Shown: positions 1 to 32,000 of the stretch, one piece after another
How the letters are laid out: every line of letters begins with the position of its first letter
How positions within the stretch are numbered: position 1 is the stretch's first letter
NCBI GenBank assembly: GCA_040391965.1
Contig: JBEBWV010000032.1
Coordinates: forward strand, 16,519 to 48,518
Origin: Achromobacter deleyi
GTDB lineage: Bacteria; Pseudomonadota; Gammaproteobacteria; Burkholderiales; Burkholderiaceae_B
Direction of reading: 5' to 3'
Length of the DNA: 32,000 bases
Position numbers and translations under genes: made by a program
The notes under the pieces: model-generated
Databases searched by the model: none
Seen by the model: the letters and a program-made list of their open reading frames with translations, nothing else
Told to the model about the DNA's origin: nothing

Positions 1-579
1 ATCACCGCCCGTCACTGGTGCATTCTGGCCGACGATTTCACCCTCTTCCGAGGTGGCGTCCGCAGTGGGGAAGCTCATCTGGGCGCCCGTACCTGTGCGG
101 AACACAGTCGCGGCCTGGCGCACGCCACCCATGAGCTTCATCGCCTCGGTCAGTTGGCGGTGATATTCCTGCGCTACCGTATAGCCGCCCTCGCTACTGG
201 TTGTGGTTGACATTGCCGCCCGAATATCGGGATTCACCCGAGCATTCATGGCATTGCGCTGCTCTGGCGACAACGCCGACAAACCCTGCGCCAAGAACGA
301 GCGCAGCGCCGCAGCTTCCGGACGATTGCCATCACCGCCCGAACGCGTTGCGGCGTCCAGTGCGTGATCGTGTTCAGCCTGGGTGTCGCCCGCAACCTGG
401 GTAAGGCGGTTCTCGCGCGTGATTTCAGCGTCAATTGCCTCGATCTCCGCCAAGATGGCGTCCAGTTTTTCGCCATCAGTGACCGGCATGCGCTGGTCAG
501 CGGCGTATTTAGCGTTCAGCGCTTGTGCGGCTGCCGCCTTGGCATTGCGTTGCTCGCGCAGTTTTGCAAGTTTGTTCAC
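1..579 (-). CDS. Major capsid protein, HK97 family (N-terminal part; gene runs off the left edge)
   Basis: Absent from the ORF track. GTG start at 577-579 is preceded by AAGGAAG. My minus-strand translation is VNKLAKLREQRNAKAAAAQALNAKY...NPDIRAAMSTTTSSEGGYTVAQEYH.... It has a coiled-coil delta-domain-like N-terminus and sits right after portal and protease. Confidence 0.8.
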   Translation of the reverse strand, partial: MNKLAKLREQRNAKAAAAQALNAKYAADQRMPVTDGEKLDAILAEIEAIDAEITRENRLTQVAGDTQAEHDHALDAATRSGGDGNRPEAAALRSFLAQGLSALSPEQRNAMNARVNPDIRAAMSTTTSSEGGYTVAQEYHRQLTEAMKLMGGVRQAATVFRTGTGAQMSFPTADATSEEGEIVGQNAPVTGGD

Positions 580-601
580 TTGAACTTCCTTTATATAGAC
601 G

Positions 602-625
602 TAAAAAAACCGCCTGCAGGCGGTT
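602..625 (-). terminator. Rho-independent-type hairpin between the protease and capsid genes
   Basis: Minus strand reads CCGCC-TGCA-GGCGG followed by a run of 7 T (A603-609 on plus). Confidence 0.5.
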
Positions 626-649
626 GGTTGGGTCTGATGCGCGAGGGCG

Positions 650-1432
650 CTACAGAATTTCTACAGCGGCAAGCCGCATTCGTTGTTGCTGGCGCGCCCG
701 GTGCTCCGCAGCGATGTGCGGCACTTCCGGAGGGGCTTGCACAGGCGGAGCGGCGGGATCTGAGGCTGGCGCGCCCGCGAACGCAGCCAGGCTCCAGCGA
801 GAGCGCGCATCTACGCGACGACCTGCCGCATTCACCGCGCTAGCGAATCCCGCCTCGACGGCCTCCTCTGCGGTAAACCACGTTTCGGCATCCATCCACG
901 CCACAATTTCCTCACGACTCTTGCCAGTCTTAGCCTGGTAGGCATCGATCATGCCGGCATCCACTTTGTCCATCAGCCCTGCTTGCGCCAGCAGGTCTTG
1001 CTTATTTCCGTAGGCCAGGCCGTGACAGTTGTGGATCATGAACAACGACCCAGGCTCCATAGTCAGCTCGTCACAGATGGACGCGATGCCCGTGGCGGCA
1101 CTCGCAGCAACGCCATCGACCTGACCCACCAGTCGCGCCTTTTGATTGCGCAGCGCGTTCATGATCGCTTGCATGGCGAATACGTCACCGCCCGGGCAGT
1201 TGATCCGTAGGCGAATCGTGTCGGACGTAATGCCGTCAATCTGTGGCACAAGGTCTTGCGCGCACACGCATCCGAAATATTCAGCGGTCGCCCGGTCGCC
1301 CACGATAGGGTCATAGAGGTACAAGACCGACTCGGTGCCATCTTCCGACGCCACAATCTTGGTTTCGACGGGCTTACCAGCGCGGCGCGAATCAGCGAGT
1401 AGCTGTAGTAGTTTGCGCATCTGCGCCTCCAT
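650..1432 (-). CDS. Prohead (head maturation) protease, ClpP/S49-like, with C-terminal scaffold-like tail
   Basis: 260 aa with ClpP-like core (INCPGGDVFAMQAI..., FMIHNCHGLAYGN). Lies between the portal and capsid genes. Confidence 0.85.
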   Translation of the reverse strand: MEAQMRKLLQLLADSRRAGKPVETKIVASEDGTESVLYLYDPIVGDRATAEYFGCVCAQDLVPQIDGITSDTIRLRINCPGGDVFAMQAIMNALRNQKARLVGQVDGVAASAATGIASICDELTMEPGSLFMIHNCHGLAYGNKQDLLAQAGLMDKVDAGMIDAYQAKTGKSREEIVAWMDAETWFTAEEAVEAGFASAVNAAGRRVDARSRWSLAAFAGAPASDPAAPPVQAPPEVPHIAAEHRARQQQRMRLAAVEIL

Positions 1433-2693
1433 TCATTTTTAAATCAGGGTTGGGCCCTAGGTTTTCCAGGCGCCGCACCTCCTCAGCGTTCATCCATGGT
1501 TCCTCACCGGCGCGCCCCATTGCGATCCGATATGCCTCATTACGTGACTTCAGGTCACCTCTCTCCAATGCCGCCGTGATGTGCTCGACAAAGTACTTCT
1601 GCCGGACTGGCCAGAGCTTGCGATTTAGCTCCTGCGCAACAGGCGTTAGATGGCGCTGCATCGTGTGCTGACGGAACCCCATTCCCTGCTGCTCGATACT
1701 CGATCCCAGGACGGTATTGCCGACGGTATGTCCGACCATGTAAGGGGGCACACCAAAAGGCCGGCACATATCCTCAACCCCAAATTGGCGGGTTGCCAGA
1801 ATTTCAGCGTCTTTGGAGTTCACGCTTAGCTGCGCTGGCTCCAACCCCCCCGAGAGCAGCAGCGGGCCGCGCCCACCTGATTGGGCCCGAGCCATCAATG
1901 ACGCTTTCAGTTCCTTCAATTGCGCCGGGTTTAGTTTCTGGGCAGTCTTGAGAGCATAGTCAAAGGTCGCGCCGCCATTAAAGAACTGTGCCGCGTGGTC
2001 TTGCGCGGCTATCGATGTTCCCACGGCATTTCGAGCGGCATAGGTGATGGCGCTCGGGCTTCTCAGTCCATCAAACCCAAGACTGGGGAAATGAAGGATG
2101 TCAGCGGAATCCAATGTGTATGCGGGCTCCCCTGAGGGCGTAACCCGATATCTCACCCGCCGGCCCTCCCCTTTAAATGGATGCACAGACAAGGGGTGAA
2201 GCGGCTCAAAGCCAATAACGCGACTGCTCATCAGGCTGGGACGAAGCAGTCGGGCAAACCCGTCGCCGTAGAGCAATTTGCTGCTGATCAAATATTCCCA
2301 CGCCGCCGCACTTGTCCATTGCTCGCAGGCTTGCTCATTAAAGAGCCACCAGTACTCGTGATCTGATTTCTGCCGGTCCTTCCCGCTGCGCTCATAGACG
2401 CCCAATGGCATCGAGGCAACTGTGCCGGAGACAAGCGACACGCAGGCATATATTGTTGTTACCTGCAGCGCGCTGGCCGGCGTGACCGCGACGCCCGCCG
2501 CAGACCTTGCCTGCAAGCCCAAAACACTAGCAAGGTCCTCTGGGCTAACTCCATCAACAAAAGAATTCTCCCCGATCGCTTCGATGCCGGCACGCTGCAT
2601 GCCGCCATCGCGGCCGGCGATCCATTGATCAAGCACCCGCGAGCGGTGCTGCGGGGCAATCTGCGCCGAGACTTCAGCGGTCATATCAATCAT
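1392..2693 (-). CDS. Phage portal protein, HK97 family
   Basis: 433 aa. Lies immediately downstream of TerL with an 8-nt overlap. Size and sequence character are typical of portals. Confidence 0.9.
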   Translation of the reverse strand: MIDMTAEVSAQIAPQHRSRVLDQWIAGRDGGMQRAGIEAIGENSFVDGVSPEDLASVLGLQARSAAGVAVTPASALQVTTIYACVSLVSGTVASMPLGVYERSGKDRQKSDHEYWWLFNEQACEQWTSAAAWEYLISSKLLYGDGFARLLRPSLMSSRVIGFEPLHPLSVHPFKGEGRRVRYRVTPSGEPAYTLDSADILHFPSLGFDGLRSPSAITYAARNAVGTSIAAQDHAAQFFNGGATFDYALKTAQKLNPAQLKELKASLMARAQSGGRGPLLLSGGLEPAQLSVNSKDAEILATRQFGVEDMCRPFGVPPYMVGHTVGNTVLGSSIEQQGMGFRQHTMQRHLTPVAQELNRKLWPVRQKYFVEHITAALERGDLKSRNEAYRIAMGRAGEEPWMNAEEVRRLENLGPNPDLKMNGGADAQTTTATR

Positions 2694-4356
2694 CCAATGA
2701 ATAGATGGCCGGTGGCGCCAGGTCTTGACCTGGGTTCAGGGCCATCAGTGAAATAGCGTTAAACGCCGCCATGACCGGATCGATCTTGGCGGTGCCTGAG
2801 GCCTGCTTCGTAATTAGGATTGCGTTGCCGCGAGGTTCAACCTTGCAGTTCCCAACGCTCCAAGCCATGAGCGGCTGACCGCAATGCACCAACACGCCTT
2901 CGGCGAGCTTGCGCTCTGCTGTTTTGATTGCGCCCCCGAGCTTCCATCCTTGCGAGATCCCCAGGATTTTGTCGGCAGGTATGTCACGTTCAGCTAGCGC
3001 ATCCAAGATGCCGCCAAGGCCGGATGGGTCGACGCCGATCCTGTCTAACAGGCCGGTCTCCTCAACGCGGGCCACTATGTCGGCCACACCATCGGTGTCG
3101 TCACCGATACGGGCCACAAGCGACAAATCACCGTCGTTCGCAAAGTCGTGAAAACGTGCAGCCTCGGCCTTGCGGCGCTCAAGCACAGACGGGTGTGCCC
3201 AAGCGTGAGTCCAAAGAAGCCAACGCCGCGTGGTAGCACATCGGCCTAGGACGGCCAGCCCGAGCAAGTCGTCCAGCCCGCCTCCATCAATCCCGATGCA
3301 AATGACTTCTGAGCGTTCAAGTACGGACTCAAGGGTCAAGCCCTCCTCCGCCTGACGCTCCCAGTAGTCAGCGCCCGCCCAACGATCGGAACGTAAGGCC
3401 AGGCCGATTTCCACGTTCAGATGCTTGGCCATGAAACCCCGCACAGACTCTTCGCTTGTGTTCCCGGCCTTCTTGAACTCTCGTTCCAGATACTCTCGGT
3501 CTACCGAGTAACCCATGTTCGGGTTGACCATTGCGAAGTTGACAGGGTCTCGATGCCCACCGGCGGCGATCATCGCAGCAGGAAACTCATAGATGATGGG
3601 TACAAAGCTCGGATCATGAATGACGCCATCGCGCACGTCGCGGGCGTACTGCAATTTCTGCTTAAAGACGCCTGCCGGTGGATCATCAGATTGGGTTGTG
3701 AGATAAATCACGAAGCCCTCAGGACGCGACGCGAGACCGCCCATCGCTTCCCGCAGCATGTTTTCCGCATCAGGCCGTTTACCGAACAGCCAAAGCTCAT
3801 CGATGAGCGTACCGACGCCCTTTGTCCCCCCCACAGTACTGCTATCCGCAGCTAGCACCTGCAACGCGGCGCGTGTTTCGCGGTGCGTGATCGTGCGAAT
3901 GTGCGTCTGAACATGCATTAGAGCGTTCAGCTCTTCGTCCACATTCTCACTGCACATGTCGCGGGCTGGCGAATAGCTGTTGTCCGCGATCTTGATGGTT
4001 GGCGCCAGGATATTGAATGACGCCGACATACGCCAGTTAACCAAGATGGCGGTCAACATAATTCCTGCGGCGATTGTCGACTTCGAATTCTTTTTCGGAA
4101 TCAGTATGAACCACTCTCGAATCAGCCGGCGGCCGCTATCGGTGTCATACGCGCCAAAGATCGAGGCAACAATGTCAAATACCCATTGCGCGCATGACTC
4201 CCCGAAAGTTGGACTGCCCGGCGCATCAACGATGCGCAACGATTTGAATATGGCAACTGCCTGCGCTGCCGCCTCGGGGAAAATCGGCGGCGGAATGATC
4301 GAATCGCCGGCGCGCAACCGTTCCGCCCAGTCTGGGCAAGCGGTGGACCATTGCAT
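2686..4356 (-). CDS. terL: Terminase large subunit
   Basis: 556 aa. N-terminus MQWSTACPDWAERLRAGDSIIPPPIFPEAA is typical of Terminase_1-type TerL. Lies between TerS and the portal. Confidence 0.9.
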   Translation of the reverse strand: MQWSTACPDWAERLRAGDSIIPPPIFPEAAAQAVAIFKSLRIVDAPGSPTFGESCAQWVFDIVASIFGAYDTDSGRRLIREWFILIPKKNSKSTIAAGIMLTAILVNWRMSASFNILAPTIKIADNSYSPARDMCSENVDEELNALMHVQTHIRTITHRETRAALQVLAADSSTVGGTKGVGTLIDELWLFGKRPDAENMLREAMGGLASRPEGFVIYLTTQSDDPPAGVFKQKLQYARDVRDGVIHDPSFVPIIYEFPAAMIAAGGHRDPVNFAMVNPNMGYSVDREYLEREFKKAGNTSEESVRGFMAKHLNVEIGLALRSDRWAGADYWERQAEEGLTLESVLERSEVICIGIDGGGLDDLLGLAVLGRCATTRRWLLWTHAWAHPSVLERRKAEAARFHDFANDGDLSLVARIGDDTDGVADIVARVEETGLLDRIGVDPSGLGGILDALAERDIPADKILGISQGWKLGGAIKTAERKLAEGVLVHCGQPLMAWSVGNCKVEPRGNAILITKQASGTAKIDPVMAAFNAISLMALNPGQDLAPPAIYSLDD

Positions 4357-4359
4357 AAG

Positions 4360-4860
4360 TTATTTCCCGCCGTTGATCATGCGCAGCGGCGGCGCGGGTG
4401 GCGCAAATCTGCCTGTCGCAACCGCGCCAGCAGCTGCCTTGCCCGCTTCTTTTTTGCCTTGATCACCCAGTTTCTTGTGGGCGTAAGGCATCAACGATTT
4501 CGCTGCCTCAAGCCGCAGCTTGGGATCTTCTTCGATGTCATTCATGATCGCCACAAGCACGTCCTTGGGATCAGACGTCAAGCCAAGTGCGGCAAGACCG
4601 ACCTTAGGTAATTGCACCACCTCGCCACCAGATGACTCCGATTGCTCGGCAGTTGGCGGGGTGGGAGCGGCAGGCGGCAATTCCGGCGCTGCCTCCGTTT
4701 TGCGATCCAGCGCAGCCAACACATCGGGGTGCTTGGCGAGCCTTGACCCCGCCTGGGATGCTGTCGCTTCACTGTATCCAGCCGCGATTGCTGCGTCTTT
4801 GTTGGACGCACCTCGGGCCAAGGCTTCAACAAACTTGCGTTGTTTACTTGTTAAAGCCAT
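4360..4860 (-). CDS. terS: Terminase small subunit (Terminase_2-like HTH N-terminus)
   Basis: N-terminus MALTSKQRKFVEALARGASNKDAAIAAGYSEATASQAGSRL. Lies directly upstream of terL. Confidence 0.75.
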   Translation of the reverse strand: MALTSKQRKFVEALARGASNKDAAIAAGYSEATASQAGSRLAKHPDVLAALDRKTEAAPELPPAAPTPPTAEQSESSGGEVVQLPKVGLAALGLTSDPKDVLVAIMNDIEEDPKLRLEAAKSLMPYAHKKLGDQGKKEAGKAAAGAVATGRFAPPAPPLRMINGGK

Positions 4861-4917
4861 TAACAGATCCTGAAATCGGGGGTATTTTCTGCGCGTGCGG
4901 GAATAGTCGGTCTAGAG

Positions 4918-4957
4918 TCCCTGCCCCCTCCATTTTTAGACCCCCCCCTGCCCTCCC
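4918..4957. repeat. Two C-rich direct repeats (CCCTGCCC(CC)TCC) in the HNH-terS intergenic region; possible cos / terminase-binding region
   Basis: TCCCTGCCCCCTCC at 4918-4931 and CCCTGCCCTCCC at 4946-4957, separated by ATTTTTAGA. The position matches cos of HNH-dependent HK97-like packaging modules. Confidence 0.25.
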
Positions 4958-4998
4958 ACGATGGGGCTAGGGCTTGCGGAGAGGGCACCAGGGCGCGA

Positions 4999-5343
4999 TC
5001 ACATGCCAGATGATCGCTCTTCCTGCCTCTTCACCACGTCGTGGCAGGGCGCGCATAGAGGCTGCCAGTTGCTCTCGTCCCAGAATAGATTTTGGTCACC
5101 ACGATGGGGGATGATGTGATCGACCACCGACGCAAGCACGCCAACCAACCCATTGCGTTGGCAGTAGCAGCACATTGGATGCTCTCGCAGAAATAGTGCT
5201 CGCCCTTTCTGCCAGCGATATCCGTACCCTCGCTGCGTGCTGGTCTGCTTGTCAGCCCGCCAACTCACCGACTCAACGATGCGCCCGCGAGAGGGAGCCA
5301 TCTGAATGGACGGCTTCAATGTTGCAAGCTTCGGACGGCCCAT
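4999..5343 (-). CDS. Phage-associated HNH endonuclease (packaging accessory)
   Basis: Motifs CCYCQ...VDHIIPHRGDQNLFWDESNWQPLCAPCH. A TAATG overlap with the upstream gene favours the start at 5343; an alternative ATG is at 5352. Confidence 0.85.
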   Translation of the reverse strand: MGRPKLATLKPSIQMAPSRGRIVESVSWRADKQTSTQRGYGYRWQKGRALFLREHPMCCYCQRNGLVGVLASVVDHIIPHRGDQNLFWDESNWQPLCAPCHDVVKRQEERSSGM

Positions 5344-5597
5344 TACTGCCATTGCCTCACCAGCTCAATGTCTACGCGGCCATGCAACCGGCGCATAACC
5401 ACACTTTCGCGGCGTGCGTTCAACATGTACTCACCGTCTGGCCCTAACGCACTCAACAGCACAAAGCCGCGCCGAGTGTCCGCAGTGAAGCAGCGATGCT
5501 GCTCAATCCCATTCAAGCGCACGCGGACCAAGACATTGCGAGGCATCGCTTTGTATGCTCGATGGCCAGGGTCGCCCTTTCGTACTGATAGCCGCAT
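5343..5597 (-). CDS. Hypothetical phage protein (84 aa)
   Basis: ATG at 5595-5597 is preceded by GAGGAATAAACCA. Translationally coupled to the HNH gene. The longer ORF-track version (to 5714) has no RBS. Confidence 0.5.
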   Translation of the reverse strand: MRLSVRKGDPGHRAYKAMPRNVLVRVRLNGIEQHRCFTADTRRGFVLLSALGPDGEYMLNARRESVVMRRLHGRVDIELVRQWQ

Positions 5598-5759
5598 TGG
5601 TTTATTCCTCGTGTTGATCTTGCCGGGTGCCACCAACAGCACGCCGCCCGGCGGCGACGATCCCATACCCACGCACTCCCCAGCGCGTGGCCCTCGGTGG
5701 CAAAGGGGCAACAAAAAGCCCCGCGCGATTTCTCGGGCAGGGCAGAATATTTATCTCGA

Positions 5760-5796
5760 TGTGTACCGTACACACTAATAGTGTGTATAATACACA
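5760..5796 (+). promoter_or_regulatory. hicAB promoter/operator: two TGTGTA-N3-TACACA inverted repeats, the second containing TATAAT
   Basis: TGTGTACCGTACACA at 5760-5774 and TGTGTATAATACACA at 5782-5796. TATAAT at 5786-5791 lies 8 nt before the hicA ATG. Confidence 0.5.
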
Positions 5797-5798
5797 TC

Positions 5799-5981
5799 AT
5801 GGACAGCAAAGACTTAATCAAACAACTTGAGCGGGATGGTTGGGTTTTGCAAAACGTGAAGGGTTCGCACCACGTTTACCGCCATCCAAACAAACCGGGG
5901 CACATAAGCGTCCCACACCCTAAAAAGGATTTCGGCCCTGGCATAACCCACAAACTACTCAAGCAAGCTGGCCTTAAATGA
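5799..5981 (+). CDS. hicA: HicA family mRNA-interferase toxin
   Basis: 60 aa: MDSKDLIKQLERDGWVLQNVKGSHHVYRHPNKPGHISVPHPKKDFGPGITHKLLKQAGL, the canonical HicA pattern. Confidence 0.9.
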   Translation: MDSKDLIKQLERDGWVLQNVKGSHHVYRHPNKPGHISVPHPKKDFGPGITHKLLKQAGLK

Positions 5982-6024
5982 ACAACACCCCGGCAGTGCC
6001 GGGGATTCTCCTATCGAGGATCGT

Positions 6025-6417
6025 ATGAAATACCCTATCGCCATTGAACCTGGCAACGACACTCAAGCCTGGGGTGTTGTTGTCCCTGATCTGCCTGGCT
6101 GCTTCTCTGCCGCAGATGAAGGAATTGACCAGGCAATTGAGAATGCCAAGGAAGCAATTGAGGCTTGGATTGAGGCCGCAATGGATAGCGGCGATCCCGT
6201 TCCAGCACCCAGCAGTATCACGGCGCTGCAAGCGGATCCTGAGTACGCAGGATGGATCTGGGCGATTGTTGAGATCAACCCGGCTGTGCTGGATGAAACC
6301 ATCGAGCGAATCAACATCACGCTGCCGCGCCGAATCCTTGCCCGCCTTGACTCCAAGGCACGTGCCGCCGGTGAAAGCCGCTCCGGCTACATCGCCCACA
6401 TGGCACTCACTCGCTAG
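6025..6417 (+). CDS. hicB: HicB family antitoxin with C-terminal RHH (CopG-like) domain
   Basis: MKYPIAIEPGNDTQAWGVVVPDLPGCFSAADEGIDQAIENAKEAIEAWIE... and C-terminal INITLPRRILARLDSKA.... Confidence 0.9.
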   Translation: MKYPIAIEPGNDTQAWGVVVPDLPGCFSAADEGIDQAIENAKEAIEAWIEAAMDSGDPVPAPSSITALQADPEYAGWIWAIVEINPAVLDETIERINITLPRRILARLDSKARAAGESRSGYIAHMALTR

Positions 6418-6425
6418 CCTCAACC

Positions 6426-7103
6426 ATGCCCATTACCGACGATGTTGAAGAGAAACTGCGCCGTAACCTCATGGTGTTTTCAATAACCGTAATGATGGCC
6501 TGGTGGCTGGGGCTCAAAGTGCCCTCAATCGCAGCCCTGGTCGACCCCAAGCTTCTTTCAGTTGACGCTCCGAGCAGGATCTGGGGAGCGGCTGCGGCAC
6601 TTCTTATCTACTGCTTGCTTCGCTATCACTTTAGCGAGGGACGCGTAAAGCAATCAGAATTGATGCGAGAGGCAATTGCTGAGCGCAGGGAGCGACCAGT
6701 CAAGAGATACCTACAAAAGCTAGTAGCGAAAAAACACAACGACAGTAACCGCTCAACTTATGAGCACTCTAAGGCATTGAACCCTACCGCACCGACTCTC
6801 GAATCATCACCAGAGATCGTGCATTGGAGGACATTCAAAATTGTTCGATTCAATAGACTGGACACCATCTTCGGCACTTATCGATACAAGTCGGATCAAG
6901 ACACACCCGGTGATTTTGAGTATCGATACCCATACGAGGATTACTCAACAAGCTATCAATTGCCTAAAGCAAGGGCATGGGCTAGCGAAGGTTTTGCGCT
7001 CCTCACATCCACATTTGCTTCGCGGGGGGCGCTCGAAATTTACATGCCGTATTTACTTGCTATCTGCGCGTTGATCGTCAGCTTAAGTATGGCTTGGCAA
7101 TAA
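6426..7103 (+). CDS. Hypothetical membrane protein (2 N-terminal and 1 C-terminal predicted TM segments)
   Basis: 225 aa. Hydrophobic stretches FSITVMMAWWLGL, IWGAAAALLIYCLL and YLLAICALIVSLSMAW. Visibly AT-richer than the phage backbone. Confidence 0.6.
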   Translation: MPITDDVEEKLRRNLMVFSITVMMAWWLGLKVPSIAALVDPKLLSVDAPSRIWGAAAALLIYCLLRYHFSEGRVKQSELMREAIAERRERPVKRYLQKLVAKKHNDSNRSTYEHSKALNPTAPTLESSPEIVHWRTFKIVRFNRLDTIFGTYRYKSDQDTPGDFEYRYPYEDYSTSYQLPKARAWASEGFALLTSTFASRGALEIYMPYLLAICALIVSLSMAWQ

Positions 7104-7134
7104 CGGCAAAACTCCCATCACTCAAAGATGCAAA

Positions 7135-7167
7135 AAGCCCGCTCAATTTCTTGGCGGGCTTTTTTGT
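7135..7167 (+). terminator. Rho-independent terminator
   Basis: AGCCCGC-loop-GCGGGCT followed by TTTTTTG. Confidence 0.7.
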
Positions 7168-7393
7168 ACGCACTGATTCAAAGTGAATAAACTGGGCGTA
7201 ATTTACCATACGACTTAGAAAATCACAATTATGGAAATTTCCTGAGAAACGGTGCCGCGCATCTTCTAGTGCCTTGTTTCCATATTTCTTCCACCCGATA
7301 ATCGACCTACAAAAGAGCCAGAAAATTTTCCTCAATGGCATAATTCCATTCGCTCAGAATTCCGCTAGAGTTCACCCGGTAAGGAGTCAAACA

Positions 7394-8341
7394 TTGGCAA
7401 TCGTTGAATTATTTTCGAAACGTCAGAAGAGTTTGCGGGGTGATGTCCCCGACGTGTACAGCTACGACGAACTCCCACCAACGCTCCGGACGCAAATAAT
7501 CCATATCATGGGTGATGCGCTGGGCGGAGCACGCGAATATTACGGGGGTACCCCAAGAGTTGCTGAAGCGTACAAATTCATCGTGGATACGCTTTGCCGA
7601 GAATATGGCGTGTTTCATTTGCCCGGCACGCCAAATAACATCGGCGGGAATAGAGACAACTTCAAGGATTTAACGGCTTTCCTCCTTCACGAGATCGATA
7701 CGGAACGTACCCTAGACGCGATAGAACTCTCTTTTCTATCGATCAACGTAGCCACGATCAATTGGGATTATCTGCATCGCGCAAATTCTAAAGAGATCGC
7801 CAACGCGGCTATCAATGAATTGAATGCGCGATTCAAAGAGCATGCCATTGGATATCAATACGCCGATCGAAGAATCATTCGCATTGACTCGGAGTTGATA
7901 CACGCCGAAGTTGTAAAGCCCGCTTTGCGCTTACTAAATCAAAAGAACTATGCAGGTGCACAGCAAGAGTTTCTTAAGGCTCATGAACATTACCGGAAGG
8001 GTAACGCCAAGGAGGCTCTTAACGAGTGCCTTAAGTCGTTTGAGAGCTTAATGAAAGCTATTTGCGAAAAAAGGAAATGGATTTGCAAGCAACCACCTAC
8101 TGCAAGCAATCTGATTGATACGTGCCTACAGAACAAGCTTATTCCTGAGTTTTGGCAGCAGAACTTCACTTCGTTGCGCAGTTTGCTCACAAGCAGCATT
8201 CCCTCAGGCAGAAATAAATTGAGTGGGCACGGGCAAGGAACAACAACCACTGAAGTGCCGAACCATCTGGTTGCCTACATGATCCATATGACGGCTTCAA
8301 CCCTCGTCTTCCTAGCTGAAGCTGACGCGTCAGTACCTTAA
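7394..8341 (+). CDS. HEPN / Abi_C-type protein with AbiJ-NTD-like (STM4504/CBY_0614-like) N-terminus; candidate abortive-infection RNase
   Basis: TTG start at 7394 follows AAGGAG (7382-7387); the ORF-track start at 7274 has no RBS. N-terminus AIVELFSKRQKSLRGDVPDVYSYDELPPTLRTQIIHI. C-terminal R-x5-H motif GRNKLSGHG at 8210-8230. Confidence 0.65.
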   Translation: MAIVELFSKRQKSLRGDVPDVYSYDELPPTLRTQIIHIMGDALGGAREYYGGTPRVAEAYKFIVDTLCREYGVFHLPGTPNNIGGNRDNFKDLTAFLLHEIDTERTLDAIELSFLSINVATINWDYLHRANSKEIANAAINELNARFKEHAIGYQYADRRIIRIDSELIHAEVVKPALRLLNQKNYAGAQQEFLKAHEHYRKGNAKEALNECLKSFESLMKAICEKRKWICKQPPTASNLIDTCLQNKLIPEFWQQNFTSLRSLLTSSIPSGRNKLSGHGQGTTTTEVPNHLVAYMIHMTASTLVFLAEADASVP

Positions 8342-8403
8342 CGGGATTCCCCCCCCATGCCGTTTTTGGGAAATTCCCATTTAGGTGGTTTGGTGGCCTA
8401 TGA

Positions 8404-9051
8404 CTACGCGCAGATCCCTTTAGCTGACAGCATGTCAGTGATATGCGCCATAGCAATGGCCTCCTGTCCGATCTCGCCCCCCCCTCGAACTCCTTCCTTT
8501 TCTTGCCCGGTGCGAGACCCGCGCAACCAACGCACGATCATGGCTCGATGGTTAGAAGCTGTCTTTGCAGACACATCTGCCCGATCAGCTGCGCTGGACA
8601 GCACCACTTTCTTGCCAAAATAGCCTTCGATAATCGTGTCGCGCAGCACGCGTGCTGTCGGATGGGTCGACAAAGCCTGTGACGCAGCCAGATCGGAAAT
8701 GACCCTGATTGCTGCCATCCAACGCAGATCGTCGGTCACGCCTTCGCAGCACTTGCACCGGTTCGTCTTGGGGGCGAAGCGTGCGTAGAGGATGGCTTGA
8801 TGCAGTGGGGAGAGCGCATCCACGTTTACAAGGATCATCCCTGCTTGCGCTGCTCCATCGACACCGCCAAGCCCCTTGCCGCTTGACTTGATGGAGCCGC
8901 GTGCTGCACGGTTCATCGCCGGCACGTCATAGGCCTGGGCAGAATGGTTGTACGCGAACGTGAGCGCTGCGTGCGCATTGGAAAACAAAGGTTCGTGCAT
9001 GGCCGTCATAGGCACCTCTACTGAATTGATACGAAGCGCGGCGCCCATCAC
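8404..9051 (-). CDS. Hypothetical protein in the lambdoid Q position (possible late-gene regulator / antiterminator)
   Basis: 215 aa. ATGA-coupled to the upstream VRR-NUC gene and last gene of the early-right operon. Has a cysteine pair (CKCC). The function is assigned by position only. Confidence 0.4.
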   Translation of the reverse strand: MMGAALRINSVEVPMTAMHEPLFSNAHAALTFAYNHSAQAYDVPAMNRAARGSIKSSGKGLGGVDGAAQAGMILVNVDALSPLHQAILYARFAPKTNRCKCCEGVTDDLRWMAAIRVISDLAASQALSTHPTARVLRDTIIEGYFGKKVVLSSAADRADVSAKTASNHRAMIVRWLRGSRTGQEKEGVRGGGEIGQEAIAMAHITDMLSAKGICA

Positions 9052-9491
9052 ACCACCTCCGGGGAATACGTCACTTTCGGGTCTAGGTAATTGAGCAATG
9101 CCTCGCGCGCTTGGTCAAAGCTGTAACAGACCTCCACGCGATACCCTGCTTGCTTCAAGTAGTCCACCCAGTCTTTTTGCGTTTCGGACAGGCGCCCTGT
9201 CGCTGCCTTCATTTCTATCCAGAGCCCGGGGCAACCGAAGCGTGGCACGGGCAAGAACAGATCCAGCACGCCAGCCTTCACGCCCTGGCGCTTCAAGTTG
9301 GCGGCGACCAATACATGACGCTGCCCACCATTGGGAATATGGAACAGGCGAGCGAGTCCGGGATAGACCTTCGTCTGTCGCGCCGCCCATGTGATCACTT
9401 GCGCCTGGATAACGTCCTCGCTCGGGCCTGCTACTGCCACCTTCTTCGTAGCTGCACGGCGCGGTGCCTTGGTCCAACGTGCCATCGTCAT
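9048..9491 (-). CDS. VRR-NUC domain nuclease
   Basis: PD-(D/E)xK signature: HIPNGG...GVLDLFLPVP...LWIEMK...LSETQKDW. Confidence 0.85.
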   Translation of the reverse strand: MTMARWTKAPRRAATKKVAVAGPSEDVIQAQVITWAARQTKVYPGLARLFHIPNGGQRHVLVAANLKRQGVKAGVLDLFLPVPRFGCPGLWIEMKAATGRLSETQKDWVDYLKQAGYRVEVCYSFDQAREALLNYLDPKVTYSPEVV

Positions 9492-10267
9492 GCTGCGCGC
9501 TCCCGGTAGCTGGCCCAGTCGAACACCACCATGCGCCCCCCGCCCTCACGCATGCGGTCGACAACGCGGTCACCCAAGTATTCGGTCAGCCGGGGCTTTG
9601 CCAAGTTACTGATGAGGATGGTCGGGCGCATCCGGTTGTAGCGTTCGTTCATGATGTCGAACAGCAGCATCTTTTCAGCATCCGAGCCGTACTGACTGCC
9701 AATCTCGTCCAGCACCAGCAGATCGGGGCCGGTGAATCGGGCGATTGCGGCCGACTCCGTTGCCGCGCTGTCTTTGCGGTACGTTTCCTTGATCGAGCGC
9801 ATGGCATCGAGCAGCACCGCGAATCGTGCTGAGTAGCCTTGAGCCAAGACCGAGTGCATAGCACTGATGGCCAAATGCGTCTTACCCGTGCCCACACCAC
9901 CACACAGGATCAGGCCATTGCCACCGTCACGCGCAGAGGTAAAACTCTCGCCGTAGGCTTGCACCGTGCGCAACGCCTTGGCCGCATCGTCGGTTGGGGG
10001 CACATACGTTTCGAAGCGGGCATCGAAGTAGCGTTCAGGGATTTCGGCACGGCGCATGTGGTGCTCACGTGCCGCCATCATTTCCTGACGCAGCTGCTCA
10101 GCCTTCATCTGGCGACCAACGCACACCGGGCAGTCAGACCAACCCACCGGCGTTTTCATGGAAGGAAACTCACCGTGCTCGTCACACGAGCGCGATTCGG
10201 TGGCGAAATTAAAAACGCCCGTCATCACCGACCCCAGCGTGGTAGTCCTGCTTTGCGAAATTTCCAT
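9488..10267 (-). CDS. DnaC/IstB-like AAA+ replicative helicase loader
   Basis: Walker A LILCGGVGTGKTHLA and Walker B LLVLDEIG. ATG at 10267 follows AGGAG. Alternative starts are at 10225 and 10372. Confidence 0.85.
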   Translation of the reverse strand: MEISQSRTTTLGSVMTGVFNFATESRSCDEHGEFPSMKTPVGWSDCPVCVGRQMKAEQLRQEMMAAREHHMRRAEIPERYFDARFETYVPPTDDAAKALRTVQAYGESFTSARDGGNGLILCGGVGTGKTHLAISAMHSVLAQGYSARFAVLLDAMRSIKETYRKDSAATESAAIARFTGPDLLVLDEIGSQYGSDAEKMLLFDIMNERYNRMRPTILISNLAKPRLTEYLGDRVVDRMREGGGRMVVFDWASYRERAA

Positions 10268-11138
10268 GAATCGGTGCTCCTGTGGTCTTTGCTGCCCGGC
10301 TTGTCCGGAATGCTTGGGGGTTGGTTGCGTCTTTCTGTGCACGGCCCAGCCATGACACGATGAACCGGGCAATGCCTCGGCGTGTCGGGCGTTTGGGGAG
10401 GTTGGCGTTCAGCCAAACCCGCATGCGGGAAAACTCGCCGTGTGCGTCAACGGCGGGAAAGGCTGCACTCCACTCTGCAACCTGCTGGGGTTCTGCACCG
10501 AACTCGGAGCCGTCGACAAGCGGAAGCAAGGCGATGGGATTGGGAGTTTGGTTTTGGTCTTCGGGGTTGGCCGAAGGCGAATTCAGGTCATCGGAAGAAT
10601 CTGCGCCAGCAGATTCATCTTTGTTTTGTTGGTTGTCTTTTGGAAGGTTGTCTTTTGTGTGTACCGTTTTCGTACTATCGACCTGTACCGAATCCGTACT
10701 AGCAACAACACCATTTCCGTACACCTGTACCGTTTTCGTACATGTACCGATTTGGGACACCTGTACAGATTTCGTACTAGATGGATGTACAGATTCCGTA
10801 CTAGCACCCCAACGCGAATAATCTTTGTTGATGCCCAAGATGCAGCCGTACTTTCCCGGGCGCTTGTGGATCACACCCAGGGCCGCCAATTCATTCAGGG
10901 CCGTGGTGATATGGGGGCGTGCCATCTTGCCCAGGAGCGCCCCCAACTGCGATGCAGACAGGTCGTCCTCTTTCTTGCCATAGCCGTATGTCTTACGGAC
11001 TACGGCCATAGCGACCTTGTATTGCTTACCGCTAAGCGGGAATGCCAATAAAGCGTCGTACAGCTCATTGGCAATACGAACGTGGCCGTCTTCCAGCTGG
11101 GGGGATTTCTGAGGCATTTTCAACACCACCGCGCTCAT
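10209..11138 (-). CDS. Replication initiator, lambda O-like (Phage_rep_O N-terminal domain)
   Basis: N-terminus GHVRIANELYDALLAFPLSGKQYKVAMAVVRKTYGYGKKEDDLSASQL. The repetitive middle part (TKSVQV, TKTVQV, TDSVQV, TKTVHT) is encoded by the iterons. Confidence 0.85.
   Translation of the reverse strand: MSAVVLKMPQKSPQLEDGHVRIANELYDALLAFPLSGKQYKVAMAVVRKTYGYGKKEDDLSASQLGALLGKMARPHITTALNELAALGVIHKRPGKYGCILGINKDYSRWGASTESVHPSSTKSVQVSQIGTCTKTVQVYGNGVVASTDSVQVDSTKTVHTKDNLPKDNQQNKDESAGADSSDDLNSPSANPEDQNQTPNPIALLPLVDGSEFGAEPQQVAEWSAAFPAVDAHGEFSRMRVWLNANLPKRPTRRGIARFIVSWLGRAQKDATNPQAFRTSRAAKTTGAPIHGNFAKQDYHAGVGDDGRF
10659..10803. repeat. Phage origin of replication: six iterons GTACMGWWTYCGTAC inside the O-like gene, next to a T-rich tract
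   Basis: Copies start at 10661, 10685, 10727, 10744 (degenerate), 10763 and 10787. Each is a GTAC...GTAC dyad. A T-rich stretch at 10615-10660 is adjacent. Confidence 0.75.
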
Positions 11139-11407
11139 GATCTAACGTGCCTCCAACGCCACACACCCAGGTACTCATAGGATTGCTTCACCAGGCCTGC
11201 GCGAAGGGCTTCCCAAAGCAAATGCTCAGCAACAGCACGCGCAACCATGGCAGGCGTTGTGCGTGCCCAGGCGCCATGCGCTGATGTGATGTGGGGCTCG
11301 ATGGCTTCACCGATCTTGCGTGCGCTGAAGGAGTAACGCTGTGCCTGTATGGCTGCCCTGCCCGCTTCCTGTGCCGCGTCGGATATCGTGTAGCCCATGA
11401 TCTTCAT
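11135..11407 (-). CDS. Hypothetical protein (90 aa)
   Basis: ORF with 4-nt overlaps to both neighbours in the early-right operon. Confidence 0.55.
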   Translation of the reverse strand: MKIMGYTISDAAQEAGRAAIQAQRYSFSARKIGEAIEPHITSAHGAWARTTPAMVARAVAEHLLWEALRAGLVKQSYEYLGVWRWRHVRS

Positions 11408-11769
11408 GCCGGCACTCCACGAGTCATGCCGACGGCGCGCAAGGCTGCGTCAGGTACGTGATGGCCGTTGTTCAGCAGGATGGTGATGCACTCGCGCAGC
11501 AGGTCTATCTGCTTGCCGTAGCGCTGCTCGAATCTCGCCTTCCATGGATGCACAGCAATGCGGTCGGGGGCGCCTGTGCCGTCCTGGTGGTTGCCAGCGG
11601 AGAGCGGCAGCACCAGCCAATGGGCATCGGGTTTCGTGCGGCCGTCGATATGGTGGATGGAGCAGATCTCGTCGAAACGACCGTCTTTCCACGACGCAAT
11701 GCAGCCGATTTCACGCACGAGCAGATCATGAAAGCGCCGTTGCTCTGCGGTGACTGCACGGCCCTTCAT
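11404..11769 (-). CDS. Ref-family-like (HNH-type) recombination enhancement nuclease
   Basis: Pattern ...AEQRRFHDLL...GCIAS...SIHHIDGRTKPDAHWLVLPLS...HPWKARFEQRYGKQIDLL matches my memory of Ref-family proteins. Some of the usual Cys positions are replaced. Confidence 0.5.
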   Translation of the reverse strand: MKGRAVTAEQRRFHDLLVREIGCIASWKDGRFDEICSIHHIDGRTKPDAHWLVLPLSAGNHQDGTGAPDRIAVHPWKARFEQRYGKQIDLLRECITILLNNGHHVPDAALRAVGMTRGVPA

Positions 11770-12071
11770 TGATTCGCCCCCAGCCAGGCCACGAAAGGCT
11801 TACGCACCTTCTCGTGAAAATGGACGAGTGCCTGGGCATCATGATCAAGGCGCGCACGCGATGTAATGCCGCACTGATTGCGCACGAAGGCTGCTGCGTG
11901 TTGATCAGGAGATACGCCTTCGGGGGCGAGGCCTGAGCGCAGCACAACCCAGCGCTGAAAGTCCGTGCGCTGGCACATCATGCCCGCGACGCGGGCGATT
12001 TCGCCCCCCTTCCCTTCAGCTGGTGCACAGCGTGCACGCACCGGTCGGCCTGATGTTCCTCGGCTGATCAT
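11766..12071 (-). CDS. Hypothetical protein (101 aa)
   Basis: ATGA overlap with the upstream CII-like gene. Function unknown. Confidence 0.5.
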   Translation of the reverse strand: MISRGTSGRPVRARCAPAEGKGGEIARVAGMMCQRTDFQRWVVLRSGLAPEGVSPDQHAAAFVRNQCGITSRARLDHDAQALVHFHEKVRKPFVAWLGANQ

Positions 12072-12514
12072 TGCTCGGCCATCCCTTCAAGTCGGCGCGC
12101 GACTTCAGCAACAGCCTCCATGACATTGCGGCCCGCAGCCATCACGCGCTCGACCTCTTTAAGATCCACGCCACCATCAGCCAGGGCGTCATAGACCTCC
12201 TGACCGAACTTGCCGTTCGCTACCATCAACGCGGCGACTTGCTCCAGGACTGACATGTCGCTATCACTGCCGCACGAGTCAGGCGCTTTGACCAGCAAGT
12301 AGCCATTGGCGTGAGCAAACGAGGCCAAGATACGAGCGTCGCCCGTCAAGCGCACGATGCGGTCGGCTTCAGCCAACGTAAGGTGATGGGTGTTGTTGTT
12401 GGGGTTGACCTTGTTGCGCAGGACGGCCGGCGACATGCCGATTACCGCCCCCAGGGCTTCGCTGCCACCCTTGTAGTCATGCACCGTCAAATCGGCTGCA
12501 GTGATGATGTTCAT
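12068..12514 (-). CDS. Phage regulatory CII-family protein
   Basis: MNIITAADLTVHDYKGGSEALGAVIGMSPAVLRNKVNPNNNTHHLTLAEADRIVRLTGDARIL. ATG at 12512-12514 follows AGGAAC. Lies just downstream of the cro-like gene. Confidence 0.65.
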   Translation of the reverse strand: MNIITAADLTVHDYKGGSEALGAVIGMSPAVLRNKVNPNNNTHHLTLAEADRIVRLTGDARILASFAHANGYLLVKAPDSCGSDSDMSVLEQVAALMVANGKFGQEVYDALADGGVDLKEVERVMAAGRNVMEAVAEVARRLEGMAEQ

Positions 12515-12674
12515 TTCTTGGGTTCCTGAACGTATCTTTGGTAAATCAGCAGCCCTATGATTCGCTGCATGGGAAAACAACTGACCTGCTACACGTCCAA
12601 CGGCCCTATCTGCACTTTGTCGGATGGTTTAACGGGCTCCGGCGTCGCCGGTGGTGTTGGGGGCGCAGTGCTAC

Positions 12675-12890
12675 TCATGCGCTATCTCCTGAGTCAGTGC
12701 GGGCCACTCGCTTTGAGCGACTTGGCTTGGATCTCTTTTTTGTTCTGGCGACCGCTGCATCTACCCTGTCGCTGATCTTGGACGAGAGCTCATCAGGCCA
12801 TTTCGATACCGCTTGGTATGAAATGCCAATCTTCCGAGCGGCTGATGCGATCGTTCCACCCAAAAGGGCTATGGCTGTGTCTTTTCTCAT
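12675..12890 (-). CDS. cro: Cro-like HTH regulator (YdaS/Cro type)
   Basis: MRKDTAIALLGGTIASAARKIGISYQAVSKWPDEL.... Divergent from the repressor gene. The only ATG in the ORF is at 12888-12890. Confidence 0.65.
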   Translation of the reverse strand: MRKDTAIALLGGTIASAARKIGISYQAVSKWPDELSSKISDRVDAAVARTKKRSKPSRSKRVARTDSGDSA

Positions 12891-12898
12891 CCTCAAAT

Positions 12899-12966
12899 TG
12901 AACCATAGTTCATCCAAAAGAACAACTATAGTTCTTCGCGAATAGGCTATCTTTTAAACTATGGTT
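12899..12966. promoter_or_regulatory. OR-like operator cluster and divergent cro / cI promoters (three AACYATRGTT cores)
   Basis: Cores at 12901-12910 (AACCATAGTT), 12924-12933 (AACTATAGTT, a perfect palindrome) and 12957-12966 (AACTATGGTT, overlapping the cI ATG). Confidence 0.6.
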
Positions 12967-14010
12967 GAATATCGAGACCGCCTCATAGAGGCAATGAAAT
13001 ACGCAGGGATCTCTGCCACGCAATTGGCGGCGAGCCTTAGCACGTCCTATCAAGCTGTGAAGAAGGTAATTGACGGAAAGTCCACCGCCTTCAATGCGGC
13101 CAATAACGCTTTGGCTGCTCGTGAGATGGGAGTGTCAAGCGATTGGCTGGCGCTAGGCGTCGGCATGATGGTGCCCACGGAGGGCTTCCAAATTCCTGAT
13201 GCGCCTTCGCTATGGCCCTTCCCCTCAATTACTGAGGCCGAGATATGTTCTCTGCCGCAAGACAAGTTGACGCGTCTAGAAGGTGCAATCCTGCTCACCC
13301 TTGGTCAGATGGGTGTGAGATCTACGGGTGCCACGCCCTACACGCCTACCTCTACGTCAAAGATGGGCGGCGTAGTGGATATGGACGCTGCCACCGATGA
13401 GTTTCCAATGCGGATGGGTGGACTGCCCGCCGCCCCCTGGGAAGGCGGCAAAACCACTTTTCAAGCGGAGCGCGAGAGTCGACTTCGGATCAGTACTGAG
13501 ACCGGCGTGGTGGCCAACGTCGGGCCTGGTGATCCGCATGCGGCAAATGATAAGTTTGAGAAAGTGCCGGAAATGGCCGACGTACGCTTGGCTGCTGGTG
13601 ATGGCATCGAGAACCACGTCGAAGAGCAAACGGGTGTAATCCAGTTCCGCAGGTCTTTCCTGCGTGCCGTCGGCGCAGAAAGCGGTAAGGCCCGCGTTGT
13701 GTACGCGAAAGGAGACAGCATGGAGCCGGTTATTCGCGATGGAGCTGCGCTTCTCGTCGTCCCGAACGAAAACCTTACTGTGCGCGACCTGGCTGGCGGT
13801 GGCGTCTATGCCATCAACTATGACGGCAAGATGATCGTGAAAACAGTGGCGCGCGACAATCTCACGCAGCGCTGGGTTGCTCGGTCATTCAATCCTGCAT
13901 ACCACGACATTCCGTTAGAGAACGGGTCACCCGTGCGCGTCCTGGGCCAAGTGGTGTGGGCTGGCACCCGACTGCGCGACGATGAGGCTGGGCAGTGGGT
14001 GCGCTCGTGA
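12961..14010 (+). CDS. cI: CI-type prophage repressor (XRE HTH + S24 LexA-like autopeptidase), unusually long at 349 aa
   Basis: N-terminal HTH ISATQLAASLSTSYQAVKKVIDG. Putative Ala-Gly cleavage site VRLAAGDG. Ser/Lys dyad motifs GDSMEP and MIVKTV. Confidence 0.9.
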   Translation: MVEYRDRLIEAMKYAGISATQLAASLSTSYQAVKKVIDGKSTAFNAANNALAAREMGVSSDWLALGVGMMVPTEGFQIPDAPSLWPFPSITEAEICSLPQDKLTRLEGAILLTLGQMGVRSTGATPYTPTSTSKMGGVVDMDAATDEFPMRMGGLPAAPWEGGKTTFQAERESRLRISTETGVVANVGPGDPHAANDKFEKVPEMADVRLAAGDGIENHVEEQTGVIQFRRSFLRAVGAESGKARVVYAKGDSMEPVIRDGAALLVVPNENLTVRDLAGGGVYAINYDGKMIVKTVARDNLTQRWVARSFNPAYHDIPLENGSPVRVLGQVVWAGTRLRDDEAGQWVRS

Positions 14011-14173
14011 TGCCATGCGATCTCAGGATATAGAGTGGTCGAGCGGTTGACCGCACGCTAGGAAATGGGGGGACGTGTTTAGACGCCCCACAACAGCGCA
14101 AACAATGCGGACCAATGGACTCAATCAATTGCGCCGCGACAGAATCAACCCCAATTTCGAGCTGGAAACCTAC

Positions 14174-14440
14174 ATGAGCGAGCAAGATCCAAAATCCGAA
14201 TCGGGCCTTCCGCAGGCGACATTGATGGCGATGGTGTGCCTGATAAAAGAGCTGCACGCTAGCGGCTCTATCAATGCGCCACGGATGAGTAAAGACCTCA
14301 AAGCACTGTCTGTCACAATGGAGAAGGTCGATCCAGTCGCAGCCGGAGGGCTGGAACTACTAGCAAATCTGTCGGAGAAGCCTGAGAGAATAAAAATCAT
14401 CACTTATGATGAAAATGCGGAAAAAACCTATGAAAGTTAG
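14174..14440 (+). CDS. Hypothetical protein (88 aa), co-oriented downstream of cI
   Basis: ATG at 14174. No recognisable domain. Weak RBS. Confidence 0.45.
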   Translation: MSEQDPKSESGLPQATLMAMVCLIKELHASGSINAPRMSKDLKALSVTMEKVDPVAAGGLELLANLSEKPERIKIITYDENAEKTYES

Positions 14441-14987
14441 GGACCCGTTTGAATTTCCCGGCATCCTAAATCCGCAGCCAGTTCGCCCAGATCCGACACC
14501 GGATCTAGTGAGACTTTGGGAGAAAGTGGGTGTCAGGGTGCTAACATCGTCAGACGAGTCCCCCAGTAAGCCTTCAGCCACCATGGATGCCTCCCCCACC
14601 CGCGAAGAGTTAGACGCAAAATTTGAGCGCACTGAAGCTCGGGTAGATGCTCGCCTGGCGGGGTTTGAACAGCGCGTCGCGGACCAGTTGGGCGCAATGG
14701 CAGCTGACCTGAGGGAGGTTAAGGTCGAACTCAACCACCTCAAGGGCTTAAAGACTCAGATTTGGGCTGCTGCAGGTACTGCTATAGCGATAACTGTAGG
14801 CAGCATCTGGGCTGCTGGCGCTCTAGGGTTTAGCGCGTTTGAGTCGGGACGCAATACCGCGGTGGTGGTCCGTGATGCCCAGCAGAAGATAGAAGAGGCT
14901 TCCGTGAGCATTTCCAACCAGCAGGCAGAGACGCAGCGACTCCTGCAAGAGACCCTCAAAGCGCTTGGTCAGGCCAACAAGAACTAA
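14406..14987 (+). CDS. Hypothetical coiled-coil protein with one central TM segment
   Basis: TM segment IWAAAGTAIAITVGSIWAAGALGF is flanked by heptad-like helices. Candidate ATG starts at 14406, 14409, 14415 and 14430. Followed by two terminators. Confidence 0.55.
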   Translation: MMKMRKKPMKVRDPFEFPGILNPQPVRPDPTPDLVRLWEKVGVRVLTSSDESPSKPSATMDASPTREELDAKFERTEARVDARLAGFEQRVADQLGAMAADLREVKVELNHLKGLKTQIWAAAGTAIAITVGSIWAAGALGFSAFESGRNTAVVVRDAQQKIEEASVSISNQQAETQRLLQETLKALGQANKN

Positions 14988-15003
14988 GGCTGTGCCCACC
15001 CAA

Positions 15004-15037
15004 GAACGAAAGCCACCTCCGGGTGGCTTTTTCGTTC
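15004..15037 (+). terminator. Rho-independent terminator ending the cI operon
   Basis: GAACGAAAGCCACC-TCCG-GGTGGCTTTTTCGTTC. Confidence 0.75.
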
Positions 15038-15101
15038 CATGCCTTATTTAGCCCCGTCAAATGTTGCCACTTCCCGAAGCGGCTCCGATACCCACCGATG
15101 C

Positions 15102-15127
15102 AGCCCGCCATGAGCGGGTTTTTTTTC
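15102..15127 (+). terminator. Second rho-independent terminator
   Basis: CCCGC-CATGA-GCGGG followed by 8 T. Confidence 0.75.
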
Positions 15128-15156
15128 GTCCAGCTGGCATGGATCACGCCCCAGAG

Positions 15157-15195
15157 TGAACTATGGTTGATTCAATAACTGAACTATGGTTAAAT
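15157..15195 (+). promoter_or_regulatory. OL/PL-like early-left promoter with two operators
   Basis: TGAACTATGGTTGA (15157-15170) and TGAACTATGGTTAA (15180-15193). TTGATT (15167-15172), a 17-nt spacer, then TTAAAT (15190-15195). Confidence 0.6.
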
Positions 15196-15320
15196 TCATT
15201 GCGCGTTGAAAAAACAGCGCGGCATGAAACCCCACGGACCCGCAGCCAGCACTCAGGGCATCGCCTCAAGCGGAAGACGTACCGCCACAAAGCCGGAATG
15301 GGGAAGGCGAGCAGCAACAC

Positions 15321-15349
15321 CGCTCTTTAACAATCGAGGCCGCCCGGCC
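15321..15349 (+). promoter_or_regulatory. nut-like element: boxA (CGCTCTTTAACAA) plus a small GC hairpin
   Basis: 15321-15333 contains GCTCTTTAACAA, identical to the rrn boxA core. GGCC-GCCC-GGCC hairpin at 15338-15349. About 120 nt downstream of the PL-like promoter. Confidence 0.5.
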
Positions 15350-15541
15350 AGTGATGGCACGGGTGAAACAGGACAACCAGCGCTTACAGCGCGGCTCCTG
15401 TGTGCATAGCAGTCAGATGCAACGCCCAGCACGGGTGGCGACGGTAACCCGTGCAATGGACCCGCTTGGCAACAGGCGGTTTCGGCCAGCGCCGTGAATC
15501 GACGCTTACCGAAACCAACCCCCAACTATGCCGAGGTACGT

Positions 15542-15619
15542 ATGCCCGAAGTCATCGATAAATTCCTGAGTGCGCTGCTCGATTCCGCGAACACCATGAT
15601 CAAGCTTTTTGGCGGGTGA
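15542..15619 (+). CDS. Possible 25-aa amphipathic peptide
   Basis: MPEVIDKFLSALLDSANTMIKLFGG. GAGG lies 5 nt upstream of the ATG. Third codon positions are mostly G/C, like the real genes here. Below the ORF-track cutoff. Confidence 0.3.
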   Translation: MPEVIDKFLSALLDSANTMIKLFGG

Positions 15620-15966
15620 TTTACAGAATTCTCGGGGTCATCGCTATTGCGAGCCGATCCGTTCCCGAAGGTGACGATAGGGGCGGCCTAAGTCTGTTGG
15701 AGTAATTGCGGCATGAGAACGCCTGGAGCCAGTAGCGGACAGAACGGCGTGACACCCCGGAGAGACGGGGGCTCTCAAGTCGGCACATCCCAACGCGGCG
15801 GCCTAGCCCCGTCGTGACTCCCTCCCTCCCCAAGACGTGCAAACAGATAAGCCTTGCTTCATAGGCGATTGGGGTGTGCCAACTTGAGGGAAGCAGGACC
15901 CCTCTTCTGCTGATTTCCAACGCGGCGCCATGCCGCACCGTTTTGATAACTCCCACAGGTGAATCC

Positions 15967-16251
15967 ATGAAACTAACCGCCCCCGCGGTCGGCTTACTGC
16001 TGGCCTTCGTCATCGCAACCATTGGCGTATTCATCGCGGGTCAAGCCGCAGGCGCCAGCGATACCCGCCTATTTGCCAAAGACGACGGGCGCCGTCTTGC
16101 GATGGTCGCGCGGGCTTGCGGCAAGACAGGCCAGCTGATGCAAGACCCCAGTACCGGTGCTTATTCCTGCATGTGGCGCAACGCCGATGGCGAAACCTTA
16201 GTCCAGGCAATACCTGATGCACCCTACCTTGAATATGTCGCCCAGAAGTGA
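15967..16251 (+). CDS. Small secreted/membrane protein (94 aa, N-terminal signal/TM)
   Basis: MKLTAPAVGLLLAFVIATIGVFIAGQAAGA.... AGGTGA RBS upstream. Confidence 0.55.
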   Translation: MKLTAPAVGLLLAFVIATIGVFIAGQAAGASDTRLFAKDDGRRLAMVARACGKTGQLMQDPSTGAYSCMWRNADGETLVQAIPDAPYLEYVAQK

Positions 16252-16287
16252 GCCCAAGGCTTGCGGAACACGCCAACGGAGTTGTGC

Positions 16288-16659
16288 ATGGCATCAGTAA
16301 ATAAAGTGATTCTCGTGGGCAACCTGGGCCGCGACCCGGAAGTCCGCTACAGCCCGGAAGGGTCAGCGATCTGCAATATGTCGATTGCCACCACGTCGAG
16401 TTGGAAGGACAAGGCCAGTGGCGAAAAGCGTGAAGAAACGGAATGGCATCGCGTGGTCATGTACAACCGGCTCGCGGAAATTGCTGGTGAGTATCTGAAG
16501 AAAGGCCGTCCGGTCTATATCGAGGGTCGCCTGAAAACCCGCAAGTGGCAGGACAAGGACACCGGCGCCGATCGATTCGCCACCGAAATCGTCGCAGATC
16601 AAATGCAAATGCTTGGTGATCGTGATGACTCTGGCGGGCAATCTCATCGAAGAGGATAA
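16288..16659 (+). CDS. ssb: Single-stranded DNA-binding protein (OB fold only, no acidic C-terminal tip)
   Basis: [42 protein letters not shown]...[42 protein letters not shown]. Confidence 0.9.
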
Positions 16660-16661
16660 CC

Positions 16662-17027
16662 ATGAGCGCTTTCTGCGTATTTGGGATGACCGAGCCTGCC
16701 GCGCGCAAGATCGCGACGACAGCGAGTGAAACGATGTACTGCAACCTGCCCCCCCCCAGGCGTGAAGCGTTCACCAAAGAGGATATGGCAGCCTGGATCG
16801 CCAAGCGAACCGAGGAAGTGCTTGAGGGTAGTCGGCGCATGCAGATTTCTCCCGCGTTCGATGCGCCTCAGTTTGCCAACGAGTGGATTGACCTGGCGAA
16901 GCGCACAGCACGCGCTAAGCGCTGCAGCATTATGGTTCGTGGCGTCAAGGTTGATGTCCACGGAAACCCAGTAATCAGCAAGACGAAAAAGACGCCCCTC
17001 ATTACCTGGGTGCCTTACCTAGTCTGA
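16662..17027 (+). CDS. Hypothetical protein (121 aa)
   Basis: Tightly packed between ssb and rdgC. No recognisable motif. Confidence 0.6.
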   Translation: MSAFCVFGMTEPAARKIATTASETMYCNLPPPRREAFTKEDMAAWIAKRTEEVLEGSRRMQISPAFDAPQFANEWIDLAKRTARAKRCSIMVRGVKVDVHGNPVISKTKKTPLITWVPYLV

Positions 17028-17050
17028 CCCCATCCCCGCAAGGAATCCCC

Positions 17051-17950
17051 ATGTTCAAGAACATCAAGGCCTATCGGCTTACCGATAGCGCCCCTTTCCC
17101 CACGCCTGATTGGCTTGCAGTCGCCCTGGCACCGCATGCTTTCAAGTCCGGTGGCGCGCTTGAAATGCAGTCGATTGGCTGGGTAGCACCGCGTGAAAGC
17201 GGCGGCCTGGTGCACGCTGTTGGCGGCCAGATCTTGCTCACGCTGCGCATGGAGTCTCGCCTTTTGCCTGCGTCGGTGGTCAACCAAGCCGCCCGAGTCC
17301 GAGCCGCCGAAATCGAAGAGCAGCAAGGCTACAAGCCGGGCCGCAAGCAGATGAAGGAAATCAAGGAGCGCGCCACCGACGAGCTCATACCCAAGTCGCA
17401 TGTGGTGTACCGAGATACGCAGGTTTGGATTGACCCGATCAATCATTGGCTGGTGGTCAACGCAGCAAGCGATGCACGGGCCGACGAAGTGATTGGGCTG
17501 TTGGCCAAGTCGGTTGAACAGTTGCCGCTTGAGAATCTGTATGTGGCCCAGTCACCGGCTGCAGCAATGACGTCCTGGCTGGCTGAAGACGAAGCGCCCA
17601 GCAACTTCACCATCGACCAGGACACGGAATTGCGTGCCAGTGGCGAAAGCCGCGCCGCCATTCGCTACGTCAAACACTCCATTGATGTTGATGACGTGCG
17701 GCGGCATATCCAGTCAGGTAAGCAGTGCACACGACTTGCGCTGACCTGGGCAGACCGAATCTCTTTCGTGCTGACGGAAGGCCTAGACCTCAAGCGCGTC
17801 ACGCCGCTGGATGCGCTGAAGGAAGGCACCGACACCATGATGCAAAACGACGACGAGAAATTCGATTCGGACTTTGCCCTAATGACTGGCGAACTCAACA
17901 AGTTGCTCGTTGAGCTGGTCTATGCGCTAGGCGGTGAAAAGCGTCTCTGA
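17051..17950 (+). CDS. rdgC: Recombination-associated protein RdgC
   Basis: 299 aa. MFKNIKAYRL..., ...LALTWADRISFVLTEGLDLKRV..., ...FDSDFALMTGELNKLLVELVYALGGE are collinear with E. coli RdgC. Confidence 0.9.
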   Translation: MFKNIKAYRLTDSAPFPTPDWLAVALAPHAFKSGGALEMQSIGWVAPRESGGLVHAVGGQILLTLRMESRLLPASVVNQAARVRAAEIEEQQGYKPGRKQMKEIKERATDELIPKSHVVYRDTQVWIDPINHWLVVNAASDARADEVIGLLAKSVEQLPLENLYVAQSPAAAMTSWLAEDEAPSNFTIDQDTELRASGESRAAIRYVKHSIDVDDVRRHIQSGKQCTRLALTWADRISFVLTEGLDLKRVTPLDALKEGTDTMMQNDDEKFDSDFALMTGELNKLLVELVYALGGEKRL

Positions 17951-18024
17951 TGAAATTTGCATCACTAATAGCGCATTAACTCAGCCAATGCGCCATGAAT
18001 GTGACATTGAACTTCAGACGCAGA

Positions 18025-18258
18025 TCAGGGCTGAGCTGGAGGCACAGGTGTGGCCAGCTTATCTAACGTCATTTGCGTATTCCGCCTGACGAGCTCGCCT
18101 TCTCGTCGCGCAGCATCCTCGCTACGTGAGGAGGTCTCAGATTTTTCCGAACGATGTATCGATCCATCTGGCCGCATTATGTCGATGCGAAAACTCCAGC
18201 CCCGCCCGGATTCCAGTTCATACACAACGAGTACCGCTTTCCGATTTCCGAAGTCCAC
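18025..18258 (-). CDS. Small hypothetical protein (77 aa), reverse-oriented cassette member
   Basis: The minus frame is protein-like. The overlapping plus ORF 18050-18742 is S/R/P-rich shadow sequence. Confidence 0.5.
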   Translation of the reverse strand: MDFGNRKAVLVVYELESGRGWSFRIDIMRPDGSIHRSEKSETSSRSEDAARREGELVRRNTQMTLDKLATPVPPAQP

Positions 18259-18316
18259 AGCAGTACCCCCTAAGTTGGAGCGGCAACATTACCCCACTTT
18301 CCCCGGCGTGTCAGTC

Positions 18317-18544
18317 CTACCGCACGCCACGCCCGTAGAACACGTAGCTCCTCAAAGCTGCCAACCCGGCCTCGGCCGCTACCTCTCTCGTCTTGTAGCG
18401 CTCCTCCCCTCGCTCCATCGCAACAACTGCAGACGTGCGCCGCTCCCTGGTCACGATCTCCCACGTGAACCCCGGCCCGCCAAATTCCTCTACCGCAAGG
18501 AAACTGGCGTAGTCCACGCCATCAGTGCCCAGGTGAATCTTCAT
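18317..18544 (-). CDS. Small hypothetical protein (75 aa), paralogue of 18862-19071
   Basis: Shares FGG.GFTWEIVT.ERRTSA.V...R.E.RY.TRE.A..AG.AAL with the 18862-19071 product. Confidence 0.6.
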   Translation of the reverse strand: MKIHLGTDGVDYASFLAVEEFGGPGFTWEIVTRERRTSAVVAMERGEERYKTREVAAEAGLAALRSYVFYGRGVR

Positions 18545-18777
18545 CGTCGGTGCCCCTTCGTTGTTCTTGCGTCAACCGTGTCTGTTTTACGTAGGGTCGC
18601 CGCAAGCTTCTCAGCATCAGCTTCGGCCTGTTCACGAGCCTCACGTGCGGGCTCGCAGCAATGCGGGACGGTAGAAAGCAGCTTTCCGCCTTCATGGATG
18701 ATCACAACGGCCTTACCACGCCAAGTCCCGTCGCACTCCTGATGCGTGGTCGCTTCAACATTAATGCTATAGGGCAT
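18541..18777 (-). CDS. Small hypothetical protein (78 aa)
   Basis: ATG at 18775-18777 follows GGGAGAG. ATGA overlap with the downstream gene. Confidence 0.5.
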   Translation of the reverse strand: MPYSINVEATTHQECDGTWRGKAVVIIHEGGKLLSTVPHCCEPAREAREQAEADAEKLAATLRKTDTVDARTTKGHRR

Positions 18778-18861
18778 TCGTTCTCTCCCAAGCAACTTTT
18801 GGCCGATATTACGACAGGCTGCTGGGCCCTGCCAATCCACTGTTTGGTTAAAGCAACACGG

Positions 18862-19071
18862 CTACTTGGCTGGCAGAACGAAGTCGTTCAACGCAGCTTC
18901 GCCCGCATCGCGCGCCTCCTCCCTCGTTTCGTACCGAACTTCAGATCGTTTAGTGCCAACCATGGCAGACGTGCGGCGCTCCCAAGTCACGATTTCCCAC
19001 GTGAATCCATGCCCACCAAACGGCTCAACAATAAACCCGCTCGTGTATTGCGCTCCATCCTGATGCTCCAT
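18862..19071 (-). CDS. Small hypothetical protein (69 aa), paralogue of 18317-18544
   Basis: See the paralogue motif given for 18317-18544. Confidence 0.6.
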   Translation of the reverse strand: MEHQDGAQYTSGFIVEPFGGHGFTWEIVTWERRTSAMVGTKRSEVRYETREEARDAGEAALNDFVLPAK

Positions 19072-19127
19072 TTGCCACGTCCCTTAGTTTTTATTGCGCC
19101 CATCGTATCCCAATCATTGGAGTCAGC

Positions 19128-19514
19128 ATGAACCTCAATCATCCCGCCCCTTGGGTGGCCCTGCCCGCAGACGGAGCCGACCTGGTCGACGGCGTCGGAA
19201 TGTGGTTTTTCAATGACGCCAATGGCGAGGAGGTGTTCTACGGCCACGCCATGAGCATTGAGGCGCGCAATCTGGTGCTGGCGGCAGTGAATGGCGTGCC
19301 CGACCCTGCCGACGTGCAGGCGGTGCAGGATGCGGCGCGGTATCGGTGGGCGCGTGCTAACTGGGGTCGAATCGTGGATACGTACGAGGGTGACACTGGA
19401 CACGTGCTGTCGGTCGATGTCTCGGATGGACACACGGAAGGCTGGCATACCGAACCTGTCAGCCTCGACACCGCTATCGATGCCGCCATGCAGTCAAACC
19501 AGGGCGGGAGGTGA
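19128..19514 (+). CDS. Hypothetical protein (128 aa)
   Basis: ORF with GGAG upstream of the ATG. Stop overlaps the RBS of the next gene. Confidence 0.6.
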   Translation: MNLNHPAPWVALPADGADLVDGVGMWFFNDANGEEVFYGHAMSIEARNLVLAAVNGVPDPADVQAVQDAARYRWARANWGRIVDTYEGDTGHVLSVDVSDGHTEGWHTEPVSLDTAIDAAMQSNQGGR

Positions 19515-19515
19515 G

Positions 19516-20142
19516 ATGGGTACCTACGCATCCCCTGTCGCGTTTAGCGTCCAAGGCAGCGAGCATGGCCATATCGTATTCGCCAAGAGCCACGTTGAAG
19601 CCCGCAGGGTTGGCGCTGCCGAGGTTGGAGAGGATTTTGAAACCGTCGAATCGGTCAATCGTGTTCCCGCTTTGGACTGCTACGCCGCTACCGGAAAAGT
19701 ACCACCCCGAGTCCTGATCGAGGATCACGGCTGGTGGTACGAGTGCATTCAGTGCTTGCATCAAATCCAAGCTGATGACTTGTACGACTACGACGAGGAT
19801 CGAACACTTCAACCTGAATATGAAGGAAATCGGGTGTTCTGCTGCGGCAACTGCCGCAACGCATTTCACGATGAGCGGCACCGCGAGGCACAGCTCCAGC
19901 TCCAACGCGCCAGCGCTGCCCTAGCCCGATTTCCTGGCATCGAGATCCTGCATGCCAACGGGCACGACAGGGACGCGGCAGTTCAGTTCAAGTTCCCCGG
20001 AGGGCAATACGGCGCAACGTGGCGTGTCGGCGAACCGGATGTCTGGGTTGCCAAGTCCGACCAGGATGCGTTCCACGCGTTTCAGGATCGCCTCATCGCT
20101 GAGCGCGCCGCCATGCAGGCAGATGCCGGGAAGGGGGAGTGA
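19516..20142 (+). CDS. Hypothetical Cys-rich protein (208 aa; CxxC...CCGNC)
   Basis: ATG at 19516 follows GGGAGGTGAG. The ORF-track start at 19291 overlaps the previous gene. Confidence 0.6.
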   Translation: MGTYASPVAFSVQGSEHGHIVFAKSHVEARRVGAAEVGEDFETVESVNRVPALDCYAATGKVPPRVLIEDHGWWYECIQCLHQIQADDLYDYDEDRTLQPEYEGNRVFCCGNCRNAFHDERHREAQLQLQRASAALARFPGIEILHANGHDRDAAVQFKFPGGQYGATWRVGEPDVWVAKSDQDAFHAFQDRLIAERAAMQADAGKGE

Positions 20143-20513
20143 TGGACTTCTACGTTATCAGCGTGCACCACACGCATCGCCCGGATAAGTACATCACCCT
20201 CTGGGCGCCTGACAATAAAGGCTATGTCTTGCGGACGAACACGGCCGGCAAATACTCAGATGAGTGCGTGCGCGCCAGCCTTGGCTACTACAACAGCGGG
20301 TGCTCGAACATCGCAGTGCCGTGCACGGTACTCGACGCGCTGACCGCCACCGCCGATCCAAGAGACTTCTGCGGCGCAACGCCAGTAGCTCAGCCTTTCC
20401 TCGTGGTTCTGAACACTCGAGCCAATTGGAAAGCCCTGATCGCGCACGTTATAGAACCGCCAGCACATGCCGTGCGGCCCGAGTTCCCAGGCGCGCGGCG
20501 CCGAAAGGAATGA
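20139..20513 (+). CDS. Hypothetical protein (124 aa)
   Basis: ATGA overlap with the previous gene. Confidence 0.6.
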   Translation: MMDFYVISVHHTHRPDKYITLWAPDNKGYVLRTNTAGKYSDECVRASLGYYNSGCSNIAVPCTVLDALTATADPRDFCGATPVAQPFLVVLNTRANWKALIAHVIEPPAHAVRPEFPGARRRKE

Positions 20514-20515
20514 AC

Positions 20516-20686
20516 ATGACCAACTTCATTTGGCGGCTACGCGCCGCGCTTGCTTACCGCCGTCTGGCTGGACTCGGTTTCGCTGACGCGTGGAGTATGT
20601 CCGAAGCCCTTCTTGAGACTTTCGATGGCTGGGACTACACGCCCGCAGAAGCCGTCAGCGAAGACCTTACCTATTGGGGCGACTGA
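20516..20686 (+). CDS. Hypothetical small protein (56 aa)
   Basis: MTNFIWRLRAALAYRRLAGLGFADAWSMSEAL.... AAGGA RBS. Alternative ATG at 20510. Confidence 0.45.
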   Translation: MTNFIWRLRAALAYRRLAGLGFADAWSMSEALLETFDGWDYTPAEAVSEDLTYWGD

Positions 20687-20687
20687 C

Positions 20688-20852
20688 ATGAGCGACCAAT
20701 TGGCCCTGTTCAGCGACGCGCCAGTCCAACCCAAATCCGCCGAGCAAACTGTCTATGAGGCTTTTCCGTTCCCCGGCCTGCCTTGGGAGCGACATCAGGA
20801 AATCAGGAAATCTTGGGCTGCCCATGGCGCCCAGAAAAGGAAAGCAGCATGA
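20688..20852 (+). CDS. Hypothetical small protein (54 aa)
   Basis: MSDQLALFSDAPVQPKSAEQ.... Close-packed with its neighbours. Confidence 0.4.
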   Translation: MSDQLALFSDAPVQPKSAEQTVYEAFPFPGLPWERHQEIRKSWAAHGAQKRKAA

Positions 20853-21268
20853 CCACCCAAACCCCCACCCCTTGGAAGCGTCACACGAACGTGAACCGTG
20901 GTTCGCCCGAAACAGGATTTACTCCGGTGATACCCGCCAAAACCAAGCTTGCATGTCGGAGAGCCGATTCCCGGGTGAAGAAAATCACCATACGTGGCAC
21001 GGGCCAAATTCCGGCCGCTCCATTTCCACCTATTTGCCGCACCCACACTTCAAGGCGATACGGTGCGCCGAGTAATGGAACAACTCTGCAGTGCACCCGA
21101 AAGTCGCCCATATCCCGCCAGAGTCCATCGCTCATCACATCCCTAAGTTACCTCGGCGAATGCCTTAACTCACTATGGGCGCGATGTGATCAGGGAATCA
21201 TCACTATTACGGAAAATTGCATGCCCCCGATTGAATGTGTCACAAAACATCAAGAGGCACAATTTTGA
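20849..21268 (+). CDS. Uncertain ORF (139 aa); competes with minus-strand ORF 20881-21138
   Basis: Good RBS (AAGGAAAGCAGC-ATG), but the product is R/T/S/P/C-rich and not protein-like after the first 9 residues. The minus-strand ORF also has an RBS (AGGGA). Confidence 0.3.
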   Translation: MTTQTPTPWKRHTNVNRGSPETGFTPVIPAKTKLACRRADSRVKKITIRGTGQIPAAPFPPICRTHTSRRYGAPSNGTTLQCTRKSPISRQSPSLITSLSYLGECLNSLWARCDQGIITITENCMPPIECVTKHQEAQF

Positions 21269-21993
21269 ATACCCAAACCCCCACCCCTTCGGCGCAGCAT
21301 CACAACCCGTTGAGCGACGAATATGTAAACGCACTTATCCAGCAGCATGGCTACCAAAGCCCAGAAGTGGTCATTGCCCGGCTGTATCAATGGATTGGCC
21401 AGTGCGGCGGTGAAAACTCCGAGACGCTTCTCATGTACGAAGCGCATGAGGAACTGCGAAAGCTCCACGCCGTCCTGGCTGATAGGCAGAAGCGTGGCGG
21501 GGACGAGATAGGCCCTCATGACCTCAGTACCAGTGGCGGGGGCCGAGGCTACCTGTCGGAGTATTTCCAGAAACGACTGCGGCGGCACGATTTCACGAGC
21601 TACATCAACGGCAAACTTGCCGCCGATTTCGCCTGCGTGCTTTCGCGTTGGCTAATTGATTCTGAGCCTCAGAAGCGCGGCGGGGATGGGGATGGCTGGA
21701 AGGACCACAACGAACGCGAACTTGTCGATACGCTTCGGTATATCGCCATCAACTATCACGGCGCCCAACAACTGCGCGAGCGCATTGCACATGTGATCCG
21801 CCCTCTGACCGACAAGTTGCGCGCCTCCCTGGCCGCGTCAAAGCCGATGAATGAAGGCCTACAAGCCGTTGCATTCGTTCAGCATGATCCAAGCGGAGCT
21901 CGGCGCGCAGTCCTTTGTCGCGAAGGAATGGAGTTGCCTGACGACACAACCCTCTACGCGACCCTCTCGAAACAGCAAGATAAGCAGCAATGA
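21235..21993 (+). CDS. Hypothetical protein (about 242-252 aa)
   Basis: The likely start is TTG at 21265, preceded by AAGAGG. The ORF-track ATG at 21235 has no RBS. Confidence 0.6.
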   Translation: MCHKTSRGTILNTQTPTPSAQHHNPLSDEYVNALIQQHGYQSPEVVIARLYQWIGQCGGENSETLLMYEAHEELRKLHAVLADRQKRGGDEIGPHDLSTSGGGRGYLSEYFQKRLRRHDFTSYINGKLAADFACVLSRWLIDSEPQKRGGDGDGWKDHNERELVDTLRYIAINYHGAQQLRERIAHVIRPLTDKLRASLAASKPMNEGLQAVAFVQHDPSGARRAVLCREGMELPDDTTLYATLSKQQDKQQ

Positions 21994-22088
21994 CAGACAC
22001 AGACCGCACCGCCTGGGTTCAGGCGATGCTCAATACCACCCGCAAGCTTTGGATGCCCGCCTAGTGTGGGCATTGTTTTGGAGTCGCG

Positions 22089-22337
22089 ATGAGCGAAGGA
22101 ACATTTCTATCTGAGGACGAGGTTGGCCAGCTCACCGGCGTCAAAACCGGCCGGAAGGTCAACGGCGTAAGCGTGCGCCGCGAGCAGCTTCAGGCCAACT
22201 GGCTTCGCAGCACTGGCATTCCCTTCTACATTAACGCACGTGGCCGACCAATCATTGTGCGCGCGAACCTCACTGGCAGACCTTCGGGAAGTGAATTGAA
22301 AGCGCCGTGGCAACCGCGTGCCATTCGAGCAGCTTAG
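22089..22337 (+). CDS. DUF4224-like protein; putative excisionase / recombination directionality factor
   Basis: FLSEDEVGQLTGVKTGRK...QLQANWLRSTGIPFYINARGRPIIVR. Lies immediately upstream of the integrase. Confidence 0.6.
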   Translation: MSEGTFLSEDEVGQLTGVKTGRKVNGVSVRREQLQANWLRSTGIPFYINARGRPIIVRANLTGRPSGSELKAPWQPRAIRAA

Positions 22338-22342
22338 AGACC

Positions 22343-23422
22343 ATGGGACGGAAACCTTACAAGCACACCAATCTGCCGGCACGCATGCGCGCGCGCACTC
22401 GACACGGTGGCAAAACCTATTACTACTACGACACGGGAGTGCGCCCCCGCAAGGAAATCCCTCTCGGGCCCGATTTCGTCGAAGCGGTGAAGAAATGGGC
22501 AGAGCTTGAACGCGTCGATGCACCAAGCGGCGTTGCCGTTGCCACCTTCCGCTATGCGGCAGAACAATACCTTCGCGTAGTCATCCCTACCAAGGCGCCA
22601 AGAACGCAGGCAGACAACATAAAGGAGCTCGCTGTTCTATATGAGTACTTCGATGCGCCCCCAGCGCCTCTAGACGAAATACGCCCACAACACATCCGCC
22701 TTTATATGACCTGGCGCGCTGAAAAAGCGCGGGCCTGGTACGTCCAAAAAGGCCGCGAAGTGCCCGCGTCTGCCGGTCACGTCCGCGCGAATCGCGAGAT
22801 CGCGCTGTTCAGCCATATCTTCAATTTTTCACGGGAAAACGGCATTACCGACGCGCCAAACCCCTGCGCTGGCGTTCGCAAAAACCGGGAGACTGGCCGG
22901 CAGATTTACGTCGAGGATGATGCGTTTAAGCTCGTTTGGGATGCAGCTGATCAGCCCACCCGGGACGCCATGGACCTTGCCTATTTAACAGGCCAACGTC
23001 CTGCCGATACGCTGAAATTTGATGAACTCGACATTAGAGAGGAAATGCTCCACGTCGCCCAAGGCAAAACAGGGAAGAAGCTGCGCATCAGCATCACTGG
23101 CGACTTGGCGGTGGTGATAACTAGAATTCGAGCCCGAAAAGCGGGATATCAATCTGCATCAACCGCACTGGTCGTTAATGAGAGTGGTCAGCGTATGACG
23201 TATGAGGCATTGCGCCAGCGATTCCACGCGGCCCGAGAAAAAGCTGGTGTCGCAATGGAGGGCTTTCAATTCCGCGATCTACGCGCCAAAGCTGGGACAG
23301 ATAAGGCAGACTCGGCAGGTGACATACGACAAGCACAGCGCCAGCTCGGACATAAATCCGTCCAAATGACTGAGCATTATGTCCGCGAACGCAAGGGTGA
23401 CAAGGTCGATCCAACGCGGTAA
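22343..23422 (+). CDS. int: Tyrosine-type site-specific integrase
   Basis: MGRKPYKHTNLPARMRARTRHGGKTYYYYD.... C-terminal catalytic region ...FRDLRAKAGTD...LGHKSVQMTEHYVR. Confidence 0.9.
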   Translation: MGRKPYKHTNLPARMRARTRHGGKTYYYYDTGVRPRKEIPLGPDFVEAVKKWAELERVDAPSGVAVATFRYAAEQYLRVVIPTKAPRTQADNIKELAVLYEYFDAPPAPLDEIRPQHIRLYMTWRAEKARAWYVQKGREVPASAGHVRANREIALFSHIFNFSRENGITDAPNPCAGVRKNRETGRQIYVEDDAFKLVWDAADQPTRDAMDLAYLTGQRPADTLKFDELDIREEMLHVAQGKTGKKLRISITGDLAVVITRIRARKAGYQSASTALVVNESGQRMTYEALRQRFHAAREKAGVAMEGFQFRDLRAKAGTDKADSAGDIRQAQRQLGHKSVQMTEHYVRERKGDKVDPTR

Positions 23423-23538
23423 TTTCTGCTCCGCAATCGCATAGCGGGCTAACGCCCATGCGGCTCTTAAGCGCGCATTTATTGAACAATTGCGGAGCGG
23501 GAACTGGCATCAGTACTTTGATTTTCCTGGCGTTTCCC

Positions 23539-23588
23539 GTGGAATCATAATCCGCAGGTCCCCTGTTCGAATCAGGGATGCGCCACCA
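23539..23588 (+). other. 3' fragment of a tRNA-Met(CAT)-type gene (anticodon arm to CCA) = prophage att core
   Basis: Anticodon arm GTGGA-ATCATAA-TCCGC, variable loop AGGTC, T arm CCCTG-TTCGAAT-CAGGG, acceptor 3' strand ATGCGCC, then A-CCA. No matching 5' acceptor strand or D arm upstream. Confidence 0.6.
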
Positions 23589-23615
23589 AAGAATTCTCCT
23601 GTAAATCAGGGCCTT

Positions 23616-23648
23616 AACGCCACCCTCTGAGGTGGCGTTTTTGTTTTC
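23616..23648 (+). terminator. Rho-independent terminator (native tRNA terminator)
   Basis: AACGCCACC-CTCTGA-GGTGGCGTT followed by TTTGTTTT. Confidence 0.7.
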
Positions 23649-23727
23649 TATGGCAAATCTGTCAACGAAGTGTCAACGCAGCTTAAGGGGCCGTTACCGC
23701 GCACTTAAGTGGATAGCAGAGCGTAGA

Positions 23728-24708
23728 TCAACCCCATGCCGCAACGGTATTGGCATCGAAGAAGTCCACATGCTTTCCAGGCCCGCCCAAGAAGCCCAAC
23801 GCATTTGCTTTGAGTCGTCGATTTGAACCATTGCCCTCATCCCCGAAGACGCTAACGAAGATCTGCCGCGCACCCGATTTGCGAATCGCCTCAAAAATAT
23901 GCGCGTCGTTCTCGTCCATTGAATGCCCAAGGATAAAGATCGGCGCTGCACTGGCCTCGAGTTTCCGTAGGCAGAAGGTCAGGTACCGGCTGCGATCAAT
24001 TCGCTGTTTCTTCTTTTGATGAGTGGGCTCAGCAACAAACAGCGGAAATCGCGGGGGCTCCATTTCCAGGTTGGCTCGCACCTGTTCGACGATTCCCCCG
24101 CCAACTTCGCCCGTGTACGCCTGTTTCCGAATACCCGTGGGACCTTCGTAAAGATGGAGCCCGCCATGCAGGAAGTGAACCTCCTGCTCGGTCCCATATT
24201 CTTTCCACCGCCGTTCCGCCCGAAATCCGTCATCAGTGTGCCACTCTGGTTCAAGTTCCTGATTTCGAGCCCAATACATTAGAAGGTCGTAATTTACCGT
24301 GAAGACCTGACTAAAGCGTCTTAAAAACGTCCGTACGGCTTGATACTGTGCAATTGTTAGATCACTCGGAAGCCGGGGATGATTGTCTGAAATCGCAACT
24401 AAAAGAGCTCGTTTCAGAATCTCTTGGTCCGTCTTGATATTTTCGATGATTGGTTGCTCAACCGCGTGAACCTCCGCCACCATCTGTGCTGCGAGGAGTG
24501 CGCGCATGACGGCCTCGAAGTCCCAGGTGTTCAGCCGTTCAAATAGTTCTCGTATCTGATTTTCACGGTCTTCAAAGTTCGCGACCTGGAGCAGGCTTGC
24601 GTAGTTGAAAATATCAGCGCTCCAGGCCTGCGAGAAACCATTACCTAGCAAAATTATCGGCTTGCTATTGGGGGCAAGCGCTGCGAACGCTTCGTCAAAT
24701 GTCGGCAT
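23728..24708 (-). CDS. DUF4917-like / SIR2-fold-like protein (AbiH-like N-terminal GNGFS motif)
   Basis: 326 aa. Motifs KPIILLGNGFSQAW, QVFTVNYDLLMYW, VHFLHGGLHLY and PIFILGHSMDENDAHIF. AT-richer than the prophage. Stand-alone gene. Confidence 0.65.
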   Translation of the reverse strand: MPTFDEAFAALAPNSKPIILLGNGFSQAWSADIFNYASLLQVANFEDRENQIRELFERLNTWDFEAVMRALLAAQMVAEVHAVEQPIIENIKTDQEILKRALLVAISDNHPRLPSDLTIAQYQAVRTFLRRFSQVFTVNYDLLMYWARNQELEPEWHTDDGFRAERRWKEYGTEQEVHFLHGGLHLYEGPTGIRKQAYTGEVGGGIVEQVRANLEMEPPRFPLFVAEPTHQKKKQRIDRSRYLTFCLRKLEASAAPIFILGHSMDENDAHIFEAIRKSGARQIFVSVFGDEGNGSNRRLKANALGFLGGPGKHVDFFDANTVAAWG

Positions 24709-25037
24709 GCAAAAGGGGCTGAAATGTTAATAAATCAGGACCGCGCTGAGCTAGTCAAATAGCCATGCGGCAGGACCACTTCTTCGCTTCATCCCATACA
24801 TACTCGCATAAAATTTGCGTCCGGGTAGCGAAGGACTTTTCTTACCTGAAGCTGATCAATGACAGCTCCGTTCAAATCTCAATGGCGGGTTTCTACTAAG
24901 TCCTTGATTTCTGGCAGCGTCGAGTTCCAAACTCAAGGACATTCGACAGTAAAATCGAGAGCATTAGGCAATGAAGACGTCAATGCCACTGGCACTGCCA
25001 GCCAACGCAGCGCGCAGCATCAATTAAGGAGATTTGA

Positions 25038-25271
25038 GTGCATGGATTTTGGAGCACCATATTCATAATTATTTTGGTACTAGCGGCGTTTGTGGCGCTG
25101 TATGAGCCTTATCCACCAGGCGGAAGGCGCCGAAAAAAAAGCTCGAAGGATCGGGAAACACTTTCTGAAATCGACAGCGGAGCTCCGACCAAGGCGCAGC
25201 CCAATCCGCAAGAAACCAACGATACCCTGAAGCGAACCCCAAAGCGCCGCCAGCGGTTCAACGCACACTGA
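25038..25271 (+). CDS. Small membrane protein (77 aa; one TM, then a basic/proline-rich tail)
   Basis: GTG start 6 nt after AAGGAG. TM segment FWSTIFIIILVLAAFVALY. Confidence 0.45.
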   Translation: MHGFWSTIFIIILVLAAFVALYEPYPPGGRRRKKSSKDRETLSEIDSGAPTKAQPNPQETNDTLKRTPKRRQRFNAH

Positions 25272-25506
25272 CATTACTCGTTGGAAAAGAGGTTATTGCT
25301 TATATGAGCCTCATCGCTTTAGAAGCCCGTTACATAGCTTAAATGCCATCATCACTGCAATAGGTCAGCAAGCGCTACTGGAGCAAATTTCCCAGCTTAC
25401 CCTTCGCGTCACACCCCAGAACGTCGCAGCCCGGCCAACATAGCCTCAACCCCTATGTCATACGGATTTTTGGTTGAGGCCTGTCTTTCGTTGCCAATGA
25501 CCCTGG

Positions 25507-26865
25507 TTATACCTTCTCAGCTTGCAAGACTAAAACAAGCTGACCATTACGCGAGCCTTCTGACTTTGCAAAGTTCCAGCCAAACAATCCCTGCGTCGAA
25601 CGTTCACGCTGCACGTCACTCAAGCCCCCCAGAACCACAATCTCGCCGTTTCCCATCGTTAGCGAGGTCGAAAGCTCCCGCTTGTTAAGTGTCGGGTTGT
25701 CTGAGTTGCCTACTGTCGTCTTTACGAAGCTGGAAACTGTTTGCACTATGTCCAGGCCGATCGCGTCACCCCGTATATGAGCCGACACGTCAAAAATTAC
25801 CCCTGAGCTGACGTACTTGAAGCTCTGCGCTGATTGTCCATTAGGGTTAAACAAAATTTCTCCGGCAACAGGGACATCTTGCCCAACTTGGAATCGGGCC
25901 GACCTCCCGTTTTGAACCCTAAGAAATGGTCTGGTCAAGACCTTGAAACGTGAGTCCTCAGAAATCATTGATGCAACGAAGTCCAAGTTGGATGACGTGA
26001 TGGAAAGGCTGCCGCCAGACAACATAGATCCACCGATGGTGACACCCAGCTTTCCTCCTAGAAGATCCGCAATTACCTTCAATGCGGACGCCTCAGTCGA
26101 TGAGTTCGATACCTCATATAGAACGGCTTTGACCATGACGGACGAAGATGGGGTGTCCAAGGCCGCAACGATTTCCTTCAGACGCCCGATTTGCTTTGAT
26201 TCCCCACTGAATACCAACACTTCATCGATCTCGCTAATCGGCAATGATGTTGTAGCAGCGGAGCTACGGCTTCCAGCTAAAGGAAGAGCCACACCCCGGC
26301 CACTATTTCCGTTGGCAAAGACCCCAACGACGAGAGGCGTAGCGACCCGGATCAAATCCGAAACAGAACGATGCCTAGGTTTATATGTGAACACTTTCCC
26401 ATTTCGAGCCGCCTTCTGCTCTTCAGTCAATTCTGGAGGCTTAGCACACACAGTGGCTACTCCTCCAACCATATTCAAAGCCAGTCCATTGGCATCCAGC
26501 AAAGCGACCATCATTGCCCGATCCAACGCTTTTCCCGACGCACGCAGGCTCACGTATCGCGTATCGGACAGTACCTCGGAGCAGATAACATAGGCAGACC
26601 TAGCCACTTCGGAAAAATACAGCTGGATGACTTGAGACAACGGCACCGAAGTTAAGTTGAACCCCACGCTCTCAGACTCGGAGGCCTTCGAGTTCAACAG
26701 ATGTTCAATGCTCTCAAACTTGGCCAGTTCCGCAGCACTCCACCGATCTGGATCAACATAGACGTGTCCAGCAACGGGACCTACCTTGGGATCAATACCT
26801 GGTAAGGGCTGGCCAAGAGCGGCTCGAATAAAAAACATAGCAATAATTACAACAAAAAATCGCAT
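25507..26865 (-). CDS. Secretin, phage pIV-like
   Basis: 452 aa with a signal peptide. Secretin C-domain patterns VMVKAVLYEVS, RPFLRVQNGRSARFQVGQDVPV and TLNKRELSTSLTMGNGEIVVLGGL. Confidence 0.85.
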   Translation of the reverse strand: MRFFVVIIAMFFIRAALGQPLPGIDPKVGPVAGHVYVDPDRWSAAELAKFESIEHLLNSKASESESVGFNLTSVPLSQVIQLYFSEVARSAYVICSEVLSDTRYVSLRASGKALDRAMMVALLDANGLALNMVGGVATVCAKPPELTEEQKAARNGKVFTYKPRHRSVSDLIRVATPLVVGVFANGNSGRGVALPLAGSRSSAATTSLPISEIDEVLVFSGESKQIGRLKEIVAALDTPSSSVMVKAVLYEVSNSSTEASALKVIADLLGGKLGVTIGGSMLSGGSLSITSSNLDFVASMISEDSRFKVLTRPFLRVQNGRSARFQVGQDVPVAGEILFNPNGQSAQSFKYVSSGVIFDVSAHIRGDAIGLDIVQTVSSFVKTTVGNSDNPTLNKRELSTSLTMGNGEIVVLGGLSDVQRERSTQGLFGWNFAKSEGSRNGQLVLVLQAEKV

Positions 26866-26889
26866 ACTCAGCCCCTATCGCCAGAGTGA

Positions 26890-27915
26890 TTAGTCAACAA
26901 ATGGAGCCGCATCGATTTTTTTGGATGAATGCTCACCAGCGAGAAAGGCTCCCGTGCCGCTATAGCCATATGTGGAGTCATAGACGAACCGTCCCGACCG
27001 ATCCACTACGACAACAAACCTAGACCCAGGCAATGTCACCACGCCACCTATACGAAGATCACGCCGTAAAAGTTCTGGAGCCTTAGTGGCAGCACTAGAC
27101 GATTGGGGTGCCGCTCGAGAGGAAGGAAAAACCGCCACCTCCCCCTTAGTTTTCGGTGCTGCTGGATGAAAAAAACCCCACAAGAACCAAAATGAGTACC
27201 CGCTCGCACCGCACAGAAGAAGACACAACAGCCACAGCCGAGGGTTGTTGAACACGTTTTGACGAGAATCGACAGCCACTTCAGTACCACCAACACCCGC
27301 ATAGCTCTTGTAGAGAGGAAAAATTTGCTTGTCGTAACGCGTAACCCTACGACCGACTAGGCAACTTTTCGTCTGCTTTCCGCCTTCCCAAAATTCAATG
27401 CGATAGGACCGATTCAGCCCAAGCGTTTTGAGCTTTGTCGTCCTAAAATTGATTTCGACAACAGCCCGTAATAGGCGATGAACGTCTCCTATTGCCTGAA
27501 ATACAAGAGCCAAATCACACGAAACACCCGTGTCCGCATGGCTGAAATGCCGGTGCATACGAAAGAACTGCATGTGCTCAGGCGAGAGTTTTTTGTCCGT
27601 GGACCAAAACCGCCACGCTTCGTCAATAACCACCATATCTCCTGCTTTCACAATAGAGGGCGCGTCTTGGTTCGCCCCGTCCGGAAAAAAACCCGGCTTT
27701 GATACGTCCTCGTCAGAGACATGAACAATTGAACCCAACTCCTCCTGGTGGTTTGGGTTCTTCTTCCGAAGATAAGCGTGAATCTTTTCCTCGCTGATGC
27801 CATCAATGTTAGTAACGATCCGGCGGCTCTTTAAGACAGCCGGAACAATCACGTTCAGCGTCACTTCGAAAGACTTTCCGGACCCCATGACTCCCGTATA
27901 AACGTTGACAGCCAT
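26890..27915 (-). CDS. zot: Zot / pI-type assembly ATPase
   Basis: MAVNVYTGVMGSGKSFEV (Walker A), VVIDEAW (Walker B) and a C-terminal TM segment. Confidence 0.9.
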   Translation of the reverse strand: MAVNVYTGVMGSGKSFEVTLNVIVPAVLKSRRIVTNIDGISEEKIHAYLRKKNPNHQEELGSIVHVSDEDVSKPGFFPDGANQDAPSIVKAGDMVVIDEAWRFWSTDKKLSPEHMQFFRMHRHFSHADTGVSCDLALVFQAIGDVHRLLRAVVEINFRTTKLKTLGLNRSYRIEFWEGGKQTKSCLVGRRVTRYDKQIFPLYKSYAGVGGTEVAVDSRQNVFNNPRLWLLCLLLCGASGYSFWFLWGFFHPAAPKTKGEVAVFPSSRAAPQSSSAATKAPELLRRDLRIGGVVTLPGSRFVVVVDRSGRFVYDSTYGYSGTGAFLAGEHSSKKIDAAPFVD

Positions 27916-27918
27916 GGC

Positions 27919-28209
27919 TCATCCAATAATCGGAATTCGACGGATTGCGAACCGCGTCACACAAGCGCTAAAAACCATGGAGAGCCCAGCTGGCACCTGG
28001 AACACATCCATGAAATACATCATCGAAGGAGGCAAAGTCGCAAAGGACCTAAAGACAGAATCGCTAGAAGGTAGTAGCGCAGAAACGATGACCTCAGTGA
28101 ATTCAGTCGTGATAAAGAACAGCGCAAAGAAGACGACAAACTTGACCAGGACAGACTTAACAAGCCAGCCCACCACAGTAAATAGTGCTGAAAGCAAGAT
28201 CGAAAACAT
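27919..28209 (-). CDS. pVI-like minor coat / membrane protein (DUF2523-like)
   Basis: 96 aa and strongly hydrophobic. Lies between the pIII-like and zot genes. Confidence 0.6.
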   Translation of the reverse strand: MFSILLSALFTVVGWLVKSVLVKFVVFFALFFITTEFTEVIVSALLPSSDSVFRSFATLPPSMMYFMDVFQVPAGLSMVFSACVTRFAIRRIPIIG

Positions 28210-28211
28210 AG

Positions 28212-29663
28212 TTACGCCCTCAACACGATGAAGAGTGCAGTGATCGACCAGGACAGAATCATCGCAAGCTGTATCAATGCCCTGTTTTCCTCCATAAGCA
28301 CGCAGTGGTGATCCATCACATACGCTGTGTCAAATAGTGAAATTTCACCTATCGGACAAACACCGACACTGCCTGAAAAGCTAGCGTTCTTAAGCTCAGG
28401 ATAGATATTCAAAATCGGCTCAAGAATCATCTGGGCCGTTGGAATTTTTTCCAGTGGCGGTGCTCCGACATTCGGATCGGGCCCCCAGTCCACCTGAGCC
28501 CCATCCGGGTTGCCTGGGATGACCACGGGTGGCGTTGTTGTTCCATCGGTCGGCAAGTACTGCTCAGGCATCGGGAGCGGAACCACTGTCGCCGCCGGTG
28601 GCGCAATCGCTTCCGTCAGGTCCCTGATCGTGGGCCTGGAAAGACCAGGGTTCTCGGCAAAAACTTTCGATACATCAGAAGGCCGCACGAGCGGCTGGGA
28701 GGGTGCCCAAGGCCAATACCCTGGCTCTCCCTTAAGCTCGTCCGTAGCAGCCTTGTGCGCCGAATTGGCAAGCCCGGCAAGCCACACATCAGAAAGAGGC
28801 TGATCAAGCTTCTCATCGGGAAGCCTCATTAGCTGCTCTATAGCATCGTCAATCGGCTTTTCCACGACCTCAGGTGGCCCTTGATCGACGTAGCCGGAAG
28901 CAGGCTGAAATTCCCAAAGCTGCCTTTTTCGCCGATTGCTTGGATCTGAAATATACGCAAACTCAGCAATCCGGACCCATGAATCCCCGCCAGTCACATA
29001 TGGACCGGTCATGGTCCCATCAACCTTGGTCTCCGAATAAGGAAAACCAGATCCTGCTATCGAGCAAGTACCAATTGGATTGTCGCAAGGCAAAATGAAT
29101 ACCTGCACACGAGTGACTTTGGGTGGCGCAGACGAGCCTGTTGCAACGTTCACCCAATAGCTGCCTTGGCCGTGAGCCTCAACAAATTCTTTTCTGCTTG
29201 AAAAAGAGTTCACCAAAGGCAGAGCGCTGGAATCAGCACCGGCTTGTTCCACTCGAATGACATCACGGTTGTCGGTCAAAACCCAGCTCAAACCTTCGAC
29301 CAAACCGTATGCGCCACCCACCCCACCGACAGTTCCCAAACCGGCATAGACTGCCGTTTTTGCCCAAGGAAGTGCTTGAATAGAATGTCCTAGGCTCGAC
29401 ATTCGTCCGGCTAGCCCTCTACCGACCGCAACCACCGTCGACAGCATCCTGGGATCACGAGCTGCGTAACCCCCAGCTCGCATTCCCCAAGGCAAAGCCG
29501 CTCCAATAAATGCACCAATCCGGCCTGCTCCAAAAAGCAGCGGCAGAAACGCATGCGCTGGAGGCACCAGCGTCAACATCTGAAAGGCAAGCATTAACCC
29601 CGCAATCCAACGACGATTAGCGCGCCGCATACGATTCCCCATACGAAAAAAATCATGCTCCAC
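28212..29663 (-). CDS. pIII-like adsorption / minor coat protein
   Basis: 483 aa. Signal-like MRRANRRWIAGLMLAFQMLTLVPPAHA (alternative start at 29630), proline-rich linker and C-terminal TM anchor. Lies after the major coat gene. Confidence 0.6.
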   Translation of the reverse strand: MEHDFFRMGNRMRRANRRWIAGLMLAFQMLTLVPPAHAFLPLLFGAGRIGAFIGAALPWGMRAGGYAARDPRMLSTVVAVGRGLAGRMSSLGHSIQALPWAKTAVYAGLGTVGGVGGAYGLVEGLSWVLTDNRDVIRVEQAGADSSALPLVNSFSSRKEFVEAHGQGSYWVNVATGSSAPPKVTRVQVFILPCDNPIGTCSIAGSGFPYSETKVDGTMTGPYVTGGDSWVRIAEFAYISDPSNRRKRQLWEFQPASGYVDQGPPEVVEKPIDDAIEQLMRLPDEKLDQPLSDVWLAGLANSAHKAATDELKGEPGYWPWAPSQPLVRPSDVSKVFAENPGLSRPTIRDLTEAIAPPAATVVPLPMPEQYLPTDGTTTPPVVIPGNPDGAQVDWGPDPNVGAPPLEKIPTAQMILEPILNIYPELKNASFSGSVGVCPIGEISLFDTAYVMDHHCVLMEENRALIQLAMILSWSITALFIVLRA

Positions 29664-29747
29664 AAGGACACTGAAATCCCCTCAAAAGAGCGTCTCGAAG
29701 CCATGAAAAAGGGGCACGCACGCCCCTTTCCCTGTAACTGGATGGCC

Positions 29748-29975
29748 TCAGGCCCCCTTTACGGCACGCATAATGAACTGCACCCCCTTCCAGGCCAAAT
29801 GCACACTTATCATGACCGCAGCAACCGCCATAAGGCCGGTGACAATACCCTCAACGGTCACAGAGCCGGTCAAAGTCGAAAAATCCGGTGGATTTCCACC
29901 AGCGTCTTGGGCAAGTGCGACTCCAGAAACTCCCAAAGAGCCGATCGTAGTAATCATTTTCTGAACAAATTTCAT
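29748..29975 (-). CDS. Major coat protein (pVIII-like)
   Basis: Signal peptide MKFVQKMITTIGSLGVSGVALA. The mature part has an acidic N-terminus, a hydrophobic core and a basic C-terminus (WKGVQFIMRAVKGA). Confidence 0.75.
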   Translation of the reverse strand: MKFVQKMITTIGSLGVSGVALAQDAGGNPPDFSTLTGSVTVEGIVTGLMAVAAVMISVHLAWKGVQFIMRAVKGA

Positions 29976-29987
29976 AGTTTCATCCAA

Positions 29988-30137
29988 TTAAGAACGGGGT
30001 GGAAATGGCCCCCCGAAACGGCCTAGAACACGATGGAAACCGCAAACAAAAATCGAAAAAAATCCCAACACGGCAAGAATTAAAATGGCCCAAAGAAAAA
30101 GGTCCGCCATACTCAACAAAAAATCCCATATCGCCAT
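29988..30137 (-). CDS. Small hydrophobic protein (49 aa), pVII/pIX-position minor coat candidate
   Basis: Not in the ORF track. My translation is MAIWDFLLSMADLFLWAILILAVLGFFSIFVCGFHRVLGRFGGPFPPRS. AAGGA RBS 8 nt upstream. Stop abuts the coat gene. Confidence 0.5.
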   Translation of the reverse strand: MAIWDFLLSMADLFLWAILILAVLGFFSIFVCGFHRVLGRFGGPFPPRS

Positions 30138-30163
30138 TCCCAGTTCCTTTGCTGAATCTTTAA

Positions 30164-30427
30164 TCAAAACGTGCGAACAGCTCTAACCAAAGTTCCAATC
30201 AGCCAAGATACGAACCAAATTGATACGGTGGCCGTCAATGATGTGAAAAAAAATGATCTCGCCGCCTCAGAATCAAATGGCTGCAAGAACTCCGATATGG
30301 CGCTCGCCTCAGCGGCAGGAATGACATAAACATCCTGTATTGCCTGCACAAACCCATCCGCGCATGGCCCTTGAGAACCAAGATTTCCCTGCACACAAAC
30401 GACGATGGAAGAAAATGCGCCTGCCAT
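30164..30427 (-). CDS. Hypothetical small protein with C-terminal TM (87 aa)
   Basis: ORF in the inovirus small-gene block. TM segment VSIWFVSWLIGTLV. Confidence 0.5.
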   Translation of the reverse strand: MAGAFSSIVVCVQGNLGSQGPCADGFVQAIQDVYVIPAAEASAISEFLQPFDSEAARSFFFTSLTATVSIWFVSWLIGTLVRAVRTF

Positions 30428-30624
30428 CAGCGTTCCTCTTCTTGGCAGCGAACGAAAACAATATCTGCGTCGTCGGCATGCCCAAAGACGAGGTCACGCG
30501 CCAACTCTTCGCTACACAATCCACGAGAAATTGCATGGCTGAGACTTTGGGTCCAAGTGACGTAGCCATCGTCCGGAACTAAGAACGCCCCTGAATCCCT
30601 GCTTTGAACTAGAAAAAGGCGCAT
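30427..30624 (-). CDS. Hypothetical small protein (65 aa)
   Basis: ORF abutting the next gene. No motif. Confidence 0.45.
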   Translation of the reverse strand: MRLFLVQSRDSGAFLVPDDGYVTWTQSLSHAISRGLCSEELARDLVFGHADDADIVFVRCQEEER

Positions 30625-30639
30625 TGCCGCCTCCGTCGA

Positions 30640-30945
30640 TTAGGCAGCAGTAGTTTTACGAAGAGATACTGGCTTCAAATCCACGACTTGCGTGCGCGAC
30701 GCACGCCCGTTGGTCACAATTTCCAAAGTGGCATCACACATGATGGGAAAATCAAGATGTTTGAACTTGTCAAACTCTTCTGCCAAGCCAAAGTTATATT
30801 CAGCAACCGCCTTTCCTTTCGCAGTTCCTTTGCTACCGTCAAGATCGACAAGGGCATAAATTTTGCTCGAATCAAAGTCCTTGCCCTCGTATGTTCCTTT
30901 ATTCCCTTTCATTCCAACGACTTCAATCAGCGCTTGAAATTTCAT
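30640..30945 (-). CDS. Putative ssDNA-binding protein (gV-position)
   Basis: 101 aa, beta-rich and Lys/Gly-rich, immediately downstream of the Rep gene. Assigned by position. Confidence 0.5.
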   Translation of the reverse strand: MKFQALIEVVGMKGNKGTYEGKDFDSSKIYALVDLDGSKGTAKGKAVAEYNFGLAEEFDKFKHLDFPIMCDATLEIVTNGRASRTQVVDLKPVSLRKTTAA

Positions 30946-30959
30946 CCTATTTCCTCGTT

Positions 30960-32000
30960 TTAGATGGCGCCCGACAAAGCGTTTTCAGCGGGTGGCGCTA
31001 GCCCCACTACGCGTAGAATTTCTTCGTGTTGTGCAAGGCGCAACCGCCGCGGCAAACCTTGCACGCCAACTATTAAGCGTTCAACGATGTTCTGTGCCTC
31101 CAGTCCAGCATCGACGAATAGCTTCACCAATTTTCCGTAGCCAATCCTTGCGTAATCGGTAATATGCGAAAGGCTTAGGGCTACGGAAGTTCGGAAAGTA
31201 GTAACTCTCTCAATTCGAGAAGAATTGGCCAGATCCGCAAGGTACTTATTTGCCCCAGAAAAATAAGCCGCAGGGTCCAACAAAGCGTCGATTGGGATAC
31301 GCCGATTTACGCTTCGAAGCTCCAGCTCAATGCGGAACCAGCCCTGCTTACGAGCCAACTGCATAGACTTTTCATATCCGCGAATTAACTTTCCGTTCTC
31401 GCGTCTGCCGACATGACAAGTGGAACCCCGTCGCTGATCTTCAATATTCCAAAGCGAAGGTGACACCCCCCGCGAGGGCTTAAACAAGCCTTGCTCGTAA
31501 GCCTCACGCATAGCCAGATAAGAGCTTTCGCCTTCAAAGCAGTCGCGAGCTAAGTCAACACGGCTCAAATGACTGACTTCAAATTCCAGCAAGAGCTTAT
31601 GAATTTCGTGATTCAGCCAAGAACCACTGGCCAGCCAACCTGCCGCCGGTATCTGGCAATGAACCATCCCCTTTTGGGTGCTCCCACCAAACCACACGGC
31701 GCTCAGCAATGTGTCTGAGCTTTTGATTCGCAGGCTAGATTTATAGAAATGAGCTCCTGTACCTTCTTCAATTTTTCCGCCCAATAGAGCAGCAAGCCGT
31801 TCACCGACCTGCCAGGCCAAACTGCTAACAGTCATATCGTCATGGCTTTTGCTGCGAATGCTGAAGGACAAGTAGTCAACGTGAACAAGACCTTCCGATT
31901 GACGCTTCTTGCATTTCAACCAAATCTCAGTTCCATCCGTCTCTAGATCTTCAGAGTCTTCGCAGATATCGTTGACCTGACTCATTTCTATTTGCCCCAT
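30960..32000 (-). CDS. Rolling-circle replication initiator (Rep_trans / gene II-like); start at or beyond the window edge
   Basis: Motifs LSRVDLARDCF, HVGRRENGKLIRGYEKSMQL and WFRIELELR are typical of replication initiation factor family proteins. Confidence 0.8.
   Translation of the reverse strand: MGQIEMSQVNDICEDSEDLETDGTEIWLKCKKRQSEGLVHVDYLSFSIRSKSHDDMTVSSLAWQVGERLAALLGGKIEEGTGAHFYKSSLRIKSSDTLLSAVWFGGSTQKGMVHCQIPAAGWLASGSWLNHEIHKLLLEFEVSHLSRVDLARDCFEGESSYLAMREAYEQGLFKPSRGVSPSLWNIEDQRRGSTCHVGRRENGKLIRGYEKSMQLARKQGWFRIELELRSVNRRIPIDALLDPAAYFSGANKYLADLANSSRIERVTTFRTSVALSLSHITDYARIGYGKLVKLFVDAGLEAQNIVERLIVGVQGLPRRLRLAQHEEILRVVGLAPPAENALSGAI

What the first reader, a model, noticed from the sequence alone, without database searches (positions are those of the whole stretch)
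6426..8341. AT-rich cargo pair: 3-TM protein plus a HEPN (R-x5-H) / AbiJ-NTD-like protein, a candidate uncharacterised abortive-infection module
Two plus-strand genes sit where a lambdoid phage normally carries lysis genes or morons, between the Q-position gene and the packaging module.
- They are visibly AT-richer than the backbone.
- They run opposite to every flanking phage gene.
- The second product ends in GRNKLSGHG (8210-8230), a HEPN-type R-x4-6-H motif.
- It starts with FSKRQKSLRGDVPDVYSYDELPPTLRTQIIHI. From memory this resembles AbiJ N-terminal-domain / STM4504-CBY_0614-type proteins.
- The first product has three predicted TM helices and no motif I recognise.
- A terminator (7135-7167) separates the genes, so they may be one module or two independent cargo genes.
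Basis: partly seen in the sequence, partly recalled or inferred. Interest (0 to 1): 0.7.

Follow-up and report, generated by a model that had tools for sequence, protein, structure and literature searches.

The report
Stacked prophage cargo genes, not a pair
The two genes are real, AT-rich prophage cargo, but they are unrelated neighbours: the second belongs to an already named family of predicted phage-defence RNases (AbiJ-like, HEPN), and the first belongs to an unnamed membrane-protein family that other phages carry without it.

Summary

**Gene B (7394-8341, TTG start).**
- It is a clear member of the NCBIfam STM4504/CBY_0614 family (380 bits against a cut-off of 150).
- It has Pfam AbiJ_NTD4 plus DUF7014.
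- The motif R273-N-x4-H279 is invariant in 60 of 60 aligned homologues.
- The best compact Foldseek matches are HEPN domains, although none is statistically significant.
- The architecture was described in 2013 as an AbiJ-type HEPN protein. Relatives in public records are already labelled AbiJ or Abi_C.
- It is most likely a self-contained, single-protein abortive-infection RNase.

**Gene A (6426-7103).**
- It is a real membrane protein with three hydrophobic segments, from an unnamed, divergent family (156 representatives at E <= 0.001).
- Other phages carry it antisense, next to a homologue of the flanking gene at 8404-9051.

**Linkage.**
- Homologues of A and B never co-localise: 0 of 92 gene-B loci and 0 of 30 gene-A loci.
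- A strong terminator separates the two genes.

The island is therefore three independent cargo units stacked in a variable prophage slot. Gene B is ordinary; the gene A family is a modest open question.

The parts
5758..5798 (.). 20-nt inverted repeat (GATGTGTACCGTACACACTA / TAGTGTGTATAATACACATC) that contains a TATAAT and abuts the hicA ATG. It is the likely promoter and HicB operator of the plus-strand unit.
   Evidence: the repeat finder I1, 85% complementary, 1 nt between the arms; sequence read. The function is inferred.
5799..5981 (+). hicA toxin gene (60 aa)
   Evidence: Pfam HicA_toxin, 70.5 bits against a cut-off of 27. G+C 0.486.
6025..6417 (+). hicB antitoxin gene (130 aa; HicB-like domain plus a ribbon-helix-helix tail)
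   Evidence: Pfam HicB_lk_antitox 171.7 bits, with RHH_5/RHH_1 at the C-terminus.
6426..7103 (+). Gene A: a 225-aa inner-membrane protein of an unnamed family. It has an N-terminal DDxxxKxRRN motif, TM1, TM2 ending in RYHFS, a long charged helix (71-111), a variable small alpha/beta region and a C-terminal PYxLA transmembrane helix. It starts 8 nt after the hicB stop.
   Evidence: Exhaustive HMMER: 156 representatives at E <= 1e-3 and 15 at E <= 1e-10. Alignments A2/A3. AlphaFold pLDDT 81.5, pTM 0.72. No convincing Pfam, NCBIfam or PADLOC match and no PDB sequence or fold match; the only PHROG link is phrog_31431 (unknown function) for 6 of 41 members.
7132..7165 (+). Intrinsic terminator after gene A. 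The stem is GCCCGC/GCGGGC, with an A-run on one side and a T6 run on the other, so it could act in both directions.
   Evidence: RNA fold -20.8 kcal/mol, z -4.51, 0 of 200 shuffles fold as well.
7166..7393 (+). AT-rich stretch upstream of gene B (G+C 0.428 over the whole 7104-7393 intergenic region). It is presumed to carry gene B's own promoter. Shine-Dalgarno AAGGAG at 7381-7386.
   Evidence: Composition; sequence. No consensus sigma-70 site was found by the simple scan, so the promoter is inferred only.
7394..8341 (+). Gene B: a 315-aa STM4504/CBY_0614 family protein (TTG start)
   Evidence: NF046078 379.6 bits against 150. PHROG 20794 E 9e-104. More than 3541 homologues, all starting at this position.
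7406..7921 (+). AbiJ_NTD4 domain (residues 5-176), the predicted sensor/regulatory domain
   Evidence: Pfam PF18863, 67.9 bits against a cut-off of 34. The domain was defined on CBY_0614 in PMC3710099.
7937..8332 (+). DUF7014 domain (residues 182-313), a helical, HEPN-like predicted RNase domain
   Evidence: Pfam PF22809 141.6 bits. AlphaFold helices 184-201, 205-227, 237-268 and 290-309. Best compact Foldseek hits are HEPN domains: 1o3u, 2hsb, HepT, 1ufb, sacsin.
8210..8230 (+). R273-N-K-L-S-G-H279, the putative HEPN catalytic motif (R-phi-x4-H)
   Evidence: R273, N274, G278, H279, G280, Q281 and G282 are invariant in 60 of 60 homologues.
8404..9051 (-). Phage backbone gene orf215 (function unknown, no family hit). 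In other phages its homologues are the conserved convergent neighbour of gene-A homologues.
   Evidence: 42-47% identity to the gene directly downstream of gene-A homologues in 11 phage loci, and 31-36% in three more. No Pfam, NCBIfam or PHROG hit.

Best explanation
Bases 5758-8341 form a plus-strand, lower-G+C accessory island. It sits in a variable slot of an HK97-like/lambdoid prophage, between the end of the replication-side genes (orf215) and the HNH-TerS-TerL packaging genes. It holds three independent cargo units, not one module.

**Unit 1: hicA-hicB.** This is a type II toxin-antitoxin pair with a palindromic operator/promoter.

**Unit 2: gene A.**
- It is an N-in inner-membrane protein of an unnamed family.
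- It is probably read from the hicAB promoter, because the gap is 8 nt with no terminator before it and a strong terminator after it.
- In other phages the same family sits alone, antisense, between an orf215 homologue and the terminase genes.
- I infer that it is a lysogen-expressed moron acting at the membrane. Superinfection exclusion or a membrane-level defence is most likely. This step is a guess (about 0.35).

**Unit 3: gene B.**
- It is its own transcription unit and appears to have been inserted between gene A's terminator and orf215.
- It is a single-polypeptide AbiJ-type defence protein.
- The N-terminal AbiJ_NTD4 domain is inferred to hold the C-terminal HEPN-like RNase off until it meets a phage component.
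- The HEPN domains of a dimer would then pair their R273/H279 motifs and cut RNA. That would stop translation and abort the infection.

**Shown:** family membership, domain order, motif invariance, lack of any conserved partner, and cargo status.

**Inferred:** RNase activity, the trigger, and the defence phenotype.
For: **Gene B**
- NF046078 379.6 bits against 150.
- AbiJ_NTD4 plus DUF7014 in all 60 of 60 relatives.
- RN-x4-H invariant.
- Among the Foldseek hits, those with probability >= 0.4 and TM-score >= 0.44 on the target are HEPN-fold proteins: 1o3u prob 0.98 and TMt 0.64, 2hsb 0.90, HepT, 1ufb, sacsin.
- Weak sub-threshold hits to other HEPN Pfam families: PF05168 in 6 of 60, Ymh in 3 of 60, and Abi_C for the isolated domain.
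- The database's precomputed annotation gives PF14355 Abi_C for every homologue.
- PMC3710099 defines AbiJ-NTD4 on CBY_0614 fused to an AbiJ HEPN domain and proposes the sensor-plus-toxin model.
- SadR, an Abi_C protein, loses both RNase and defence activity when its R, N or H is mutated (PMC13590631).
- HepS shows that a prophage-borne solo HEPN protein can both sense and abort infection (PMC13043305).

**Gene B stands alone**
- No neighbour family is found in more than 5 of 84 loci.
- It sits alone in Ramlibacter and on plasmids.
- Relatives occur on 340 plasmids and in phages, annotated as AbiJ.

**Not a pair**
- 0 of 92 and 0 of 30 co-occurrence.
- A terminator lies between the genes.

**Gene A**
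- The family is real.
- It recurs as an antisense moron next to orf215 homologues, including in Achromobacter phage CF418P1.

**The slot is variable**
- Its length is 0.8-3.5 kb among relatives, with different contents.
Against: - No Foldseek match reaches significance (best E 0.85). The loop that carries the motif is modelled at pLDDT below 50.
- In the local Pfam copy, Abi_C scores only 13.8 bits against a cut-off of 24, and DUF7014 carries no functional label.
- No solved structure is detectable by sequence.
- In the literature searched, I found no experimental test of any AbiJ_NTD4-type protein.
- The PADLOC match is weak: PDC-S32, E 3e-7.
- Only 4 of 150 immediate neighbours of relatives are clear defence ATPases, and there was no control set.
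- For gene A there is no functional evidence at all. Several family members sit among housekeeping genes.
- Co-transcription with hicAB is inferred from spacing only.
Confidence: 0.75

Rival explanations
1. One reading: gene A and gene B form a two-gene abortive-infection module. The HEPN protein would sense or execute, and the membrane protein would be a second effector or an anchor.
For: The two genes are adjacent, co-oriented, both AT-rich and both cargo. Membrane effectors combined with nuclease effectors are known in other defence systems (general knowledge).
Against: The gene-A profile finds nothing within +/-5 kb of 92 gene-B relatives. The gene-B profile finds nothing in 30 gene-A loci. 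A -20.8 kcal/mol terminator and 290 bp separate the genes. In other phages gene A abuts orf215 directly, so gene B looks like an insertion. No neighbour of gene-B relatives recurs.
Confidence: 0.04
2. Gene B is mainly an addiction or anti-MGE element, a cis-regulated toxin that stabilises the prophage or plasmid or restricts incoming plasmids, rather than a phage-triggered Abi.
For: Relatives lie on 340 plasmids, 300 of them conjugative. SadR, an Abi_C relative, also restricts plasmid transformation (PMC13590631). In the window it sits next to hicAB, a classic stabilisation module.
Against: There is no separate antitoxin gene and no conserved neighbour. Many chromosomal copies lie among housekeeping genes, where there is nothing to stabilise. 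The characterised HEPN solo proteins (HepS, SadR) are phage-triggered or phage-protective.
Confidence: 0.15
3. Gene A is a lysis-cassette protein (a holin or holin-like membrane protein) of the prophage, as its position before the packaging genes might suggest.
For: It has three hydrophobic helices and sits in the slot where lambdoid phages carry lysis genes. Some relatives of this phage have forward-strand membrane-protein ORFs in the slot (read by eye).
Against: It runs antisense to the late genes, both here and in 12 or more other phages. At 225 aa with a roughly 110-residue cytoplasmic region it is unlike the typical holin size (general knowledge). No endolysin is adjacent. Family members also occur among chromosomal housekeeping genes and on Burkholderia plasmids. 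Only one of 41 members has a holin Pfam hit, and that is at E 0.11.
Confidence: 0.05
4. Gene A is a CBASS-type S-2TM-beta / Cap15-like membrane-disrupting effector that has lost its cyclase partner.
For: UniRef names one distant family member (P0292, Burkholderia glumae plasmid) 'SMODS-associating 2TM beta-strand rich effector'. One of 41 members weakly hits a PADLOC '2TM effector' model at E 0.032.
Against: No Pfam hit for any of 41 + 6 members at permissive thresholds. The AlphaFold model is mostly helical with only three short strands. No Foldseek match in the PDB, which is expected to hold Cap15 (from memory; I did not check the library), exceeds probability 0.07. The only recurring neighbours in 32 loci are phage backbone genes such as orf215, terminase and portal.
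Confidence: 0.04

Closest known systems
STM4504/CBY_0614 family (NCBIfam NF046078; AbiJ-NTD4 + AbiJ-type HEPN of Anantharaman et al. 2013, PMC3710099)
   Same: There is a full-length match (281 of 281 profile positions, 379.6 bits). The domain order, length (about 311-315 aa) and invariant RNxxxGHGQG motif are the same. It occurs as a solo gene on chromosomes, plasmids and phages.
   Different: Nothing is structurally different. This copy is 70% identical to its nearest relative and sits in a prophage moron slot. In the literature searched I found no experimental test of the family.
Lactococcus AbiJ (Abi-859) and S. aureus SadR (Abi_C proteins)
   Same: These are single-protein systems with a C-terminal HEPN-type domain. 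The R-phi-x(3-5)-H motif, most often with a five-residue spacer class, is required for RNase and defence activity in SadR.
   Different: The N-terminal domain is different: NTD4 here, and only 3 of the 2,815 Abi_C proteins surveyed had it. The local Pfam Abi_C model does not reach its threshold (13.8 against 24 bits); the C-terminal domain is captured by DUF7014 instead. The motif is RNKLSGH here and RNEYGDAH in SadR. The trigger is unknown.
HepS of Salmonella prophage Gifsy-1 (PMC13043305)
   Same: It is a prophage-encoded, partner-less HEPN protein in an accessory slot of a lambdoid prophage. It is inactive by default, senses the phage itself and aborts infection. It is the best working analogy for how gene B may act.
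   Different: HepS has fewer than 250 aa, is a bare HEPN domain without AbiJ_NTD4, and carries its motif at R100-H105. No sequence relation was detected here. Its tail-tip trigger and tRNA anticodon targets cannot be assumed for gene B.
HicAB type II toxin-antitoxin systems
   Same: The upstream genes match HicA_toxin and HicB_lk_antitox well above threshold, and a palindromic operator-like repeat lies at the promoter.
   Different: A third, unrelated membrane-protein gene follows hicB after 8 nt, before the terminator. That arrangement is not seen in the other 30 gene-A loci.
Prophage morons / superinfection-exclusion membrane proteins (for example P22 SieA/SieB, T4 Imm; from general knowledge)
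   Same: Gene A is a small inner-membrane protein. It runs antisense to the phage late genes, has lower G+C, ends in its own terminator and recurs in the same slot of several phages.
   Different: No similarity to any named family was detected. An exclusion function is a guess.

Membership tests
STM4504/CBY_0614 family (NF046078) | Whole-protein HMM score above the curated cut-off, over the full profile length | tested here: met
   379.6 bits against 150; profile positions 2-281 of 281.
STM4504/CBY_0614 family (NF046078) | N-terminal AbiJ_NTD4 domain followed by the C-terminal helical domain (DUF7014) | tested here: met
   PF18863 67.9 bits (cut-off 34) at residues 5-176. PF22809 141.6 bits (cut-off 27) at residues 182-313. 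Both are present in 60 of 60 relatives.
HEPN superfamily (RNase) | R-x4-6-H motif with a polar residue after R, conserved across the family, ahead of the last helix | tested here: met
   R273-N-KLSG-H279 is invariant in 60 of 60 and lies before helix 290-309. The bare pattern itself is not significant: 4 occurrences against 1.8 expected.
HEPN superfamily (RNase) | Four-helix up-and-down bundle that superimposes on solved HEPN domains | tested here: inconclusive
   The best compact Foldseek matches are HEPN domains: 1o3u prob 0.98 and TMt 0.64; 2hsb; HepT 7bxo/6m6u; 1ufb; 3o10. All have E >= 0.85, the full-length model was used, and the motif loop has pLDDT below 50.
HEPN superfamily (RNase) | Above-threshold match to a HEPN-clan sequence model (Abi_C, HEPN, Ymh and others) | tested here: inconclusive
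   Local Pfam gives Abi_C 13.8 bits against 24 (domain-only query), PF05168 in 6 of 60 at E >= 0.059, and Ymh in 3 of 60 at E >= 0.016. The database's precomputed annotation lists PF14355 (version .13) for every homologue.
HEPN superfamily (RNase) | Metal-independent RNase activity that depends on the R and H residues | not testable with these tools
   This needs biochemistry. It has been shown only for relatives of other subfamilies: SadR and HepS.
AbiJ defence system | Confers phage resistance by abortive infection | not testable with these tools
   I found no experiment on an NTD4-type protein in the literature search. Deposited annotations as 'AbiJ' are by similarity only.
   0 of 92 gene-B loci contain a gene-A relative, and 0 of 30 gene-A loci contain a gene-B relative, within +/-5-6 kb.
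   A strong intrinsic-terminator hairpin and a 290-bp AT-rich spacer lie between the genes, and gene B has its own Shine-Dalgarno sequence. This rests on sequence only; there are no transcript data.
CBASS S-2TM-beta / Cap15-like effectors (considered for gene A) | Match to the family model, a beta-barrel C-terminal domain, and an adjacent CD-NTase | tested here: not met
   No Pfam or PADLOC match. The model is mostly helical. There is no structural match. The only recurring neighbours are phage backbone genes, not a cyclase-like partner.
Holins (considered for gene A) | Small membrane protein co-oriented with the late/lysis genes and next to an endolysin | tested here: not met
   It runs antisense to the late genes here and in other phages, is 225 aa long, has no adjacent endolysin, and also occurs outside phages.
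HicAB type II TA (upstream genes) | HicA toxin and HicB antitoxin domains in adjacent co-oriented genes | tested here: met
   HicA_toxin 70.5 bits and HicB_lk_antitox 171.7 bits, both against a cut-off of 27.

The most novel reading that the evidence does not exclude
The gene A family could be a previously undescribed class of phage-borne membrane proteins. It has roughly 156 or more diverged clusters and no Pfam or NCBIfam model; only 6 of 41 members weakly hit a PHROG of unknown function. Its membrane core is conserved (DDxxxKxRRN-TM1, TM2-RYHFS, PYxLA-TM3) and its cytoplasmic middle is variable. The family would act in superinfection exclusion or as a membrane-level abortive effector, and it travels with the orf215-type phage gene across different packaging modules. 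In this prophage it would be expressed under HicB control, so that a toxin-antitoxin promoter gates a membrane defence gene.
Probability: 0.2. Interest if true: 0.55.

Novelty: new member of a known kind. Interest (0 to 1): 0.3.

Why it matters
**Gene B.** Little changes. It adds one more prophage-borne copy of a named, widespread (more than 3,500 clusters) but experimentally untested AbiJ-NTD4/HEPN family. The useful points:
- The family is a clean single-gene candidate for testing.
- Abi_C-based surveys seem to under-count it: only 3 NTD4 proteins appeared among the 2,815 Abi_C proteins in PMC13590631. A likely reason is that its C-terminal domain scores as DUF7014 rather than Abi_C.

**The island.** It shows how independent defence or addiction genes (hicAB, a membrane moron, an AbiJ-like gene) stack in one variable prophage slot. 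Adjacency there can look like an operon when it is not.

**Gene A.** The family is the only truly open item. It is an unnamed, structurally confident membrane-protein family that recurs antisense beside the terminase genes of Burkholderiales-type phages, including a cultured Achromobacter phage. It would therefore be easy to test for exclusion or defence.

Tried and rejected
- **Gene A as an ORFan or spurious ORF.** The word-indexed search found only the protein itself. The exhaustive HMMER search then found a family, so this reading was rejected.
- **Gene A as S-2TM-beta/Cap15.** This followed a UniRef name. It was rejected by Pfam and PADLOC scans of 41 + 6 members and by the fold.
- **Fold searches of the gene A model.** Neither the PDB nor viral BFVD gave a match with probability above 0.08.
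- **Sequence searches of gene B against the PDB.** Both the single sequence and the profile found nothing relevant.
- **Nearest phage genomes.** A megablast of 4300-10400 against deposited phages found nothing.
- **Source contig.** Looking up P0001/P0002 and their cluster members gave no record, accession or name, so the host organism remains unidentified.
- **A conserved partner of gene B.** Neighbour clustering found none. A PADLOC scan of 150 immediate neighbours gave only 4 ATPase-type defence hits, with no control set.
- **A hicAB association of gene A elsewhere.** None was found.
- **Direct repeats bounding the island.** Only short matches of chance size were found.
- **Other scans.** The Rfam and tRNA scans of the window were empty. 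A viral scan with the divergent alignment A2 failed for lack of conserved stretches and was repeated with A3. A search for orf215 relatives in viral contigs with exact peptide patterns found nothing; they were later found by tblastn in loci fetched through TerL and gene A.
Full report
**1. What is there**

The window carries a prophage.
- The integrase is at 22307-23422, an S24 repressor at 12961-14010 and RdgC at 17051-17950.
- On the minus strand lie RepO (10209-11138), a DnaC-like loader (9488-10372), a VRR-NUC-like gene (9048-9491) and an unnamed orf215 (8404-9051).
- After the region in question come orf123 (5343-5714), HNH (4999-5352), TerS, TerL, portal and a ClpP-type protease.
- Between orf215 and orf123 lie four plus-strand genes, not two: hicA (5799-5981), hicB (6025-6417), gene A (6426-7103) and gene B (ORF 7274-8341).
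- G+C is 0.486 (hicA), 0.573 (hicB), 0.494 (gene A), 0.428 (intergenic) and 0.475 (gene B). The flanking phage genes are 0.58-0.60.
The hicAB pair was missed.
- The true start of gene B is the TTG at 7394, 7 nt after AAGGAG. This is where every homologue begins.

**2. Gene B**

- It scores 379.6 bits (cut-off 150) over the whole NCBIfam model STM4504/CBY_0614.
- It has Pfam AbiJ_NTD4 (residues 5-176) and DUF7014 (residues 182-313).
- It matches PHROG 20794 (unknown function) end to end.
- More than 3,541 clusters of homologues exist, in many phyla.
- Relatives occur on 340 plasmids, 300 of them conjugative, and in phage records. Those records name them 'putative abortive infection protein AbiJ' or 'Abortive infection C-terminus'.
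- Anantharaman et al. (PMC3710099) defined AbiJ-NTD4 on CBY_0614 itself, fused to an AbiJ-family HEPN domain. They proposed that such N-terminal domains sense phage components and restrain the HEPN toxin.

*Is the C-terminal domain a HEPN domain?*
- The bare pattern R-x4-6-H is uninformative: it occurs 4 times, against 1.8 expected in shuffles.
- R273-N-x4-H279 is invariant in 60 of 60 relatives, has the polar residue after R, and lies between the third and last helices of a helical bundle.
- Foldseek against the PDB gave no significant E-value. Among its hits, those with appreciable probability and target TM-score are HEPN-fold proteins: TM0613, AF_0298, HepT toxins, TT1696 and sacsin.
- The local Pfam Abi_C model is below threshold (13.8 against 24 bits). 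A few relatives touch the HEPN and Ymh models weakly.
- The database's precomputed annotation lists Abi_C (a newer model version) for all homologues.
- I rate the HEPN assignment as well supported but not proven.

*Function by analogy.*
- SadR, an Abi_C protein, is an ssRNA RNase. Mutating its R, N or H abolishes both RNase and defence activity (PMC13590631).
- HepS shows that a partner-less prophage HEPN protein can both sense and abort infection (PMC13043305).
- I found no experimental test of an NTD4-type protein in the literature searched.

**3. Gene A**

- The word-indexed search found only the protein itself.
- The exhaustive HMMER search found 156 representatives at E <= 1e-3 and 15 at E <= 1e-10, mostly 210-250 aa and often aligned end to end.
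- The family shares several features:
  - an N-terminal DDxxxKxRRN motif running into TM1;
  - a second helix ending in R(Y/F)HFS;
  - a variable middle;
  - a C-terminal PYxLA helix.
- This confirms ATG 6426 as the start.
- AlphaFold gives pLDDT 81.5 and pTM 0.72: helices 3-27 and 49-68, a long charged helix 71-111, three short strands, and helices 181-198 and 200-224.
- The K+R-rich segment after TM2 (12 K+R) suggests an N-in topology with a cytoplasmic middle region (inference).
- No convincing Pfam, NCBIfam or PADLOC match exists for gene A or its relatives. The only PHROG link is phrog_31431 (unknown function), hit by 6 of 41 members.
- There is no structural match either.
- A UniRef label on one distant member ('S-2TM-beta effector') was not borne out.

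**4. Are A and B a module? No.**

- The family-A profile hits none of the 92 loci that hold a gene-B relative. The family-B profile, HicA and HicB hit none of the 30 loci that hold a gene-A relative.
- Around gene-B relatives, no neighbour family occurs in more than 5 of 84 loci, and those five are syntenic Pseudomonas genomes.
- Around gene-A relatives, the only recurrent neighbours are phage backbone genes.
- In 14 phage loci, including the cultured Achromobacter phage CF418P1, the gene directly downstream and convergent is a homologue of orf215. Identity is 42-47% in 11 loci and 31-36% in three.
- In many of these loci, and clearly in L103 and CF418P1, the terminase genes lie on the other side of gene A, on the opposite strand.
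- In the window, the 1.3 kb between gene A and orf215 is filled by gene B and its AT-rich leader. Gene B therefore looks like a later insertion beside an older gene A-orf215 arrangement (inference).
- Among phages with a related TerL, the distance from orf215 to HNH/TerS ranges from about 0.8 to 3.5 kb, with different contents. None of these slots holds hicAB, gene A or gene B. The slot is a cargo hot spot.

**5. Transcription units (inferred from sequence only)**

- A 20-nt inverted repeat containing TATAAT abuts the hicA ATG.
- The hicB stop and the gene A start are 8 nt apart.
- A hairpin of -20.8 kcal/mol with an A-run on one side and a T-run on the other follows gene A.
- Gene B has its own Shine-Dalgarno sequence and 230 bp of 43% G+C DNA upstream.
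- The likely units are therefore hicA-hicB-gene A, and gene B alone.
- The simple promoter scan found no consensus site.

**6. Verdict**

- Gene B is a new member of a known, named, computationally predicted defence family. It is ordinary, but it is a clean single-gene candidate for experiment.
- The proposed two-gene module is not supported.
- The gene A family is unnamed and recurrent in phages, and its role is unknown. My best guess, with low confidence, is a lysogen-expressed membrane protein for exclusion or defence.
- Overall interest is modest.

Noticed in passing
window 5758-6417: A complete hicA/hicB toxin-antitoxin pair sits on the same strand directly upstream of the finding. A 20-nt inverted repeat with a TATAAT abuts the hicA ATG, which may mean a leaderless or very short-leader mRNA.
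   Followed up: partly
window 8404-9051 (-); L103 5767-6396; L204 5905-6591; L111, L114-L120, L122: The unnamed phage gene orf215 and gene-A homologues form a conserved convergent pair. The pair occurs in phages with different packaging modules: P22-type portal and terminase in L103 and, by ORF sizes, the other loci of its group, against HK97-type HNH-TerS-TerL here. In CF418P1 a tRNA-Val lies between the two genes.
   Followed up: partly
L161 7094-7643 (viral contig IMGVR_UViG_2900127139_000002): In the closest phage with the same orf215...HNH slot, two small antisense genes directly upstream of HNH look, by eye, like a BrnT/BrnA toxin-antitoxin pair. A Dam-like methyltransferase and a RusA-like gene fill the rest of the slot. 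No HMM was run on them.
   Followed up: no
window 23500-32000: G+C drops from 0.57 to 0.51 just beyond the integrase (22307-23422), which probably marks the prophage end. No tRNA gene is present. The first gene outside the prophage (23728-24708, minus strand) is a DUF4917 protein. The remaining ORFs up to 32000 were not examined.
   Followed up: no
gene B residues 163-170 and 32-37 (window 7880-7903, 7487-7504): Two further R-x-H pairs are almost invariant in the family. R163-x6-H170 ('RIDSELIH') is conserved in 58 of 60 (R) and 60 of 60 (H). R32-x4-H37 is conserved in 56 and 55 of 60. Both lie in or at the edge of the AbiJ_NTD4 domain. Their meaning is unknown.
   Followed up: no
annotation of gene B relatives: The protein database's precomputed Pfam annotation gives Abi_C (PF14355.13) for all relatives. 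The local Pfam copy (PF14355.11) gives only 13.8 bits and assigns DUF7014 instead. A 2026 survey found only 3 AbiJ-NTD4 proteins among 2,815 Abi_C proteins. Abi_C-based censuses may therefore miss this large family.
   Followed up: partly
L037, L057, L058, L066 upstream of the gene B relative; 4 of 150 neighbours in alignment A4: A few gene-B relatives lie beside defence-type genes. One is a protein of about 1,150 aa whose N-terminus looks like a type IIG restriction-modification or BREX-like enzyme (by eye). Others are OLD/ABC-ATPase genes matching PADLOC PDC-M07A / HEC-01A / AriA at E down to 1e-62.
   Followed up: partly
L093-L095 (Burkholderia glumae plasmids) 4091-7667: A gene-A family member sits between a DUF3701/phage-integrase gene and a MazE/PIN toxin-antitoxin pair. 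This is a second case of this family lying next to a TA module, although the TA type differs from the one in the window.
   Followed up: no
window 8367-8379: A perfect 13-nt palindrome, TGGGAAATTCCCA, lies in the 62-bp gap between the gene B stop and the orf215 stop. No terminator-like T-run follows it on either strand.
   Followed up: no

Follow-up and report, generated by a model that had tools for sequence, protein, structure and literature searches.

What kind of enzyme is encoded by a solitary gene lying at the junction of a lambdoid and a filamentous prophage, and to which of its neighbours does that gene belong? The gene (23728..24708, minus strand, ATG start) lies in the window, the whole stretch of 32,000 nucleotides of an Achromobacter deleyi contig that was analysed, and specifies a 326-aa single-domain SIR2-fold protein. 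A preliminary description of this DNA, made from its letters, had picked out three ordered motifs in the product, LLGNGFS (residues 20-26), FTVNYDLL (136-143) and FLHGGLH (179-185), and the open reading frame is indeed real, with motif residues that are conserved among 86 diverse representatives. Its proposed membership of DUF4917 (PF16263) is borne out by a full-length profile match at 1.9e-56 (192.2 bits against a cut-off of 28; residues 19-325 on profile positions 1-311 of 311). The PADLOC model PDLC04960 of the PDC-S21 family also matches over the full length (residues 2-325, E 9.5e-106), and a second PDC-S21 model, PDLC04961, follows at E 1.1e-72. Judged by these profiles, 23728-24708 is an intact member of the catalogued DUF4917/PDC-S21 candidate phage-defence family, with which it shares a length of about 320-360 aa, a single domain, invariant motifs and a single-gene architecture in defence or mobile contexts, and from which it does not differ at the family level. 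The family is already known as a PADLOC candidate, rated by genomic context only, and what we add here is the local setting. It had been described as lacking any characterised function, which does not hold, as it corresponds to PDC-S21 and one member, SliP, has a published activity (PMC10421069). A literature search on PDC-S21 and PF16263 returned no report of a phage-protection experiment for any DUF4917 protein. The Pfam scan found no second domain in the 326-aa protein, an exact-sequence look-up (P0001) returned no record, and the INPHARED phages gave neither a DNA nor a protein match to the gene.

The SIR2 fold that had been suspected from the motifs is recovered in an AlphaFold2 model of the protein (pLDDT 90.5, pTM 0.89). 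All 40 Foldseek matches in the PDB at E<=1e-3 are SIR2 proteins, with probabilities of 0.99-1.00; the top 13 are the SIR2 of SIR2-HerA/Nezha, at TM 0.47-0.56, and canonical sirtuins appear at ranks 14-50. The viral fold library BFVD held no match below E 0.1, the single protein as query in a PDB sequence search had no match, and a PDB search with a 48-sequence profile returned one spurious methyltransferase (E 1.1) and nothing else. The NAD-site motifs follow one another in sirtuin order, with GxGxS as G22-N-G24-F-S26, TxNxD as T137-V-N139-Y-D141, HG as H181-G182 and GxS as G261-H-S263. The residues predicted to form the NAD site (G22-N23-G24-x-S26, N139-Y140-D141, H181-G182 and G261-H262-S263...D268-x-H270) are invariant or nearly so: G22, N23, G24, S26, Y140, D141, D160, H181, G182, G261, D268 and H270 are unchanged in 86/86 representatives, and position 139 is asparagine in 84/86. 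Since this invariance persists in a set that shares only 30-46% identity, the motifs are more than a chance resemblance. The NAD+ pocket is accordingly described here as predicted intact, with GNGFS as its glycine loop, N139/D141 and H181 as residues of catalytic type, and GHS...D-x-H as the strand that binds adenosine. Beyond the four sirtuin motifs, the family has invariant residues of its own at D160, P222 and K233. The zinc ribbon, which in canonical deacetylating sirtuins holds the peptide substrate, is absent, as the protein contains a single cysteine (C246) and two CxxC pairs occur in 0/86 relatives.

The parallels that had been drawn with SIR2_2-type and AbiH-like proteins fared unevenly. 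Membership of either family was not upheld, as the SIR2_2 profile (PF13289) fell below its gathering score (15.9 bits against 24.5, residues 135-184 only), and so did AbiH (PF14253; 14.8 bits against 30.9, 25 profile positions, residues 239-280); the SIR2_2, Aga_SIR2 and SIR2 models of PADLOC matched weakly, at E of about 0.01-0.03. Kinship with SIR2_2 did stand. In hhalign, the diverse alignment A6 matched the SIR2_2/PDC-S25 profile over 123 columns (probability 64%, E 6.6e-5) and brought the first two motifs, GNGFS and TLNYD, into line with GSGlS and TTNYD, while the shallow alignment A1 reached a probability of only 5%. The 64% probability indicates a related family rather than membership, on the basis of profile comparison. 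With AbiH, the protein has a GHS-type C-terminal strand in common, within residues 239-280 only, and its N-terminal loop may parallel the GNGF motif of AbiH, as the preliminary description suggested. Among systems of known function, the best structural match is the SIR2 of SIR2-HerA (Nezha/GAO_19; PDB 8uae, 8sub, 8wld, 8w9l), a defence NADase that shares TNYD, DGF, HG and G-x-S..D-HI with our protein, and in which a helical insert likewise replaces the zinc ribbon; identity between the two is only 11-16%, with a TM of about 0.5. A profile search aligned PsSIR2 (8w9l) at these same four motifs, at a sub-threshold E of 0.27. No HerA partner is present beside the gene, whose neighbours are a 77-aa ORF, a secretin gene and an att site, and no HerA-like family recurs across 77 loci. 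The SIR2_2 defence proteins (ThsA of Thoeris, DSR1/DSR2 and PADLOC PDC-S25) belong to the same fold class. Set beside this group, the 326-aa protein is without a SLOG domain, a large sensor domain or a TIR partner; of the features of Thoeris, the SLOG/STALD domain is absent from the protein and no TIR domain was found in the adjacent genes scanned.

The stand-alone architecture, also noted in the preliminary description, is a property of the wider family. Neighbour clustering at 77 DUF4917 loci revealed no partner gene except type I restriction-modification (RM) in a distant clade, in which the gene is embedded as hsdM-hsdS-DUF4917-hsdR at 14 of the 77 genome loci. By sequence identity, the copy studied here belongs to a free-standing clade (at least 41% identity) that is separate from the RM-embedded one. 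Eight contexts examined in the close clade are all different, with no recurrent neighbour family. The settings of the closest homologues include positions beside type III CBASS, P4-like elements and an island of type I RM and GAPS4, and others of them lie beside ParE/HigB toxin-antitoxin genes or at an integrase-bounded element. Type I methyltransferase matches were found for 8/150 genes near DUF4917 against 1/150 distal genes (p=0.036), and type I specificity subunits for 7 near against 0 distal genes (p=0.015). Together with the CBASS, RM-GAPS4, P4-like and toxin-antitoxin contexts, these counts support the association with defence islands that had been anticipated for the gene.

DNA homology to the closest loci places the gene in a single-gene cassette of 1.16 kb (23683..24846, minus strand), which consists of the open reading frame flanked by about 138 nt of upstream and about 45 nt of downstream sequence. 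The homology runs from 24846 to 23683 in locus L199, from 24793 to 23694 in L203 and from 24788 to 23724 in L026, and outside the cassette the flanking DNA is different in every genome. On this comparative evidence, the gene travels as a 1.16-kb cassette together with its own upstream region (24709..24846, minus strand), in which a TTGACT-like box and a ATTTATTAAC box are both conserved across loci. This region probably holds the gene's own promoter and 5'UTR; a consensus promoter scan made no call at 24709-24846. The remainder of the interval up to the secretin gene (24847..25506, no strand assigned) is not conserved and has no homology to the corresponding arms of relatives. It contains an ORF for a predicted membrane protein of 77 aa (25038-25271, plus strand), which has an AAGGAG ribosome-binding site and is divergent from the DUF4917 gene.

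On the lambdoid side, the gene does lie directly outside an att site, as had been reported. A module of DUF4224 and a tyrosine integrase (22089..23422, plus strand; DUF4224 22089-22337, integrase 22307-23422) closes the early-left operon of the lambdoid prophage, and is followed by a 47-nt att core, GGAATCATAATCCGCAGGTCCCCTGTTCGAATCAGGGATGCGCCACCA (23542..23588, plus strand), which corresponds to the 3' portion of a tRNA-Met(CAT) gene, anticodon loop through CCA, and marks the prophage's right crossover point. We considered the integrase as a possible inovirus gene and rejected this, since it closes a classic lambdoid early-left operon (CI...exo...DUF4224-int-att); two inovirus prophages, L150 and L181, terminate in homologous modules (45% and 52% identity). 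The match to the complete tRNA of L204, a closer inovirus relative, stops at 23541/23542, and ARAGORN found no full tRNA at 23542-23588. An Rfam scan of 23000-25600 gave sub-threshold noise only and missed the partial tRNA too, and no other tRNA-type fragment was present in 23589-25520.

On the other side, a filamentous prophage adjoins the gene, again in agreement with the preliminary description. Its block, all on the minus strand, comprises a pIV-type secretin gene (25507..26865), a Zot/pI gene (26890-27915), a DUF2523 pVI-like gene (27919-28209), a pIII-like gene (28212-29663) and, at the window edge, a Rep_trans replication initiator gene (30960..32000). The secretin gene is the last conserved morphogenesis gene, found in 75/80 relatives and 76% identical to that of L204. 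The inovirus DNA of the window had no match among the INPHARED phages, and an IMG/VR scan with the secretin protein as query returned no relative. From the lambdoid side, the local order runs from the att core through a conserved att-proximal segment of 90 nt (23589..23678, plus strand), which contains a terminator hairpin (23616-23639), to the cassette and then the secretin gene.

The gene had been described as wedged between two prophages. We read it instead, as most likely on present sequence comparisons, as cargo inside the variable arm of the filamentous prophage, because the same att core serves the inovirus lineage: a core identical to 23542-23588 bounds related inovirus prophages. In L204 the secretin gene is followed by an arm of 951 nt, the 90-nt segment and a complete tRNA-Met whose relative orientation is unchanged, and neither the DUF4917 cassette nor a lambdoid prophage is present; the att core and segment (23541-23678) are 89% identical to positions 9320-9455 of L204, and 23589-23678 also resembles core-adjacent DNA in L126, L146 and L122. 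The main competing explanation of the location, which we regard as possible but doubtful, is that the gene is chromosomal, or forms a separate islet downstream of tRNA-Met between two independent prophages. The hairpin after the core resembles a native tRNA terminator, and the 90-nt segment could be the native flank of the tRNA. No second copy of the core occurs within the window (up to 3 mismatches; Smith-Waterman scores within the shuffle range); the far end of the inovirus, with its second att copy, would lie past base 32000. The secretin-side arm, as noted above, is without homology to relatives, and in L122, L146, L149 and L154, unlike here, the tRNA is co-directional with Zot. Two further candidates were rejected in this connection, namely DUF4917 as a conserved inovirus gene (carried by 0/80 related IMG/VR inoviruses) and the DUF4917-bearing viral contigs as inoviruses (Zot or secretin in 0/29, searched with the window's proteins), and both counts weigh against cargo status. 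Against this explanation, however, L204 displays the same antiparallel order on an independent contig, and its GC content falls from a host value of 64-68% to a lower phage-side level within the tRNA-bearing kilobase. The 47-nt core, moreover, bounds several related inovirus prophages, and no break in GC content separates the cassette from the inovirus. The gene had been called compositionally foreign; in a comparison with prophage DNA only, its GC content of 52.6% is close to that of the inovirus side (50.8%) and below that of the lambdoid prophage (57%).

As to the role of the gene, we infer a defence function with NADase chemistry and a trigger in phage infection. On balance, we lean towards the view that this SIR2-fold DUF4917 enzyme is an NAD+-consuming anti-phage defence, carried as filamentous-prophage cargo at tRNA-Met in tandem with a later lambdoid prophage. 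The inovirus would have integrated at the tRNA-Met gene, with the cassette filling a variable accessory slot flanked by the secretin gene and the att-proximal segment, and the lambdoid prophage would have entered the same tRNA-Met core later to give the tandem arrangement. Infection of the lysogen by another phage would then activate the DUF4917 enzyme, which would consume NAD+ in the manner of the SIR2 of SIR2-HerA, ThsA and the DSR proteins, and the loss of NAD+ would halt that cell before new phages are set free. It counts against this reading that the 326-aa protein has neither a recognisable sensor domain nor a partner gene. To our knowledge, the SIR2 defences described so far depend on HerA, TIR, pAgo or large sensor domains. 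A bare SIR2 domain of some 330 aa would, should DUF4917 prove to work as an NADase defence, both detect the infection and carry out the response.

SliP of C. jejuni (Cjj81176_0779), a member of the same Pfam family and, by its published description, the bearer of the same G-N-G NAD loop, supplies the basis for a different activity. It is reported to be an NAD-dependent deacetylase that also hydrolyses NAD, and to deacetylate acetyl-lysine peptides in vitro with consumption of NAD+, an activity lost in G24A/G26A mutants; it is further reported to be a flagellum-exported effector that is secreted into host cells and acts on neutrophil histones (PMC10421069). The protein studied here may, by analogy, be an NAD-dependent protein deacylase that modifies specific host or phage proteins and does not deplete NAD+, and the presence of canonical sirtuins among the Foldseek matches agrees with this. 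We nevertheless find it improbable, as the family lacks the zinc ribbon, its best fold matches are defence NADases rather than deacetylases, and the fold changes of SliP in kit assays were modest, at about 2-4 fold (PMC10421069). In addition, the operon of the SliP gene also encodes a type I restriction R subunit (PMC10421069), the same embedding that occurs at the 14 loci described above, whereas the gene of the 326-aa protein is probably prophage cargo and has its closest homologues in Burkholderiales genomes. Under the bolder and rather doubtful proposal set out below, SliP, a "secreted sirtuin" from an operon for type I restriction, would fall within a family devoted primarily to phage defence. 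It is in any case open to doubt whether its host-directed deacetylase activity is the family's main role.

SIR2-fold enzymes are also able to transfer ADP-ribose. The protein might accordingly act as an ADP-ribosyltransferase, or as the maker of an NAD-derived signal, and modify phage DNA, RNA or protein without bulk depletion of NAD+. The extra invariant residues D160, P222 and K233 do suggest a second substrate site, but no signal-reading effector partner is conserved beside the gene, and we hold this explanation to be quite unlikely. Least probable of all is a role for the gene in serving the filamentous phage itself, by prophage maintenance (addiction) or by adjusting host metabolism to the chronic secretion of virions. 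This is in line with its place in the inovirus arm and with the precedent of inovirus accessory toxin-antitoxin and kinase modules that govern both lysogeny and defence (PMC12328805, PMC11341870), but the cassette is also found in many settings outside inoviruses and in none of the 80 related inoviruses, and its function therefore cannot depend on an inovirus.

Returning to defence by prophage cargo, the arrangement recalls the accessory hotspots of other filamentous prophages, which are likewise variable, defence-enriched loci on small prophages (Vibrio, PMC11630473; the Pf KKP module, PMC11341870). The present locus differs from these in that it belongs to another inovirus lineage and that its slot follows the secretin gene, beside a tRNA-Met att site. 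The Vibrio study does not report DUF4917 and mentions SIR2 0 times (PMC11630473). In related inoviruses, the 3.5 kb that follow the secretin gene contain PD-Lambda-2, PD-T4-2, PD-T4-10 and type II RM genes, and in L122 the slot holds a different SIR2 gene, of the SIR2_2/PDC-S25 type and 462 aa in product length. Some of the IMG/VR "post-secretin" genes may fall outside the prophage proper. A bolder proposal, which we advance only tentatively and consider rather doubtful, is that inoviruses of this tRNA-Met-integrating lineage use the post-secretin arm as a swap-in anti-phage slot, exchanging SIR2 NADases (DUF4917 here, PDC-S25 in L122), and that the 326-aa enzyme, as a complete sensor-plus-effector, is among the smallest SIR2 defences and is delivered by a chronic, non-lytic phage. 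The locus also exemplifies a filamentous and a lambdoid prophage that have a tRNA-Met att core in common and whose integrase modules are related, and it offers a natural comparison between two states of one inovirus arm, which carries the cassette in the window and lacks it in L204.

The gene under study (23728-24708, minus strand) opens with an ATG codon and encodes 326 residues, and the motifs quoted in the preliminary description, LLGNGFS (20-26), FTVNYDLL (136-143) and FLHGGLH (179-185), are all present in its product. Judged from the alignments these are not chance strings, since N23, G24, S26, N139, Y140, D141, H181, G182 and H185 are invariant in 48 homologues (51-87% identity), and G22, N23, G24, S26, Y140, D141, D160, H181, G182, P222, K233, G261, D268 and H270 in 86 cluster representatives (30-46% identity to the query), where position 139 carries Asn in 84 cases and Ser in the other 2. 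The Pfam DUF4917 model is matched along its whole length (1.9e-56; 192 bits, cut-off 28), as had been proposed; the SIR2_2 and AbiH models, to which the motifs had been likened, remain below threshold (15.9 bits against 24.5 and 14.8 bits against 30.9) and each covers one motif. The protein also matches PDC-S21, a single-gene "phage defence candidate" of PADLOC-DB, over its full length (E 9.5e-106) and the unnamed PHROGs family phrog_30889 (8.8e-40), and a search of NCBIfam gave no match. The family is large, with 696 matches in a 90%-clustered collection and 2327 representative clusters (E<=1e-3) in a 50%-clustered library, and nearly all cluster representatives are 320-360 residues long with a single matched stretch. 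A literature search for a defence test of PDC-S21 or PF16263 found none. The earlier view that no function has been characterised for the family is outdated, because C. jejuni SliP (Cjj81176_0779), described as a DUF4917 member whose NAD loop is G-N-G, is reported to hydrolyse NAD+, to deacetylate acetyl-lysine peptides and to be exported by way of the flagellum; ThsA was its best template in threading, and its gene shares an operon with that of a type I restriction R subunit (PMC10421069). The window's gene is a new member of a known, already catalogued candidate family.

An AlphaFold2 model built on the 48-sequence alignment is confident (pLDDT 90.5, pTM 0.89). Its N-terminal part comprises a strand (18-21) running into the GNGFS loop and a four-helix insert at about residues 39-130, followed by a strand (134-137) that precedes N139-Y-D141, strands around H181-G182, and a second alpha/beta half that bears G261-H-S263...D268-x-H270. 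The anticipated SIR2-like fold was recovered by Foldseek, which returned 40 PDB matches at E<=1e-3, every one of them SIR2. The SIR2 subunit of the SIR2-HerA/Nezha defence complex takes the top 13 places (E down to 8.6e-8, TM 0.47-0.56), with canonical sirtuins ranking after it at lower TM, so that the structures nearest to the model are defence NADases; a viral structure library gave no match. By sequence, neither the single protein nor a shallow profile found SIR2 in the PDB; a diverse profile reached PsSIR2 (8w9l) at E 0.27, in an alignment that brings together TNYD, DGF, HG and G-x-S..D-HI. Profile-profile alignment with hhalign against SIR2_2/PDC-S25 gave a probability of 64% (E 6.6e-5) for the diverse profile, pairing GNGFS with GSGlS and TLNYD with TTNYD, versus 5% for the shallow one. 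The sequence link between DUF4917 and SIR2 is weak, though these comparisons agree on it, and at the level of motifs a SIR2-type NAD pocket is predicted to be intact. As the window's protein contains a single cysteine and two CxxC pairs occur in 0 of the 86 relatives, the zinc ribbon is absent.

DNA homology with the closest loci spans window 24846->23683 (L199), 24793->23694 (L203) and 24788->23724 (L026), with nothing beyond those limits, and about 140 nt upstream of the gene, including promoter-like boxes, is kept across loci; on this nucleotide comparison, the gene moves as a 1.16-kb single-gene cassette. Within the window's own clade we found neither restriction-modification embedding nor a conserved partner, and every context differs, in keeping with its earlier designation as stand-alone. 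A complete type III CBASS and an IS accompany the 84% identical homologue (P0005; L110 3019-8323), P0010 (76%) and P0017 (73%) lie in the cargo region of P4-like integrative elements, P0019 (73%) in an island of type I RM and GAPS4 type, P0009 (76%) with ParE and HigB-type toxin genes, P0008 (78%) in an integrase-bounded element, P0016 (72%) by an IS fragment and P0006 (82%) alone amid housekeeping genes. Besides this CBASS, whose parts in L110 are SMODS, a bacterial HORMA protein, an AAA/Trip13-like protein and a SAVED effector, the homologue has an ImmA/IrrE-type peptidase-HTH pair next to it. The P4-like element in L194, which a 76% homologue adjoins, may hold further defence cargo at 4329-6946 and 9209-11710, where a PRTase-CE/wHTH protein is found beside a reverse transcriptase and a DUF3293 gene between two Hist_deacetyl genes.

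Across the wider family, 79 DUF4917 genome loci were fetched with 10-kb flanks, ORFs were called and neighbours clustered, with counts taken over 77 loci. Type I restriction genes are the sole recurrent neighbours, and the order hsdM/hsdS-DUF4917-hsdR-YgjP-like peptidase occurs in 14 of the 77 (L033, L045, L057, L066, L069, L075 and eight more), all from a distant clade (33-40% identity). SliP, in an operon with hsdR (PMC10421069), has the same embedding, which suggests that the protein published as a "secreted sirtuin" is a member of a defence family embedded among restriction genes. When 150 genes within two positions of DUF4917 were compared with a distal set of 150 at distances of 6.5 kb or more, type I methyltransferases were matched 8 times near against once distally (Fisher p=0.036) and specificity subunits 7 times against none (p=0.015), an enrichment near known defence genes of the kind for which a test had been suggested. 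Pfam tallies agree and also add TIR_2, XhoI, integrases and IS66.

With these contexts of defence islands and prophage cargo, together with the predicted motif-level NAD pocket, the missing zinc ribbon, the lack of a partner gene and cassette mobility, we consider a defence role for the gene somewhat probable. The enzyme would be kept inactive until an infection cue turned it on, whereupon it would hydrolyse NAD+ and halt the infected cell; by analogy with DSR2 or SIR2-HerA, the cue might come from a phage protein that binds directly or from an altered oligomeric state. Bulk NAD+ depletion as its chemistry is a more tentative proposal, at or a little short of an even chance. The main rival is that the enzyme is a deacylase, as claimed for SliP (PMC10421069); canonical deacetylating sirtuins, however, have the zinc ribbon, which is missing both from the window's protein and from the defence NADases. 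Less likely than deacylation are ADP-ribosyl transfer and a role in the service of the phage.

To the left of the gene lies a genuine lambdoid tailed prophage with head protease, portal and TerL genes, O-like and DnaC-like replication genes, a CI-like repressor, an exonuclease and then DUF4224-integrase. Directly after the integrase gene, the att core (23542-23588) comprises the 3' 47 nt of tRNA-Met(CAT), from anticodon loop to CCA, with a hairpin terminator 3' of it (23616-23639); ARAGORN called no full tRNA at this site and the window has no second copy of the core. To the right, secretin, Zot, DUF2523, pIII-like and Rep genes on the minus strand make up an inovirus whose far end lies past the window's edge. 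Its relationship to named phages is distant, with Zot identities of 35-41% at most. In IMG/VR there are 80 related inoviruses (Zot 38-65% identical) in which the pIII-DUF2523-Zot-secretin block is conserved, and DUF4917 occurs in none of the 80.

Several of these prophages have ends that match the core and the hairpin segment next to it: the core is matched at 100% identity by L126 1-47 and L149 13018-13063, identity is 88% across 102 nt in L146, and in L122 and L154 one end has a full tRNA-Met, the other a fragment. In those relatives tRNA and Zot share one direction; in the window they are antiparallel, a puzzle resolved by the metagenome contig L204, because its arrangement is antiparallel too. 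L204 carries a closer inovirus (secretin 76%, Zot 60% identical) in the order Zot, secretin (ending at 8368) and a 951-nt arm with small ORFs, and lacks both the lambdoid prophage and DUF4917. Its segment 9320-9455 is 89% identical to window 23678->23541, reversed, the end of the match being the 3' part of a full tRNA-Met (9408-9484, minus strand). Identity breaks at 23541/23542, where L204 goes on as the tRNA 5' part and the window as lambdoid DNA, and at 23678/23679, 5 nt from the cassette end (23683). We therefore think it likely that the inovirus integrated at tRNA-Met and that the lambdoid phage subsequently inserted at the shared core, so that the two prophages lie in tandem, with the cassette in the variable arm between secretin and the conserved 90-nt segment beside att. 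An unlikelier reading takes the 90-nt segment as native tRNA flank and the gene as a separate islet. The reported adjacency to one prophage's att site and to a filamentous prophage stands, but a position in the inovirus arm is more likely than one wedged between two prophages. New from the window are this setting in the inovirus arm, for which L204 is a natural comparator lacking the cassette, and the connection with the SliP paper.

GC content is 52.6% for the gene, 51.1% for the arm, 50.8% for the inovirus and 57% for the lambdoid prophage, in a window without host DNA for reference. Immediately past the tRNA-Met of L204 (9408-15365), GC goes from about 50% in the inovirus to 64-68% in what is presumably host DNA; should the window's host resemble it, both prophages and the cassette would be much richer in AT than the chromosome.

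The slot occupied by DUF4917 holds other genes in relatives. In the tRNA-Met-integrated L122, a 462-aa SIR2_2 protein (10348-11736, plus strand; PF13289 at 1.3e-24, PADLOC PDC-S25 at 5e-85) is encoded between the secretin gene and the att fragment, and the same slot holds a metallophosphoesterase in L149 and an NT5C nucleotidase in L154. Up to 3.5 kb downstream of secretin in 58 relatives (L115-L193), we found matches to PD-Lambda-2 (B, C), PD-T4-2_A, PD-T4-10_B, NsnA, HNH, type II RM and PDC-M59A models, some of which may fall beyond the prophage boundaries. The post-secretin region looks like a defence-gene hotspot of this inovirus lineage; accessory hotspots enriched in defence genes have already been described in Vibrio filamentous prophages (PMC11630473). 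The window's arm also contains a 77-aa ORF (25038-25271, plus strand) that has an AAGGAG ribosome-binding site; its product has a membrane helix at the N terminus and a highly charged tail. This ORF diverges from the DUF4917 gene, converges with the secretin gene and has a homologue in none of the fetched loci. The lambdoid DUF4224-integrase module (22089-23588 with the att core) is homologous (45% and 52% identity) to modules that lie directly after the secretin genes, at the end of two inovirus prophages (L150 8942-10254 and L181 9897-11199), and the lambdoid's att core bounds the inovirus prophages L126, L149, L146, L122 and L154; tailed and filamentous phages appear to trade integration modules and to be competitors for a single att site.
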